Both the position numbers and the translations under genes were made by a program. From Lentimicrobiaceae bacterium (GTDB taxonomy: Bacteria; Bacteroidota; Bacteroidia; Bacteroidales; F082), in the NCBI GenBank assembly GCA_015061295.1, contig SUWU01000004.1, positions 4,436 through 68,435 of the forward strand: DNA of 64,000 bases, given 5' to 3'. The notes below the pieces were generated by a model. It was not told the origin of the DNA, made no database searches, and was given only the letters and a program-made list of their open reading frames with translations. Numbering within the stretch: the first letter of the stretch is position 1; each line of letters begins with the position of its first letter. Below are positions 1 through 64,000 of this stretch, in pieces.

Positions 1-433
1 TCATACCACGTAATGAGTTATCGAAACCGAGCGACCATTCTTCGTAAGTTCTGAAGATGAAGCCATTACCGAATTGGTCGTAAATATCACCGAGGGTGAT
101 GCCTATAGTTCCGTTGTCGTATGATGCAAAATAGTTAGCTATACCACAACCCTCTAATCTCTTATCATAACCTGACATAGGAGGAAGGTATGCCTCATAA
201 CGAAGTCCTGCGGAGAAATTACCTAATGAATAATTGATCTTTCCAAATCCATTGATACCGAATTGAGGAACGCCTTTTTCCAACATATATTCCTCTGTGA
301 TACCAATGCCGTCATCTACCATATAATATTGACCGTCAATCTGGAAGCTACCATTGATTTGCGAGTTATCAAACTGAGCAAACAAGCCCGTGACGCTCAA
401 CACTAATATCGACAATAATAAAAACCTTTTCAT
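1..433 (-). CDS. DUF6029-like outer-membrane protein, N-terminal 144 codons (gene runs off the left edge)
   Basis: ATG (reverse complement) at 433-431. Signal peptide MKRFLLLSILVLSVTGLFAQ, then GSFQIDGQYY..AGLRYEAYLPP..IYDQFGNGFIFRTYE. Frame stays open to position 1. Absent from the ORF track because it is truncated. Confidence 0.6.
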   Translation of the reverse strand, partial: MKRFLLLSILVLSVTGLFAQFDNSQINGSFQIDGQYYMVDDGIGITEEYMLEKGVPQFGINGFGKINYSLGNFSAGLRYEAYLPPMSGYDKRLEGCGIANYFASYDNGTIGITLGDIYDQFGNGFIFRTYEEWSLGFDNSLRGM

Positions 434-451
434 TGTCCTCTTTTCTTAAAA

Positions 452-940
452 TTATTTACTGATATTTAAAATTTCTTGATAAAGTTCTTCTTCAGCACCT
501 TCAAAATAACCTGTGTGTTGATAGACCATCTTGCCATTACCATCGAACAAGAAAGTGTGAGGAGGGTTACTTACATTCATTGCTCTTGCAAGGTCTTTAT
601 TAACATCAAGTAAAACATCGAACTCCCAGCCTTTACCTTCTACGAAAGGTCTGATACGTGGTGTTGAACGTGAGTCGTCGATAGTGACAGCAAAGATTTT
701 AACTCCTGTCTCGTCTTGCCAATCTTGATAAATCTCGCTCAAAGCATTATGTTCTTTTATACATGGTGCACACCATGTTGCCCAGAATGTCATAACGAAA
801 GGCTTACCATCATTATTCAATTCTGTAATGTTGACAGTCTCTCCATCTAAGTTTTTAAGTGTTACATTTGGTAAATCAGATTGTGCTTTTGCGCCTAAGA
901 AAAGTACGCTTAAAAACAATAATACTAATGTCTTTTTCAT
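452..940 (-). CDS. TlpA/ResA-like thiol:disulfide oxidoreductase (secreted thioredoxin fold)
   Basis: Signal peptide plus thioredoxin motif FWATWCAPC. 162 aa. Confidence 0.85.
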   Translation of the reverse strand: MKKTLVLLFLSVLFLGAKAQSDLPNVTLKNLDGETVNITELNNDGKPFVMTFWATWCAPCIKEHNALSEIYQDWQDETGVKIFAVTIDDSRSTPRIRPFVEGKGWEFDVLLDVNKDLARAMNVSNPPHTFLFDGNGKMVYQHTGYFEGAEEELYQEILNISK

Positions 941-957
941 AATTTTAATAGTTAAAG

Positions 958-1944
958 TTATACAATATATACTTCTAAAATCTTACACTCTTCATGAGCT
1001 GTGATACTCACGTTTTTTATCAAATTAGGTACCAGAATACACTCACCAGCTTTAATATTTTCATCACCGCCTTCATACGATAAAGTGAAGTCACCTGCTA
1101 CCGACATCAATATCACAAAAGAATCCAACTCCGAATAATCTTTTTTCAGTGTCGCTTCGTGCAACTTGATAATATTGGTAGTAAAGTAAGGACATGATAC
1201 CAACTTAACAGTAGAATTAACAGTCTTCTTATCATAGACAGTCTTACTATCTGTATCTTTCTTAAATTCTATTGTAGCCAATGCCTCATCGATATGCAAC
1301 TGACGACGCATTCCGTAGCGATCTATTCTATCCCAATCATACACTCGATATGAGGTGTCGCTCGTCTGCTGTATCTCAGCCACCATACAACCTGCTCCGA
1401 GCGCATGTATCTTTCGTGCTGGGATAAAAAACACATCATCATTTTGTACTGAGACATAATTAAGTAGTTCCTCAACTTTGGTTTCTTTTATTGCTTGTTC
1501 AAATTCCTCTGGTGTCACGTCACGTTTAAATCCAGAGACTAATTTCGCACCTTTATCAGCGTTCATCACATACCACATCTCCGTCTTTCCATTTTCCAAT
1601 CCATTCTGATGAGCCAACTCATCATCAGGATGAACCTGTACCGACAAACTATCCAAAGGGTCGATAATCTTTATCAAAAGGGGAAAACGTTCACCAAATC
1701 TGTTGAAAACTTCCTCACCGACAAGATCTCCCATAAAAGTCTCTATCAAATCGTTAAGTTCATCTCCTGCAAAAGCGCCATTACTTACAATGCTGTTCTG
1801 TCCTTCTAAACCAGAAATAAGCCATGCCTCACCACAATTCATCAAATCTCCAAAATCCTGATTCAGCAATGTCTTTACATGTTGCCCGCCCCATATCTTC
1901 TCAAAATACGTAGGTGTAAACTTTAAAGGATATAATATACTCAT
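958..1944 (-). CDS. manA: Mannose-6-phosphate isomerase, type I
   Basis: LKFTPTYFEKIWGG and SVQVHPDD cupin metal-site motifs. 328 aa. Confidence 0.85.
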   Translation of the reverse strand: MSILYPLKFTPTYFEKIWGGQHVKTLLNQDFGDLMNCGEAWLISGLEGQNSIVSNGAFAGDELNDLIETFMGDLVGEEVFNRFGERFPLLIKIIDPLDSLSVQVHPDDELAHQNGLENGKTEMWYVMNADKGAKLVSGFKRDVTPEEFEQAIKETKVEELLNYVSVQNDDVFFIPARKIHALGAGCMVAEIQQTSDTSYRVYDWDRIDRYGMRRQLHIDEALATIEFKKDTDSKTVYDKKTVNSTVKLVSCPYFTTNIIKLHEATLKKDYSELDSFVILMSVAGDFTLSYEGGDENIKAGECILVPNLIKNVSITAHEECKILEVYIV

Positions 1945-1962
1945 GACAATTATATTGAGTTA

Positions 1963-1970
1963 CAAAAATA
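1963..1970 (-). promoter_or_regulatory. Candidate -7 box for manA
   Basis: Reverse complement tatttttg, 19 nt upstream of the start. Confidence 0.45.
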
Positions 1971-2017
1971 ATAATTTTCTTTTTTGTAGAAATAGTATTT
2001 TTTTAAAAATTAATTTT

Positions 2018-2025
2018 TACTTTTG
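2018..2025 (+). promoter_or_regulatory. Candidate Bacteroidota -7 box (TAnnTTTG) for the M20 amidohydrolase gene
   Basis: tacttttg, 124 nt upstream of the ATG. Array R1 would then lie in the 5' UTR. Confidence 0.3.
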
Positions 2026-2037
2026 ATGTTAATATCA

Positions 2038-2132
2038 GAGTTGCTGAGATGCTAAGTTGCTGAGATGCTAAGTCATTAAAAATCTTACTATCACAGCATC
2101 ATAGTAACTTAGCAACTTAGTAACTTAGTATC
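2038..2132. repeat. Word array R1: octamers GCTGAGAT/GCTAAGTT x4 plus an inverted arm (ACTTAGCA/ACTTAGTA)
   Basis: Read directly. The arms are imperfect reverse complements separated by about 30 nt. Confidence 0.9.
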
Positions 2133-2148
2133 TACAAAAAACGTTTAC

Positions 2149-3255
2149 ATGAAAACACTTGAATCATTACGACATAAGTTAAATAAAAACGCTGAATTGT
2201 CGGGACAAGAAAAGAATACAAATAAGATTATTAATAATTTTTTAGAGAAGACGAATCCCGATGTCCATTATAGAAATGTTGGCGGTTACGGAATTATAGT
2301 TATATATAAAGGTGCAGAAGAAGGAAAGAACATCTTGCTACGAGCCGACATCGATGGGTTGAATATACCTGGAGAGAGTCAATTTTCTCATCGTTGTGGG
2401 CATGATGGTCATGCGACGATATTATGTGGTTTGGCGATGCGTCTCGGCAAGAAACGTCCCGCAAAAGGAGATGTCATTCTTCTTTTCCAGCCTGCTGAAG
2501 AGACGGGAGAAGGCTCGCAGGCAGTCATCAACGACCCTTTGTTTCAGGGACTTAAAATAGATACAGCTTTCGCTTTGCATAATCTTCCTAGTTTTGCCAA
2601 ACATCAGATTGTGATAAAGAAAGACTGTTTCGCTTCAGCATCTTTAGGATTAAAACTTATTTTCGATGGCAAGACATCTCACGCCTCGCAACCTGAAAAT
2701 GGAAATAACCCTCAGAAAACCGTAACGACATTGCTCGATGCTTTTCAGAAGAAATATGAGAATCTATGTAACGACAAACATCACACTATTTTAACAGTGA
2801 CACATGTCGTTGTCGGAGAAGAGACTTTTGGAGTGACGCCAGGTCATGCCGAAATTTGGATGACGCTTAGAAGTCAAGACGACAAAGCGCTACAGAATCT
2901 GACAAATTATTGTATCGATTTATGCAGCCTTAAATCTAAAGAATCTAACCTAAGATTTTTATACAGCATACATGAATCCTTTGCCGCAACGATGAATACG
3001 ACAGAAGAAGTTGAGATTGTTAAACAAAGTGCTAAAGAATTAAAATTATCTATCAATGAAATAACAGATGCTTTTCCATGGTCGGAGGATTTCGGAAGAT
3101 TTGGAAGCATATGTCCGGTTTGTCTTTTCGGCTTAGGCTGCGGATTGGAACACGAGCCGCTTCATAGCCCGAGTTATGACTTTGAAGACGAGATTATTGA
3201 TACTGGCGTTGATGTATTTGAGAAGATAGTAGAAATTGAGGACCTTAAAATATAA
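2149..3255 (+). CDS. M20D-family amidohydrolase (N-acyl-amino-acid amidohydrolase-like)
   Basis: HRCGHDGH, LLFQPAEE and HSPSYDF motifs typical of the M20D peptidase/amidohydrolase family. Confidence 0.8.
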   Translation: MKTLESLRHKLNKNAELSGQEKNTNKIINNFLEKTNPDVHYRNVGGYGIIVIYKGAEEGKNILLRADIDGLNIPGESQFSHRCGHDGHATILCGLAMRLGKKRPAKGDVILLFQPAEETGEGSQAVINDPLFQGLKIDTAFALHNLPSFAKHQIVIKKDCFASASLGLKLIFDGKTSHASQPENGNNPQKTVTTLLDAFQKKYENLCNDKHHTILTVTHVVVGEETFGVTPGHAEIWMTLRSQDDKALQNLTNYCIDLCSLKSKESNLRFLYSIHESFAATMNTTEEVEIVKQSAKELKLSINEITDAFPWSEDFGRFGSICPVCLFGLGCGLEHEPLHSPSYDFEDEIIDTGVDVFEKIVEIEDLKI

Positions 3256-3260
3256 AAAAC

Positions 3261-3295
3261 GCAGCGATGATTTTATTTGTGTTTATCATCGCTGC
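3261..3295. terminator. Bidirectional hairpin between convergent genes
   Basis: Perfect 10-bp stem gcagcgatga / tcatcgctgc with a 15-nt loop. Confidence 0.6.
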
Positions 3296-3318
3296 ATTTC
3301 AAAATTATCTTTTGGTCA

Positions 3319-4287
3319 TCAATCTATAACCGGACGAATAGGATGTCCTCTATAACGAGGCTTATAAGTAGTATACACTTCTACACCATCGTTATAAGTG
3401 AAATAAAAAAGAACTCCCCATGCTGACTCATCTGCTCCCCCTCCATTCGTATAACCATCAATAGGAACAGAAGACATATATTCACCATATTCTCTGTATT
3501 CATCTTTGAAAGTAGAAGGAAGGAATATCGACTTCCCGTTAGATCCTGTTATCTTCATTCCCCATATTCCGTTCATTTCTACACGCTCCCACATACAGTT
3601 GTCACGCAACTCTCTAATTTCATCCATTGTCGGAATACGCCATTCTCCTCCCCAATTAGCTCGTGCTGCATCATACTGCGGATTTCCTGAAATATCATCA
3701 AATTCAACTCCCATTGTAATGCAGTTTTCTGACGTATATTCATCTTTCGGACTAATTTCTCCCCATGCGAATATGTCACCAAATCCACTTGGCAAATCAG
3801 CTCCCACGTTACATGTAGCCCATTTCAAACCAGATGGTAAACCAAGGTCGACATATTCATAGCCATTTATTTCTCCATCAGAATCATATTCATCGTCACT
3901 ACCGTTACTTTCTCCAAAATTCAATGTAGTAAAACTCATTTGTTCACTAAGAGTCATACCCACTTTATTACTCGCAAATGCTCTGACATAATATGTAGTA
4001 TTAGTCATCATTTCTGTTAGTCCCCATTCATAAACATTTGCTCCGGCAGGCTTTAGATGCTGGAGTGTTAGCCCAACACCATCTTCAGGAATCTCTTCTG
4101 TATCACAAAGAACACCACAAGTATAAATTTCCGCCCCACCATCATCAGTAATTTCGAAAACAACTTTCGCCGACATTGATGCAACATCTTTAATTTCTTT
4201 TATCACAACGGTTGGCAGTTCTGGTACAGGATCGCATGATATCAACAACAAACATGCGAACATAATTATCAATCCAAGTTTTTTCAT
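3319..4287 (-). CDS. Lipoprotein with Fn3-like N-domain and DUF1566/Lcl-C-terminal-like domain
   Basis: Lipobox LLISC. C-terminal YVDLGLPSGLKWATCNVGA..FAWGE..WRIPTMDEIRELRDNC..GSNGKSIFLP pattern common in Bacteroidales surface proteins. Confidence 0.6.
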   Translation of the reverse strand: MKKLGLIIMFACLLLISCDPVPELPTVVIKEIKDVASMSAKVVFEITDDGGAEIYTCGVLCDTEEIPEDGVGLTLQHLKPAGANVYEWGLTEMMTNTTYYVRAFASNKVGMTLSEQMSFTTLNFGESNGSDDEYDSDGEINGYEYVDLGLPSGLKWATCNVGADLPSGFGDIFAWGEISPKDEYTSENCITMGVEFDDISGNPQYDAARANWGGEWRIPTMDEIRELRDNCMWERVEMNGIWGMKITGSNGKSIFLPSTFKDEYREYGEYMSSVPIDGYTNGGGADESAWGVLFYFTYNDGVEVYTTYKPRYRGHPIRPVID

Positions 4288-4402
4288 AAAGTTTAATTTT
4301 ATAATTTTAATGGTGCAATATTAATAATAATAATAACAGTAAACAAATGATTTTTCTGAAAATTCAGTACAGTTAAGCTTGTTGAAGCTACTTTCAGAAA
4401 AA

Positions 4403-4437
4403 ACTTGTAGTTTTGTAGTCTTGTTGACTTGTAGTCT
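4403..4437. repeat. Word array R2: octamers CTTGTAGT/TTTGTAGT/CTTGTTGA
   Basis: Read directly. It ends 8 nt before the LOG -7 box. 19 nt of it recur, reverse-complemented, inside malQ (21482-21500). Confidence 0.9.
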
Positions 4438-4444
4438 TTTTTCT

Positions 4445-4452
4445 TATATTTG
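4445..4452 (+). promoter_or_regulatory. Candidate -7 box for the LOG-family gene
   Basis: tatatttg, 20 nt before ATG 4472. Confidence 0.5.
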
Positions 4453-4471
4453 CGAAATAAAATTACTCTAT

Positions 4472-5059
4472 ATGAAAGTTTGTATTTTCTGCGGAAGCAG
4501 TATGGGCAACGATGTAAGATACCAAGAGGCTGCTGCACACTTAGGCGAGGTTCTCGCACAGAATGATTGTACGTTATATTACGGTGGAGGAAATATCGGT
4601 CTCATGAAAATCATCGCTGACAAGATGATAGAGAAAGGGAAAGAAGTCATCGGCATAATAACGAAAGGCCTCATCGACATGGAGCTGGCTCATGATAACA
4701 TAACAAAACTCGTTGAAGTAGAGACAATGTCGGAACGTAAACTAATGTTAATAAACGACTCTGACAGTTTCATCGCGATGCCAGGTGGCTTTGGAACCTT
4801 AGACGAACTTTTTGAAATAGTCGTTCTCAACCAACTGTGCATCACCGACAAACCTGTAGCACTTTATAACACATTAAATTACTACGACAAACTAATAGAC
4901 TTCATCGACCACGCTGTAAGTGAAGGCTTCATCAGAAAAGAACATCGCGACAATATTATTGTCAGCGACAATCCAGAAGTTTTATTTAAAGAATTGAGCA
5001 GACATAAATCCATCGACATAAAACAATGGATTGAAGATATTAAAGAAGAAAGCAGATAA
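4472..5059 (+). CDS. LOG-family (TIGR00730) nucleotide 5'-monophosphate nucleosidase
   Basis: MKVCIFCGSS start and PGGFGTLDE motif. Start moved from 4379 to ATG 4472 because the TAnnTTTG box at 4445-4452 lies inside the longer ORF. Confidence 0.85.
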   Translation: MKVCIFCGSSMGNDVRYQEAAAHLGEVLAQNDCTLYYGGGNIGLMKIIADKMIEKGKEVIGIITKGLIDMELAHDNITKLVEVETMSERKLMLINDSDSFIAMPGGFGTLDELFEIVVLNQLCITDKPVALYNTLNYYDKLIDFIDHAVSEGFIRKEHRDNIIVSDNPEVLFKELSRHKSIDIKQWIEDIKEESR

Positions 5060-5113
5060 TTGACAATTAACAATTGACAATTAACAATTGACAATTAACA
5101 ATTAACAATTGAC
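5060..5113. repeat. Word array R3: heptamers TTGACAA/TTAACAA x7.7
   Basis: Starts the nucleotide after the LOG stop codon. Stop codons occur in all frames. Confidence 0.95.
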
Positions 5114-5142
5114 TTATTGATGTAGTAGATAACAATATAATC

Positions 5143-6180
5143 ATGAATATAATAGGAATCACAGGGACATTAGGTGCTGGAAAAGGCACAATAGTAGATT
5201 ATCTTGTAAAAGAAAAAGGCTACGTTCATTATTCGGTACGTTCTTTCATTGCTGAAGAAATACAAAGGAGAGGCTTGGAAGTGAACCGCGACACTCTCAC
5301 TGAAGTAGGCAACGACCTAAGAGCTAAACACTCGCCGAGTTATATAGCGACGCAGCTTTATGAGAGAGCTTTCGCCACGGGCAAAAACGCTGTGATAGAG
5401 AGCATCCGTGCTATAGGCGAAGTGAACGCCTTACGTTCTAAAGGCAACTTCTATCTCTTTGCCGTCGATGCCGACAGAGAAGTTCGTTATCAACGTATCA
5501 CAGAGAGAAAGTCGGAGACAGACCATGTGTCGTTTGAGACTTTCGTCGCCAACGAAGAACGCGAGATGAACTCCACCGACCCTAACAAACAGAATATAGC
5601 CGCATGTATCAAAGAGGCTAACTTCGTCTTTATGAACGATGGTAGCATAGATGACTTACATAAGAAAGTAGAAGAGGTCTTGCATAAAATTGGCGAGCAG
5701 GAATACAAACGACCTTCGTGGGACGAATATTTCATGAACCTCGCCGACACCGTAGCAGAACGCGCCACCTGTAACAGAGGTCGTAGCGGCTGTGTCATTG
5801 TGAAAGACCGTCAGATCTTAGTGACAGGTTACGTAGGCGCTCCAACAGGCTTGCCACACTGCGATGAGGTAGGACATTTGTTCAAGAAGATGATACACGA
5901 AGACGGACATATCACTCAACATTGTGTGAGGACGGTTCACGCTGAGCAGAACGCTATCGCTCAGGCAGCAAGAAGAGGCATCGCTTTGGAAGGAAGTACA
6001 TTATATTGCAGAATGACTCCATGTAGGACCTGCGCCATGTTGATAATAAACTGCGGAATCGTCAGAGTCGTCTGCCAAAGAAAATATCACGATTGCGCCG
6101 AGTCGGAGCAGATGTTTAAAACAGCAGGAATAAAATTGGAATATATCTACGAAGAAGTACAGCAGTACGATAAACAGTAA
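5143..6180 (+). CDS. Fusion protein: N-terminal P-loop nucleotide-kinase-like domain plus C-terminal zinc dCMP/cytidine deaminase domain
   Basis: Walker A GITGTLGAGKGT at residues 5-16. C-terminal half has SWDEYFM..HAEQNAI..PCRTCA (ComEB-type deaminase zinc site). Confidence 0.85.
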   Translation: MNIIGITGTLGAGKGTIVDYLVKEKGYVHYSVRSFIAEEIQRRGLEVNRDTLTEVGNDLRAKHSPSYIATQLYERAFATGKNAVIESIRAIGEVNALRSKGNFYLFAVDADREVRYQRITERKSETDHVSFETFVANEEREMNSTDPNKQNIAACIKEANFVFMNDGSIDDLHKKVEEVLHKIGEQEYKRPSWDEYFMNLADTVAERATCNRGRSGCVIVKDRQILVTGYVGAPTGLPHCDEVGHLFKKMIHEDGHITQHCVRTVHAEQNAIAQAARRGIALEGSTLYCRMTPCRTCAMLIINCGIVRVVCQRKYHDCAESEQMFKTAGIKLEYIYEEVQQYDKQ

Positions 6181-6296
6181 GTCTCTGACAATGACTCTGA
6201 CAATGACTTTGACAATGACTTTGACAATGACTCTGACAATGACTTTGACAATGACCTGAAGACTTGGTGACTTGGAGACTTGGAGACTTGGAGACT
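6181..6296. repeat. Word array R4: 12-mers CTGACAATGACT(C/T) x6, then octamers GACTTGG(T/A) x4.5
   Basis: Starts the nucleotide after the stop of the deaminase-fusion gene and is followed by TAAAAAAAA. Confidence 0.95.
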
Positions 6297-6303
6297 AAAA
6301 AAA

Positions 6304-6327
6304 ACGGACGACTTAATTGTCATCCGT
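6304..6327. terminator. Hairpin flanked by A-run and T-run, serving the deaminase-fusion gene (+) and tRNA-fMet (-)
   Basis: acggacgac ttaatt gtcatccgt (one mismatch), aaaaaaaa on the left and ttttt on the right. Confidence 0.6.
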
Positions 6328-6337
6328 TTTTCTTTTG

Positions 6338-6411
<74 letters not shown>

Positions 6412-6459
6412 TCATGAACTGCAAACTAAACAACGTTTTATCGTTTTTGTTTGAGACTG

Positions 6460-6467
6460 CAAAGATA
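6460..6467 (-). promoter_or_regulatory. Candidate -7 box for tRNA-fMet
   Basis: Reverse complement tatctttg, about 50 nt upstream of the tRNA 5' end. Confidence 0.45.
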
Positions 6468-6564
6468 AATCAACTTTCTTTACAAGTCAAGTTTTTTTTT
6501 AAAAAAAATATATACAACAAACCTTAAAGCCAAGTAGCAGATTATCAATATATTTTAAATTCAT

Positions 6565-7851
6565 CTATCTAAAAACGTCTAAATTAATTCCGTAAGTCCA
6601 TTCAATATAGTCGATGGAAGCTTTATGAACCTTCATGAAAGTGCCTACAAATTGATTACCTTTCTTTCCAAAATAATATTTGAAACCAAGTCTCTCGTAA
6701 TAGTTGGTATATGCACTTGGAAGATATTGGCTTTCGAAAGGTGATGTATCAGAGAGAGCCCATGATTTTTTCTCGTCTGTTCCGTTGTAAATGCCGTGAT
6801 ATAGGTAATATGACACTCCGATGCAGAAAGCGACTTTGTTATACAAGACCTCGAACATGGCAGAAGCTGCTAAGTGCATTGAGTTTATCGGGCGATATTC
6901 GCACAAAGGAATTTCTAAGACACCTTCTTCGTATTCATCTTTAGCTTGTAGATATTTCACTTTTGTCTCACCGGTATAGCAGAGATCTAAACCGACGTCA
7001 TATCTGAATATAGGGTGAAAATGACGTGAGACACCGACCCTAAAAGTGTTGCTGAAATAATATCCAGGCTCGCCTGAGATCTCTCCGTTACGTTTGGTGT
7101 TAGTCTGTAAAAATCCAGGTGCCTCGCTGAGGAAAATATATGTCTTCTTCTTAAACGGCTCCCATTCGCTGCGGGTAAACTCTTCTCTTCCGTTGATATT
7201 ATAGCGGCAATTCAGCTGATAACCATAGACATTGACACCATGATTAGGTAATACTATAGCACCGTTGGAAGAGTGTGCAAACCAGAAACGCAATCCTAAG
7301 TCCATGTTGCGACTTATTCTGAAAGTAGGTCCGACGTCAATTCCTAAATGGACATTCATTAAAGAACCTATGAACTCGTTGCCATATTTTGGCCAGAACG
7401 ACAAGCCAGCGAGAATGTCGTAGTCAAACGACCAATAGCGTCCTCTGTAGAAGTTGCCGTTGATAAAACCGCCTACCGAATAGCAATCGCCTATGGTGTT
7501 GATATATTCTGTAACAGGAAGTCCGTTGGCATCGCGATGTTCGTATTTTGCACTGTCGATAGTGTTATGCTCGTAGCGGAAGAAGAAACCGTAAGATGGA
7601 AAGTTAAAAAGTTGTTCCCATTCTTTCTCTCCTGTTGTCTGATAACCAACATGCAAGTCGAAGTTGTATTGATGACTCTCGGCGAGATAGTTGTGACGTT
7701 CCACGAAAGGAATATAGGTGCCGTAACGTACAGCTGGCTCTATATACCATTTGGAAAATTTATTCTTCGTATCGTCTTGAGCCTTTTCTTGAGCTAATGA
7801 AAATGACGTTATAAAAATAATTAAAAATGATAACAATAAAAATCTTTTCAT
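6565..7851 (-). CDS. Acyloxyacyl hydrolase / lipid A deacylase (PagL-like) outer-membrane protein
   Basis: Signal peptide, beta-barrel-like alternating pattern, and FAHSSNG (H-x-S-N catalytic motif of PagL-type deacylases). Confidence 0.6.
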   Translation of the reverse strand: MKRFLLLSFLIIFITSFSLAQEKAQDDTKNKFSKWYIEPAVRYGTYIPFVERHNYLAESHQYNFDLHVGYQTTGEKEWEQLFNFPSYGFFFRYEHNTIDSAKYEHRDANGLPVTEYINTIGDCYSVGGFINGNFYRGRYWSFDYDILAGLSFWPKYGNEFIGSLMNVHLGIDVGPTFRISRNMDLGLRFWFAHSSNGAIVLPNHGVNVYGYQLNCRYNINGREEFTRSEWEPFKKKTYIFLSEAPGFLQTNTKRNGEISGEPGYYFSNTFRVGVSRHFHPIFRYDVGLDLCYTGETKVKYLQAKDEYEEGVLEIPLCEYRPINSMHLAASAMFEVLYNKVAFCIGVSYYLYHGIYNGTDEKKSWALSDTSPFESQYLPSAYTNYYERLGFKYYFGKKGNQFVGTFMKVHKASIDYIEWTYGINLDVFR

Positions 7852-7873
7852 TACAAAATGTTTATTATTCGTG

Positions 7874-7881
7874 CAAAGATA
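7874..7881 (-). promoter_or_regulatory. Candidate -7 box for the PagL-like gene
   Basis: Reverse complement tatctttg, 23 nt upstream of the start. Confidence 0.45.
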
Positions 7882-7975
7882 AAAAATAAACAGTCTCTTA
7901 TTATTTTTTTCTTACAACTTACGAATGCAAAAGGATATTTTGTTACTTTGCAATCTGAGTTAAAAAATTTTCAAC

Positions 7976-8860
7976 ATGAATCACAGAGCAGGTTATGTAA
8001 ATATTATCGGAAAGCCAAATGTCGGAAAATCAACGCTTATGAACGAATTTGTAGGCGAGAAAATTTCTATCGTGACATCGAAAGCGCAGACTACAAGACA
8101 TCGTATTTTGGGTATTGTGAACGGCGATGAGTTCCAAATTGTGTTCTCTGATACGCCTGGAATCATAAAAAATCCCGCTTATAAGATGCACGAAGTGATG
8201 AATCAGTTTGTGAATGTGGCTTTCATCGATGCCGATTTGATACTTTATGTCGTCGATATCACAGATAAAAAAATCGACGAAAAGACGGTGGAGCGACTAC
8301 AAAAAATCAACGATATTCCTATCTTCGTTCTTTTAAACAAGATAGATTTATCCGATCAAGATGGAGTGACGAGCGCTGTCAATTTCTGGCAGAGTACACT
8401 TCCAGCAGCTACTATTTTCCCAATCTCCGCTCTTCATCACGCCAATATAAGTCACATCTTCGATTGTATCTTGGAGAAACTTCCGGAATGTCCGCCTTAT
8501 TTCCCTAAAGACGAGTTTACAGATAGGTCGATGCGTTTCTTTATTTCCGAGATAATAAGAGAGAAAATATTGCTCATCTATAAACAAGAGATTCCATATT
8601 CGGTAGAAGTCGTCGTTGATGCTTACGAAGAAAGCAAGAAGATGATTAATATCAGAGCTACCATCTATGCGGCTCGCGACTCGCAGAAAGCCATATTAAT
8701 AGGTAAGGCTGGCAGCGCTATCAAGAAACTCGGCATCATGGCAAGAGGCGACATCGAAGAGTTTACTGGTAAGAAGATATTCCTCGATCTTAACGTCAAA
8801 GTCAGCAAAGACTGGCGCGACAATGAAGAAGAGCTGAGAAATTTCAGTTATGATTTTTAA
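7976..8860 (+). CDS. era: GTPase Era
   Basis: G1 GKPNVGKST, G3 DTPG, G4 NKID, C-terminal KH domain. 294 aa. Confidence 0.95.
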   Translation: MNHRAGYVNIIGKPNVGKSTLMNEFVGEKISIVTSKAQTTRHRILGIVNGDEFQIVFSDTPGIIKNPAYKMHEVMNQFVNVAFIDADLILYVVDITDKKIDEKTVERLQKINDIPIFVLLNKIDLSDQDGVTSAVNFWQSTLPAATIFPISALHHANISHIFDCILEKLPECPPYFPKDEFTDRSMRFFISEIIREKILLIYKQEIPYSVEVVVDAYEESKKMINIRATIYAARDSQKAILIGKAGSAIKKLGIMARGDIEEFTGKKIFLDLNVKVSKDWRDNEEELRNFSYDF

Positions 8861-8945
8861 GTTAACAATTAACAATGTACAATTTACAATGACAGTTTGA
8901 TATTAGAACTAATTGTTAATTATTCATTGTTAATTGTACATTATT
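8861..8945. repeat. Word array R5: TTAACAA/TGTACAA/TTTACAA arm plus inverted ATTGTTA arm
   Basis: Starts right after the era stop. The arms can pair as a long imperfect hairpin. Confidence 0.9.
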
Positions 8946-8949
8946 TTCG

Positions 8950-8957
8950 TATTTTTG
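8950..8957 (+). promoter_or_regulatory. Candidate -7 box for der
   Basis: tatttttg, 26 nt before the ATG. Confidence 0.45.
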
Positions 8958-8982
8958 CAAATTATAGAAATAGAACAAGAAA

Positions 8983-10290
8983 ATGAGTAATATTGTTGCA
9001 ATAGTAGGAAGACCTAATGTAGGTAAATCGACATTTTTTAATCGTTTAGTTCAGACACGTCAAGCCATTGTAGAAGAGACGAGTGGTGTGACTCGCGACC
9101 GTCATTATGGTCACAGCGACTGGAATGGAAAGTCGTTTACGGTGATAGACACAGGAGGTTATGTCGTTGGTTCTGACGATATTTTTGAAGAAGAGATTAG
9201 AAAACAAGTCGAGCTTGCTATTGAAGAAGCCGACGTTATAATATTCGTCGTCGATGGCAAAGAAGGTCTCCACGTCCTTGACGAAGACGTTGCCTTGATG
9301 TTACGTCGCTCCAAGAAAAAAGTATTACTCGCTGTCAACAAGACCGACATCCCTAACAAGGAAAGTAACATCGCCGACTTCTACTCTTTAGGTCTCGGCG
9401 ACATCTTCGCTTTCTCAGCCATGACAGGCACAGGTACCGGTGAGCTTTTAGATGAAGTTGTGAAACATCTTCCTAACGACACAACAGATACTTACGATGG
9501 ACTTCCTCGCTTCGCTCTCGTAGGTCGCCCTAATGTTGGCAAGTCTTCTATGATAAATGCCTTCTTAGGTCATGAACGTCATATCGTTACAGACATTGCA
9601 GGCACCACACGCGACAGCAACAACACTCGTTTCAACGCCTTCAATATGGATTTCATCCTTGTTGATACCGCTGGTCTTCGTAAGAAAAGCAAAGTCTCGG
9701 AAAATATAGAGTTCTATTCAGTCATGCGTTCGATACGCGCCATCGAGGAATGCGACGTAGCAGCACTCATCATCGACGCAACACAAGGATTCGAGGCACA
9801 AGATATGAACATCTTACGTCTCATCGAGAGAAATAAAAAAGGTCTCGTCCTCATCGTAAATAAATGGGACTTAGTAGAAAAAGACTCCAACACTCACCTT
9901 CAGTTCGAGAAGATGATAAGAGAGAAGACAGCGCCTTTCACCGATTATCCAATCATCTTTACTTCTGCAATAAATCGTCAAAGGACATTCCGCGTCTTGG
10001 AGGCTTTACATCAAGTGTATGAAAACCGCGAACGCAGAGTACCAGTACGCGAACTCAACGACACATTATTAGAGATAATATCAGCACAACCTCCACAAGT
10101 TGCATCACGAAATCGTTATCTCAAGATAAAATATATCACACAGCTGAAGAGCCCTACTCCACAGTTCATCTTCTTCTGTAATCTTCCAAAAGACGTCAAA
10201 GAGTCATATTGTCGTTTCTTAGAAAATAAAATACGTCAGAATTGGGACTTCAACGGAGTGCCGATACAGTTATTTTTCAGAGAAAAATAA
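8983..10290 (+). CDS. der: Ribosome-biogenesis GTPase Der (EngA), double GTPase
   Basis: Two G domains (GRPNVGKST twice, DTGG/DTAG, NKTD/NKWD). 435 aa. Confidence 0.95.
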   Translation: MSNIVAIVGRPNVGKSTFFNRLVQTRQAIVEETSGVTRDRHYGHSDWNGKSFTVIDTGGYVVGSDDIFEEEIRKQVELAIEEADVIIFVVDGKEGLHVLDEDVALMLRRSKKKVLLAVNKTDIPNKESNIADFYSLGLGDIFAFSAMTGTGTGELLDEVVKHLPNDTTDTYDGLPRFALVGRPNVGKSSMINAFLGHERHIVTDIAGTTRDSNNTRFNAFNMDFILVDTAGLRKKSKVSENIEFYSVMRSIRAIEECDVAALIIDATQGFEAQDMNILRLIERNKKGLVLIVNKWDLVEKDSNTHLQFEKMIREKTAPFTDYPIIFTSAINRQRTFRVLEALHQVYENRERRVPVRELNDTLLEIISAQPPQVASRNRYLKIKYITQLKSPTPQFIFFCNLPKDVKESYCRFLENKIRQNWDFNGVPIQLFFREK

Positions 10291-10350
10291 TTGACAATTA
10301 ACAATTGACAATGACTGTGGACGATGACTGTTGTCCATTGTCTCATTGAC
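10291..10350. repeat. Word array R6: TTGACAA/TTAACAA then GACAATGAC..GTCCATTGTC inverted words
   Basis: Starts right after the der stop and is followed by TAAAAAAA and the hslR ATG. Confidence 0.9.
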
Positions 10351-10359
10351 TAAAAAAAG

Positions 10360-10737
10360 ATGGAAGAACTTCGTATAGATAAATGGTTATGGTGCGCTCG
10401 TCTTTTCAAGACGCGTACTCTTGCTGCCGATGCGTGTAAAGGTGGCAAGGTTAAGATTAATGACACTTCCATCAAGCCTTCGCGTGATGTCAAAGTTGGC
10501 GAGCAGATACAAGTACAGCTTGGTCAACTTCATAAAGTCGTTGAAGTAAAAAGCATTCCTAAGAGTCGCGTCTCGCCAAAGCAAGTAGAAGAAGTTTATA
10601 TCGATTTGACCCCGAAAGAAGAATACGAGAGAATAGAATTTATCCACGCATACAAGGTAGAATACCGCGACAGAGGCGCTGGGCGCCCGACTAAAAAAGA
10701 AAGAAGAGAAATCGACAGAATCAAAGGAGAGATGTAG
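10360..10737 (+). CDS. hslR: RNA-binding S4-domain protein (Hsp15/HslR-like)
   Basis: RIDKWLWCARLFKTRTLAADACKGGKVKIN S4 motif. 125 aa. Confidence 0.8.
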   Translation: MEELRIDKWLWCARLFKTRTLAADACKGGKVKINDTSIKPSRDVKVGEQIQVQLGQLHKVVEVKSIPKSRVSPKQVEEVYIDLTPKEEYERIEFIHAYKVEYRDRGAGRPTKKERREIDRIKGEM

Positions 10738-10741
10738 GCGG

Positions 10742-10783
10742 TTGGCTATTGGCTGTTGGCTGTTGGCTATTAGCTATTAGCTG
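10742..10783. repeat. Word array R7: heptamers TTGGCTA/TTGGCTG/TTAGCTA x6
   Basis: Begins 5 nt after the hslR stop. Confidence 0.95.
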
Positions 10784-10858
10784 GTATTGACTTTTCTTTA
10801 ACAAACAAAACTTCTATCATGGTGTTTTTAAGGCATTATTATAAAAAACAAAAACACT

Positions 10859-12289
10859 ATGAAAGATTTCAATTTCAGACATGGAGACGCCAAAAGTGAT
10901 GTCTTCGGAACAGACGTAATGATCAACCCTTCGCCTGTGGATAAGATTCCAGATGGACCAACAACACCTCAGATCGCATATCAGATGGTCAAAGATGAAA
11001 CCTTCCCTCAGACTCAACCTCGACTCAACCTTGCTACTTTCGTCACCACATACATGGACGAATATGCAACAAAACTGATGAACGACGCTATCAGTATCAA
11101 CTACATCGACGAGACCGAATATCCTCGTGTGGCTGTGATGGGACAGAAATGTATCAATATCATCGCTAACCTATGGAACAGTCCTGAGACAAACAAATGG
11201 AAGACAGGAGCTGTCGGCATCGGTTCATCGGAAGCCTGTATGCTTGGTGGCGTCTCTGCATGGATGCGCTGGCGTAAGAGAAGAATGCAACAAGGCAAGC
11301 CTTACGACAAGCCTAACTTCGTAGTCTCTACAGGCTTTCAAGTCGTGTGGGAGAAGTTCGCTCAGCTGTGGCAGATAGAGATGCGTACAGTGCCGCTCAC
11401 TATGGAGAATCCTACCTTAGATCCTAAGAAAGCTATCGAGATGTGCGATGAAAACACAATCTGCATTGTACCTATCGTAGGATGTACTTGGACAGGTATG
11501 AACGACGACATCGAAGCTCTTGACAAGGAAGTAACTAAATTCAACAAAGCCACGGGCAACCAATTGTGTATCCACGTAGATGCAGCTTCTGGAGGTTTCA
11601 TCTTACCTTTCTTAAAACCTCATGTAAAATGGGACTTCAGATTAGACAACGTTTTGTCGATAAGCACCTCAGGTCATAAATATGGTCTCGTATATCCAGG
11701 CTTAGGCTGGGTCATCTGGAAAGACAAGAAATATCTCCCTGAAGAGATGGCATTCAGCGTCAACTATCTCGGTGCCGACATCACACAAGTCGGACTCAAC
11801 TTCTCACGTCCAGCAGCACAAGTCTTAGGACAATACTATCAATTCATCAGGTTAGGATTCCAAGGATATAAGGCAGTTCAGCAAAACTCTATGGAGATAG
11901 CAGAATATCTTCATAACGAGATAGGCAAAATGCCTCAGTTCAAGAATTATAGCAACGAAGTCGTAAATCCTTTGTTCATCTGGTCGCTGAATCCTAAATA
12001 CGACAAAGTAGCCAATTGGACTTTGTACGACTTACAATACAAGTTACAACAAAGTGGTTGGATGGTTCCTGCTTACACTATGCCGAAAGATTTAGAACAA
12101 TGTGTCGTGATGAGAATTGTATGCCGTCAGGGCTTCAGTCGCGATATGGCAGATATGCTGTTGAATGACATCAGGATGGCGGTGACAGAGTTAGATAAAC
12201 TCAGTTATCCTACACAGTCGAGAGTGGATGTCAACAGAAACATACATCCGAAGCAAAGTTTCAACCACGGAGGAAGAAAGTGTAAATGA
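10859..12289 (+). CDS. gadB: Glutamate decarboxylase (PLP-dependent)
   Basis: INYIDETEYP, SISTSGHKYG (PLP lysine), WMVPAYTMP. 476 aa. Confidence 0.9.
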   Translation: MKDFNFRHGDAKSDVFGTDVMINPSPVDKIPDGPTTPQIAYQMVKDETFPQTQPRLNLATFVTTYMDEYATKLMNDAISINYIDETEYPRVAVMGQKCINIIANLWNSPETNKWKTGAVGIGSSEACMLGGVSAWMRWRKRRMQQGKPYDKPNFVVSTGFQVVWEKFAQLWQIEMRTVPLTMENPTLDPKKAIEMCDENTICIVPIVGCTWTGMNDDIEALDKEVTKFNKATGNQLCIHVDAASGGFILPFLKPHVKWDFRLDNVLSISTSGHKYGLVYPGLGWVIWKDKKYLPEEMAFSVNYLGADITQVGLNFSRPAAQVLGQYYQFIRLGFQGYKAVQQNSMEIAEYLHNEIGKMPQFKNYSNEVVNPLFIWSLNPKYDKVANWTLYDLQYKLQQSGWMVPAYTMPKDLEQCVVMRIVCRQGFSRDMADMLLNDIRMAVTELDKLSYPTQSRVDVNRNIHPKQSFNHGGRKCK

Positions 12290-12316
12290 TTAGTAATGTA
12301 TGTTGATGTATAAAAA

Positions 12317-12346
12317 AAGTGCGGACGATTCAACATGTCCGCACTT
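12317..12346. terminator. Bidirectional hairpin between gadB and the T9SS cargo gene
   Basis: Perfect 10-bp stem aagtgcggac / gtccgcactt, preceded by an A-run. Confidence 0.6.
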
Positions 12347-12363
12347 TACATCATTAATATTAA

Positions 12364-15300
12364 TTATTTCTTAATGAAACGTCTCACAATATCACCTTCG
12401 TCAGTCTTAAGTTTGACAAAATAAACTCCAGCATTTAAATCTGTGACATCAACAACTTGTTGACTCATCGACTCGTTGACTCGTTGACTCAAAACCTGAC
12501 GACCGTAGATGTCGTAAATAGAAATCTCTTCAACATTAACATCTGTTGCGAGGAACAACTCATTTTCAACAGGATTAGGATAAACGTTAACTGTTGATGT
12601 CAATTCTTCTACTCCATCAATCAACTCCGTGTTGATCCTAATGTCGTCAACCATAAGACATACATTCTTAAATTTCTCACCGATATATTGTATCGCGACA
12701 TAAACCTCTTTGTTGTTATAATCTGCTAAATCGACTTCAACTTTCTCCCACTCTTCAGCAGCCTGACGCACATCATCGCCGAGCACGACAAAACTTTCAA
12801 AATCGTTGTCGGTATCAGAAATCAATATGCGATATTTTTCAAGTTCCTGATCCATCGTCTCTAAGAAGCGTGTTTTCACATAAAGTTCAAGATTAGACTT
12901 ATCGCCGAGTTTTAATTTAGGTGACATCAACCACACATCGCTTATCATTTCTTCTGTTTCATAGCCCACACAGAATGCAGCACCGAAACGTTCTCCAGAA
13001 TGAGGTGTGAAGCCAGGCAGAAGCTCTTCTGTCATAGCAGGTTTCGTAGATTCAGGATTAAAGGCGATGAAACCCACAGCTTCTCCACGATATTGATGTT
13101 CAAACATCCAGAAGTAATCAGTTGTTTGTCCGTTGCGATCTACTGTCGTCCAGCGAGGGTTGAAGACATCAGGAGCAGCATCAAAGTCATAACACGACTC
13201 GAAGTCCATAACATAAGGATTAGCCTCTTCTACGGAAGTAAAAGTCTTTGTCAGCTCATCGTTATCAGCATTTTCGTCTCCTTCGAGTAAAGTCTTAGCT
13301 ACTGCCACATAATCACCTACTTCTTTCATATTGATATTTTCAAAGTCAACCACTTTTTCTTCATATGGATACAGCGACACTTCTGCATCATAATCTGTAC
13401 CGTTAACAGTCAAGCGCACTGGCACATCGGCGTTCTCGTATCCTTTATTTTTAACTAAGACAGAAATGGTCTCATTTTCCGAGAACAAAGTAGCGTCTTT
13501 TACAGGAGCTGTGAATTTAACTACAGCAGCATCTTTTTCATAGACCGCAAGTTCAGAGTTAAAAGTAGCTCTTATCGACAAGGCAGGACCTATGATTTTT
13601 GTCAGATCATCACCAATTCTTTGATAACATGAATTTTCCAAGTCGTAAGGATCGACAGCGAGACCCATGTTATATGTTGAAAGTTGTTGTACTTCGAAAT
13701 AATACATTCCTGGAGCGAGTTTCATAGGATCCAATGTTATCTCTTTAAATCCGCCGAAGCCACGTTCGAACTCGGTATGAGTCACTAATCGTTCGATATT
13801 CAACTCACCATCTATAGCATAGATTGACAGCCCTATAGGTTTAGCCGCCATATCAGACTCTTCTTCGCCTATTTCTGCGAATCCTATTACGACAGAATTT
13901 AGTATGTCGGCGACGGTGATTGTATAGACGTTACCTACGTATAACTCATCGCCCCAGTTTCCTGTCCCCATCTCTATCGTCTCGATATATTCTGTTGCGT
14001 AAAAATCTTCCGTCACTATGATACTTCTAATGTCAAATATATTATCATCGATGTAAGCGTCTTCTTCTGCTGCCGTAGCTATCACTGTCAGATCTACTTG
14101 ATCGCCGATATTTTTCTCAGGAAGCACAGCCTTCATAGATATGACTTTATTTTCGTCAGAAGCTATATCGACGCCATCGCTTTCGCCCAATAAGGTCTCA
14201 CCTTCGTAAAGAGCCACTTTCACATCTGTCATGATTTCGGTGCCACGGTTTGTCACTGTGACGAAATATTCACCTTCGCCTGTCAGCTGAATTTGTGGGG
14301 TGAAAGGTGCTGCTGGATAAGTAACATCTTCTATTCTCAAGTCATATTGCGACACATTGGAGATAGCACATGTATAGAGATATAAGTTACAATTTTCTTC
14401 AGACTCATTCACGATAGCGAAGTTATAATTATCAGGCTCTGTTATAGTAACCATAAACTCTACCTCAGTATCACCTTCAATATTGTCATTCTCATACACT
14501 CTGACAAAGTCAGAAATATCTTCTCCTGATTTTCCCATCGCCACATACATTCTCGATGTCTCCCAGCCACCTTTTGAATATTGCAATTTAATACGAACCG
14601 AGTTTTCGAGATACAAACAACGTGTTATCAAAGCATTTTCAACTCCTGTTTGATCGGTACCAAACATTCCTGTCCACTCGTCTGTAAACCACGCAGCATC
14701 ATTTACCGCTGTCCAATATTCGCTATAATTTTCCCCATTGACAAAATCTGTCATTATAGGAAGTTCTGTAACGACATCATAATTGTTAACTACACCACTA
14801 AGAGTGCTTTCTGTTTCTTCTGAAGCTGTCGCTGTGACTTCTACCATATATTCACCTACTTCTGAGAAATCTGTTGTAGTGTTAAAATAAACCACTGCCG
14901 ATTCAGTAGGTAAAATCACTTCTGTAAATTCTTCTGTAACAACATCTCCTCCATTAACGCTATAAGTCATTGTAAAAGATGATGTCGGACCTGTTCCCAC
15001 ATTCTTCACCTTAACACCTACAACACTTGCATCGGAGAGGTCACAGTTAGAATAAGGAAGAATAACTTGTTCAATTTCAAGAAGAGGACTCACTTCCATC
15101 ATACCTGCGTCTATTGTCAACTCATCGATAAAGACATTCATACCTTCCACCGACTTCACATGGAAAGCGAAATAATAAACACCTTCAGTCTCGACGTCGA
15201 AGTTTATAATACGTTTCACCCATTCAGTCTGGTTGATAGCATAATCACCAATTATAGTCATCTCATCTACATTAGCCGTTGTACCATAGCGAACGTCTAA

Positions 15301-16530
15301 CAATTCTGTCGCATCTTCGCCGTTGATACATCTTGTATAAAACACCATGTGAGATGTTCCTGCTGGCATATGTATTGGCAATGAAATCAAGTTATCGTTA
15401 CCTGTACGGTCGCCACTCCATGAGCCAGAGCAGCTTACAGCACCCATTTCTCCATTTACGTCTTCAGTCCATTCATTATATTGCCAATAGCTATCGTCTT
15501 CGTTAACATCTTCCACTATCCAATCAGACTCAATACCATCTATACCGTAATCTGAGAAGTCGTAGTTAAAAGGAAGTTGAGAGACACCGATGTGCTTACA
15601 TTTGGCAGTCATTTTATCGTTAGATGTAATCATATCACCTTCAAGAGTAACCCAAGCCTCGACGACATATTGTTTTTCAACAGAGAGATCGGCTTTTGTT
15701 GTGAAAGTGTAAGTCGCTTTTTCGCCAGCCTCTATTGTCTCGGTATAAGTTTCGGTGACAGCTTCATTATCGTCTATTTGGTAGGAGACAGTGAAATTAG
15801 ATATTGCAGAAGTACCTCTGTTGGTTATCTCAATGGAAATATCTTCGCTGTCAGTCATATCCATGCCATTAGCTGGAACGATAAGATCTGTGATAGCAGC
15901 ATCGACATCTACATAAAGGAAAGCCATATCAACGTTATAACCATATTCGTTTACGCCATATTCTATCACGAAGCGATATGTGTTACCGCCTTGAAATTCA
16001 AAGTCATTAACCTTAGCATATTCGCCGTTAGTGAATATAAGACCGTCGCCAGGGAAAGGACATAAGATCATGAAATCGTAAGTTCCAGCAGGGATTTGTA
16101 TTGCGACAGCCTCATCGAAGACTATATTTGTTGAGTTTTCCGATGCGTCGGCATTCTCAGGAATGCTATATTCAAAGGCATCGTAGGTATCGTAATATGC
16201 ACTCGACCAATCATAAAACAGATTGTTGTAAGTGTCAGCATCGGCATCAAGAAGCATTTGGAAACCAAGCTGAGCAAACTCTCCAAAGACCTTATGAGCT
16301 TCTAATATGATTTCCGCTTTATCTGAAGGCACCTCTGATTCACTTCTATAGACATGTAATTTCGGTTGATTAGCATGATACCTCATCAACTCGTAGGTCA
16401 TATCACCATGACCGCGTAATTGTTCGATATTGAGAGCTTTCTTTTGTGAAGGAGACTCTCCAAAATTTAAAACTTGCCCCATTGCAAACATGCTGCACAT
16501 TGACAAGAAAAGTAAAAATAACTTTTTCAT
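12364..16530 (-). CDS. T9SS-secreted multidomain adhesin-like protein (DUF2436-like, CARDB-like, cleaved-adhesin/choice-of-anchor-J-like domains, type A sorting domain)
   Basis: Signal peptide. IILEAHKVF..GFQMLLDADADTY resembles DUF2436 of gingipain/hemagglutinin proteins. Repeated ITNRGT/VKNVGT CARDB-like units and DFES..WT..D adhesin-type motifs. C-terminus VNVYPNPVENELFL..GVYFVKLKT is a T9SS CTD. Confidence 0.8.
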   Translation of the reverse strand: MKKLFLLFLSMCSMFAMGQVLNFGESPSQKKALNIEQLRGHGDMTYELMRYHANQPKLHVYRSESEVPSDKAEIILEAHKVFGEFAQLGFQMLLDADADTYNNLFYDWSSAYYDTYDAFEYSIPENADASENSTNIVFDEAVAIQIPAGTYDFMILCPFPGDGLIFTNGEYAKVNDFEFQGGNTYRFVIEYGVNEYGYNVDMAFLYVDVDAAITDLIVPANGMDMTDSEDISIEITNRGTSAISNFTVSYQIDDNEAVTETYTETIEAGEKATYTFTTKADLSVEKQYVVEAWVTLEGDMITSNDKMTAKCKHIGVSQLPFNYDFSDYGIDGIESDWIVEDVNEDDSYWQYNEWTEDVNGEMGAVSCSGSWSGDRTGNDNLISLPIHMPAGTSHMVFYTRCINGEDATELLDVRYGTTANVDEMTIIGDYAINQTEWVKRIINFDVETEGVYYFAFHVKSVEGMNVFIDELTIDAGMMEVSPLLEIEQVILPYSNCDLSDASVVGVKVKNVGTGPTSSFTMTYSVNGGDVVTEEFTEVILPTESAVVYFNTTTDFSEVGEYMVEVTATASEETESTLSGVVNNYDVVTELPIMTDFVNGENYSEYWTAVNDAAWFTDEWTGMFGTDQTGVENALITRCLYLENSVRIKLQYSKGGWETSRMYVAMGKSGEDISDFVRVYENDNIEGDTEVEFMVTITEPDNYNFAIVNESEENCNLYLYTCAISNVSQYDLRIEDVTYPAAPFTPQIQLTGEGEYFVTVTNRGTEIMTDVKVALYEGETLLGESDGVDIASDENKVISMKAVLPEKNIGDQVDLTVIATAAEEDAYIDDNIFDIRSIIVTEDFYATEYIETIEMGTGNWGDELYVGNVYTITVADILNSVVIGFAEIGEEESDMAAKPIGLSIYAIDGELNIERLVTHTEFERGFGGFKEITLDPMKLAPGMYYFEVQQLSTYNMGLAVDPYDLENSCYQRIGDDLTKIIGPALSIRATFNSELAVYEKDAAVVKFTAPVKDATLFSENETISVLVKNKGYENADVPVRLTVNGTDYDAEVSLYPYEEKVVDFENINMKEVGDYVAVAKTLLEGDENADNDELTKTFTSVEEANPYVMDFESCYDFDAAPDVFNPRWTTVDRNGQTTDYFWMFEHQYRGEAVGFIAFNPESTKPAMTEELLPGFTPHSGERFGAAFCVGYETEEMISDVWLMSPKLKLGDKSNLELYVKTRFLETMDQELEKYRILISDTDNDFESFVVLGDDVRQAAEEWEKVEVDLADYNNKEVYVAIQYIGEKFKNVCLMVDDIRINTELIDGVEELTSTVNVYPNPVENELFLATDVNVEEISIYDIYGRQVLSQRVNESMSQQVVDVTDLNAGVYFVKLKTDEGDIVRRFIKK
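12459..12493. repeat. Octamer run TTGACTCA/TCGACTCG/TTGACTCG inside the T9SS sorting domain coding region
   Basis: Encodes SQRVNESMSQQ on the minus strand. Confidence 0.7.
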
Positions 16531-16570
16531 AAAATAATACTTTAGTTAATATATGATAATATAATTACCG

Positions 16571-16578
16571 CAAAGTTA
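16571..16578 (-). promoter_or_regulatory. Candidate -7 box for the 1388-aa T9SS cargo gene
   Basis: Reverse complement taactttg, 41 nt upstream of the start. Confidence 0.45.
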
Positions 16579-16681
16579 TTTCGTTTTTTAGAGAAATACA
16601 ATTATTTTTTTAAGATTATTAACATATGTTTATTATTTTACACACCTTTGATGCACACAATAGACTTATTGACTTTTTTTC

Positions 16682-16689
16682 TATATTTG
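16682..16689 (+). promoter_or_regulatory. Candidate -7 box for lysC
   Basis: tatatttg, 23 nt before the ATG. Confidence 0.5.
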
Positions 16690-16711
16690 TAGGATAATTT
16701 CTAATAAAACT

Positions 16712-17983
16712 ATGATTCGTAAAATATATAAATTCGGTGGCGCTTCAGTGAAAGACGCCAATGCTGTCAGAAACTTAAAGAATATTCTCGGAAAAGAAAA
16801 CAGAGATGACATCATGCTCGTTGTCTCCGCCATGGGAAAGACGACCAACGCCATAGAGAAGCTCCTCGCCGACTTCCGCGCAAACAACGGCCATCTTGAG
16901 ATAGGCGCGCTCAGCGAGATAATAGAATATCATGAAAATATCATGACAGAACTCTTCGAAGGCAACACCTCGCATCCTATCTTCGAGACGATGACCAATC
17001 TCTTCTTAGACTTATATCTCAACCTTAAAGAGACAGGCTACGACTACGACTATCAATACGATAACACCGTCAGTTTCGGTGAGATGCTCTCCACGACTCT
17101 TATCTCTGCTTATCTCAACGAGTGCGGCCTCGCAAACAAACTTTTAGACGCCCGCGAATATATCATCACTGACCATAACTTCCGTGCTGCTAACCCGGAA
17201 TGGGACGACTGCCGACTCAGGATACAGAAACTCAACGACGAACACGATGGCACCATGTATATAACACAGGGCTTCATCGCAAGCTCTACCTCGCCTAAGA
17301 CCACTACGACATTAGGAAGAGAAGGCTCTGACTTCACAGCAGCCATCTTCGCCAACTGCTTAGACGCCGAAGAAGTATCTATATGGAAAGACGTCGATGG
17401 CATCCGTAACGCCGACCCTAAACGCTTCCCCGACACTAAAAAGATCTCACATCTCTCTTACTTCGAGGCTATAGAACTCGCCTTCTACGGCGCCTCCATC
17501 ATCCATCCTAAGACACTGAAGCCTCTGCAAAACAAGAATATACCTCTGAAAGTCAGATGCTTCTTAGATACAAGATTAGAACCTACCGTCATCGACGGAA
17601 CCAAAGATTACATTGAATATATCCCTTCTTTCATCGTGAAAGAGAAACAGACTTTGATGAGCATCACCGCCCGCGACTATTCCTTCATGAACGAACATAA
17701 CCGCGCGCTCATCTTCAATATCATGGACGAACTCAACATACACGCCAATATGACGCAGGTGTCAGCTCTCGTCCTTTCTATCTGCTTCGACGAAAACGAA
17801 AAGAAACGCCTCCAACTCACAGAGGCGCTCTCTCAAGCTTTTAAAGTGAAATATAACGACGGACTTCAGCTCTTCACAATACGTCATTATCACGACGGAT
17901 TAGAGAAAGACTTCATCAAAGATAAAAAGATCTACGTCGAACAAAGAAGCCGAAGCACGTACCAAATTGTTTTAAGTTACTAA
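16712..17983 (+). CDS. lysC: Aspartate kinase
   Basis: KFGGASV, VVSAMGKTTN, LGREGSDFTA. 423 aa. Confidence 0.9.
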   Translation: MIRKIYKFGGASVKDANAVRNLKNILGKENRDDIMLVVSAMGKTTNAIEKLLADFRANNGHLEIGALSEIIEYHENIMTELFEGNTSHPIFETMTNLFLDLYLNLKETGYDYDYQYDNTVSFGEMLSTTLISAYLNECGLANKLLDAREYIITDHNFRAANPEWDDCRLRIQKLNDEHDGTMYITQGFIASSTSPKTTTTLGREGSDFTAAIFANCLDAEEVSIWKDVDGIRNADPKRFPDTKKISHLSYFEAIELAFYGASIIHPKTLKPLQNKNIPLKVRCFLDTRLEPTVIDGTKDYIEYIPSFIVKEKQTLMSITARDYSFMNEHNRALIFNIMDELNIHANMTQVSALVLSICFDENEKKRLQLTEALSQAFKVKYNDGLQLFTIRHYHDGLEKDFIKDKKIYVEQRSRSTYQIVLSY

Positions 17984-18075
17984 GTTACTGAGATACTAAG
18001 CTACTGAGATGCTAAGTTACTCAGCACACTCAGCATACTCAGCATACTCAGCACACTCAATACACTTAGAGACTC
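17975..18075. repeat. Word array R9: octamers TAAGTTAC/TGAGATAC/TGAGATGC, then nonamers CTCAGCA(T/C)A
   Basis: Includes the last lysC codons and its stop. It fills the whole spacer to the gadC stop. Confidence 0.9.
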
Positions 18076-18080
18076 ATAAA

Positions 18081-19559
18081 TCACTCCTCCCAATGGAAAG
18101 GTTGTATCTTTGCATCTTTATCTTCCCATGACGGCTTACGCAGCGCATATATTATAAAAGGTATAAGGACAAAGATGATGCAGCCTCCGAACATCACGGC
18201 GTACCATACCGTGTTGCTACCTGTCGCGATCTGGCTTGGCGGAATGAAGCTCAAGACGAAAGCGAGCAACGAACCCAAGAAACCGACACCACCGACGATC
18301 CACATCAAGGCGTTACCTTTCTTACCAATCCTAAATGAACGCGGCGCGTCTTTCATGCTATAACGAAGATAGATAGCAGCAGCAAACATCAGGAGATACA
18401 TTATGAGATATAGCAAGACCGTCATCTGCGACAAGATCTGATAGAAACTCTGTACCGACGGCATCACCACGAAGAGAAGACTCAAGATAGTTACGATGAT
18501 ACCTTGTATTATCAAGATGTTACTCTGCACTCCGAGTTTGTTAGTCTTCTGGAAGAATGGAGGAAGATAGCCAGCCTTACCAACGACGAGCAGACCTTTG
18601 GAAGGACCCGACACCCATGCCAAGACACCAGCGAGTACGCCGAAAGCGAGAGCCACAGCGATGACAGGCGACAGCCATGAAGCGTGGATATATTTGAAAT
18701 AATTATCAAAGCCTATCAATAAACTTTGGGTGAGGTTGATGTTATCTTTCGGAATGATGAAGCCGAGTGCGTATGTTCCCAAGACGAAAATCAACACTGT
18801 GATGAGTGCACCGATGAAGACAGCACGAGGATAACTCTTGCTTGGATTATCCATCTCGGTGACGTGGACGCCCGTCATCTCCATACCAGCATAGAAGAGG
18901 AAGATACTCGAGGCGAGTACGAGGTTATCGAGACGAGCGAGGTCTGGCCAGAAACTGCCGCTGAGATCCATCTGTATGGTACCGCCTGTAGCGACATAAT
19001 AAACGCCCAAGATTATCAATATTATTGACGGGATGATAGTACCGATGAGACCTCCTATCTTCGACACCTTACCGACCCATCCAATACCTTTGAAGGCGAT
19101 GAAGGTGGCGAGCCAATAGATAGCGAGCACCACGATAAGAGTATAGACTCTGTTGTTAGCCAAAGCCATATCCTCTACAGGATTCATACCGATGAAGGCT
19201 AACGACACCGCACCGAAGGTAAGCACCGTCGGGTACCAGATAGTATTTTGGAACCACTGCAGCCAGATAGCGAGGAAGCCGAAACGTTTACCGAAGGCCT
19301 CGCCCACCCAGCGGAAGACACCGCCTTCTTTGTTGGCGAACATAGAAGCAAGCTCCGCCGCCACCAAGGAGGTTGGGATGAGGAAGACGAGAGCCGCAAA
19401 GAGATAATAAAAAGCCGAACTCAATCCATATTCGGCTTCGGCAGGAAGTCCACGTAACGAGACCACCGCCGTCACATTCATGATAGCAATAGTGAAGACA
19501 CTAAGCTTCGCAATAGATTTTGTTTTGTTTGAATCCATAAGCTTTATATTTTTTCTCAC
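18081..19559 (-). CDS. gadC: APC-family amino acid transporter, glutamate/GABA antiporter-like
   Basis: 12-TM APC pattern. GVHVTEMDNPSKSYPRA and SFIPPSQI parallel the E. coli GadC segments as I recall them. Start could instead be Met8 (19538). Confidence 0.75.
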   Translation of the reverse strand: MRKNIKLMDSNKTKSIAKLSVFTIAIMNVTAVVSLRGLPAEAEYGLSSAFYYLFAALVFLIPTSLVAAELASMFANKEGGVFRWVGEAFGKRFGFLAIWLQWFQNTIWYPTVLTFGAVSLAFIGMNPVEDMALANNRVYTLIVVLAIYWLATFIAFKGIGWVGKVSKIGGLIGTIIPSIILIILGVYYVATGGTIQMDLSGSFWPDLARLDNLVLASSIFLFYAGMEMTGVHVTEMDNPSKSYPRAVFIGALITVLIFVLGTYALGFIIPKDNINLTQSLLIGFDNYFKYIHASWLSPVIAVALAFGVLAGVLAWVSGPSKGLLVVGKAGYLPPFFQKTNKLGVQSNILIIQGIIVTILSLLFVVMPSVQSFYQILSQMTVLLYLIMYLLMFAAAIYLRYSMKDAPRSFRIGKKGNALMWIVGGVGFLGSLLAFVLSFIPPSQIATGSNTVWYAVMFGGCIIFVLIPFIIYALRKPSWEDKDAKIQPFHWEE

Positions 19560-19585
19560 ACAAACAAGGAAAGAAATGAAATGTT

Positions 19586-19678
19586 CACTCTGACTTTGAC
19601 TTTGACACTGACTTATGGACTTGGGGACTCGGTGACTTGGGGACTTGGGGACTCGGTGACTTGGGGACTTGGCGACTT
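19586..19678. repeat. Word array R10: hexamers GACTTT/GACACT, then octamers GGACTTGG/GGACTCGG/TGACTTGG
   Basis: Lies in the divergent gadC/hpt spacer and is followed by TTAAAAAAAA. Confidence 0.95.
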
Positions 19679-19687
19679 AAAAAAACT

Positions 19688-19714
19688 TTCGTCTTTAGAC
19701 ATTCGTCTTTAGAC
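19688..19714. repeat. Direct repeat TTCGTCTTTAGAC x2 (14-nt period) just upstream of the hpt -7 box
   Basis: Read directly. This is a possible regulator binding site. Confidence 0.7.
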
Positions 19715-19721
19715 TTTTTGT

Positions 19722-19729
19722 TATATTTG
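19722..19729 (+). promoter_or_regulatory. Candidate -7 box for hpt
   Basis: tatatttg, 31 nt before ATG 19760. Confidence 0.5.
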
Positions 19730-19759
19730 CGAGGTTTTAAAAAAATTCTTTTAATTAAA

Positions 19760-20296
19760 ATGAATAACATTAAAGTACTTGATAAAGAGTTTGCTCCATA
19801 TATCTCTCAGGTTGAGATTGAGTCGGAGATAAGAAGAATAGCTACTCAAATTAACAGAGATATGCAGGACAAGAATCCTCTTTTCCTCGTCATGCTCAAC
19901 GGTGCTTTTATGTTTGCTGCCGAATTGTTAAAAAATATTGAGATAGATTGCGAGACTTCTTTCGTAAAATACTCCACCTACGATGGGACACAAAGCACAT
20001 GTGAAGCCAAAGAACTCATTGGTCTTAACTCCTCTTTGAAAGGCCGTAACATCGTTATCGTAGAAGACATCATAGACTCTGGTTTTACCATGAGCTGTCT
20101 GATTCAAAAGCTTCAGTCAATGGAGGTGGCAAGCATAAAAATAGCTACTATGCTTTTCAAACCAGAAGCCTTCAAATTCGATTACAAGATAGATTATATC
20201 GGCATGAATATCGGCAACGAGTTCATTGTCGGATATGGATTAGATTACAACGAACACGGAAGGAATTATCCTTTAATTTATCAAGTGGTAAAATAA
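19760..20296 (+). CDS. hpt: Hypoxanthine phosphoribosyltransferase
   Basis: VIVEDIIDSGFT PRPP motif. Start moved to ATG 19760 because the upstream part of ORF 19637 is translated repeat array and contains the -7 box. Confidence 0.9.
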   Translation: MNNIKVLDKEFAPYISQVEIESEIRRIATQINRDMQDKNPLFLVMLNGAFMFAAELLKNIEIDCETSFVKYSTYDGTQSTCEAKELIGLNSSLKGRNIVIVEDIIDSGFTMSCLIQKLQSMEVASIKIATMLFKPEAFKFDYKIDYIGMNIGNEFIVGYGLDYNEHGRNYPLIYQVVK

Positions 20297-20321
20297 ATTT
20301 AAACAAAAAAATATTTTAAAA

Positions 20322-20891
20322 ATGTTAAACATAATAATTTTTGGGCCTCCAGGTGCAGGCAAAGGAACACAATCAGAGTTTATCAAAGAAAAATATAACT
20401 TAACATACATCTCTACAGGACAGATACTTAGAAACGAGATGGCAGCCGAAACAGAAATCGGATTAAAAGTGAAAGAAATCATCAGTCAGGGCGGACTCGC
20501 TTCAGATGAGATAGTAGCAGAAATAATAGAGAAATTCATAGCCTCTCATGCCGACGCTAACGGTTTCCTCTTCGACGGTTATCCTCGCACTGTGAAACAA
20601 GCCGAGATTCTCGATGAGCTCTTTAGAAAATACAATCTCAGTCTCAGCGGTGTCCTCAGCCTTGAAGTACCAGAAGATATTCTCGTGGAACGTATGCTCG
20701 AACGCGGCAAGACAAGCGGTCGCGCTGATGATAACATCGACTCTATCCGTCATCGCTTCGTAGAATACGACCAAAAGACTAAACCTGTCCTCGACTTCTA
20801 CCAAAATAAAAACGCACTCTACCCTATCCACGGCGTCGGAACAATAGAGGAGATTTTTAATAATATTTGCGAGGTGATAGAAAGATTATAA
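20322..20891 (+). CDS. adk: Adenylate kinase
   Basis: GPPGAGKGTQ P-loop, short LID type. 189 aa. Confidence 0.95.
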   Translation: MLNIIIFGPPGAGKGTQSEFIKEKYNLTYISTGQILRNEMAAETEIGLKVKEIISQGGLASDEIVAEIIEKFIASHADANGFLFDGYPRTVKQAEILDELFRKYNLSLSGVLSLEVPEDILVERMLERGKTSGRADDNIDSIRHRFVEYDQKTKPVLDFYQNKNALYPIHGVGTIEEIFNNICEVIERL

Positions 20892-20932
20892 GTCACCAAG
20901 TCACCAAGTCTGGCTCAGAGACTCGGTGACTC
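20892..20932. repeat. Word array R11: GTCACCAA x2 and inverted GACTCGGTGAC
   Basis: Starts the nucleotide after the adk stop and is followed by TAAAAAAAAA and the malQ ATG. Confidence 0.9.
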
Positions 20933-20945
20933 TAAAAAAAAGTGT

Positions 20946-22814
20946 ATGCAGAACGTTTTTGATACAAAGGTTTTTAAGGTCGTGTCGAAAGGCAAGGACG
21001 ACATCTCTTACGGATGGAAGGGTGCCGGAGTAGCTGTGCCTGTGTTTTCTCTTAAAAGCAGCAGCAACTTTGGCATTGGCGAGTTCCTCGACCTTAAACT
21101 ACTCGCTGATTGGTGCAATAAAGTCGGATTGAAAATGATACAGATTCTTCCGATCAACGACACCCGCACCGACGGCTCATGGGACAACTCATATCCTTAT
21201 AAAGCCATCTCGACAAAAGCTCTGCATCCTATCTATCTTAACCTCGACAAGATGGGACAACTCGACGATAAAAGCGACAGAGAATATTTCAGGCAACAGA
21301 AAGAAATATTAAACGCCAAAGACTACGTCGATTATCCCGAAGTGATGAAAGTGAAAGAAGCCTACTTCAAGAAAATCTTTCATCAGACATGGAATGACAT
21401 TAAAGAAAAAGAAGATTATAAAGTATTCTTCAACGAGAACAAAGACTGGCTCGTGCCATACGCATCTTTCTGTAATCAACGAGACTACAAGTCAACAAGA
21501 CAACAAGTAGAGTCGCAAAGTTCAATGTCAACGTCAGAGTCAGTGTCAATGTCAGTGTCAACGTCAGAGTTCTCATACTTCCTTCAATATCACCTCGACA
21601 AGCAGCTCAAAGAAACCATCGATTATCTTCATGAGAAAGGCATCGCTTTGAAAGGCGACATTCCTATCGGCATAGGCAGAGACAGCGTTGACGCCCTTGC
21701 CAACCCTGAACTTTTCAACTTAGACTGTCAAGCTGGTGCTCCTCCCGATGCCTTTGCCACCGAAGGACAGAATTGGGGTTTCCCCACTTACAATTGGGAG
21801 GCGATGGCTAAAGACGACTACAGATGGTGGCGCGAACGACTCACACATATGAGCCGCTACTTCGACGCCTACCGCATCGACCACATATTAGGATTCTTCA
21901 GGATATGGGAGATACCGATAGAATATTCACAAGGAACAATGGGGCACTTCTCCCCTGCCCTGCCTCTTGAGATTGGAAACGGGAAACGGGTACGGGAAAC
22001 GGGTACGGGGAACGGGTACGGGTACGGGGAACGGGATACGTCACTACTTCTCAGTGACTCGGTTACTCAGAGACTTGGTGACTTATTCCTAAAAGATAAG
22101 CACGACAGCAACAAATTTCATCCGAGGATAAACATGCACCTCACTCAGACTTATAACGAGTTGGATGAGACACAGAAAGAAACGTTAAACAAAATTTACG
22201 ACGATTATTTCTATCATAGAAATGAGGCGCTTTGGAAAGCAGAGGCTCTGAAGAAGTTACCTAAAATCATCGAGGCAAGCGACATGTTGGTATGCGGTGA
22301 AGACCTTGGCATGGTTCCAGCCTGCGTTCCAGAAGTGATGCAGCAACTTAATATCTTAAGTCTTGAAGTACAAAGAATGCCTAAGAAATTCGGCGCCACA
22401 TTCGTCAATCCAAAAGAAAATCCTTATCTCAGCGTCGATACCACATCCACGCACGACACCTCTACATTAAGAGGATGGTGGGAAGAAAACGGCGAGCTGA
22501 CAAATCGTTTCTACAGAGAGATGTTAGGTCATCATGAAGGCGCTCCTTATTTCGCAGAGCCTTGGGTTTGCAAAGAAATCATCAAACAACATATGGAATC
22601 TTCTTCGATGTGGGTCATCATTCCTATCCAAGACTATATAGCAATGGACGGCGACTTCCGCTGGGACCAGACCCAGAGAGAACAAATCAACATTCCTGCA
22701 AACCCACATCATCACTGGTGCTATAAAATGTATCAAAGCATAGAAGAACTTATCGAAAGAAATTATCTCAACGATATGATTTCTGATATAATCAAAGAAT
22801 CAGGAAGAAACTAA
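20946..22814 (+). CDS. malQ: 4-alpha-glucanotransferase (GH77) carrying two repeat-derived in-frame insertions
   Basis: VQILPINDT, YRIDHILGFFRIWEIP, CGEDLGMVP, STHDTSTLRGWW GH77 motifs. Low-complexity segments SMSTSESVSMSVSTSE and GNGKRVRETGTGNGYGYGERD..SDSVTQRLGDL are encoded by the word arrays. Confidence 0.9.
   Translation: MQNVFDTKVFKVVSKGKDDISYGWKGAGVAVPVFSLKSSSNFGIGEFLDLKLLADWCNKVGLKMIQILPINDTRTDGSWDNSYPYKAISTKALHPIYLNLDKMGQLDDKSDREYFRQQKEILNAKDYVDYPEVMKVKEAYFKKIFHQTWNDIKEKEDYKVFFNENKDWLVPYASFCNQRDYKSTRQQVESQSSMSTSESVSMSVSTSEFSYFLQYHLDKQLKETIDYLHEKGIALKGDIPIGIGRDSVDALANPELFNLDCQAGAPPDAFATEGQNWGFPTYNWEAMAKDDYRWWRERLTHMSRYFDAYRIDHILGFFRIWEIPIEYSQGTMGHFSPALPLEIGNGKRVRETGTGNGYGYGERDTSLLLSDSVTQRLGDLFLKDKHDSNKFHPRINMHLTQTYNELDETQKETLNKIYDDYFYHRNEALWKAEALKKLPKIIEASDMLVCGEDLGMVPACVPEVMQQLNILSLEVQRMPKKFGATFVNPKENPYLSVDTTSTHDTSTLRGWWEENGELTNRFYREMLGHHEGAPYFAEPWVCKEIIKQHMESSSMWVIIPIQDYIAMDGDFRWDQTQREQINIPANPHHHWCYKMYQSIEELIERNYLNDMISDIIKESGRN
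21482..21572. repeat. Word array R12 inside malQ: CAAGTCAACAAG words, then hexamers GTCAAT/GTCAGT/GTCAAC/GTCAGA
   Basis: Read in frame as STRQQVESQSSMSTSESVSMSVSTSE. Confidence 0.9.
21975..22085. repeat. Word array R13 inside malQ: GGGAAAC/GGGTAC units, then octamers CTCAGTGA/CTCGGTTA/CTCAGAGA/CTTGGTGA
   Basis: Read in frame as GNGKRVRETGTGNGYGYGERD..SDSVTQRLGDL. Confidence 0.9.
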
Positions 22815-22875
22815 CAATCGTTTTTATTGATAAGATTATCAATATTATCTAACTCATCAATTCAACAAAAATACA

Positions 22876-22883
22876 TATCTTTG
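22876..22883 (+). promoter_or_regulatory. Candidate -7 box for the OsmC-family gene
   Basis: tatctttg, 56 nt before the ATG. Confidence 0.45.
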
Positions 22884-22938
22884 CGTTGTTATAAAAAATG
22901 ACAATTAAACTAATTTTAACTAATAAAACTTAAATAAT

Positions 22939-23328
22939 ATGGCAACAATTTCAGGAAAGTATTTAGGAAACTTATGCAGTGAATTAACTCATAACGAATC
23001 AGGTGTAAAGATAAATGTCGATGGACATGGCAAAGGATTTTCGCCTGTCGATTTAACAGCTGCATCATTAGGTGCATGTATGATGGCGATGATGGGCTAC
23101 ACCGCTGAGAGCAAGGGCATAAACTTAGAAGGTTTAAGCATCGAAGTTGACAAAGTCATGGCAGATGCTCCACGCCGAATCGGAGAGTTCAACATTGTAG
23201 TCAACTTTGCACATCCATACAACGACAGAGATAAAGCTATTTTGCAGAAAGCCGCTGAGACATGTCCTGTCAAGAAGACATTAAGCAGCGATTGTAAAAT
23301 CAATGTCGTAATGAATTTCCCAGAATGA
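22939..23328 (+). CDS. OsmC-family peroxiredoxin-like protein
   Basis: SPVDLTAASLGACMM and ETCPVKKTL OsmC cysteine motifs. 129 aa. Confidence 0.8.
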   Translation: MATISGKYLGNLCSELTHNESGVKINVDGHGKGFSPVDLTAASLGACMMAMMGYTAESKGINLEGLSIEVDKVMADAPRRIGEFNIVVNFAHPYNDRDKAILQKAAETCPVKKTLSSDCKINVVMNFPE

Positions 23329-23465
23329 TGATGACGATGATAATGACGATGACGATGAACAATGACAATGACGATGACAATGACGATGAACAATGACGAG
23401 AGTTAGAATCAAAAATCATTGTCATTGTCATTGTCAATGTCATTGTCAGTGTCAATGTCAGAGTC
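23329..23465. repeat. Word array R14: GATGAC/AATGAC arm and inverted CATTGTC/CAGTGTC arm
   Basis: Fills the whole spacer between the convergent OsmC-family and DUF4296 genes. Confidence 0.95.
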
Positions 23466-23834
23466 TCACTTTTTTTTCTTAATTTCTTCTTGTTTGGTAG
23501 TGAAGTAAGCGTTAACAGAATCTACTATTGATTTCATCTTAGGAAGGTCGTTGGTATTGTAATAGTTAAGGTTCTCGATAAATATGGAGTCTGTGATACC
23601 ATAATGAGAGAATATAGTGTCGTAGGCTCGTTGTTTTAGGTTTGTTACGCTTTGGTTCCTGCCTCTTCTATAGTTGATAGATTGTTCTATGATCTGTACG
23701 TCAATCATAACATCTACCATTTGTTGTTCTGTCAACAATATCGACGGTGCTCCTTCTTTTGATTTATCATTATCACAAGCAATCAAAAGCAAGAGCATCG
23801 TCATTAGTAATATTGTCAATTTTTTAATTTCCAA
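23466..23834 (-). CDS. DUF4296-like lipoprotein
   Basis: Lipobox LLIAC. Size and position immediately downstream of recQ, overlapping it by 11 nt. Confidence 0.6.
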
Positions 23835-26040
23835 CTTCTGAGATAAATTTAATACGCATCAGTCTTACTTCTACCTCTTCATATTCATTCTCGCCCAAGG
23901 CTCTGAGAGCATCTTCTACTACATCGGAGTCAGCCTCGCGGAAATATTCTAAAATATCTTCTTGGTGATACTCATCAATATTCTCTTCTATGAAGTAGTT
24001 GATATCCAATCGTGTTCCGCTTGCCACTATACTCTCTATCTCTGTAAGAAGCTCATCGAATCCCATATTTTTAGAGTGAGCTATATCGTCGAGAGGTATC
24101 TTTCTATCTATATTTTGTATGATACTTATTTTAAGAGCCGACCTATTGACTGACGATTTTATCACCATATCATTAGGACGTGTTATCTCATTCTCTTCCA
24201 CATATTCTCTGATAAGGTCGAGGAATGGCTGTCCAAACTTCTGAGCCTTACCCTGTCCTACTCCCACTATCTGTGTCATCTCCTCCATAGTGATAGGATA
24301 TTGTATCGTCATATCTTCTAAGGAAGGATCTTGGAATATCACGAAAGGAGGCAGGTTCATCTTCTTAGCGATAGTCTTTCTGAGGTCTTTCAGCATAGAG
24401 AAAAGCGTCTTGTCGGTGCCGCTATCTTTGCTATAAGCCACTCTTTCCTCATCGAAATCGTCATCATCAGGATTGTCGTAATCGTGGTCTTTTGCCACCA
24501 TGATAGGATAAGGCTTCTTAACATAATCCTTACCTTCCTTAGTGACTTTCAAGATACCATATTCCTCTATGTCTTTAGTCAACAAGCCATTAACCACAGC
24601 CTGTCTGATTATCGACACCCAATATTTCTCTTCATTATCATCACCTGCACCGAAGAACTCGTTAGTATCATGTTTAGCCGTCTTGATGTCGCCTGTTGCT
24701 TTACCAGCGAGAAGCTCTGCTATATGCTTTGTCTTGAAGAGTTGTTTTGTTGCGAGGATAGCTTCGATAACAAGTTTAAGGTCTTCTTGTCCATCGAATT
24801 TAACTTTAGGGTTGAGACAGTTGTCACACGATCCGCAGTTTTCTTTTTCGTATGACTCACCGAAATAATGTAGGAGCAGTTTATGGCGGCACACCGACGA
24901 CTCTGCATATGTCACAGTCTCGTTAAGCAATTCGCGTGCTATCTCCTGTTCTGCCACGTCTTTACCTTTGTTAAATTTCTCTAACTTATGAATATCTTCG
25001 TAGTCGTAGAAAGCTATACATTTGCCTTCGCCTCCATCTCTACCAGCTCTACCTGTCTCTTGATAATAACCTTCGAGGCTCTTAGGTATGTCGTGATGTA
25101 TCACGAAACGAATGTCAGGTTTATCGATGCCCATTCCGAATGCTATGGTAGCTACCACAATATCTACTTCTTCCATCAGGAACCTATCTTGGTTTTCGCG
25201 GCGCGTCTGTGCGTCGAGGCCAGCATGATAAGGGAGAGCTCGTATTCCGTTAGCGATGAGGACTTCAGCGAGTTCCTCCACTTTCTTACGGCTGAGGCAA
25301 TATACGATACCCGACTTACCTGGATTACTCTTGATATATTTTATGATGTCTTTTACAACGTCTTTAGTCTTTGGTCGTACTTCATAATAAAGGTTTGGTC
25401 TGTCGAACGACGATTTAAACACCTTAGCATCCATAATATCGAGGTTCTTCATGATATCCTTCTGAACCTTGACGGTAGCCGTCGCCGTGAGTGCTATGAT
25501 AGGAGCTTTAGGGTCGATGGAGTTTATAATAGGTCTCAGTCGTCGATATTCTGGTCTGAAGTCGTGTCCCCATTCTGAGATACAATGAGCCTCGTCTATA
25601 GCGAATAACGATATCTTAAGACCTTTCAAGAACTCTACTGTATCTTCTTTCGTCAGCGACTCTGGTGCTACATAAAGAAGTTTCGTCTTACCTTTCGACA
25701 AGTCATCTTTCACTTGTAACAACTCCGACTTCGACAACGAAGAGTTCATGACATGAGCGATACCACTATCAGTGCCGAAGTTGCGAATCATATCAACCTG
25801 ATTTTTCATCAGCGCTATCAATGGAGAGACAACAATAGTGATGCCTTTACTTATCAAAGCAGGTAACTGATAACACAAAGATTTGCCGCCACCAGTAGGC
25901 ATCAGAACAAATACGTTCTTACCAGATAACACCGTCTTGATAATCTCTTCCTGATTACCTTTGAACTGTTCAAAGCCAAAAACTTTCTTTAATAAATCGT
26001 ATAAAGTCTTATCATCAATTTTTGCCATAATATCTTTCAA
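23824..26040 (-). CDS. recQ: ATP-dependent DNA helicase RecQ
   Basis: [33 protein letters not shown], zinc-binding CDNC, C-terminal HRDC. Start may be Met5 (26028). Confidence 0.95.
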
Positions 26041-26050
26041 TGAAAATTAC

Positions 26051-26058
26051 TATATTTG
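26051..26058 (+). promoter_or_regulatory. Candidate -7 box for kpsF
   Basis: tatatttg, 98 nt before ATG 26156. Confidence 0.4.
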
Positions 26059-26155
26059 CAAAGTCATGACGAAGATAATTTTTCTTGCACTTCGCATTGA
26101 CAAAGTTATGATTTTTAATATTAAAAATGCAAGAAAAAAAATATTTTTTTTCAAA

Positions 26156-27112
26156 ATGAGAAATATCAGAGACATAGCCACACAAGTCATTGACACAGAA
26201 GCGAGTTCTATATTAGGCTTAAAAGAACTCTTAACAGATGACTTTGAAAAAGTAGTCAATTTGATATTAAATTCCAAGGGTAATGTGGTTGTTTCGGGTA
26301 TTGGCAAGAGTGCTAATATCGCACAAAAGATTGTCGCCACCTTAAATTCCACAGGCACTACGGCGGTCTTTATGCACGCTGCCGATGCCATTCACGGCGA
26401 TCTCGGGATGATACGCGATGAAGACATCGTCATCATCATATCTAAAAGTGGAGAGACACCAGAGATTAAAGTACTCACACCTCTCATCAAGATAAGAAAC
26501 AACAAACTCGTCGCCATCGTTGGCAACACCAAGTCTTTCCTCGCATCGGAGGCAGACTACATTTTAGATGCGACGGTGCCTCACGAGGCTTGTCCCAACA
26601 ACCTCGCCCCTACCGCCAGCACTACAGCACAACTCGTCATGGGCGACGCTCTTGCAATGACATTACTAGAATGTAGAGGATTTACCTCTGACGACTTCGC
26701 TAAATTCCATCCTGGCGGCGCATTAGGAAAACGTCTCTACTTACGCGTAGGCGATGTATGCGTAAAAAATGCAACACCAATGGTGTCGAAAGATGACGTC
26801 ATGACAAAAGTGATAATAGAAATATCGGAGAAATTACTAGGTGCTGCAGCAGTGATGGACGACAACAAACTCATAGGCATCATCACCGACGGCGACCTCA
26901 GAAGAATGCTCATGAAACATCCTAACATAGAAGAGGTAAAGGCAAAAGACATCATGACAAAAAATCCAAAAACCATCAATAAGAACGATTTAGTCGTCAA
27001 CGCCTTAGAACTTATGCAAGATAAATCTATAACACAACTTCCTGTAATGGAAGACAACAAATACGTCGGAATGATACACATACACGACATCATAAAAGAA
27101 GGAATTATTTAG
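26156..27112 (+). CDS. kpsF: Arabinose-5-phosphate isomerase (KpsF/GutQ; SIS plus 2 CBS domains)
   Basis: SGIGKSANIAQKIVATLNSTG SIS motif and tandem CBS. Start moved to ATG 26156, downstream of the -7 box at 26051-26058. Confidence 0.9.
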   Translation: MRNIRDIATQVIDTEASSILGLKELLTDDFEKVVNLILNSKGNVVVSGIGKSANIAQKIVATLNSTGTTAVFMHAADAIHGDLGMIRDEDIVIIISKSGETPEIKVLTPLIKIRNNKLVAIVGNTKSFLASEADYILDATVPHEACPNNLAPTASTTAQLVMGDALAMTLLECRGFTSDDFAKFHPGGALGKRLYLRVGDVCVKNATPMVSKDDVMTKVIIEISEKLLGAAAVMDDNKLIGIITDGDLRRMLMKHPNIEEVKAKDIMTKNPKTINKNDLVVNALELMQDKSITQLPVMEDNKYVGMIHIHDIIKEGII

Positions 27113-27125
27113 AATTGACTCAAGT

Positions 27126-27174
27126 GAGACGCATCAATGTTGTGTTCATTTTGAAGGTATCATTGATACGTCTC
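27126..27174 (+). terminator. Long hairpin after kpsF
   Basis: 14-nt arms gagacgcatcaatg / cattgatacgtctc with one mismatch. Confidence 0.4.
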
Positions 27175-27176
27175 TA

Positions 27177-27203
27177 CTTATCGTCTTATTGACTTATTGA
27201 CTT
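27177..27203. repeat. Octamers CTTATCGT/CTTATTGA x3
   Basis: Followed by TAAAAAA and the lptB ATG. Confidence 0.8.
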
Positions 27204-27208
27204 AAAAA

Positions 27209-27946
27209 ATGATACTCAGAACTGATAATTTAGTAAAGAAATATAACAACCGTACTGTTGTAAAAGGTGTTAGCGTAGAGGTTAAACAAGGTGAGATTGT
27301 TGGTTTGTTAGGACCTAACGGTGCTGGAAAGACTACCACATTTTACATGACAGTAGGTCTCATCAAGCCTTTTTCGGGTCATGTATATTTAGACGACGAA
27401 GACATCACACAATTTCCAATGTATAAAAGAGCACAGTTAGGAATAGGTTATTTAGCGCAAGAGGCTTCCGTGTTTCGTCAACTCAGCGTTGAAGACAACA
27501 TCGCTTCTGTTATGCAGTTTAAGAAAGACATGACCAAAGAGCAACAGAGAGAGAAGTTAGAGTCGTTACTTAACGAGTTCAGCCTGCAACATATCAGAAA
27601 AAGCAAAGGCATACAGCTATCTGGAGGCGAGCGTCGAAGGACAGAGATAGCTCGTGCGTTGGCAGTAAACCCCAAGTTCATACTCTTAGACGAGCCTTTT
27701 GCTGGCGTCGATCCTATTGCTGTAGAAGACATCCAACGCATAGTAGCTAAACTAAAAAACAAAAATATCGGGGTTCTCATCACCGACCATAACGCCAACG
27801 AGACATTATCTATCACCGACAGGGCGTATCTCGTTTTCGAGGGCAAGCTGCTTAAAGCAGGAACGCCAGAAGAACTCGCCAACGATGAGGTGGTACGTTC
27901 TCACTATTTAGGAAGCAACTTTGAGCTAAGAAGAAAAGAGTTTTAG
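27209..27946 (+). CDS. lptB: LPS export ABC transporter ATP-binding protein LptB
   Basis: GPNGAGKTT, LSGGERRR, ILLDEPFAGVDP, C-terminal YLGSNF. Confidence 0.9.
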   Translation: MILRTDNLVKKYNNRTVVKGVSVEVKQGEIVGLLGPNGAGKTTTFYMTVGLIKPFSGHVYLDDEDITQFPMYKRAQLGIGYLAQEASVFRQLSVEDNIASVMQFKKDMTKEQQREKLESLLNEFSLQHIRKSKGIQLSGGERRRTEIARALAVNPKFILLDEPFAGVDPIAVEDIQRIVAKLKNKNIGVLITDHNANETLSITDRAYLVFEGKLLKAGTPEELANDEVVRSHYLGSNFELRRKEF

Positions 27947-27989
27947 ACAATTTACAATTAACAATTTACAATTAACAATTTACAATTAA
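27947..27989. repeat. Word array R15: heptamers ACAATTT/ACAATTA x6
   Basis: Spans exactly from the lptB stop to 2 nt before the pssA ATG. Confidence 0.95.
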
Positions 27990-27991
27990 GG

Positions 27992-28726
27992 ATGAAGAAA
28001 CATATTCCGAATATGATAACATGTTGCAACCTTTTATCGGGTTGCATCTCGATAGTCTTAATCTGTAACGGCTACGCCTTAGCTGCTGGCATCATGATTT
28101 TCATGGCAGCAGTCTTTGATTTCTTCGATGGTTTTGCTGCTCGTTTGTTAAAAGCCTATTCCCCTTTGGGAGCGCAGTTAGACTCACTCTCCGATGTTGT
28201 TTCTTTCGGTGTAGCGCCTTCATTTATAATCTACTATTATCTCAATCAACAACCAACAGCCGATAGTCTAAACATCGACATATCAGGTTTCAACCTTGTT
28301 GCTTTTGCAGCATTTTTCCTTGCAATATTCGCTGCTTTACGTCTCGCTAAATTTAACATCGATGACAGACAGACGACCTCTTTCATAGGGTTACCTACTC
28401 CAGCCATGGGGCTCTTCGTAGCATCGTTGCCTTTCACCTTGAACAACGACCATCTGACATTTATGGGAAACATCATAACAAACACCTATTTCCTACTCGC
28501 CATAATAATAACATTCAGTTTCTTGATGGTTAGCGAGATACCGTTCTTTTCGTTGAAGATAAAAAACCTAAGGTTCAAAGAAAACATATACCTCTACATA
28601 CTCGCAGCATTCGCTGTTGTGGCATTCTCATTGTTAGGATTTGCAGCAATCCCTTTCGTAATGATATTCTATATCGTGGAAGCGTGCGTTATCTCACGTA
28701 ATGTGGCATCGTCTCAGGCAAGATGA
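27992..28726 (+). CDS. pssA: CDP-diacylglycerol--serine O-phosphatidyltransferase
   Basis: CDP-alcohol transferase motif DFFDGFAARLL..GAQLDSLSD. Polytopic membrane protein. Confidence 0.85.
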   Translation: MKKHIPNMITCCNLLSGCISIVLICNGYALAAGIMIFMAAVFDFFDGFAARLLKAYSPLGAQLDSLSDVVSFGVAPSFIIYYYLNQQPTADSLNIDISGFNLVAFAAFFLAIFAALRLAKFNIDDRQTTSFIGLPTPAMGLFVASLPFTLNNDHLTFMGNIITNTYFLLAIIITFSFLMVSEIPFFSLKIKNLRFKENIYLYILAAFAVVAFSLLGFAAIPFVMIFYIVEACVISRNVASSQAR

Positions 28727-29018
28727 TAGAATATTCGATAAGACCTTTTATAGCGCCGTCAACATACCACGGAGTTTGATATATCATCTTCTTCACATCA
28801 CCTTTCTGTATCGTATAAACATTGGTCGCCTTCTCATCTATAAGACGTTTTATCGTCTCTTGTGACGATGGCTTATGACACGACATCATATTCTTTCCAA
28901 CCATATCACCAAAGACCGATTTCGCCTTATCATTCATATACACAACATTACCTTCGGTATCAGAGATAGTTATACTCACATTTATCTCTTTGAAAAAATC
29001 AAAAATATTACTTTCCAT
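28689..29018 (-). CDS. Small single-PAS-domain protein
   Basis: 109 aa. ITISDTEGNVVYMNDKA..CHKPSSQETIKRL PAS-like pattern. Its 3' end overlaps pssA by 38 nt. Confidence 0.65.
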   Translation of the reverse strand: MESNIFDFFKEINVSITISDTEGNVVYMNDKAKSVFGDMVGKNMMSCHKPSSQETIKRLIDEKATNVYTIQKGDVKKMIYQTPWYVDGAIKGLIEYSIILPETMPHYVR

Positions 29019-29091
29019 GACATGAATTTTTTATGCAAAAAAAAGAAATATTTGTTAAAGATGAAACGTTGAAACAAAAAAAATAAAATGT

Positions 29092-29099
29092 TATATTTG
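29092..29099 (+). promoter_or_regulatory. Candidate -7 box for the lptF/G-GT4-GT4 unit
   Basis: tatatttg, 21 nt before the TTG start. Confidence 0.5.
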
Positions 29100-29119
29100 C
29101 AAACGTAAATAGGTTTGCA

Positions 29120-30574
29120 TTGAAGAAACTCTACATATATATATTACGCTCTTTTATTGGCACATTCATCTTCACGTTTTTTGTCGCCATTTTCATTTTA
29201 TTGATGCAATTCTTATGGACATATCTCGACGACCTTGTCGGGAAAGGCTTAGGTTTTGACGTCTTAGGCAAGTTGATATTCTACACGTCCATAACATTCG
29301 TACCTATGGCGATGCCTTTAGCAATATTATTATCGTCGTTGATGTGTTTCGGCAACTTAGGAGAATATTATGAACTTGTCGCCATGAAAGCCTCTGGCAT
29401 CTCGGTATGGAAGATCATGCGACCTCTGCTTATCTTCTCCATCATTATGAGTCTCACTGCCTTTATCTTTTCTAACAACGTATTGCCTGTAGCCACGTTA
29501 AAATCCAAGACATTATTACGTGATGTAAGGAAGCAAAAGATGTCGTTCGACATCCCCGAAGGCATGTTTTATAAAGGCATTGATGGTTATACCATACGTG
29601 TAAACAAAAAAGGTGCTGATGGTACCTCACTTTACGATGTGATGATTTACGACCATACAGAACATCAAGGAAACATAAAAGTCACCACTGCCGACTCTGC
29701 CACCATAGCCTTGTCGCCAAGTCAGAAAGAGATAGTATTCACCTTATACGATGGATACAACTACAACGAGGTCGTTGACGACAATCATTATAGGCAGAAG
29801 CGTCCATTTGAGAAGATGAAATTTGCAAAACAATATGTCACCTTCGACATCTCCGATTTCGACCTTACACAGACTGACGAGAACGCACTAAAAGGACATC
29901 AGTCGATGTTGAACATAAGCCAGCTCAATGTAGCCATCGACTCGTTAAAGAGAGACACCGAAGAACGACAGCAGTCGTACAACATCTCTTTCGTCAACAG
30001 GTTTCAGCATTTCTCATCGAGAGATGTAGAGAATAAAGCCAAAGGCAAATATCATGACGACGATACTATAAGTGTTTTCAGATGGCCTCTTATAGACAAT
30101 TTTGTCGAGAGAGAACAAAGGTCTATCATCAACTCAGCGTGTTCGTCAACGAGAAATATCTCCGACAACATAGACTTAAACATCACCGACTTCAAGCGAC
30201 AAGACACCAACTTAAGGAAGCATCAGCAGGTGCTTCATGAGAAGTTCTCGCTCAGCATAGCTTGTCTGTTGTTTTTCTTCATCGGAGCGCCATTAGGAGC
30301 CATCATCAGAAAAGGAGGTCTCGGACTCCCCATTGTCATCAGCGTTGTCTTTTTCGTGATATATTACATCATCACCATCACAAGCCAACGTATAGCGATA
30401 GCTGGCGACATACCTGTATTTTTGGGTGTCTGGCTCTCATCTATCATATTACTGCCGATAGGCATTTTCCTCACGACAAAAGCTACCACCGACTCCAGCA
30501 TACTCGATGGCGAGAGTTGGAAGAAAACTATAAACAACATTTTCAAGAGAAACAAAAAAGATACGACGTTATGA
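29120..30574 (+). CDS. LptF/LptG-family (YjgP/YjgQ) LPS export permease
   Basis: Six-TM permease with a large periplasmic insert. Apparent TTG start at 29120, 21 nt after the -7 box. Confidence 0.8.
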   Translation: MKKLYIYILRSFIGTFIFTFFVAIFILLMQFLWTYLDDLVGKGLGFDVLGKLIFYTSITFVPMAMPLAILLSSLMCFGNLGEYYELVAMKASGISVWKIMRPLLIFSIIMSLTAFIFSNNVLPVATLKSKTLLRDVRKQKMSFDIPEGMFYKGIDGYTIRVNKKGADGTSLYDVMIYDHTEHQGNIKVTTADSATIALSPSQKEIVFTLYDGYNYNEVVDDNHYRQKRPFEKMKFAKQYVTFDISDFDLTQTDENALKGHQSMLNISQLNVAIDSLKRDTEERQQSYNISFVNRFQHFSSRDVENKAKGKYHDDDTISVFRWPLIDNFVEREQRSIINSACSSTRNISDNIDLNITDFKRQDTNLRKHQQVLHEKFSLSIACLLFFFIGAPLGAIIRKGGLGLPIVISVVFFVIYYIITITSQRIAIAGDIPVFLGVWLSSIILLPIGIFLTTKATTDSSILDGESWKKTINNIFKRNKKDTTL

Positions 30575-31794
30575 ATATCCTGATGCTTTGTAACAAATCA
30601 CCCTACCCTCCACAAGAAGGAGGTCCTATGGCAATGAACAGTATTGTCACCGGACTTCTCAAGGCTGGTCATAAGGTGAAGATATTATCATTCAACAGCG
30701 AGAAATATCACATCAAGAAGAAAGATATTCCCGTCTCATATCGCGACAAGACAGGCATAGAACTAATCGACATCGACTTAAGAATAAAACCCATTCAGGC
30801 ATTAAAAAACATCATCGCCAACAAATCGTATCATGTAGAACGTTTTATCTCTCCATTGTTCACAAAGAAACTGATAGAGACATTACAGAAGGAGAGGTTC
30901 GACATCGTGCAGTTAGAGATGATATATATGGCACCATATATAAAAACGATACGAGCCAACTCCAATGCCCTGATTGTCATGAGAGCTCATAACGTAGAAC
31001 ATCTTATCTGGGATAGAATAGCTAAGAAGACCAAGTTTCCTCCTAAAAAATGGTATCTCAACCATTTAGTCAGTACATTAAAGAAATACGAGCTAAGTGT
31101 ACTCGATGAAGTTGATGGCATTGCCGCCATCACCTATAGAGACGCTGCGTTTTTCAGAGGAAAGACAGCGACACCTGTCATCGACATACCATACGGCGTG
31201 GAACCCGACAAGTTCACGCCATCGTATGAAGTAAAAGAAAAACCAAGTTTCTATCACATAGGCTCTATGAACTGGATGCCTAACGAAGAAGGCATCAAAT
31301 GGTTCCTCAACAACGTGTGGGATAATTTCATTAAGAAAGAACCCGACGCTCATCTCTACCTCGCAGGTCGTCATATGCCTAAATGGCTCATAAAGACAAA
31401 GAAAACCAACGTACATGTCTTAGGCGAAGTAGATGATGCTCAAGAGTTCATAAAAGATAACGATATTGCCATAGTACCACTTCTGTCGGGCAGCGGGATA
31501 AGAATAAAAATCATTGAGTCGATGGCGATGGGCAAGACAGTGATAACAACGATGATAGGAGCCGAAGGAATACAATACTCAGAATACGAGAATATCATCA
31601 TCGCCGATGAAGCAGCCAAGATGACAGAGACGATGTGTAAGATGAGAAGAGAACCTCAAGAAGCTGAGAGGATAGGAAGAAGCGCCCGTAAGTTGGTGGA
31701 ACACATCTACGACAACAAAAAAATCATCGACAGACTACTCATCTTCTACGACGAGATAGGGAAAGATAAAAAAGATATTTCATATATTAAGTAG
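30571..31794 (+). CDS. Glycosyltransferase family 4
   Basis: MNILMLCNKSPYPPQEGG start and C-terminal GT-B E-x7-E region (IIESMAMGKTVITT). ATGA start/stop overlap with the permease gene. The ORF-track 5' extension (30262) lies inside that gene. Confidence 0.85.
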   Translation: MNILMLCNKSPYPPQEGGPMAMNSIVTGLLKAGHKVKILSFNSEKYHIKKKDIPVSYRDKTGIELIDIDLRIKPIQALKNIIANKSYHVERFISPLFTKKLIETLQKERFDIVQLEMIYMAPYIKTIRANSNALIVMRAHNVEHLIWDRIAKKTKFPPKKWYLNHLVSTLKKYELSVLDEVDGIAAITYRDAAFFRGKTATPVIDIPYGVEPDKFTPSYEVKEKPSFYHIGSMNWMPNEEGIKWFLNNVWDNFIKKEPDAHLYLAGRHMPKWLIKTKKTNVHVLGEVDDAQEFIKDNDIAIVPLLSGSGIRIKIIESMAMGKTVITTMIGAEGIQYSEYENIIIADEAAKMTETMCKMRREPQEAERIGRSARKLVEHIYDNKKIIDRLLIFYDEIGKDKKDISYIK

Positions 31795-31807
31795 TAACAG
31801 CAAAACC

Positions 31808-32980
31808 ATGAAGATATTCGTATTGCTATCGAGGATACCATGGCCGTTAGAGAAAGGCGACAAGCTGAGAGCTTATAACCAAATCAAGCAGCTCGCCAAA
31901 AATAACGAGGTGATACTATGTGCCCTTAATACAGACAGATACAACAACAAAGAGGAAGCCTTCAAAGCCTTGCAACCTTATTGCTCATCAGTGACATTCA
32001 TCGATATCAACAAAATGTCAATATTGGCAAATATAGCAAGAGCTTTCATAAAAGGATTACCATTTCAATGCGGATATTTCTACAACAGAAAAGCTCATAA
32101 GAAAATACATAACCTTATTGAGAAACACCAACCCGATATGCTGTTCTGCCAACTACTGAGAACAGCAGAATATATACGTCACGAAAACACCCCAAAAGCT
32201 ATAGATTATCAAGATGTCTTCTCCATGGGAATGAAAAGAAGATTAGACATAGCCCCTCTGTATCTGAAACCATTCTTCAAAATGGAATATAACAGATTAA
32301 AACGTTATGAACACGACATCTTCGACGACTTCAACATCAAGACAATCATCAGCAAACAAGACCGCGACCTTGTTGACCATCATAAAAAAGACGAGATACT
32401 AATAGTGCCTAACGGCGTTGACCATGAATATTATTCGCCTCAAAATCAAGAGAAAAGATACGACATCGTCTTTACAGGCAACATGGCTTACGCACCTAAT
32501 ATCAACGCAGTGGAATATCTTGCATATCATATCATGCCTTTGGTATGGAAACATCTTCCCAATGCAAAACTTTATATCGCTGGTGCAACGCCAGACCCTC
32601 GCGTTAAGAAAGTAGCCTCCGACAATGTCATCATCAGCGGATGGCTCAACGATATGAGAGATGCCTACGCACAATCTAAGATATTTGTCGCACCGATGAG
32701 AATAGGCACAGGCTTGCAAAACAAACTCCTTGAAGCCATGTCGATGAAGCTACCTTGCATAACGACACCTCTGGCTAACAACCCATTAGGAGCTGAAGAC
32801 AGAAAAGAAATCCTCGTGGGAAATAACGAATACGAACTCGCAGATCATATAATAACATTATTGACAGATAACGAAAAAGCCGACAACATGGCGCAAAACG
32901 GCTACGACTTCGTACATCGCATCTATGACTGGGAGAAAGCGACAAAGATTATGGAATTAAGAATGAACAATGTACAATGA
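31808..32980 (+). CDS. Glycosyltransferase family 4 (second copy)
   Basis: SRIPWPLEKGDKLRAY N-terminus and LLEAMSMKLPCITT GT-B motif. The last codons MNNVQ and the stop are encoded by a heptamer array. Confidence 0.85.
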   Translation: MKIFVLLSRIPWPLEKGDKLRAYNQIKQLAKNNEVILCALNTDRYNNKEEAFKALQPYCSSVTFIDINKMSILANIARAFIKGLPFQCGYFYNRKAHKKIHNLIEKHQPDMLFCQLLRTAEYIRHENTPKAIDYQDVFSMGMKRRLDIAPLYLKPFFKMEYNRLKRYEHDIFDDFNIKTIISKQDRDLVDHHKKDEILIVPNGVDHEYYSPQNQEKRYDIVFTGNMAYAPNINAVEYLAYHIMPLVWKHLPNAKLYIAGATPDPRVKKVASDNVIISGWLNDMRDAYAQSKIFVAPMRIGTGLQNKLLEAMSMKLPCITTPLANNPLGAEDRKEILVGNNEYELADHIITLLTDNEKADNMAQNGYDFVHRIYDWEKATKIMELRMNNVQ

Positions 32981-33059
32981 ACAATGAACAATGAATAATG
33001 AATAATGAATAATGAATAATAATAACTTGGTGACTCAGTGACTCAGTGACTTGGTGACT
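32963..33059. repeat. Word array R16: heptamers ATGAACA/ATGTACA/ATGAATA x8, then octamers CTTGGTGA/CTCAGTGA x4
   Basis: Begins inside the last 6 codons of the second GT4 gene and is followed by TTTTAAAAA. Confidence 0.95.
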
Positions 33060-33076
33060 TTTAAAAACAAATAGGT

Positions 33077-34750
33077 ATGGCAGACGATAAGAAGATAATA
33101 TTTTCGATGGTTGGCGTGAGCAAGATCATTCCGCCTTCAAGACAGATTTTGAAAGACATTTATTTGTCATTTTATTATGGAGCTAAAATCGGTATCATCG
33201 GTTTGAATGGCTCAGGTAAATCAACCTTGTTGAAAATCATTGCTGGCAAGGATAAATCCTATAACGGAGAAGTCGTTTTCTCTCCAGGATATTCCGTCGG
33301 TATGTTAGACCAGGAACCAGAATTGGATAACAGCAAGACTGTGAAGGAAGTCGTTCAAGAAGGCATTCAGGAAGTCGTTGACATTTTAAAGAGATATGAG
33401 GAAGTCAACGCCCGTTTCATGGAAGAACTCACCGACGACGAGATGAACGCTCTCGTGGAAGAACAAGGTCAGCTCACCGACCTGATTGAACAGCACGACG
33501 CTTGGGATTTGGACAGCAAACTTGAGAGAGCCATGGATGCGCTCAACTGTCCTGACGGAGACACTCCTGTGAAGAACCTCTCCGGTGGTGAACGCCGCCG
33601 CGTGGCATTGGTGCGACTTCTTCTCCAAGAACCAGATATTCTATTATTAGACGAACCAACCAACCACCTTGACGCAGAGGCAATCAACTGGTTAGAGCAA
33701 CACTTGCAACAATATAAAGGAACCGTTATCGCCGTCACCCACGACCGTTACTTTTTAGACCACGTGGCAGGCTGGATTTTAGAATTAGACCGCGGTGAAG
33801 GCATCCCATGGAAAGGCAACTACTCCTCATGGCTCGACCAGAAGACAGCACGTATGGCGATGGAAGAGAAGACAGAAAGCAAACGTCGCAAGACTTTGGA
33901 ACGCGAGCTCGAATGGGTCAGGATGGCACCGAAAGCACGTCACGCCAAAGGCAAGGCCCGTCTCGCTTCATATGAGAAACTCCTTAACGAAGATGTAAAA
34001 GAGAAAGAAGAGAAATTAGAAATATATATCCCGAACGGCGACCGTCTCGGCAACAAAGTCATCGAGGCAAAGAACATAACAAAAGCCTACGGCGATAAAC
34101 TGTTATTCGAGAATTTGAGTTTCTCGCTTCCTCCAGCAGGCATCGTGGGCGTCATAGGACCTAACGGCGCTGGTAAGACGACATTATTCCGTCTCATCAT
34201 GGGATTAGAGAAACCAGACTCTGGCGAGTTTGAGGTAGGCGAGACAGTAAAGACAGGCTACGTCGATCAGCAGCACGCCGACATCGACCCTGAGAAGACA
34301 GTTTGGGAAGTCATCTCTGGTGGCAACGAATTGATACAACTTGGCAAACGCACCATGAACTCAAGGGCTTACGTCTCGAGATTCAATTTCGGTGGCAACG
34401 ACCAGCAGAAGAAAGCAGGCGTATTGTCGGGCGGTGAACGTAACAGAATGCACCTCGCCCTTACGTTAAAACAAGAAGCTAATGTGCTTCTCCTCGACGA
34501 ACCTACCAACGACATCGACGTGAATACGCTGCGTGCTTTGGAAGAAGGTTTGGAAAACTTCGCGGGATGCGCCGTCGTTATCTCTCACGACAGATGGTTC
34601 TTAGATAGAATCGCGACTCATATCCTCGCTTTCGAAGGCGACTCACAAGTGTATTTCTTCGAAGGAAGTTATTCGGAATATGAGGAGAACAAGATTAAAC
34701 GACTTGGCAATGCAGCGCCTAAGAAGTTTAAATACAAGAAATTGATGTAA
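33077..34750 (+). CDS. ettA: Energy-dependent translational throttle ABC-F ATPase EttA
   Basis: Two ABC cassettes (GLNGSGKST, GPNGAGKTT; LSGGERRR, LSGGERNR). 557 aa. KKFKYKKL tail. Confidence 0.95.
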   Translation: MADDKKIIFSMVGVSKIIPPSRQILKDIYLSFYYGAKIGIIGLNGSGKSTLLKIIAGKDKSYNGEVVFSPGYSVGMLDQEPELDNSKTVKEVVQEGIQEVVDILKRYEEVNARFMEELTDDEMNALVEEQGQLTDLIEQHDAWDLDSKLERAMDALNCPDGDTPVKNLSGGERRRVALVRLLLQEPDILLLDEPTNHLDAEAINWLEQHLQQYKGTVIAVTHDRYFLDHVAGWILELDRGEGIPWKGNYSSWLDQKTARMAMEEKTESKRRKTLERELEWVRMAPKARHAKGKARLASYEKLLNEDVKEKEEKLEIYIPNGDRLGNKVIEAKNITKAYGDKLLFENLSFSLPPAGIVGVIGPNGAGKTTLFRLIMGLEKPDSGEFEVGETVKTGYVDQQHADIDPEKTVWEVISGGNELIQLGKRTMNSRAYVSRFNFGGNDQQKKAGVLSGGERNRMHLALTLKQEANVLLLDEPTNDIDVNTLRALEEGLENFAGCAVVISHDRWFLDRIATHILAFEGDSQVYFFEGSYSEYEENKIKRLGNAAPKKFKYKKLM

Positions 34751-34795
34751 AGTCGCAAGGTCGCAGAGACACATAAATATTGTGACCTTACGACC
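34751..34795. repeat. Inverted words GTCGCAAGGTCGCA / TGTGACCTTACGAC
   Basis: Starts right after the ettA stop and is followed by TAAAAA. Confidence 0.8.
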
Positions 34796-34810
34796 TAAAA
34801 ATTATCAACA

Positions 34811-35272
34811 ATGAAAAAAGCATTTAAAAAATTATCAACAATCTCTCTTTTTGTTTTGATAGCATTGCTGCCATCTTGCGACCCTGGATTTTATGATACA
34901 TTTAAAATAAAAAATGAATTAGGCAGAGACATCAAAGCTACTGATCTCCACGGTCATGATACTATCACCATCAAAAACGGCGAAGTTAAAATCGCCCTTG
35001 AAAATGGAGGATTGGGAACTTCACAATTCTCATATACAAATACTGACCGTTATCTACAAGAATACCCTGTCATTATCTTCGACAACAGCGTTGCATATAC
35101 AAGTAAGAACACTGAATTGATAAAACAATTTGAAAAGTCAATATTTAAAATGTCATGTTGGGAGATTTTATTTTTTGAAGATAGAAAAATGAGTGATAAT
35201 TGCGAGGTACTTTATACTATTACAGAAGAAGACTATCAGAATGCTATCATCTTAAACGAAATGAATAAATAA
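34811..35272 (+). CDS. Hypothetical lipoprotein
   Basis: Lipobox LLPSC. 153 aa, AT-rich, no family recognised. Confidence 0.55.
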   Translation: MKKAFKKLSTISLFVLIALLPSCDPGFYDTFKIKNELGRDIKATDLHGHDTITIKNGEVKIALENGGLGTSQFSYTNTDRYLQEYPVIIFDNSVAYTSKNTELIKQFEKSIFKMSCWEILFFEDRKMSDNCEVLYTITEEDYQNAIILNEMNK

Positions 35273-35305
35273 TATGGACAAAGTCTGTTGTCCGTTGACA
35301 TAAAA
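35267..35305 (+). repeat. 39-bp perfect direct repeat, copy 1 (left boundary of the ATPase cassette)
   Basis: aaataatatggacaaagtctgttgtccgttgacataaaa. Contains the small hairpin ggacaa..ttgtcc. Confidence 0.95.
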
Positions 35306-35310
35306 AATAT

Positions 35311-35318
35311 TATCTTTG
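35311..35318 (+). promoter_or_regulatory. Candidate -7 box for the AAA/DUF4143 gene
   Basis: tatctttg, followed by a perfect 14-bp palindrome at 35330-35343. Confidence 0.5.
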
Positions 35319-35329
35319 CAAGCAAAAAC

Positions 35330-35343
35330 TGTGTATATACACA
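35330..35343. promoter_or_regulatory. Perfect 14-bp palindrome, operator-like
   Basis: tgtgtatatacaca lies between the -7 box and the ATG of the ATPase gene. Confidence 0.35.
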
Positions 35344-35358
35344 AAAAGTGTTTCTGAT

Positions 35359-36597
35359 ATGATATTTAAAAGGGAGCAATATATAGAGAAGTTAATTAAT
35401 AACAAACATAATCACCTTGTCAAGATTGTTACTGGTTTAAGACGTGTAGGCAAGTCGTTTTTGCTTTTTAATCTTTACAAACAACATCTTATAAATAATG
35501 GTGTTCCTGAGAATCATATCATAGAATTTCAACTAGATTCTTTTTCACACAGAAAATATCGTAAAGCAGAGTTCCTATTTGAACACGTAGAAAGTTTGTC
35601 CAAACAAGACCATCAGATGTACTATGTTATGATTGATGAAGTACAGATGTTAGAGGATTTTGTAGATGTTTTGAATGGTTTTCTTCATATAAAAAATCTT
35701 GATGTATATGTAACAGGCAGTAACGCTAAATTTTTATCGTCAGATATAGTAACAGAGTTTAGAGGAAGAGGCGTACAGATTCATCTTCAACCTCTATCAT
35801 TCAAAGAAATAAAGGAAAAATCAACGGAAGACATTCTTTCTCTATGGAAAGATTACATATATTACGGTGGGTTACCTATGGTTGTCCTGGAGAAAAGCAA
35901 ATCACGTAAAGCAGAAATTCTTCAAGAACTAATTAGAGAAACGTATCTTAGCGATATTATCAACAGAAACAGCATTAAGAATGACGCTGAAATAGAGGAA
36001 CTTTTTTGTCTTTTGGCTTCCAACATAGGAGCTTTAACTAATCCTAATAAACTAGCAAACACGTTTGTTAGTGAAAAAAAAGTAAAGATAAGTCATAGCA
36101 CAATAAAATCTTACATCGATTATTTTATAGATTCATTTCTTATTAATAAAGCTATTAGATATGATATCAAAGGTAAGAAATATATAAATTCTCCTTATAA
36201 ATATTATTTTTCTGACATCGGATTGCGCAATGCCCTTCTCAACTTTCGACAAATAGAGAGTACACACATCATGGAAAATATCATATATAATTACATGATA
36301 GGTACAGGTTATAAAGTAGATGTAGGAATTATCACTCATTATTACAAAGATTCTACCGGCAAAACGACAAGAAGTGTATTAGAAATTGATTTTGTATGCA
36401 ATAAAAGTAGTGAGCGTATATATATTCAATCGGCATATTCAATACCTAACAAAGAAAAGCAACAACAAGAACAACGTTCGCTTACATTAACTGACGATTC
36501 TTTCACAAAAATAATATTGACAACTGATAATATACCAATTCATACATTGGATAATGGTATCATTATGATGAATGTATATGATTATCTTCTCAAATAA
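35359..36597 (+). CDS. AAA_14 / DUF4143-type ATP-binding protein
   Basis: Walker A GLRRVGKSF, Walker B YVMIDEVQ. C-terminal half is typical of the DUF4143 (predicted PD-(D/E)xK-like) family. Has its own -7 box at 35311-35318. Confidence 0.8.
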   Translation: MIFKREQYIEKLINNKHNHLVKIVTGLRRVGKSFLLFNLYKQHLINNGVPENHIIEFQLDSFSHRKYRKAEFLFEHVESLSKQDHQMYYVMIDEVQMLEDFVDVLNGFLHIKNLDVYVTGSNAKFLSSDIVTEFRGRGVQIHLQPLSFKEIKEKSTEDILSLWKDYIYYGGLPMVVLEKSKSRKAEILQELIRETYLSDIINRNSIKNDAEIEELFCLLASNIGALTNPNKLANTFVSEKKVKISHSTIKSYIDYFIDSFLINKAIRYDIKGKKYINSPYKYYFSDIGLRNALLNFRQIESTHIMENIIYNYMIGTGYKVDVGIITHYYKDSTGKTTRSVLEIDFVCNKSSERIYIQSAYSIPNKEKQQQEQRSLTLTDDSFTKIILTTDNIPIHTLDNGIIMMNVYDYLLK

Positions 36598-36599
36598 TA

Positions 36600-36638
36600 A
36601 AATAATATGGACAAAGTCTGTTGTCCGTTGACATAAAA
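36600..36638 (+). repeat. 39-bp perfect direct repeat, copy 2 (right boundary of the ATPase cassette)
   Basis: Identical 39-mer, 1333 bp downstream of copy 1. Confidence 0.95.
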
Positions 36639-36646
36639 TAAAAAGT

Positions 36647-37684
36647 ATGGAAAACGAAAAAATAGAATTAACAGAATTATCGGAGCTTGGCGAATTTGGT
36701 CTCATCGACAGATTGACTAAAGACATCAAGATTCATAATAAATCGACAATAAAAGGCATCGGAGACGACGCTGCCGTCATAGATCATAAAAGCGAGCAGA
36801 CCTTAGTCTCTGTCGATGTCTTGATTGAAGGCGTGCATTTCGACATGACATATATGCCGCTCAAACACTTAGGCTACAAAGCTGCCGTAGTGAACTTCTC
36901 CGACATCTACGCCATGAACGGAACACCGACACAGATTGTAGTCGGGATGGGAATCTCGAGCAAGTTCTCCGTCGAAGCCGTCGAAGAAATCTTCTCAGGA
37001 ATAAGATTGGCCTGCGACAACTATAAAGTCGATTTGGTCGGCGGCGACACAACAGCCAGCAAATCGGGACTCTTCATCTCGATAACAGTAATAGGTAAGG
37101 CTAAGAAGAACGACATCGTATTTCGTGACGGAGCCAAAGCTAACGACCTCTTATGCGTCAGCGGCAACCTCGGCGCAGCATACACCGGACTTCTCATCCT
37201 TGAAAGAGAGAAAGCCGCTTTCATGGCAGACCCTAACGTTCAGCCAGAACTCTATGGCTACGACTATATTCTCGAGAGACAGCTGAAGCCAGAGGCACGT
37301 AAAGATATAGTCGCTCAACTTAAAGAGTTAGAGATAAAACCTACTTCTATGATTGACATTTCCGACGGACTTGCATCTGAGATTTTACATCTCTGCAAAG
37401 ACTCTAAAGTAGGCTGCCGTATCTTCGAAGACCGTATCCCTATGAACCAGAAAACCATCGATGTAGCTAAGGAGTTCGACATCGTTCCTTGCGTGGCAGC
37501 TCTCAACGGAGGAGAAGACTACGAGCTTCTTTTCACAGTGAAACAAGAAGACTACGAGAAGGTCAAAGATATGAATGATGTGAGAATCATTGGTTTTATG
37601 ACACCAGACGAAAACGTCGCAGAATTGATAACCACCGACGAACATGTCATTCCGATAGAAGCACAAGGGTTCAAACATTTTTAA
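36647..37684 (+). CDS. thiL: Thiamine-monophosphate kinase
   Basis: GIGDDAAV, VGGDTT, GGEDYELLFT AIR-synthase-like motifs. Confidence 0.9.
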   Translation: MENEKIELTELSELGEFGLIDRLTKDIKIHNKSTIKGIGDDAAVIDHKSEQTLVSVDVLIEGVHFDMTYMPLKHLGYKAAVVNFSDIYAMNGTPTQIVVGMGISSKFSVEAVEEIFSGIRLACDNYKVDLVGGDTTASKSGLFISITVIGKAKKNDIVFRDGAKANDLLCVSGNLGAAYTGLLILEREKAAFMADPNVQPELYGYDYILERQLKPEARKDIVAQLKELEIKPTSMIDISDGLASEILHLCKDSKVGCRIFEDRIPMNQKTIDVAKEFDIVPCVAALNGGEDYELLFTVKQEDYEKVKDMNDVRIIGFMTPDENVAELITTDEHVIPIEAQGFKHF

Positions 37685-37688
37685 TAAC

Positions 37689-39554
37689 ATGACCATTCCC
37701 GACAAAATAAAATCAATCCTAAAAACCATTCCCACCGATCCAGGAGTGTATCAATATTTTGATGAGAAAGGTGAGATTATTTATGTCGGGAAAGCTAAGA
37801 ACCTGAAACGCCGCGTACACAGTTACTTCAACAAACAGCAGCAGAGCAGAAAGGTCAGCGTACTCGTGAGTCGCATCGCCGACATCAGATTTACCGTCGT
37901 GAACAGCGAGATGGAAGCGCTTCTCCTTGAAAACAATTTCATCAAGCAATATAAGCCGCGTTATAATATCTTGTTGAAAGACGACAAGACATACCCTTGG
38001 ATTTGTATTAAAAACGAACGTTTCCCGCGTATCTTCCTCACGAGGAAAAAAGTCAACGACGGCTCAACATATTTCGGACCTTATCCTTCGGTGATGACAG
38101 CAAAGACACTGCTTGAAATGCTGAGGCAGCTCTACCCTATCAGAAACTGTAAATTAATTTTAAAGGAAGAGAACATAAAGAACAACCATTATCGACCTTG
38201 TCTTGAATATCATATCGGAAACTGCAAGGCTCCTTGCGATGGAAGTATCAACGAAGATGACTATAACAAGATGATTTACAATGTTAAGAAAGTCATCAAA
38301 GGTAACATTCAGGAAGTCTTACGCGATATGAAATCGCAGATGATGGAGCACGCGGCAAAGTTAGAATTTGAACAGGCACAAGTCATAAAAGACAAATACG
38401 ATTTATTAGAAAACTATCACGCCAAGTCGGTAGTTTGCAGCAACACAGCCTACGACATGGAGGTCTTTTCTTTTGAAGACGCTGGCAATTCTTTCTATGT
38501 CAATTACATGAAAATCGTGGAAGGTGCCATCATACAATCGCATTCTTTTGAAATAAAACGTAAGTTGGAAGAGACAGCAGAAGAACTGCTTTCGATAGCG
38601 ATTGTTGAGATACATCAGATGAATGCTGGCACTGACAATGACTCTGACATTGACATTGACAATGACATTGACAATGACTCCTATATTAATAAGAATAAAA
38701 ATATTAGAGAGATTATTGTTCCGATAGAATTGAATATTAATATAGAAGGTGTGCGGCTGACTATTCCGCAGCGAGGCGAGAAATATGAGATTTTGGAACT
38801 GTCGCAGCGTAATGCTAAACAATATCGACTTGAGGTAGAGAAGCTACGTACCCTCGTCGATCCGGAGCGCCATACGAAGAGAATCCTAAACCAGATGAAA
38901 GAAGACCTGAAACTTCCTGTGCTACCAGAAGTGATAGAATGCTTCGACAACTCCAACTTTCAAGGCGACTATGCCGTAGCCGCGATGACGCAGTTTGTCA
39001 ATGCGAAACCTAACAAGAGCGGCTACCGACATTTCAATATCAAGACAGTAGAAGGGCCCAACGACTTCGCCTCTATGGAGGAGATAATATATAGAAGGTA
39101 TAGCAGACTTCTTAACGAAAACCAACGACTCCCCGATTTGATTGTCGTCGATGGCGGCAAGGGACAGCTTTCTTCAGCAGTTAAAATATTACAACAGTTA
39201 GGATTAAACGGTAAAATCAGCATCATCGGCATCGCGGAGAAGTTGGAAGAAATATATTTCCCTGGCGACAGCATACCTTTATATATAGACAAACGCTCCG
39301 AGACTTTGAAGGTGATTCAACACATAAGAGACGAAGCCCATAGATTCGGCATCACACATCACAGAAAGAAATTCGAGAAAGGCTTCATTCACTCAGAGCT
39401 CAACGACATCAAAGGCATTGGCAAGCATACCGCTGAGAAATTGATGTTAGAATTAAAATCTGTCAAGAATATCAAAGAAGCTGATTTAGAGACATTAACA
39501 GAGATTATCGGCAAAGCCAAGGCTGATATTATATGGAAATATTTCCATTCCTAA
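37689..39554 (+). CDS. uvrC: Excinuclease ABC subunit C, with a repeat-derived in-frame insertion
   Basis: GIY-YIG (GVYQYF..IIYVGKAKNL), UVR domain, endonuclease and HhH domains. Linker TDNDSDIDIDNDIDND is encoded by a GACAAT/GACATT array. Confidence 0.95.
   Translation: MTIPDKIKSILKTIPTDPGVYQYFDEKGEIIYVGKAKNLKRRVHSYFNKQQQSRKVSVLVSRIADIRFTVVNSEMEALLLENNFIKQYKPRYNILLKDDKTYPWICIKNERFPRIFLTRKKVNDGSTYFGPYPSVMTAKTLLEMLRQLYPIRNCKLILKEENIKNNHYRPCLEYHIGNCKAPCDGSINEDDYNKMIYNVKKVIKGNIQEVLRDMKSQMMEHAAKLEFEQAQVIKDKYDLLENYHAKSVVCSNTAYDMEVFSFEDAGNSFYVNYMKIVEGAIIQSHSFEIKRKLEETAEELLSIAIVEIHQMNAGTDNDSDIDIDNDIDNDSYINKNKNIREIIVPIELNINIEGVRLTIPQRGEKYEILELSQRNAKQYRLEVEKLRTLVDPERHTKRILNQMKEDLKLPVLPEVIECFDNSNFQGDYAVAAMTQFVNAKPNKSGYRHFNIKTVEGPNDFASMEEIIYRRYSRLLNENQRLPDLIVVDGGKGQLSSAVKILQQLGLNGKISIIGIAEKLEEIYFPGDSIPLYIDKRSETLKVIQHIRDEAHRFGITHHRKKFEKGFIHSELNDIKGIGKHTAEKLMLELKSVKNIKEADLETLTEIIGKAKADIIWKYFHS
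38632..38690. repeat. Word array R18 inside uvrC: hexamers GACAAT/GACATT/GACTCT
   Basis: Read in frame as TDNDSDIDIDNDIDND. 38633-38678 is identical to 56259-56304. Confidence 0.95.
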
Positions 39555-39606
39555 AAAAAAATTAAAACTTTTTTCATAATTTCTTGTTTTTTCATTAATA
39601 ATTATT

Positions 39607-39614
39607 TAACTTTG
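39607..39614 (+). promoter_or_regulatory. Candidate -7 box for the 1511-aa T9SS cargo gene
   Basis: taactttg, 45 nt before the ATG. Confidence 0.45.
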
Positions 39615-39658
39615 GTGCATACTTTAATAAACATATGTTTAACTAATATTAACGTGTT

Positions 39659-42600
39659 ATGAAAACAGCTACTTTTATCAAGAGGTTCGCCTCTGTATTG
39701 TTAGTAATGGTTCTCATGCTTCAGAATTTTGCCTTTGCGCAAGTTCAAGGACCAGCAGATTTTTACACAAAATCTAAAAAAAGTGAAAAACAGCAAACCG
39801 TCAAAGGACAGAAAGCTAGTCCTAAGATGATGCAGATGTTGAGAAAGGCAGAAAAGCAATCAGCTTTCCCTTCAGCAACAGGTCTCAAAAAGGTAACACC
39901 AAACAAAAACATTTCTAGAGCTCCTTTGGCAGTGACAGAGAGCGGTGCTACTTTATTCGGTAATTTAATTTACAGCAGCGATTGGGAAGATAGCTCACAA
40001 ACAGGTTTTTACAACATCAACCCTAACACTGGTGAATACACTACTATTGCGACAAACGAGATGCTCGCTGGCGCAGGTACCGTAGTGGATGGCATAGGCT
40101 ACATTTCATACGGTGAATCCGACTGGTGGGGCTCTATATTAAGTCTATATACAATTGTCTATGATGTAGAGAACGGTGAGATAATAGAAGCTATTGAACA
40201 TGATCCTGAGGACTACACTTCATACGCAATAAATATGGCTTACAACTATGTTGATAAAACTATTTATGCCATAACATACAATGAAGATGCTAGTCTTTGT
40301 AGATTAAGCACATTCGATCGCACTAATTACACCTATAGTATGATAGCAGATTTCCCTGCTGAATATGACATCTTCGCGATGACATTCGATCCTAATGGCA
40401 CCTTATATTTAATACTTGCCGACGGTGTCGTCTATGAAGCAGATCCTGAAACAGGCGCTATCATCGGCGAAGTCGCAAATACAGGTTTCAGTCCTAGATA
40501 TATGCAGTCAGCATGTTGGAGCCCTGTCGATAATCAGATTCTCTGGGCTGCATCTAATGATGATGAAAGTTATATCTTAGCTATAGACGTAGCAACTGGC
40601 ACAACAGAGACACTCTGCACATTCAACTACTATGAAGAATGGACAAGTCTCTACACCACCGACCCAATAGCTGGAGAAAACGCTCCTGCAGAGCCATTAA
40701 TCGTAGTGACATTAGACTCACCATCAGCTCTCACTGGCACTATCATGGCAGTAGCACCTACAGCAACACTTGCAGGTAACACACTCTCGGAAACAGGTCT
40801 TTCTTTCGTGGTAGAATTAAATGGCGAGGAGATTTACAACGCTGCAGCAACACCAGGTCAAATGGTAACTCTCACCCCTACATTTGCTGAAGGAAATAAC
40901 ACTGTACGTGCTTACGCTATCAACGACGATGGTAAGGGTGCCATTGCAACATACAAACTCTACGCTGGCGAAGACACTCCTAAGCCTGTCACAAACCTCG
41001 AAGTCTCTATCGACGACAGCGGATTAGCAACACTCACATGGGTTGCTCCTACAGAAGGCGCCAATGGTGGTTATCTTAACACAGCAGCATTGACATACAC
41101 AGTGGAACGTTTAGGTGAAGTTGTGGCAACAGGTCTTACTAATACCACATATACAGATCAACTTCCTGATGGCATGGCATCTTACGAATGGACAGTATAT
41201 GCAGTATCAGGCGAAAAAACAAGTGAACCTACATTTACAGATAGAGTCATCTTTGGCGATGCTATCGTATTACCATACGAACACGCATTCGATAACGAAG
41301 GTTGCTTAGACCTCTACACTGTGGTGGATAATAATCTTGACGAAAAAACATGGACATTTAGTGCTTCAAATGCTGCTATACAATATCCTTATAATAGTAA
41401 CAGCGATGCTGACGACTATGCTATCACTCCTCCTCTCCAACTCACAAATGAGAAGATGATAAGTGTAGAGGTAACAACATTATGTTATTCTCTCTCATAC
41501 CCTGAAAAGATTGAGATAACACTCGGCACAAGCACAGATCCTTCAACACATACTACAATTCTTATCCCAGAAACTGTAGTCGATTGGAACGCACCTCAGA
41601 CATTACGTGCTAACTTCTCTGTTGAGGAGGCTGGAACATATTACATTGGTATCCATGCTGTTTCTGACGCTGACATGTTCTATCTGTTAGTAAAAGACAT
41701 CACAGTCAAAGAAGCTGCTGGATTTGGTGCTCCTAAAGCTGTAGAAAACGTAACAGCAACACCAGGTGCTAACGGTGCTTTAACAGCAACCCTCGCTTTC
41801 ACAGCACCAACAGAATCATTCGGTGGAGATGCTCTCACAGAAGACGTAACAGTAACAGCTTATCGCGGTGAAGAACTCATTGGTACCACAACATTAGCTC
41901 CAGGTGCTAATGGAACTATCACCGACAACAACGCTGCTCAAGGAAACAACAAATATACATTAGTAACATCTAACAGCGAAGGCGAAGGCGACGTTTATGA
42001 AATCTCATGCTTCTGTGGTGTCGATATTCCTTCATCAGTAACTAACCTTAAGTTCACCACAGCAGATGACAACCAATCAACAGTGATGTCATGGGACGCT
42101 CCTACAACAGGTGCACAAGGTGGTTATGTGAATGTAGAAGAACTTGTCTATACAATCTATGTCCCAACACCTGATGGATATTACATCGAACCTATCGATG
42201 AGACTACAGAATTATCATATACAATCACTGTAGAAGAAACTGCACTCACTGGTTATTCATACTATGTATCAGCAAAGAATGATGCTGGTGAAAGCGACGC
42301 AAACGGTGGCAGCGTAGTATTAGGTAAACCATATGCACTTCCATTCGTTGAACAATTGACAGGTACTTCATTGGCAAACGGACCATGGTATTTGTACAAC
42401 TCAGACGATTCTTATGCTGAATGGGGTATAGGTGCTACAATGGAGAACTACAACCTTCCAGAAGTAGTCACAGCACCAGACGGCGGTATGATGGTATGCT
42501 ACGACTCATGGGAATATGCTGGCGGCAGCTGCGGATTGAAGGCTCCTAAAATGTCTCTCGCAGGAGCAACAGCACCAACATTATACTTCTCAATGTATCA

Positions 42601-44194
42601 TTACGCAACAGCAGACGATGTTAACGAATTGAAGATCTCTGTCACCACGGACGATAACACATACGAAGAGATATTCGCTAAGAAAGTAAACGACATCGAC
42701 GAATATGGTTGGGTTGAATATCAAGTAAGCCTCGACGAATATAAAGAAGCTGCTTGGATTGCTCTTATGTTCGATGCTAATATCACACCAAACGGTTTCG
42801 TATTCATAGACTATGTAATCGTTGAAAACGCATCAGAAAATGATGTCATGGTAAAATCTGTCAATGTTCCTTCAAATGTTGTAATGGGCGAAGAAGCAGA
42901 AATAACAGCAAGCATCTTGAATAAAGGCACCAACGCTGCATCATACGAAGTGACATTCTTTGTTGGTGAAGAAGAATTGACAACTGTTACAGGCAGCGAT
43001 TTAGCAAACAACGAAGTCGCTGAACACACAGCAAAGTTCACTCCTAAAGCAGAACACATCGGCGTTGTTGACGTTAAAGCTGTTGTCACCATGACAGGCG
43101 CTACCGATGAGGTAGAAGCTAACAACGAAGCTACTGCTAAATTAAATGTAAAACAACCTGAACTTCCTGTTGTCATCGACCTTACAGGTGAAGGTGAAAG
43201 CACTGTTACATTAACATGGAGCGCTCCTATAGTTTCAGCAGAAGCTATCGTTGACGATATGGAAAAATATGAAAGCTGGATCATCGACAACAACATCGGC
43301 GACTATACCAACGTTGACGCTGATGGTGAACAGACATACGGACTTCAAGGTTATGAAACTCCAGATGCATACGGTCCTAAAGCATGGCAAGTATGGGCAC
43401 CAGCAGAAGTAGGTATCAATACAGAAACTTGGGCTCCATATAGCGGCGAAAAATGCTTGGTAGCATTCTCAACTACTTCAGGCGGTCCTGCTGATGACTG
43501 GTTGATCTCTCCTGAAATCGTAGGTGGAACAGAAATGTCGTTCTACGCAGGCGTACCTACTACACAATATGGTCCAGAGATATTTGAGATACTCTACTCA
43601 ACAACAGGCACCGACATCAGTACATTCCAACTCTTAGAACAAAGTTCTAAAGCTACAGAAGGATGGGAACAATTCACATACACAATCCCTGCAGGTGCAA
43701 AACACTTCGCTATCCGTTATAGAAGTGCCGACATCTTCGCATTGCTCATCGACGACCTCTCATATGTTCCAGCTGCAAGAGCTGCAAGAGCAGAAGACTT
43801 AGAAATATTAGGTTATAACGTATATGCTAACGGCGAAAAACTCAATGACGAACTTGTTACAGAAACAACATATAGTCAAGGATTAGACTGTATCGAGTAC
43901 AACTTCAACGTAACAGTTGTCTATAACGAAGGTGAGTCATTATTCTCAAATACCTTTGTTATCACAGGCGTTGGCATCGAAGATCTCAACAGCATCGGAG
44001 TAAATGTCTATGGACAAGATGACTTCATCAAGATTGAGAACGTAGCAGGTCGCATGGTAAGAGTCTTCACCGTTGATGGTAGAGTCGTTTACAATGCAAA
44101 AGCTACTGACAACGACATCTTAATCCCTGCAAATCTCGGTGTATATATTGTCAACATCGACAACACCGCCTCATGCAAGGTATTTGTAAGATAA
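39659..44194 (+). CDS. T9SS-secreted multidomain surface protein (Fn3-like, CARDB-like, choice-of-anchor-J/cleaved-adhesin-like domains, C-terminal sorting domain)
   Basis: Signal peptide. Repeated PKPVTNL..LTW.APT Fn3-like units, KSVNVP..ILNKGTN CARDB-like unit, PADDWLISPEI adhesin-type motif. C-terminal GVYIVNIDNTASCKVFVR beta-sandwich tail. Confidence 0.8.
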   Translation: MKTATFIKRFASVLLVMVLMLQNFAFAQVQGPADFYTKSKKSEKQQTVKGQKASPKMMQMLRKAEKQSAFPSATGLKKVTPNKNISRAPLAVTESGATLFGNLIYSSDWEDSSQTGFYNINPNTGEYTTIATNEMLAGAGTVVDGIGYISYGESDWWGSILSLYTIVYDVENGEIIEAIEHDPEDYTSYAINMAYNYVDKTIYAITYNEDASLCRLSTFDRTNYTYSMIADFPAEYDIFAMTFDPNGTLYLILADGVVYEADPETGAIIGEVANTGFSPRYMQSACWSPVDNQILWAASNDDESYILAIDVATGTTETLCTFNYYEEWTSLYTTDPIAGENAPAEPLIVVTLDSPSALTGTIMAVAPTATLAGNTLSETGLSFVVELNGEEIYNAAATPGQMVTLTPTFAEGNNTVRAYAINDDGKGAIATYKLYAGEDTPKPVTNLEVSIDDSGLATLTWVAPTEGANGGYLNTAALTYTVERLGEVVATGLTNTTYTDQLPDGMASYEWTVYAVSGEKTSEPTFTDRVIFGDAIVLPYEHAFDNEGCLDLYTVVDNNLDEKTWTFSASNAAIQYPYNSNSDADDYAITPPLQLTNEKMISVEVTTLCYSLSYPEKIEITLGTSTDPSTHTTILIPETVVDWNAPQTLRANFSVEEAGTYYIGIHAVSDADMFYLLVKDITVKEAAGFGAPKAVENVTATPGANGALTATLAFTAPTESFGGDALTEDVTVTAYRGEELIGTTTLAPGANGTITDNNAAQGNNKYTLVTSNSEGEGDVYEISCFCGVDIPSSVTNLKFTTADDNQSTVMSWDAPTTGAQGGYVNVEELVYTIYVPTPDGYYIEPIDETTELSYTITVEETALTGYSYYVSAKNDAGESDANGGSVVLGKPYALPFVEQLTGTSLANGPWYLYNSDDSYAEWGIGATMENYNLPEVVTAPDGGMMVCYDSWEYAGGSCGLKAPKMSLAGATAPTLYFSMYHYATADDVNELKISVTTDDNTYEEIFAKKVNDIDEYGWVEYQVSLDEYKEAAWIALMFDANITPNGFVFIDYVIVENASENDVMVKSVNVPSNVVMGEEAEITASILNKGTNAASYEVTFFVGEEELTTVTGSDLANNEVAEHTAKFTPKAEHIGVVDVKAVVTMTGATDEVEANNEATAKLNVKQPELPVVIDLTGEGESTVTLTWSAPIVSAEAIVDDMEKYESWIIDNNIGDYTNVDADGEQTYGLQGYETPDAYGPKAWQVWAPAEVGINTETWAPYSGEKCLVAFSTTSGGPADDWLISPEIVGGTEMSFYAGVPTTQYGPEIFEILYSTTGTDISTFQLLEQSSKATEGWEQFTYTIPAGAKHFAIRYRSADIFALLIDDLSYVPAARAARAEDLEILGYNVYANGEKLNDELVTETTYSQGLDCIEYNFNVTVVYNEGESLFSNTFVITGVGIEDLNSIGVNVYGQDDFIKIENVAGRMVRVFTVDGRVVYNAKATDNDILIPANLGVYIVNIDNTASCKVFVR

Positions 44195-44215
44195 GATAAT
44201 TAAAGATTAACATCA

Positions 44216-44247
44216 AAAAGCCTCACGAAATCTCGTGAGGCTTTTTT
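44216..44247 (+). terminator. Canonical intrinsic terminator of the 1511-aa cargo gene
   Basis: aagcctcacga aatc tcgtgaggctt followed by tttttt. Confidence 0.75.
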
Positions 44248-44274
44248 ATTTAATATAGTAACTAATTACACAAA

Positions 44275-44306
44275 TAAAAAAAGCCTCGACTTTCATCGAG
44301 GCTTTT
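44275..44306 (-). terminator. Intrinsic terminator directly 3' of tRNA(CAT)
   Basis: agcctcga ctttca tcgaggct. On the minus strand it is followed by a T-run. Confidence 0.7.
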
Positions 44307-44307
44307 G

Positions 44308-44381
44308 TGCTCCCACCTGGACTTGAACCAGGGACCAACTGATTATGAGTCAGCTACTCTAACCAACTGAGCTATAGGAGC
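44308..44381 (-). tRNA. tRNA with CAT anticodon (elongator Met or lysidine-modified Ile2); CCA not encoded
   Basis: Reverse complement GCTCCTATAGCTCAGTTGGTTAGAGTAGCTGACTCATAATCAGTTGGTCCCTGGTTCAAGTCCAGGTGGGAGCA folds as a cloverleaf. C4:G69/C5:G68 and the TTGGTC variable loop resemble E. coli ileX as I recall it. Confidence 0.9.
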
Positions 44382-44418
44382 AGGATAATTTTTATTCTAT
44401 CCTTTGGTTTTGCGAGTG

Positions 44419-44426
44419 CAAAGTTA
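44419..44426 (-). promoter_or_regulatory. Candidate -7 box for the second tRNA(CAT)
   Basis: Reverse complement taactttg, about 38 nt upstream of the tRNA 5' end. Confidence 0.45.
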
Positions 44427-44547
44427 CAAAAATATTGATAACATCGTAACAAAAAAATCAAAAATTTTCAAAAAAAATTATACTACACTTATTTATATTC
44501 AACACATCAAAATAATCTATATAAAATCAATGATTTACATTCAGAAA

Positions 44548-45531
44548 CTATAAAGTCTTATAATAATCTGCCACTTCATCTAATATCGAAAACACTTCCT
44601 CAATAGTCTTGACTTCCATCAATCGCATCTTAAATTGCTTGAAATTAACAAAGCCTTTAAAGTAAAGTCCCCAATGTTTACGCATCTCCATCACAGCATA
44701 AAACTCATCTTTCTTATAATCTAAAGAATCTGTCAGATGTTTTTTAGCCACACGCACTCTCTCTTCGACATTTGGAGGAGGAAGTAACTCACCCGTCTTC
44801 AGATAATGTTTTATCTCTTTAAAAATCCATGGGTTGCCGTAAGTGGCACGTCCTATCATAAGACCATCGACGCCGTAATTATCCAAGAAATATTTTGCTG
44901 AAGGTCCGTCAACGACATCGCCATTACCGATAATCGGTATCGTCATGCGAGGATTATTCTTCACCTCCCCTATTAAAGTCCAGTCGGCAGGCTCTCCCCA
45001 TTTTGTGGTACGCAGACGTCCATGTATCGTAAGAGCTTGTATTCCCACATCTTGAAGACGCTCAGCAATATCAACTATCTCTTTATGATCGCTGTCGTAA
45101 CCCAATCGAGTCTTCACCGTAACAGGTTTCTTCACCGCCTTCACGACAGCATCTGTGATGGCAATCATCTTTGGAATGTCGTTTAAAATACCAGAGCCTG
45201 CTCCTTTAGAAGCGACTTTCTTGACAGGACAGCCGAAATTAATGTCAATAATATCAGGATTATAACGCTCCGCATAACGAGCGGCTTCTACCATAGGCTC
45301 GATGCTATTACCAAAAATCTGAACTCCAAAAGGTCGCTCTTCTTCAACAAAACCTAACTTACGCACACTTTTAACAGCGTCACGAATCAAGCCGTCGGAA
45401 GAGATAAATTCGGAATATACAATATCGGCACCCTGCTCCTTACAAGCATGACGAAATGGAGGATCAGTGACGCCTTCCATCGGAGCCAATAACAAAGGAA
45501 TATCTTCAAATTCTATGTCAGCAATCTTCAT
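44548..45531 (-). CDS. dusB: tRNA-dihydrouridine synthase B-like
   Basis: LAPMEGVTD, DINFGCP, TIHGR motifs. Start set at Met12 (45531) because a minus-strand -7 box (45552-45559) lies inside the longer ORF. Confidence 0.9.
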   Translation of the reverse strand: MKIADIEFEDIPLLLAPMEGVTDPPFRHACKEQGADIVYSEFISSDGLIRDAVKSVRKLGFVEEERPFGVQIFGNSIEPMVEAARYAERYNPDIIDINFGCPVKKVASKGAGSGILNDIPKMIAITDAVVKAVKKPVTVKTRLGYDSDHKEIVDIAERLQDVGIQALTIHGRLRTTKWGEPADWTLIGEVKNNPRMTIPIIGNGDVVDGPSAKYFLDNYGVDGLMIGRATYGNPWIFKEIKHYLKTGELLPPPNVEERVRVAKKHLTDSLDYKKDEFYAVMEMRKHWGLYFKGFVNFKQFKMRLMEVKTIEEVFSILDEVADYYKTL

Positions 45532-45551
45532 GATAATCTCGAAATATAATG

Positions 45552-45559
45552 CAAAAATA
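45552..45559 (-). promoter_or_regulatory. Candidate -7 box for dusB
   Basis: Reverse complement tatttttg, 21 nt upstream of Met at 45531. Confidence 0.45.
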
Positions 45560-45584
45560 ATCATTTCATTTCATCAAAAAATAT

Positions 45585-45592
45585 TAAATTTG
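45585..45592 (+). promoter_or_regulatory. Candidate -7 box for the CPBP protease gene
   Basis: taaatttg, 16 nt before the ATG. Confidence 0.45.
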
Positions 45593-45607
45593 CAAAAAAA
45601 GTAAATC

Positions 45608-46570
45608 ATGCAATTTCCAATATTTAAACGTACTAACAAATTAGAAAGGATATTTATATTATCGGCATTAGTCGTTATCGGTTTAATCATAGGTAGCGTA
45701 ATAGGTGTCATATTTCCATTTGTGACAGGACAAGATGTAACGTCGTTAAGTTCACTTCGTTTCATGCAAATCACCTCGCAAATATTCACTTTCGTACTTC
45801 CTCCTATGTTATACGCGATGTTAGTAAAAGAAGAACCAATGACAGCCTTAGGGTTAAAGAAAGTCACATATCATTGGTTCGTAATAGGTATTGCGATGAT
45901 GTATGCTATCTTACCTCTTAACAACATCTTTGCCGAATGGAATGCTGGCCTAAAATTGCCCGAATCGATGAGCGGTATTGAAGAAATGATGAGATCGATG
46001 CAAGAATCTGCCACAGAACTAACCGAAAGGATGTTAAATGTCAACAACATAGGAGGACTCATCATAAACCTCATTATGATAGCAGGTTTGGCTGCTTTAG
46101 GTGAAGAGCTGCTATTCCGCTCTATAATACAGACATCGTTAATAAAGATTTGCAGAAATGCACATATAGGAATATTCTTAGCTTCAGCGATATTCTCTTT
46201 CATTCACTTTGAATTTTACGGATTCATCCCACGACTTGTATTAGGACTGTTAATGGGATATATGTTCTATTATTCACGAAGCATCTGGGTACCAATGGCG
46301 ATGCACTTCGTCAACAACGGAACAGCCGTGGTTCTATATTACCTTAACAACATCGGGATAATAAATGTTGATGTTGATACATTCGGACAGACGGGAGTAT
46401 TGCCTCTAATAATGAGCATTGTAATAATGATTGCTCTGTTCTGGCTTGCGATAAGGAGAACGAGGAATGAGAATGACAATGACAATGACAATGACGATGA
46501 CAATGACAATGACGATGACAATGACGATGACAATGACGATGACAATGACGATGACAATGACAATGAATAG
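45608..46570 (+). CDS. CPBP-family intramembrane glutamic endopeptidase with a repeat-encoded poly-Asp/Asn tail
   Basis: EELLFRS, FSFIHF, HFVNN CPBP motifs. The last ~35 residues (NDNDNDNDDDNDND...) are encoded by a GACAAT/GACGAT array. Confidence 0.85.
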   Translation: MQFPIFKRTNKLERIFILSALVVIGLIIGSVIGVIFPFVTGQDVTSLSSLRFMQITSQIFTFVLPPMLYAMLVKEEPMTALGLKKVTYHWFVIGIAMMYAILPLNNIFAEWNAGLKLPESMSGIEEMMRSMQESATELTERMLNVNNIGGLIINLIMIAGLAALGEELLFRSIIQTSLIKICRNAHIGIFLASAIFSFIHFEFYGFIPRLVLGLLMGYMFYYSRSIWVPMAMHFVNNGTAVVLYYLNNIGIINVDVDTFGQTGVLPLIMSIVIMIALFWLAIRRTRNENDNDNDNDDDNDNDDDNDDDNDDDNDDDNDNE

Positions 46571-46619
46571 TTAATAGTTGATAATTAATAGTTGGTAGTT
46601 GACAACTCACAATTTTCAA
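46466..46619. repeat. Word array R19: hexamers GACAAT/GACGAT (CPBP tail), then heptamers TTAATAG/TTGATAA/TTGGTAG/TTGACAA
   Basis: The hexamer part is translated. The heptamer part starts at the stop codon. Confidence 0.95.
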
Positions 46620-46632
46620 TTTTAAACTAAAA

Positions 46633-47034
46633 ATGGAGTATTTGTTTGTAATGGATAAGACATTGATTTATAAGTTTTTAAAATTCGGGATCGTAGGTTG
46701 TTCTGGAATGATTATAGATTTCGGAATGACGTATATTTGTAAAGAGTTTTTCAAACTTAATAAATTTATTAGTAATGCGATAGGTTTCATTCTTGCCGCC
46801 ACATCAAATTATTTCCTCAATAGAGTCTGGACTTTTGAAAGTCATAGCGAACAAATTGGAACACAATACATCCAATTTATGATCGTATCGACCATAGGAT
46901 TAGGTATCAATTCTTTGGTCTTATATTTATTAAACGAGAAATTAAAATGGAATTTCTATTTAAGCAAATTATTCGCGATAGGAATTACGACAATATGGAA
47001 TTTCTTTGCAAATCTGCTGTTTACATTTACTTAA
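46633..47034 (+). CDS. GtrA-family membrane protein
   Basis: 4-TM protein. KFLKFGIVG..NRVWTF GtrA signature. Start may be Met7 (46651). Confidence 0.8.
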   Translation: MEYLFVMDKTLIYKFLKFGIVGCSGMIIDFGMTYICKEFFKLNKFISNAIGFILAATSNYFLNRVWTFESHSEQIGTQYIQFMIVSTIGLGINSLVLYLLNEKLKWNFYLSKLFAIGITTIWNFFANLLFTFT

Positions 47035-47048
47035 ATTAAAGTCAACGA

Positions 47049-47090
47049 GCTAATAGCTAATGGCTAATGGCTAATAGCTAACGGCTAATT
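47049..47090. repeat. Word array R20: heptamers GCTAATA/GCTAATG/GCTAACG x6
   Basis: Lies between the convergent GtrA and O-antigen-ligase-like genes. Confidence 0.95.
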
Positions 47091-48690
47091 AGTCAGTGTC
47101 AGAGTTTATCGTAAACACCAAAAACGAATTAAAGAAAGCGAATAATGTTACTCCTATCTGAGTTTCGAGAGTATCTTCTGTCAACATGGAAAGCATCATT
47201 ATAAGCAAAAACACTATGTACAAATAGTTAATGTTTTTCTTATCAGCAAATAAAGGATAAATCATTGAAAATAAAAACCATATCAATCCTACTACGCCGA
47301 AAGCGACAGTAATAGCAAGATATTGATTATGCGAACGCAGCCTATTCTCTCTTGTCAGTTTTGAATTTGATTTCTCGTAATAATCGTTGAAAGCGACTGA
47401 TATATCGCCTGTTCCGACACCCATAATAGGATTTTCCTTAATAATATTTAACGATGCTTTTATATATTCAACACGTTGAAAGACAGAGCTTCCATTAGCA
47501 TCTCTATCATCAGCATAATTATCGTATGCCACCATTATCTTCATGATACGTGTCTTCAAGCCTGGATTTTCAATATAATTAAAATTAGCTATTCCATTCT
47601 CTATATTCATCACGTCATCATCTGTGAGTTGCGACACGCCTTCTGCATCTTTCCTTAAATCTTTAGATGTGAGATAACGTACCAAAGAACCATATCCATC
47701 GTCATATATGCTATATATCTTCTTATCGCTACGCGCATTCCATGCGTTTATCATCTCATCTATCGAAAGATACATACCAACATAACGTCCATCTTCTATC
47801 CTATAACTAATAGTATCAAAAACATATGGATTTCCCAACTTAGTATGCGTATCTAATTGTTCCACAATAATTTTTTCTGGCGTTCTATATCGATGTATCA
47901 CATCATACAAATAATATATCATCGACAATAATACAATCACAACCACTGCTATCACAGAAATTCTAACTATCATATTTTTGTTTCTCATGATAGATATTAG
48001 CAGAATAGATACTGTTAATATTGATACTATCACAATTCCAATAAAAGACTCCCACAACATTATCTGCCATAAGAACCATAACATTAAGATGACGATGAGA
48101 CCTTTTATCAAAAGATTGTACCTTCTTTTTACGAGATAATAACCCAATATAAATATAGAGAAAACCATACAGAGCGACACTCGTATATGACTCACAAAAA
48201 CAGACAATTCTCTAACATCAACAAAGTCGCGACGGAGATATTTTACGAAGCCAAGTATAGTGACAAAGAAAACCGATGCTATAAAAAACCATAAGACGGT
48301 ATCGGAATGTTTCTTACTCAAAGGCTTCATCGATGACAATATCATAGGAAGAAGCAACAGTGGCAGTTTGATTCTCAGGTCTCTAAAAGCATATTGAAAA
48401 TCAGATGTAAATACCAATCCTAATAGATGCAGCAGATATATCGACACCATAACGACAGCCACTTTGTTATGGATAAAATCGTTAAAACGTGTTTTTACAT
48501 TATAACATATCCCATGAAATAACGATTTAAAAGTAAGGCTTCGCATGTTGATTCCGAGCAACAGCCACAAAGCAAGAAGATAAAACTGCGATACGCTCAA
48601 ACCGAACTTTGAAGTAGGAATGAAGATTGCCATCAATATCAATCCTACTAAATAAAAATAAGTTCCCGTTTTACCGTATTCAACTTTCAT
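47089..48690 (-). CDS. O-antigen-ligase-like (Wzy_C-type) polytopic membrane protein
   Basis: Many TM segments. Large loop followed by LRSHNQYLAITVAFGVVG, typical of the O-antigen ligase family. Confidence 0.65.
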   Translation of the reverse strand: MKVEYGKTGTYFYLVGLILMAIFIPTSKFGLSVSQFYLLALWLLLGINMRSLTFKSLFHGICYNVKTRFNDFIHNKVAVVMVSIYLLHLLGLVFTSDFQYAFRDLRIKLPLLLLPMILSSMKPLSKKHSDTVLWFFIASVFFVTILGFVKYLRRDFVDVRELSVFVSHIRVSLCMVFSIFILGYYLVKRRYNLLIKGLIVILMLWFLWQIMLWESFIGIVIVSILTVSILLISIMRNKNMIVRISVIAVVVIVLLSMIYYLYDVIHRYRTPEKIIVEQLDTHTKLGNPYVFDTISYRIEDGRYVGMYLSIDEMINAWNARSDKKIYSIYDDGYGSLVRYLTSKDLRKDAEGVSQLTDDDVMNIENGIANFNYIENPGLKTRIMKIMVAYDNYADDRDANGSSVFQRVEYIKASLNIIKENPIMGVGTGDISVAFNDYYEKSNSKLTRENRLRSHNQYLAITVAFGVVGLIWFLFSMIYPLFADKKNINYLYIVFLLIMMLSMLTEDTLETQIGVTLFAFFNSFLVFTINSDTD

Positions 48691-48693
48691 AAA

Positions 48694-48727
48694 TCATTGT
48701 TAATTGTACATTATTAATTGTTAATTC
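48694..48727. repeat. Word array R21: ATTGTTA/ATTGTAC/ATTAATT words
   Basis: Encodes the last codons (GINN) and the stop of the S41 peptidase gene on the minus strand. Confidence 0.85.
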
Positions 48728-50372
48728 CTCTTAACAATGTCTCATATTCGTTTTCACCATTAGAATTAAGAAGTATCTCAATAGCACGATTAAGTTCTTT
48801 GTCATTTTCAAGTGTAGATATTATCTTTCCTTTTTGGAAATAATAACGTCCGACAATCTCCATTTTAAGAATTTCTTCTATCTCTTCTCTATTGATAAAC
48901 AAGTCGTTACCTTTATGATTTTTCAGTTCGTTTTCGAGCACATCGAGATAACTTTTGATATTATCATAATAGCCCTCCATTTTGGCTGTCTTAACTAATT
49001 CCTCAAAATCTTTCTCACTTTCAGAAGTATATTTAAACTCTTTATCTTCAACAAATTTCACAAAGTCGTTATATATTTCATCTGTAATTTCAAACTCTTC
49101 AGGTTTAGCTATCGACTTATGTTCTTTGTAGAATTTGTTTGCATATTTAAAGATCATATTTTGAGCATAGAGATGAGCTGTTATTGTAGAAAGCATTTCT
49201 GGTTCTATTTTCACATCAGGTTGAATGCCATGACCTTCATAAACTATCCTTCCATTTGCAGTTTTAAATTGAGGTCCAAGAGTGTCGTTCTTTGTCAAGG
49301 TGTCGTTCTTTGATTTTTTAGAATAATCTATTTCTTGGATACAACGTTTACTTGGGATATAATATTTCGACACTGTCACTTTCATCTGAGTGTTGTAGCT
49401 CATTGGCAAGATATTCTGCACCAATCCTTTTCCAAATGTTCTCTGACCTACTATAACGCCTCTATCGAAGTCTTGTATCGAGCCAGAGACTATTTCGCTG
49501 GCAGAGGCGCTTGCCTCGTTGACGAGTATTGCCAAAGGAATATCAACATCTTCAGGTTCATGTTTTGTATAATAGTTTCTATTCTGTTCTGGTGTTTTAC
49601 CTTTAGTATAAACGACGAGTTTATCTTTAGGAACGAAAATGTTAACAATATCTACAGCCTCGTTGAGCAATCCTCCACCATTACCTCTCAAGTCGATGAC
49701 AAGACCTTTGAGGTCGTTCTCAGATCTCATTTTGAGGAAAGCATCTTTCAGTTCCTTAGCAGCGTCTTTTGTAAATTGGCTGAGAGAGATGTATGCCACG
49801 CCGCCGTCCAACACTGCATAATAAGGTATATTATCAATCTTAATCTTCTCACGAGTCAATGTTTTGGTGATAACATCTTTCTCTCCTTCACGAGATATTT
49901 TCAATGTCACCTGGGAGTTAGGCTGACCTTTGAGAAGCTCGCTCACTTCGCTTACCGTTTTACCTTTAGTATCAACGCCATTGACTTCAACGATAGCGTC
50001 ACCAGGAAGAAGACCAGCTTTATGAGCGGGGAAGTTTTCATAAGGCTCATAGATATGTACGTTACCATCATAAAATTGGATAACAGAACCTATTCCGCCG
50101 TATTCACCCATTGTGAGAAGACGCACATCTTCAATCTCCGACTCAGGTATAAAGACAGTATAAGGATCCAATTCTTTGAGCATCGCATTGATAGCCGTCT
50201 CGTTAAGTTCAGCAGGATTAATCTCATCGACATAATTCATATTGAGGAATCTCAACACATTATTATAAATGTCAATACTTTTAGAAATCTCGAAGTTATT
50301 TTGCTTCTCCTGAGAAAAAGACAATATCGGGAAAAATAATAATACAAGTAATAAAAACCTAAATTTATTCAT
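48714..50372 (-). CDS. S41-family C-terminal processing peptidase
   Basis: PDZ segment (GLLPGDAIVEVNG), DLRGNGGG, ASASEI and GQRTFGKG catalytic motifs. Confidence 0.9.
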   Translation of the reverse strand: MNKFRFLLLVLLFFPILSFSQEKQNNFEISKSIDIYNNVLRFLNMNYVDEINPAELNETAINAMLKELDPYTVFIPESEIEDVRLLTMGEYGGIGSVIQFYDGNVHIYEPYENFPAHKAGLLPGDAIVEVNGVDTKGKTVSEVSELLKGQPNSQVTLKISREGEKDVITKTLTREKIKIDNIPYYAVLDGGVAYISLSQFTKDAAKELKDAFLKMRSENDLKGLVIDLRGNGGGLLNEAVDIVNIFVPKDKLVVYTKGKTPEQNRNYYTKHEPEDVDIPLAILVNEASASASEIVSGSIQDFDRGVIVGQRTFGKGLVQNILPMSYNTQMKVTVSKYYIPSKRCIQEIDYSKKSKNDTLTKNDTLGPQFKTANGRIVYEGHGIQPDVKIEPEMLSTITAHLYAQNMIFKYANKFYKEHKSIAKPEEFEITDEIYNDFVKFVEDKEFKYTSESEKDFEELVKTAKMEGYYDNIKSYLDVLENELKNHKGNDLFINREEIEEILKMEIVGRYYFQKGKIISTLENDKELNRAIEILLNSNGENEYETLLRGINN

Positions 50373-50410
50373 AACAAAAAAATCTAATTCTTAATTCAAA
50401 TGTCTCACCA

Positions 50411-50438
50411 CAACTATCAACTATTAACTATTAACTGA
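50411..50438. repeat. Word array R22: heptamers CAACTAT/TAACTAT/TAACTGA x4
   Basis: Lies immediately 3' of yidD on the minus strand. It is the reverse complement of the TTAATAG/TTGATAG family. Confidence 0.9.
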
Positions 50439-50439
50439 T

Positions 50440-50670
50440 TCAAGGTACAGGATCATAGCCACTTCCACCCCAAGGGTTACACGATAATATTCTTTTTATT
50501 GTAAGCCAACCGCCTTTTAAGGCACCATATTTTTTTATTGCTTCTATCCCATAGTTAGAACAGGTAGGAGTATATCTGCAGTTTCTACCTATAAAAGGTG
50601 ATAATGTAATCTGATAGATACGTATCAGAAGTATCAGTAAGTCAGCTGGTAATCGTAATAATCTTTTCAT
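50440..50670 (-). CDS. yidD: Membrane protein insertion efficiency factor YidD
   Basis: [31 protein letters not shown] signature. 76 aa. Confidence 0.95.
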
Positions 50671-50671
50671 T

Positions 50672-51088
50672 TTACAAATAACTATTCTCCAAACGCAAAG
50701 ATAGTTGTTTTATTTTCTTTTCTATCTCTTCGTATGATAAAATAATTGTAGCTGTATAAACAAGAGCGACATCCAATATTTTCTTTTGTTCATCGCATCT
50801 TATCATGAGCTGAGTTTTATTTTTTCTCCACGCTTCTCTGACGAGTCTTTTAACCTTATTACGTTTCACCGCATGATGAAATCTTTTCTTTGACACCGAC
50901 ACCAACAAACGAGGTATCGAGTTATTCTCTTCTGTGTCATGCAGGTAAACAACAACACGAAAAGGGTAAAAGTTAAATCCTTTACCCTTTTCGAATAATT
51001 GTTCTATCTCTTTCTTTTTATGTAATCTTTGTTCTTTTGGCAAGGTCTGCCGAGACATCATATCATGACATCTATTTTCTTCGTTCAT
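50672..51088 (-). CDS. rnpA: Ribonuclease P protein component
   Basis: Basic protein. [28 protein letters not shown]-like motif. Sits immediately upstream of yidD. The start may be an internal Met. Confidence 0.85.
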
Positions 51089-51094
51089 CTGAAA

Positions 51095-51859
51095 TTATTT
51101 TTTCTTGGCTTTTTTAATTTCGTTATTGATAAACTCTTCTATCGCCATATTCATAGATGGGCACGATGGTGTAGGTGCGCTGAAGTTCAATGTGAAGCCA
51201 GCATCAGTGATAGCTTTGCATGTAGATTGACCGAAACCACCTATTGCAACATTTTCATTTTGAACGAAGTCGGGGAAATTAGCTTTGAGTGAGTCGATAC
51301 CTGCTGGGCTAAAGAACACCAAGATATCGTATTTGTTAATATCCACATGCGACAGATCGGCTGACACCGTACGGAAGATAACTGCTTTAGTAAAGTTAAG
51401 TTTAGCTTCGTTAAGCATACCTTCATAATTTTCAGTGATGAGATTAGAGCTTGGCAGGAAATAATTTTCTTCCTTATGTTTCTTCATCACCTCGATGAGG
51501 TCGGCAAAAGTCTGCTTACCGTAAAAAATCTTTCTCTTTCTGTATTGGATATAACGTTGGAGATATAATGCCGTTGACTCTGAGACACAGAAATATTTCA
51601 TATCTTCTGGGATAGTATAACGCATCTCCTTTGCCACACGGAAGAAATGATCTATAGTGTTACGACTCGTTAAAATGATAGCTGTAAAATCCGTCAATTT
51701 CACTTTCTCCTGACGCAGCTCACTCGCAGTAACATCTTCCAACTTTATAAACTTCTCGAAATCTATACTGACATTATACTTTCTAATAATGGCATCATAA
51801 GGTGTCTTGGTAACGTCAGCAGGCTTTGGCTGCGACAAAAGAATTGATTTAATCTTCAT
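51095..51859 (-). CDS. hemD: Uroporphyrinogen-III synthase (HemD-family)
   Basis: 254 aa HEM4-like two-lobe pattern (ILTSRNTIDHF..VFFSPAGIDS). Conserved Bacteroidota synteny with DUF4271 and rnpA. Confidence 0.7.
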   Translation of the reverse strand: MKIKSILLSQPKPADVTKTPYDAIIRKYNVSIDFEKFIKLEDVTASELRQEKVKLTDFTAIILTSRNTIDHFFRVAKEMRYTIPEDMKYFCVSESTALYLQRYIQYRKRKIFYGKQTFADLIEVMKKHKEENYFLPSSNLITENYEGMLNEAKLNFTKAVIFRTVSADLSHVDINKYDILVFFSPAGIDSLKANFPDFVQNENVAIGGFGQSTCKAITDAGFTLNFSAPTPSCPSMNMAIEEFINNEIKKAKKK

Positions 51860-51925
51860 CTACTATCTTTATTTATCTAACACTAAACCGAAGTATCTCT
51901 TTCAAACACTCATCAATATTATGAT

Positions 51926-52672
51926 TTACAACGTAATAAAAACATCATAAACCAATTTAAACATTACCATGAGGGTCATAACTTCGAGGGTGCAAAGATA
52001 CAAAAAAATATTTACAAAAGAAACCTTTGGAAGCAAACGAATTTCAACAAAAAAGTTAATAAAATGCATCAGATAAATAATAACAATCAACAGCATTGCT
52101 ACTATGCAAAAAAACTTATATGGATAGAAAAACAGAATCATCAAGATGGGAATAAGTATCATGTTAACCATCTCGAGATTAGAGATATTTAAATTAACAT
52201 AGAAATGTAGCACAGTTCCATTATCGAATATCCACACGTAAAATGCCATCAAAAGATAACTTATGACAAAAAATGCCGACACTCCACAAACTATATCTAT
52301 GTAGAAACTAAAGTTATCATACAAAATTTTGTTTGCGCCATAAATCATCATAGTTTTATGTAAAAACAATGAAATCAACAATATAGAAGATATTACAACA
52401 GACATATGCGACAACAGAGACGATGACATAACATCTCTGACATTCTTATCGACAGCAGATTTCTGAAAAGGAGACCTCATCATGTAAAACATCTGCTGCA
52501 TATTAAAATGCTTCCCTATCACTATCATTATCAAGACAGAAAACAAAATCATGAAATTCCAACCTGCACTTACGAATGTGACCTCCCTCTCGACAGGACC
52601 TCCGTAAGCACTTGGCAGTTCTGTGACAAACTTAAAATCATGATATTGTCCGTTGATTATACTGTCGTTCAT
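51926..52672 (-). CDS. DUF4271-like polytopic membrane protein
   Basis: Six predicted TM helices. Position upstream of hemD is typical for DUF4271. Confidence 0.6.
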   Translation of the reverse strand: MNDSIINGQYHDFKFVTELPSAYGGPVEREVTFVSAGWNFMILFSVLIMIVIGKHFNMQQMFYMMRSPFQKSAVDKNVRDVMSSSLLSHMSVVISSILLISLFLHKTMMIYGANKILYDNFSFYIDIVCGVSAFFVISYLLMAFYVWIFDNGTVLHFYVNLNISNLEMVNMILIPILMILFFYPYKFFCIVAMLLIVIIYLMHFINFFVEIRLLPKVSFVNIFLYLCTLEVMTLMVMFKLVYDVFITL

Positions 52673-52690
52673 AAAGACATTTTTTCAATG

Positions 52691-52698
52691 CAAATTTA
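52691..52698 (-). promoter_or_regulatory. Candidate -7 box for the DUF4271-hemD-rnpA-yidD unit
   Basis: Reverse complement taaatttg, 19 nt upstream of the start. Confidence 0.45.
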
Positions 52699-52733
52699 CA
52701 TCTTTTTTCTTTGACTTTTTCAGAATAGATTAG

Positions 52734-52741
52734 TAATTTTG
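52734..52741 (+). promoter_or_regulatory. Candidate -7 box for pta-ackA
   Basis: taattttg, 39 nt before the ATG. Confidence 0.45.
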
Positions 52742-52779
52742 TAGGCAACAAATCAAGTATTCTTTTAAAACATAATATC

Positions 52780-53787
52780 ATGGATCTCATAGAACAAATA
52801 AAACAAAATGCACGTGAAAACAGACAACGCATCGTGCTTCCTGAAGGCGACGAGGAAAGAACAATAAAAGCCGCCGACCAACTCATTGCCGATGGCATCG
52901 CTGATGTCATTCTCATCGGACCAGCCCAAAAGATCAAAGATATGGCTAAAGAGTTTGAGTTGAAAAACATCGACAAAGCCTGTATCGTAGATCCAAAGAA
53001 CAACCCAGACAGAGACAAATACGCCAATTTACTTTTTGAACTCCGTAAGAACAAAGGCTTGACATTTGAACAAGCACAAGAGTTTGCTGAGAACTTCATG
53101 TATCTCGGTGTTCTCATGCTCAAAGCTGGCGACGCCGACGGTTTAGTCAGTGGCGCTCGTAGCACTACAGGCGACATGCTCCGTCCTGCATTGCAAATCA
53201 TCAAAACTGCTCCAGGAGTATCATGCGTATCAGGAGCTTTCATCATGTTCCTTCCTAACGACAAATACGGAACCGATGGCAAGATAGTATGCGCCGACTG
53301 CGCTGTGACACCAGTTCCAACAGCAGAACAACTTGCAGAAATAGCAGTATGTACCGCCGACACAGCCAAGAACATCGCCAAGATAGACCCTAAAGTAGCA
53401 ATGCTCAGCTTCTCTACTAAAGGCTCAGCAAAACATGAAGATGTCGATAAAGTTATCAAGGCAACAGCATTAGCAAAACAGATGCGTCCTGATTTGTGCA
53501 TCGACGGAGAACTTCAGGCTGATGCCGCCATTGTTCCTTCTGTTGGCGCAAGCAAAGCTCCTAATAGCGATGTAGCAGGCAAGGCTAACACATTGGTATT
53601 CCCAAGATTGGAAGTAGGTAACATAGCATATAAACTCGTTCAACGTCTCGCTGGCGCTGAAGCAGTAGGCCCTGTACTTCAAGGCTTCGCAAAACCATGT
53701 AACGACCTCAGCCGCGGATGTTCTATCGACGACATCTATAAGTTAGTAGCAATCACATGTAACCAGGCGATAGCACAGAAACAATGA
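52780..53787 (+). CDS. pta: Phosphate acetyltransferase
   Basis: RIVLPEGDEERT, DGLVSGA, GELQADAA, NDLSRG PTA_PTB motifs. Confidence 0.95.
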   Translation: MDLIEQIKQNARENRQRIVLPEGDEERTIKAADQLIADGIADVILIGPAQKIKDMAKEFELKNIDKACIVDPKNNPDRDKYANLLFELRKNKGLTFEQAQEFAENFMYLGVLMLKAGDADGLVSGARSTTGDMLRPALQIIKTAPGVSCVSGAFIMFLPNDKYGTDGKIVCADCAVTPVPTAEQLAEIAVCTADTAKNIAKIDPKVAMLSFSTKGSAKHEDVDKVIKATALAKQMRPDLCIDGELQADAAIVPSVGASKAPNSDVAGKANTLVFPRLEVGNIAYKLVQRLAGAEAVGPVLQGFAKPCNDLSRGCSIDDIYKLVAITCNQAIAQKQ

Positions 53788-53817
53788 ACAATGAACAATT
53801 GACAATTAACAATTAAC
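53779..53817. repeat. Word array R23: TGAACAA/TTGACAA/TTAACAA heptamers
   Basis: Contains the last pta codons and its stop. Confidence 0.9.
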
Positions 53818-53829
53818 GTATATTAACAG

Positions 53830-55029
53830 ATGAAAATTTTAGTTTTAAACTGTGGCAGTTCTTCTATCAAGTATCAGCTTTTTGATATTGATGACAATCA
53901 GCATACTGTCATGGCAAAGGGTCTCCTCGAGCGTATAGGTCTCGAAATGGGAGAGTTTACTCACAAATGGAATGGCGAGAAATATTACGAACAACTTCCT
54001 ATTCCAAATCACACCGTAGGTATCAGCATAGTTCTCAAAGCCTTGCTCGACGAAAATCATGGTGTCATCAAATCATTAGATGAAATTGGTGCTGTTGGAC
54101 ATCGTTTAGTTCATGGTGGCGAGAAGTTCACCAAGAGCGTCCTCATCGATGGTAGCGTCATGGAACTCATGGAAGAACTCGTTGACCTCGCTCCTCTTCA
54201 CAACCCAGCATGTATGGCAGGCGTGAAAGCTGTCACCGAATTACTACCTAACGTAAAACAAGGAGGCTGCTTCGACACTGCCTTCCATTCAACGATGAAA
54301 CCTGAGGCTTACCTCTACCCTATCCCTTACGAATATTACGAAAAATATCGTGTTCGCCGTTACGGCTTCCACGGAACAAGTCATAAATACGTCTCTGAGA
54401 ACGCAGCTAAATTCGTTGGCAAAGACTGGAAAGACCAAAAAATTATCACATGCCATCTCGGCAGCGGCGCTTCTATAGCAGCAGTACAAAACGGCAAATC
54501 TGTTGATACATCAATGGGCTTCACTCCTGTTGAAGGACTCATGATGGGCAGCCGTACTGGCGACTTAGACCTTGGCGTATTCATGTATATAGCTGAAAAA
54601 GAAGGCTACGACCTTAAACAGATGAACACTCTCGTCAACAAAAAATCCGGCCTCATCGGAATAACAGGCGACAAACAAGATATGCGCGACGTGAGAGCTG
54701 GCAAAGAAGCTGGCGATGAACGCGCGACATACGCTTTCAATATGTTCAAGCATCGAGTAAAGAAATATATAGGTGCTTACGCAGCAGTGATGAATGGCGT
54801 TGACATCATCGTCATGACCGGAGGAATAGGCGAAAACGCATGGTTTATGAGAGGTCCTATACTTCAAGATATGGAATATCTCGGCGTCAAAATCGACATG
54901 AGCATCAACGATGGCTTGATGGGCGAAGCTAAAGTCATCTCAACACCTGACTCAAAAGTTACCGTCGTCGTGTTCCCAACCGACGAAGAATATATGATCG
55001 CTAAAGATACTTACGACCTTGTGAAGTAA
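53830..55029 (+). CDS. ackA: Acetate kinase
   Basis: ILVLNCGSSSIKYQLF, GHRLVHGG, YGFHGTSH, GGIGEN. Confidence 0.95.
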   Translation: MKILVLNCGSSSIKYQLFDIDDNQHTVMAKGLLERIGLEMGEFTHKWNGEKYYEQLPIPNHTVGISIVLKALLDENHGVIKSLDEIGAVGHRLVHGGEKFTKSVLIDGSVMELMEELVDLAPLHNPACMAGVKAVTELLPNVKQGGCFDTAFHSTMKPEAYLYPIPYEYYEKYRVRRYGFHGTSHKYVSENAAKFVGKDWKDQKIITCHLGSGASIAAVQNGKSVDTSMGFTPVEGLMMGSRTGDLDLGVFMYIAEKEGYDLKQMNTLVNKKSGLIGITGDKQDMRDVRAGKEAGDERATYAFNMFKHRVKKYIGAYAAVMNGVDIIVMTGGIGENAWFMRGPILQDMEYLGVKIDMSINDGLMGEAKVISTPDSKVTVVVFPTDEEYMIAKDTYDLVK

Positions 55030-55125
55030 GATGCTGAGTTACTGAGATGCTGAGATGCTGAGTTACTGAGATGCTTAGCATCTTAGCATCTTAGCATCTT
55101 AACATCTTAGCATCTTAGCATCTTA
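55030..55125. repeat. Word array R24: octamers GATGCTGA/GTTACTGA arm and inverted TTAGCATC x6 arm
   Basis: Fills the spacer between convergent ackA and the choloylglycine hydrolase gene exactly, stop to stop. Confidence 0.95.
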
Positions 55126-56196
55126 TAATCTTATCTCCTCCACCTCTTGCGAGTCTTTCTTATCTAAAGCATGATATTGATATTCTACTTTTGAGAAGTC
55201 AATCTCCTTCAAATCTATTTTCCTTATAGCATTATTATAAAAGGTCTTAAAATAAACTTCCTTATTTGTCAGGTCGATGACTGAAGTCCATTGTGTTGCG
55301 CTTGGCATATCAGGGATTTCGTTTTTAGGAAAGTTCATTCCGATAGGAATATCGAAGTTATTTAAGATATGAAAACATTGTAACATCGTCTCTTGTGCCG
55401 TTGCTAAAGTCGGTGCAGTAGCCTTGAAGAAGGCAGCTCTCACGAAGCGAGAAGGCGGCGTAAAGTCACCTGGCAACCCAAGGAAACCATTGCCATGACC
55501 TATTGGATTTACCTTAAACTCATACATCTCTTGCGCAGGAGGATTCACAGGAGTGAGATTGATGTAATTGCTCAGATTGGTAAGATGCCATTGAAAACCG
55601 GGAGCGTTGGTAATCACACCGACAGGATTATCGTAGATATGAACCACGCCTTGTTCTATCTCGATAACGATTTGCTTTCCAGAGCTATCACCGACTCTCC
55701 AATGTATAGCTGCTTCTTTACCATCGCCGCCCATGAGAGAGACGACACGCACCTTATTAATATTAGCCTTTACCTCATCAACAGTAGCAAACTGCGACAA
55801 CAACCACGGCACCAACTGCAAGTCGGATATTGTCGTTGAATTGTATCTCTCATCATAAAGCAGATAACTACCATAATTAGGATAATAGAACAAACCTGCG
55901 GAGAGACCTGCTTCATTGAGACCTTCCGCCACAAACTCCTTCTCTTCCACAGCAAGACCTACATAACCATATTTGGCTTTAAATGTCATTCCATTCTTGC
56001 CCTTAGGAGTGAAAGATGTCTGACTAAAATTACGAGGAACGACGACATAAACGCTGTTAAGATTGGAGCCTGCCCACTCTATAGTCCTCGCCTGAAAATA
56101 AGAGCCATCGGCTGAAAACATCGAGATACCTGTACAAGCATCCGCTTTAAATTGCCATGCTAACAGCAAGCACGCAACAATAAATAACTTTTTCAT
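55123..56196 (-). CDS. Choloylglycine hydrolase family (bile-salt hydrolase / linear amide C-N hydrolase), secreted
   Basis: Signal peptide ending ..KADA followed by the nucleophile Cys (CTGISM). Ntn-hydrolase pattern. Start set at Met13 (56196). Confidence 0.8.
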   Translation of the reverse strand: MKKLFIVACLLLAWQFKADACTGISMFSADGSYFQARTIEWAGSNLNSVYVVVPRNFSQTSFTPKGKNGMTFKAKYGYVGLAVEEKEFVAEGLNEAGLSAGLFYYPNYGSYLLYDERYNSTTISDLQLVPWLLSQFATVDEVKANINKVRVVSLMGGDGKEAAIHWRVGDSSGKQIVIEIEQGVVHIYDNPVGVITNAPGFQWHLTNLSNYINLTPVNPPAQEMYEFKVNPIGHGNGFLGLPGDFTPPSRFVRAAFFKATAPTLATAQETMLQCFHILNNFDIPIGMNFPKNEIPDMPSATQWTSVIDLTNKEVYFKTFYNNAIRKIDLKEIDFSKVEYQYHALDKKDSQEVEEIRL

Positions 56197-56256
56197 AATC
56201 TTTATATTGTTTTTTTGTTGAGAGATAAACAATATAAGATTGAAAAAGTTTTATTC

Positions 56257-56326
56257 TTTGACAATGACTCTGACATTGACATTGACAATGACATTGACAA
56301 TGACATTGACGATGACAATGACTCAG
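56257..56326. repeat. Word array R25: hexamers GACAAT/GACATT/GACGAT
   Basis: Intergenic. Shares a 46-nt exact string with the uvrC insertion. Confidence 0.95.
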
Positions 56327-56396
56327 ATATTAAAAAAAGACGCAAAGACTCTCTATCTCTGCGCCTTTATAAACTCTACAACTTTATCCTTTCACA

Positions 56397-58289
56397 TCAC
56401 TTAACAACTAATTTTCTTACGGAGCTATTTTCTCCTTGTTGTATCATGATGAAATAAACGCCATTCTCAACATCTTCGATATTTATTGAAGAGACGTTTC
56501 CTGTGAGTTCTGTCGATTTCACGCAGCGACCTGTCACGTCGAGGATATTTACTTGAGTATCTTTATCGTTCTCCATCTCAACATAAATCATTGAAGTCGC
56601 TGGGTTTGGATACACTGTAAATTGAATGTCGTTCAACTCGATGCAGCCGACTGTTGAGAAGTCTTTAGTTGTTATTATTCCTCTCTCACCTTCTGCGTTG
56701 TAGCCGAATGCCATAACGATATAATCTATATCTGCTTCAAGCTCATCCATTGTTCCTTCTACTGCACCTTCTGTTGGCATACCATATTCATAGAGATAAT
56801 CAGCGCAGAACTCTTCACCATATTGTTCATATTGATCTTTTGGAAGAACGCCATAGAAATATTCTGTTGTATATTCGTTAGGTGTGAATGTCAATTTCAC
56901 TGATGTTGGTGACAACACTTCTACTTCTATTGCTATCTCCGAAGTACCTGTTTCCACATCATCATTCAATGGAGCGACAGTAGTATGCAGACGACTTGTC
57001 AACAATCTATAATCTGGAGTACCATCATAGCGATAACCTAAGACCAACAATTTACCATCTCTTTGCAAATCGACATCTAAAGAAAGTACTTCTACATCTG
57101 ACCATGGAAGAGGGACAATACCTGTCATAAAATCCTCATTCAGTGAGCCATCAGGATTAAGGTTATAAGCATATGCTCGATAGTTAGAGTTTTCTGTATC
57201 TTGAGTATAAAGTGTTCCAAATATCTGATCATCGTGAGCGACTACAAATCCGCGACTATAATTATGGCATTGATCACCTTTTAGGACTTCTAATATCACC
57301 AATCCATTATCGCCAAATGAAGCATCAATTTCACCATCCGTAGTAAGACGTGCGATATAAGTACCTGTGCTAAAATTATCTTCATCTGATGTATCCAAAT
57401 AACCCAACACAAGACATTTACCATCAGATTGCATATCAATAGAATAGACATCGGCATTACCTTCACTAACTCCAAGCAAGATGCTACCATTATCACCGAA
57501 TGTAGCGTCAATGGTACCGTCAGCATTAGCTCTACTTACTCTTGGCACAGGGATACCCCAATAATAGCCTTCCTTTTGTACAAAAGCGTTACCTCCTACC
57601 ATGAGTTTATCATCCTGATCGATACACATGGAGTAGATATAAGTAGAAGAACTCTCTTCTGTCAACCACATTTTACCGTTATCTCCATATGATAAATCCA
57701 ATTCACCTTCGGGAGTATAACGTTCCACTATAGCACCGTCATAAGAAGTATTGTTAGCATAAAATTTACAACCTCCTAAATATAAATTACCTTGCGAATC
57801 CATTGCTATAGCTCGAGCCTCATTCATATCTGAAAGAGCATATCCATTATCACCAAAGTTAGTATTAGCGAAACCATTCTCATCAACACATAAGATATAT
57901 GATTTATTCATAACCCCATCTGCATAGATATGTCCTGCTATATACAAATAATTATCATCTGTCAATATTGAAGCGAAAGGCTCATTTATGGCGGCTGTCA
58001 TATATCTAAAGAAAGCATATCCATTATCACCGTATGTCTCATCTATCGAGCCATCAGGATTTTGGCGTGTGACACAGATATAATAATCTGCGCCTTCTAT
58101 TGATGATTTTGAGATAACCAATATCTTGCCGTCTTTCTGTGCATGTATCGTAGCTTGCAAATCTCTATAATCTGTTGGGTTAAAATCAACAGTACCACCG
58201 TTGCCGTAAGTCTCATCTAATGTTCCTGGATCCTGTGCGAAGCCAACGAACATCAACAACATAAATGCTAAAGTAAATATTTTTTTCAT
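56397..58289 (-). CDS. T9SS-secreted delta-60-repeat (beta-propeller-like) protein, paralog A
   Basis: Signal peptide. Repeated [TS][YF]GDNG[YKSL] motifs about every 60 aa. C-terminal FTVYPNPATSMIYVE..GVYFIMIQ sorting domain. Confidence 0.8.
   Translation of the reverse strand: MKKIFTLAFMLLMFVGFAQDPGTLDETYGNGGTVDFNPTDYRDLQATIHAQKDGKILVISKSSIEGADYYICVTRQNPDGSIDETYGDNGYAFFRYMTAAINEPFASILTDDNYLYIAGHIYADGVMNKSYILCVDENGFANTNFGDNGYALSDMNEARAIAMDSQGNLYLGGCKFYANNTSYDGAIVERYTPEGELDLSYGDNGKMWLTEESSSTYIYSMCIDQDDKLMVGGNAFVQKEGYYWGIPVPRVSRANADGTIDATFGDNGSILLGVSEGNADVYSIDMQSDGKCLVLGYLDTSDEDNFSTGTYIARLTTDGEIDASFGDNGLVILEVLKGDQCHNYSRGFVVAHDDQIFGTLYTQDTENSNYRAYAYNLNPDGSLNEDFMTGIVPLPWSDVEVLSLDVDLQRDGKLLVLGYRYDGTPDYRLLTSRLHTTVAPLNDDVETGTSEIAIEVEVLSPTSVKLTFTPNEYTTEYFYGVLPKDQYEQYGEEFCADYLYEYGMPTEGAVEGTMDELEADIDYIVMAFGYNAEGERGIITTKDFSTVGCIELNDIQFTVYPNPATSMIYVEMENDKDTQVNILDVTGRCVKSTELTGNVSSINIEDVENGVYFIMIQQGENSSVRKLVVK
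56400..56954 (-). repeat. About 555-bp near-identical block, copy A (3' end of delta-60 paralog A)
   Basis: Aligned by eye to 58368-58922 without indels. Only about a dozen substitutions. Confidence 0.9.
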
Positions 58290-58308
58290 AACTTAATCTA
58301 TTTAAAAA

Positions 58309-58342
58309 GACTCAGAACCCAAAAAAATCTGAGTTCTGAGTC
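58309..58342 (-). terminator. Hairpin terminator after delta-60 paralog B
   Basis: 10-bp stem gactcagaac / gttctgagtc. A T-run follows on the minus strand. Confidence 0.55.
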
Positions 58343-58364
58343 TTTGTCTGTGTCTGCGTTAATA

Positions 58365-60284
58365 TTATTTAACAACTAATTTTCTTACGGAGCTATTTTC
58401 TCCTTGTTGAATCATGATAAAATAAACGCCATTCTCAACATCTTCGATATTTATTGAAGAGACGTTTCCTTTGAGTTCTGCCGATTTCACGCAGCGACCT
58501 GTCACGTCGAGGATACTTACTTGAGTATCTTTATCGTTCTCCATCTCAACATAAATCATTGAAGTCGCTGGGTTTGGATACACTGTAAATTGAATGTCGT
58601 TTAACTCGATGCAGCCGACTGTTGAGAAGTCTTTAGTTGTTATTATTCCTCTCTCACCTTCTGCGTTGTAGCCGAATGCCATAACGATATAATCTGCATC
58701 TGCTTCAAGATCATCCATTGTTCCTTCTACTGCACCTTCTGTTGGCATACCATATTCATAGAGATAATCAGCGCAGAAGTCTTCTCCATATTGTTCATAT
58801 TGATCTTTTGGAAGAACGCCATAGAAATATTCTGTTGTATATTCGTTAGGTGTGAATGTCAGTTTCACTGATGTTGGTGACAACACTTCTACTTCTATTG
58901 CTATCTCTGAAGTACCCGTTTCTCCGCCTTGTTGTGGAGCAACACTTGTATGGATACGGCTCGACATTAAATTCAAGTCAACAAAGTTAGGATTTGTTGG
59001 TTGCATATCAACCCAACCAACGACGACTATCTTACCATCTTTCTGAATATCAAGAGAGGTTGACTGTCCGTTAGGATATTCACTCCATGGAAGAGGAAGC
59101 AAGCCTGTACCAGCGAAGTCTTCGTTAGCAGTACCATCAGCATTCATATTATACGCATATTGACGATATCTATCTTGTACATAATCTTTTGTATAAACAA
59201 CTCCGAAGATTTGGTCATCATGAGCGACTTCTATATCATTACTATAGTTTTCACAGCCATCACCAACAGCGATCTCGTATGTTGTAAATCCATTATCACC
59301 AAATGAAGTATCAAATTCACCATCCTTAGTAATACGTGTTACATAAGTTGCTGTTCTACCATAGTTATCTTCAGCATCAAAATCTGTTGTTTCATTCCAA
59401 CCGACAACGATATATTTTCCATCAGATTGTACTTCAATATCACGTATTTGACTATTTATCTCATTGATGCCCATAATAAAGCATCCATTATCAGCAAATG
59501 TATTATCCATGCTACCATCTGTATTAAGTCTCCACAATCTTGGATCTCTAATCTGTGAAGAATAAGCTGGTTTCTCAACGAACACTATACCACCTGCAAG
59601 AAGTTTATCATCTTCCACCACTTTGATAGCGTCAATATATGAAGAAAAACCTGGTTCTTGTATCAATAAATCACCGCCATCGCCCCATGAAGCATCTAAT
59701 TGTCCATCTGGTGTATAACGTTGTATAAATGCTACATCTAAGCCAGCACTAGTATAACCAGCAGCATAGATTCTTCCTTGTGAGTCTATTGCTATATCTA
59801 AGAATTCTGTACCGTCTCTATCGCACATAACCCAACCATTATCACCAAAATCAGTATTAGCGAAACCATTTTCATCAATACATACGACATTTGCTGTGCT
59901 AATGACTTCTTCTGAATAAATCTTGCCTGCTACATACAATTGTCCATCTTCACCTAATACCGATGCTATTGGAGAATTTTTATATACTATCTGTTGTTGG
60001 AAGAAAGCATATCCATTATCACCATATGTCTCATCTGTTGAACCATCAGGGTTTTGACGTGTGACACAGATATAATAGTTAGCGCCATCTTTACGCGAGT
60101 TAGAGACTATCAATATCTTTCCATCATCTTGTACATGAACCATAGGATCGTTTTCAAGATATTGTGTAGGATTAACTACGACAGTACCGCCGTTGCCGTA
60201 GGTCTCATCTAATGTTCCTGGATCTTGTGCAAAACCAATGAACATCATCATGCACATAAGCACTAATGTAAACAGTTTTTTCAT
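58365..60284 (-). CDS. T9SS-secreted delta-60-repeat protein, paralog B
   Basis: Same architecture as paralog A. The last 185 codons are nearly identical at nucleotide level. Confidence 0.8.
   Translation of the reverse strand: MKKLFTLVLMCMMMFIGFAQDPGTLDETYGNGGTVVVNPTQYLENDPMVHVQDDGKILIVSNSRKDGANYYICVTRQNPDGSTDETYGDNGYAFFQQQIVYKNSPIASVLGEDGQLYVAGKIYSEEVISTANVVCIDENGFANTDFGDNGWVMCDRDGTEFLDIAIDSQGRIYAAGYTSAGLDVAFIQRYTPDGQLDASWGDGGDLLIQEPGFSSYIDAIKVVEDDKLLAGGIVFVEKPAYSSQIRDPRLWRLNTDGSMDNTFADNGCFIMGINEINSQIRDIEVQSDGKYIVVGWNETTDFDAEDNYGRTATYVTRITKDGEFDTSFGDNGFTTYEIAVGDGCENYSNDIEVAHDDQIFGVVYTKDYVQDRYRQYAYNMNADGTANEDFAGTGLLPLPWSEYPNGQSTSLDIQKDGKIVVVGWVDMQPTNPNFVDLNLMSSRIHTSVAPQQGGETGTSEIAIEVEVLSPTSVKLTFTPNEYTTEYFYGVLPKDQYEQYGEDFCADYLYEYGMPTEGAVEGTMDDLEADADYIVMAFGYNAEGERGIITTKDFSTVGCIELNDIQFTVYPNPATSMIYVEMENDKDTQVSILDVTGRCVKSAELKGNVSSINIEDVENGVYFIMIQQGENSSVRKLVVK
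58368..58922 (-). repeat. About 555-bp near-identical block, copy B (3' end of delta-60 paralog B)
   Basis: See copy A. Confidence 0.9.
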
Positions 60285-60332
60285 CTTTTTAATTATTAGT
60301 TAAACATTTAATTCTATTTTAAAAAATTGCTA

Positions 60333-60340
60333 CAAATTTA
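60333..60340 (-). promoter_or_regulatory. Candidate -7 box for delta-60 paralog B
   Basis: Reverse complement taaatttg, 49 nt upstream of the start. Confidence 0.4.
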
Positions 60341-60384
60341 ATATAAATAATTGTATCAAGAGAGCATTTTCCCATATTATTTTT

Positions 60385-60392
60385 TATTTTTG
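60385..60392 (+). promoter_or_regulatory. Candidate -7 box for yqaE-like/queA
   Basis: tatttttg, 13 nt before ATG 60405. Confidence 0.45.
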
Positions 60393-60404
60393 CAAGAAAA
60401 AATT

Positions 60405-60557
60405 ATGTCATTAATCAGAGTCATTCTATCTATCATTTTTCCTCCTTTAGCTGTATTGGATCAAGGCTGCGGATCTATTCTTATCGTATTTATACTTACA
60501 CTATGCGGTTGGATTCCTGGCGTTATCGCTGCATTAGTCATTCTTAATAAAAGTTAA
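60405..60557 (+). CDS. YqaE/Pmp3-family small membrane proteolipid
   Basis: 50 aa. IIFPPLAV..CGWIPGVIAAL signature. Start at ATG 60405, 13 nt after the -7 box. Confidence 0.8.
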   Translation: MSLIRVILSIIFPPLAVLDQGCGSILIVFILTLCGWIPGVIAALVILNKS

Positions 60558-60571
60558 TAAGTCTTAACATT

Positions 60572-61864
60572 ATGATTGATAAAGTCAGAAATATTTCTAT
60601 TGAGGATTACGATTATCCACTCCCCGATGAGCGCATCGCTAAGTATCCTTTAAGTGAACGTGACGCTTCGAAGTTGTTAGTATTAAACAAAGACAACATA
60701 TCATCTTCTCATTTTAAAGATATAGGCGACTTCCTCCCAAAGGATTCTCTTCTTATCTTTAACGAGACAAAAGTCGTGAGGGCAAGACTTCAGTTTACCA
60801 AAGACAGTGGCGCTGCCATAGAGATATTCTGCTTAGAACCCATAACAGGCAACGGCGATTACCAACTCGCCTTCAGTAGCAAATCACCATCAAGATGGAA
60901 GTGCTTAGTAGGGAACTCCCGCCGCTGGAAAAACGAAACGGCTTTAAGTCTCCGAGTCCCCGTGTCCCCGTGTCCCCGTGTCCCCGTGTCAAGGTCATTG
61001 TCAGTGTCAGTGTCAGAGTCAACGTCAATGTCAGAGTCAACTCTTTATGCGAAGCGTTTGGAGAAGAACGACAATTACTCTGTGGTAGAGTTTTCTTGGG
61101 AGCCTGAGGAGTTAAGTTTCGCCGAGGTGTTGGAAGCAGCAGGCGAGATACCTCTTCCTCCTTATCTTCACCGCGAGGCAGAAGAGTCGGACAGAGAACG
61201 CTATCAGACTGTCTTTGCAAGACATGAAGGCTCAGTGGCCGCTCCAACAGCGGGGCTACATTTTACCGATGATCTAATTAACGACCTAAAAGAAAAAGGA
61301 ATATCTTTCGAAAAAGTGACGCTACATGTCGGAGCAGGAACGTTCCGTCCCGTGTCGTCGGAGACGATAGGAGAACATGAGATGCACTCCGAGACGATAG
61401 TAGTTAAAAAATCATGCATCGAAAATATATTAAGGAATATCGACAAGACCATCATTCCCGTCGGCACTACAAGCATGAGAACGATAGAGTCGTTATATTG
61501 GATAGGACTTATGTTGAAAGAAGAAGGTTTGGAAGAACGACATCTTCATCTTGAGCAGTGGTTTCCATATAAAGAAAGAGAGACACTTCCGCCAGCAGAA
61601 AAATCTCTCTCAACAATATTAGATTATCTAAAATCTCATAATCTTAACGAGTTACACGCCACCACAGCTTTAATGATAGCACCATCGTGTAAGATAAACA
61701 TCGCCAAAGCTCTGATAACAAATTTCCACCAACCTAAGAGCACCTTATTATTATTGGTGTCGGCTCTCATCGGAGAACGATGGAAAGAAGCATACCAATA
61801 CGCCTTAGATAACGACTTCAGATTTCTGAGCTACGGCGACAGTTGCCTTTTTATCAATGAATAA
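60572..61864 (+). CDS. queA: S-adenosylmethionine:tRNA ribosyltransferase-isomerase with a repeat-derived in-frame insertion
   Basis: YDYPLPDERIAKYP, IPLPPYL, YQTVFA..GSVAAPTAGLHFT, NFHQPKSTLL motifs. The segment SLRVPVSPCPRVPVSRSLSVSVSESTSMSEST is encoded by word arrays. Confidence 0.9.
   Translation: MIDKVRNISIEDYDYPLPDERIAKYPLSERDASKLLVLNKDNISSSHFKDIGDFLPKDSLLIFNETKVVRARLQFTKDSGAAIEIFCLEPITGNGDYQLAFSSKSPSRWKCLVGNSRRWKNETALSLRVPVSPCPRVPVSRSLSVSVSESTSMSESTLYAKRLEKNDNYSVVEFSWEPEELSFAEVLEAAGEIPLPPYLHREAEESDRERYQTVFARHEGSVAAPTAGLHFTDDLINDLKEKGISFEKVTLHVGAGTFRPVSSETIGEHEMHSETIVVKKSCIENILRNIDKTIIPVGTTSMRTIESLYWIGLMLKEEGLEERHLHLEQWFPYKERETLPPAEKSLSTILDYLKSHNLNELHATTALMIAPSCKINIAKALITNFHQPKSTLLLLVSALIGERWKEAYQYALDNDFRFLSYGDSCLFINE
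60948..61041. repeat. Word array R26 inside queA: octamers GTCCCCGT x4, then hexamers GTCAGT/GTCAGA/GTCAAC/GTCAAT
   Basis: Read in frame as SLRVPVSPCPRVPVSRSLSVSVSESTSMSEST. Confidence 0.95.
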
Positions 61865-61983
61865 TGTACAATGAACAATGACAATGACAATGACAATGAA
61901 CAATGACAATGAACAATGACAATGAACATTATACATTGTACATTATTAATTGTTAATTGTCAATTGTTAATTGTTAATTGTCT
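61865..61983. repeat. Word array R27: AATGAC/AATGAAC arm and inverted ATTGTTA/ATTGTCA arm
   Basis: Lies between convergent queA and the SulP gene. The right arm includes the last 5 SulP codons and its stop. Confidence 0.95.
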
Positions 61984-63700
61984 TCGACACTTCTTCTGCT
62001 CTGGCGAGCGCCTTATGGATGTGGTCGAGAACGTTTTCCTCTCCTACCATATCGACGATGCCAGCTTGTTTGATAGAGGCATGTACACTTTCATTAACAC
62101 CAGATAATATTATGATATGACCTTCGTCCTGTGCCGACTTGATGAAAATCTCAAGGTTGTGAATACCAGTAGCGTCAATAAAACTTACCTTACGCATTCT
62201 GATGATACGAATGACATTATCGGAATGACGATATGACAACTCCTCGAATTTATTAGCGATACCGAAGAAGAAAGGTCCTTCAATCTCATAGACTTCTGTC
62301 TTTGCAGGAATGATAAGTTTCTCATCTTGCTCGCCATCATGATGAACATCCATCTCATCTTGAATGACAGAAATACTTGTGCTTTCCATGACACGTTTCA
62401 AGAACAATATGATAGCCATAACCAAGCCAATTTCAATAGCGATTGTCAAGTCGAAGATGACGGTGAGTAATAATGTAGTGAAGAGCACTGCGATGTCGCT
62501 TCTCGATTGTTTGCACATTGAGACGATTGTTCTCCAGCCGCTCATGTTATAAGAAACGACGATAAGTACGCCAGCGAGACACGACATCGGAATGAGACCG
62601 ACGAGGCTACCTAAGAACAGCAACACCATTAATAATACTACAGTGTGAATGATGCCCGCCACTGGAGTGCGACCGCCATTGTTGATATTCGCCATGGTAC
62701 GAGCTATAGCACCTGTTGCAGGGATACCTCCGAAGAAAGGAACGACGACGTTAGCGATACCGTTACCGATAAGCTCTGTGTTGGAGTTATGCCTGTCGCT
62801 GATAACACCGTCGGCTACCATTGCAGATAGTAACGATTCTATTGCGCCCAACATCGCGATGGTGAAAGCTGCAGGAAGAACTGCTTGTGCCGTTGAGAAG
62901 AAAGTCTCGCCTTCTGCCAAAGCTGGCATTCTGAATGAAGGAAGACCTGAAGGCAACTCGTACAAATCGCCGATAGTCTTGATAGAATCGACACCAGCAT
63001 ATTTCTTCAAAATCCATGTAACGATAGTCATGATGATGATTGCCAACAACGAGCCAGGAATCTTCTTTGAGATTTTAGGAGTGAATGCTATTATCAAGAT
63101 GCTGAGTACACCTATTAATAATGCCCACCAATTTATGTTAGAAAGGTTTTGGAAGTAACAAGCCCATTTGTCGATGAAGTTGGCAGGGACGTTTTCGATG
63201 CCGAGGCCGAAGAGGTCGTTCATCTGTGTTGAGAATATTGTTATCGCTATACCGCCTGTGAAACCTACTATGATAGGATAAGGCATGAACTTGATGATGC
63301 TTCCGAGTTTAAAGACACCCATCGCGATCTGCATCAGACCTGCTAAGATAGTAGCGATAGCGAGACCTGTCAAGCCATATTGTTGGATGATGCCATAGAT
63401 GATAACGATGAAAGCTCCCGTTGGACCGCCTATCTGCACTTTGGAGCCACCGAGAGCAGAGATGATGAAACCAGCCATGATAGCGGTGACGAGACCTTCG
63501 GTAGGACCTACGCCAGAAGCGATACCGAAAGCGATGGCTAAAGGAATAGCCACTATACCTACGATGACACCAGCCATCGCATCTTTAGCGAACATCTGTT
63601 TGTTGTAATTTTTTAATGTTGAAAACAAGCGCGGCTTGAAATCAATGGAAAATCTACGGCTTTTCTTTGCCTTGTTGTTAACAGTATTTGTTTCTGCCAT
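61967..63700 (-). CDS. SulP-family anion transporter with C-terminal STAS domain
   Basis: Polytopic N-terminal part (GGPTGAF, NTELIGNGIAN) plus a STAS-like C-terminus. The last codons TINN and the stop lie in a heptamer array. Confidence 0.9.
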   Translation of the reverse strand: MAETNTVNNKAKKSRRFSIDFKPRLFSTLKNYNKQMFAKDAMAGVIVGIVAIPLAIAFGIASGVGPTEGLVTAIMAGFIISALGGSKVQIGGPTGAFIVIIYGIIQQYGLTGLAIATILAGLMQIAMGVFKLGSIIKFMPYPIIVGFTGGIAITIFSTQMNDLFGLGIENVPANFIDKWACYFQNLSNINWWALLIGVLSILIIAFTPKISKKIPGSLLAIIIMTIVTWILKKYAGVDSIKTIGDLYELPSGLPSFRMPALAEGETFFSTAQAVLPAAFTIAMLGAIESLLSAMVADGVISDRHNSNTELIGNGIANVVVPFFGGIPATGAIARTMANINNGGRTPVAGIIHTVVLLMVLLFLGSLVGLIPMSCLAGVLIVVSYNMSGWRTIVSMCKQSRSDIAVLFTTLLLTVIFDLTIAIEIGLVMAIILFLKRVMESTSISVIQDEMDVHHDGEQDEKLIIPAKTEVYEIEGPFFFGIANKFEELSYRHSDNVIRIIRMRKVSFIDATGIHNLEIFIKSAQDEGHIIILSGVNESVHASIKQAGIVDMVGEENVLDHIHKALARAEEVSKTINN

Positions 63701-63774
63701 GACAAAAAAACTTTTGAATGATAATGACTTATAATTGTTTTTTTATAAAATTTCTGCTATCATTTTTGAAGGTG

Positions 63775-63782
63775 CAAAGATA
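63775..63782 (-). promoter_or_regulatory. Candidate -7 box for the SulP transporter gene
   Basis: Reverse complement tatctttg, 75 nt upstream of the start. Confidence 0.4.
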
Positions 63783-63850
63783 GGAAAAAAGTCTAAAGGC
63801 TAAGGACGAGAGATGAAAGTTTTTTATCTGAGAATGATTTTAAATGTGAA

Positions 63851-64000
63851 TTATTTTTTAATCTTTTTTTTCTGTTGTGAGAGAAATAACTCTTTTTGAA
63901 AATCAATTTCTTTCTCCAATTCTTTTTCAGATGGAAGATAATTCATATACTGAGATGCGAACAATTGTTTATTTTCGTGCAACACAGAATAACGAGCCAT
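63851..64000 (-). CDS. 3' end of a probable PD-(D/E)xK nuclease family (DUF1016/YhcG-like) gene; upstream part lies outside the window
   Basis: Reverse complement reads ..ARYSVLHENKQLFASQYMNYLPSEKELEKEI.., which resembles the conserved C-terminus of YhcG-type proteins. Frame is open to the window edge and the stop is at 63851-63853. Confidence 0.4.
   Translation of the reverse strand: MARYSVLHENKQLFASQYMNYLPSEKELEKEIDFQKELFLSQQKKKIKK

Follow-up and report, generated by a model that had tools for sequence, protein, structure and literature searches.

Results

An in-frame hexamer array in uvrC

The uvrC gene occupies positions 37689 to 39554 (plus strand) of the 64-kb stretch of DNA analysed here (the window). 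Its 621-aa product is full-length, with Pfam matches to GIY-YIG, UvrC_RNaseH (PF22920, residues 256-379), UvrC_RNaseH_dom (residues 405-555) and HhH, and its homologues are excinuclease ABC subunit C proteins of Lentimicrobiaceae/Bacteroidales MAGs. UvrC and the proteins next to it assign the window to uncultured Lentimicrobiaceae/Bacteroidales, and some of their MAG relatives come from yak caecum or roe deer colon. Between 38634 and 38681 (plus strand) the gene carries eight hexamer units, GACAAT GACTCT GACATT GACATT GACAAT GACATT GACAAT GACTCC, which are translated in frame as TDNDSDIDIDNDIDNDS. The array is non-palindromic and gives no fold signal (z = -0.69). Its tail and the non-repeat flank that follows, GACAATGACTCCTATATTAA (38670 to 38689, plus strand), recur in a second, intergenic array described below. 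Around the repeats lies a variable segment of 27 codons (38622 to 38702, plus strand), made up of NAGT, 16 repeat codons and YINKNKN.

Alignment of 120 UvrC orthologues (86-100% identity), with a codon-level comparison with L003/L007, L005, L032 and L062, confirmed that the array is a real insertion: the 27-codon segment of the window corresponds to just five codons (M-E-S-H/N-N) in array-free orthologues. Five ordinary residues (M/N-E-N/S-N/S-N) separate HQM from IKEI in many orthologues, and acidic inserts of varied lengths are found at the same position in others. The preliminary description of this DNA had placed the insertion in an inter-domain linker; the site falls instead inside the PF22920 match (residues 256-379) and, as far as can be judged from sequence, is a length-tolerant loop of the RNase H-like middle domain. 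The term "surface loop" derives solely from the Pfam envelope and the length variation among orthologues. An AlphaFold2 model of UvrC built on a shallow alignment had a mean pLDDT of 38.8, too low for use, and a sequence search retrieved no solved structure matching residues 256-379.

A 46-nt core common to uvrC and an intergenic array

The second array (56260 to 56325, plus strand) comprises 11 hexamer units followed by GATATTAA up to position 56333. It is non-coding and lies between a CBAH-family hydrolase gene (minus strand, start near 56197, about 60 nt from the array) and the intrinsic terminator (56368-56336, minus strand; terminator scan and fold) of a gene for a 630-aa protein with a T9SS tail. 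Read on the minus strand, the array begins immediately past the T-run of this terminator, upstream of the CBAH gene. Over its first 7.7 units (56259-56304) the array is identical to the uvrC core (38633-38678): the exact 46-mer TGACAATGACTCTGACATTGACATTGACAATGACATTGACAATGAC is found at both places, as first reported. No match was obtained in 100 shuffles. Both arrays are also present in L013, an independent ENA assembly that shows 100% identity over 21.6 kb, which rules out an artefact of assembly.

Nor is the 46-mer the consensus of a regular repeat, the order of its units (AAT TCT ATT ATT AAT ATT AAT) being irregular. In TRF, the proportion of matches was 82% for period 6 and 80% for period 18; with the 6-nt period, the program counted 7.7 copies in uvrC (38633-38678) and 10.7 in the intergenic array (56259-56322). 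The similarity extends past the repeats: GACAATGACTCNNATATTAA occurs without mismatch at 38670-38689 and 56314-56333 only, and the two elements can be aligned over the 57 nt of the uvrC copy if a single gap of 18 nt (three units) and two mismatches are allowed.

Searching one genome per GTDB species returned no match to the exact 46-mer; the GTDB representative of the species either does not have the window allele or is not included. The GACAAT/GATAAT hexamers could presumably also be read as candidate Fur-box-like sequences. A search of Rfam detected two tRNAs in the window and nothing else.

Further members of the array family

A third member of the family (23418 to 23465, minus strand) reads GACTCT GACATT GACACT GACAAT GACATT GACAAT GACAAT GACAAT and, between 23427 and 23465, matches the 39-nt core GACTCTGACATTGACATTGACAATGACATTGACAATGAC at 38 of 39 positions. 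In the spacer between the OsmC and DUF4296 genes, this array makes up the right arm of an array/inverted-array hairpin (23329-23472; fold -67.5 kcal/mol, z = -8.8). The alleles of other strains at this 23-kb locus also start with TCT ATT ATT AAT ATT, and those of L050 and L054 have exact matches of 34 nt and 28 nt, respectively, to the core. Two strains have, in the same spacer, only a terminator with a 9-bp stem (GAGACAATG...CATTGTCTC); the others have arrays of 95-209 nt. These alleles suggest that arrays grow from hairpin stems.

Also related is the array (GACAAT GACTYT)6 at 6184 to 6258 (plus strand), in which a stretch with three mismatches to the 46-mer lies at 6186-6231. It opens with the 18-nt CTGACAATGACTCTGACA, confirming the shorter related string that had been noted at 6184, and continues into AGACTTGG octamers. 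In this species, a small paralogous set of GACNNT arrays with at least three members (uvrC, 56.26 kb and 23.4 kb) has the irregular order TCT ATT ATT AAT ATT AAT in common, which supports the reading that these three arrays are related by copying.

Coincidence, that is, independent slippage in two arrays built from the same few unit variants, has to be weighed against this reading. With so small a unit alphabet (AAT, ATT, GAT, TCT) partial convergence is easy, the arrays change fast, and arrays from different strains often match over 19-34 nt. A rough null model nevertheless gave P ~1.2e-3 for an array containing the seven uvrC units (zero-order estimate, ~1e-4); it treats the succession of unit variants as a first-order Markov chain, with the six other alleles of the spacer array as training set, and a value of ~1e-3 is reached even with training on the same locus. 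The head, tail and 3' flank common to the two arrays and the 38/39 match at the third locus also speak against coincidence, which we consider very improbable; independent slippage had been judged very unlikely from the outset.

Variation among strains

Strains of the same species, recovered by exact-protein lookups, diverge by 1.3-3% at the nucleotide level, and the window proteins adjoining uvrC show one to three residue differences from those of other strains. A scan of JGI metagenomes with the Wzy-like protein yielded two distant loci only. Only three strain types have uvrC and a second array on one contig.

Four alleles of the uvrC array were found in the species, three of them with eight units (distinguished by point changes) and one with ten. 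The length of each is divisible by six, so that the reading frame is preserved. The spacer array is hypervariable: the seven strain types examined have seven alleles, ranging from 5 to 14 units between near-identical flanks. In L037/L038 the uvrC allele is identical to that of the window, and the spacer (AAT TCT ATT AAT GAT AATx5 ATT GAT AAT TCA) shares 23 nt with it; in L047, whose uvrC allele is near-identical, 19 nt are common to the strain's own spacer array. As judged from these alleles, the 46-nt identity is specific to the strain type of the window. Since L037/L038 and L047 share just 23 and 19 nt with their own spacers, homogenisation between uvrC and the spacer is not ongoing. A test for concerted evolution, in which uvrC alleles were compared with the 23-kb and 56-kb alleles within and between strains, gave no clear diagonal excess, and continuing homogenisation was dropped as an explanation for want of a clear within-strain excess in the allele matrices.

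A gene conversion private to the window strain, in which one of the two arrays replaced the sequence of the other not long before the strain was sampled, would also account for the identity. Among all pairings of uvrC and spacer alleles, only the window pair reaches seven shared units, the others sharing one to five. Furthermore, the spacer of L037/L038, strains with the identical uvrC allele, differs in the middle and has the same ends (AAT TCT ATT ... ATT GAT AAT TCA), the pattern expected of a short internal conversion tract. The allele matrices argue the other way, in that similarity is not in excess within strains. In addition, the spacer of the more distant L027 contains ATT ATT AAT ATT, as do the 23-kb arrays of several strains, so that an ancestral origin of the order is the simpler assumption. 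A recent private conversion is accordingly possible but rather unlikely.

Age of the uvrC and spacer arrays

Sister species and more distant relatives allow the two arrays to be placed in order. The more distant L003/L007 have an array-free uvrC (CAG ATG / ATG GAA AGT CAT AAC / ATC AAA, the slashes delimiting the five codons). Among the sister species, L032, with a UvrC of 93% identity, shows an array of four units, GACATT GACTCT GAAAAT GACTCC, followed by AATATTAATAAG (AAT ATT AAT AAG), and L062 (91%) has three, GACTCG GACACT GACTCT, followed by CAT ATT AAC AAG. L005 (~86%) has a GAC array of its own at the uvrC site. In L060 two small perfect palindromes replace the hexamers, GGACGCAT-TCG-ATGCGTCC and GGACACATT-G-AATGTGTCC. 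The uvrC loop has gained repeats of the intergenic type more than once. The flank, [T/A/C]AT ATT AA[T/C] AA[G/A], is conserved uvrC coding sequence in the sister species.

Since sister species have a GAC array at the same codon position of uvrC, the uvrC array predates the species. The spacer upstream of the CBAH gene contains hexamers in the window species only; L032 and L060 have an octamer array and a palindromic element there, and the more distant L002/L007 have no array. At the level of sequence, this comparison shows the uvrC array to be the older partner and the spacer array the younger. The suggestion that a copying event gave rise to the uvrC insertion is consequently not borne out, a GAC array having been present at that position before the species arose.

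Arrays elsewhere in the window and in related loci

The two arrays do not stand alone; they prove to be one case within a genome-wide array family. The window contains 40 merged tandem arrays with units of 6, 7, 8, 9 or 13 nt, and 29 of the 40 are intergenic or located at gene ends. In related loci the density is 2.6-12 arrays per 10 kb, the sample being the window and loci of about 20 kb; arrays are absent only from one 5-kb contig and from a distant Brumimicrobium locus. Where genes converge, the spacer is in many cases an array with its inverted copy behind it, and such spacers fold into long hairpins (for example, 55025-55125: -57.6 kcal/mol, z = -8.8).

In-frame arrays occur in genes other than uvrC as well. 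Two are found in malQ (GH77; 21476-21566 and 21978-22083), an antisense composite lies in queA (60948-61041), and the tail of a CPBP/Rce1-like protease is encoded in frame by (GACAAT/GACGAT)15 (46475-46564), which varies from 8 to 29 units across strains. The malQ, queA and CPBP arrays all vary in length from strain to strain without disturbing the reading frame, with the exception of L051, in which a 13-nt unit is lost and malQ is split. At the first malQ site L053 and L056 have, in place of the array, a palindromic element, GAGACGCGTCAATGA...CATTGACACGTCT, which is in frame and is dispersed throughout the clade. The stem of this element contains GTCAATG/CATTGAC words, as do the hexamer arrays.

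These arrays raise the possibility of a dedicated mobile or templated system by which ready-made arrays or hairpin elements would be delivered to spacers and also, with the frame kept, to genes. The agent would be a small non-autonomous element that depends on a transposase or HUH enzyme from another part of the genome; a retroelement or a polymerase that adds repeats would be further candidates. In line with such a system, a composite of the form CTCT-(GACNNT)n-(GGNGACTY)m is found at three places: 6183-6296, 19592-19678 and, in queA, 60948-61041, where it is antisense and in frame. The palindromic element dispersed in the clade (GAGACGYRTCAATG...CATTGAYRCGTCT) points the same way: in malQ of L053/L056 it stands in frame at the very site where others have a hexamer array; the uvrC loop of another lineage, too, holds palindromic hairpins and not hexamers. 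Several observations run counter to this explanation. Neither the uvrC array nor the 56-kb array is flanked by target-site duplications or terminal inverted repeats. Domain searches and gene tables identified only core genes in the 64-kb window, and no transposase, reverse transcriptase, RAYT-type or phage genes. The array ends are not sharply conserved. Finally, the 27-nt core had no match in IMG/VR, so a phage vector is not indicated. We retain a dedicated system as an improbable alternative because of the in-frame arrays of malQ, queA and the CPBP gene, the dispersed palindromic element and the alleles of the OsmC/DUF4296 spacer. Any such enzyme may be encoded beyond the 64-kb window.

Discussion

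Copying between the two loci by transposition-like movement, gene conversion or templated insertion had been proposed on the strength of the 46-nt match. Copying as such is borne out by the unit order, the flank and the third locus. The transposition-like variant is not, as the arrays lack target-site duplications and terminal inverted repeats and the window lacks transposase and reverse transcriptase genes. The account that we favour, and hold to be somewhat the most probable, is that an old in-frame uvrC array came to share its unit order with the spacer through ectopic gene conversion or templated repair, probably in the direction from uvrC to the spacer, and that slippage followed. The exchange, conversion or templated repair of a break, would have been primed by the GAC-periodic homology between arrays. 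Ordinary recombination would suffice for these steps, and no dedicated mobile element would be required. After copying, the arrays would diverge by replication slippage, rapidly in unconstrained spacers and slowly in uvrC, where alleles would have changed chiefly by point substitution.

Two considerations suggest that the 56-kb copy would have derived from uvrC. One is that the spacer array is the younger of the two, which makes this direction the likely one. The other is that the spacer has the ancestral head (GACAAT GACTCT), the tail (GACAAT GACTC-) and the flank ATATTAA of uvrC, and that sister species conserve ATATTAA as part of the uvrC coding sequence (Y/N/H-I-N-K); this flank is short (7-8 nt), AT-rich and in part abuts the A-run of the terminator. 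As regards timing, the order carried by the L027 spacer (ATT ATT AAT ATT) and by several 23-kb arrays is the reason for placing the copying, probably, before the divergence of most of the sampled strains; the window strain would be the one that kept the copied stretch best. Alternatively, a third source locus may have fed both the uvrC and the spacer arrays, the survey having covered the 64-kb window and the corresponding loci of relatives.

How families of short tandem repeats become dispersed in bacteria is an old open question, posed by the heptamers of cyanobacteria and the TAACTGA repeats of Beggiatoaceae. The present case is of value mainly because it lets an exchange of sequence between tandem arrays be traced. 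Because irregular unit orders can be followed across loci and across co-sampled strains, the source and the frequency of array copying can now be asked about. The findings further indicate that UvrC, MalQ and QueA can carry hypervariable, repeat-encoded loops, which bears on annotation, on strain typing and on the tolerance of enzymes to insertions. It is conceivable, though doubtful, that this lineage of Lentimicrobiaceae has an active process, directed by sequence, through which TGAC-core arrays and hairpins are seeded and exchanged across the genome, including those in the in-frame loops of uvrC, malQ and queA. Were such seeding to be active, the irregular orders would serve as natural barcodes, and the process would be a mechanistically new mode of tandem-repeat dispersal in bacteria.

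A full-text literature search retrieved no description of such arrays in Lentimicrobiaceae, and several known systems were considered for comparison. The arrays resemble VNTR and contingency loci, which change by slipped-strand mispairing, in that strains differ in copy number by whole units. They differ from these in that hexamer units offer no means of turning uvrC on and off through frameshifts and in that the striking feature is the sharing of sequence between loci and not local expansion. A phase-variable contingency gene was rejected for uvrC, all of whose alleles are multiples of 6 nt with the frame kept. A CRISPR-like reading of the arrays was likewise considered and rejected. Diversity-generating retroelements (DGR) have as hallmarks a nearby reverse transcriptase and copies that differ at template adenines. 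The window has no RT domain, its copies are identical over 46 nt and alleles differ by indels of whole units and mixed substitutions; this candidate was rejected. So was a MITE or other transposon-borne repeat, given that terminal inverted repeats and target-site duplications are absent from the uvrC and 56-kb arrays.

The Rickettsia palindromic elements (RPE) are intragenic, MITE-like repeats inserted in frame in housekeeping genes (PMC10969869). As in that case, dispersed members of a family lie in frame in unrelated housekeeping genes, which remain intact, and also between genes, and the in-frame insertion is absent from orthologues. RPE, unlike the uvrC insert, are palindromes of ~150 bp with conserved peptides; the insert consists of tandem hexamers that vary in unit number and sequence, and is thus no fixed-length palindrome encoding a conserved peptide.

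The closest parallel is with the long simple sequence repeats (LSSR) of prokaryotic genomes, which have units of 5-11 nt (Mrazek et al. 2007, as summarised in PMC4679880). The TAACTGA repeats are intergenic and occur in Beggiatoaceae, Cyanobacteria and a few Bacteroidetes; for the spread of such heptamers "no mechanism is evident" (PMC4679880). The likeness to LSSR, cyanobacterial heptamers and TAACTGA repeats extends to the many short arrays of 6-9-nt units, mostly intergenic or at gene ends, to the tolerance within genes of units that are multiples of three, and to repertoires specific to a lineage. As in LSSR and VNTR, units of 5-11 nt are repeated head to tail beyond chance, with unit-number polymorphism between conserved flanks; as in LSSR-rich genomes, arrays are in excess, mostly outside genes or at their edges, in the window and the ~20-kb loci. 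Four features set the present arrays apart from LSSR: several unit families, many with a TGAC core, coexist; arrays are often paired with an inverted copy to give long hairpins; some are internal to core genes (uvrC, malQ, queA); and the irregular higher-order arrangement of units common to different loci is direct evidence of copying between arrays. With these particularities, the arrays fall within the known LSSR kind and are not a new defence or mobile system.

Repeat arrays within coding sequences

The malQ gene (GH77 4-alpha-glucanotransferase; ORF 20946..22814, + strand) carries two internal array insertions, both in frame. In the window, the first (21476-21566) is made of antisense GAC hexamers, i.e. 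GACNNT tandem units (SMSTSESVSMSVSTSE), plus CAACAAGA octamers, and the second (21978-22083) of CTCAGTGA-type octamers plus a 13-nt (A/T)ACGGG-type array. Both differ in length from strain to strain; in one strain of the window species (locus L051), the loss of a 13-nt unit splits the gene into ORFs of 362 aa and 226 aa. Two further strains (L053, positions 4562-4679, and L056) harbor a palindromic element in frame within malQ, at the exact site occupied by the hexamer array in other strains. This element, GAGACGYRTCAATG-loop-CATTGAYRCGTCT, spans about 45-52 nt and is scattered throughout the clade (window 27126-27174; many loci among L002-L011, which include more distant relatives, and in sister-species loci L032 and L060). 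The hexamer units match the stem words of the palindrome.

A composite array lies inside queA (60948-61041, in ORF 60572..61864, + strand), where nine antisense GAC hexamers are combined, in frame, with (GTCCCCGT)4-5. Its length is 90, 78 or 54 nt depending on the strain, and the frame is kept in every case. The same hexamer-plus-octamer architecture is found in the intergenic arrays at 6183-6296 and 19592-19678. At the 3' end of a CPBP/Rce1-like protease gene (ORF 45608..46570, + strand), an in-frame (GACAAT/GACGAT)15 array (46475-46564) encodes a DNDNDNDD... tail, which comprises 8 to 29 units among other strains. Homologues from other species (289-294 aa) have no repeat tail.

Hairpin spacers and terminator-like elements

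In most strains, the OsmC/DUF4296 spacer (window 23329-23465) contains an array facing an inverted array as a hairpin of 95-209 nt. In L051 and L055 (6390-6424), it consists solely of a terminator of 33 nt whose stem is 9 bp long (GAGACAATG/CATTGTCTC), suggesting that hairpin stems are the source of array expansion or else the end state of array collapse. Tandem arrays followed by an inverted copy of themselves also occupy the intergenic spacers at 55025-55125, 61860-61985, 8858-8960 and 2039-2130, forming long hairpins whose arms pair perfectly or almost so (z as low as -8.8); these array/inverted-array spacers are probably bidirectional terminators. Another small, dispersed terminator-like element is a 47-nt direct repeat (35259-35305 and 36592-36638, 94% identical) containing the hairpin GGACAAAGTCTGTTGTCC, with one copy after each of two consecutive genes.

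Gene order, paralogues and differences between species

Gene order in the sister species (L032, L033 and L060) differs from that of the window. In L032 and L060, the CBAH-ackA-pta-...-yidD block, CBAH being a hydrolase-family gene, directly adjoins the ABC/AIRS/uvrC block on its upstream side; the window species has it 17 kb away from uvrC, on the downstream side. Separately, the window has two adjacent genes for T9SS-tail beta-propeller proteins of 630 and 639 aa (compared at 56391-56690 versus 58359-58658 and 58009-58258 versus 60001-60250). Their 3' ends are 97% identical across 300 nt, and they are recent paralogues.

In a sister species whose UvrC is 91% identical (L062, 3841-10008), the arrays draw on another set of units (AAAATCTG, AAAATTG and ATAAACT), and GAC hexamers are nearly absent except within uvrC. 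There is therefore turnover of repeat families from one species to another.
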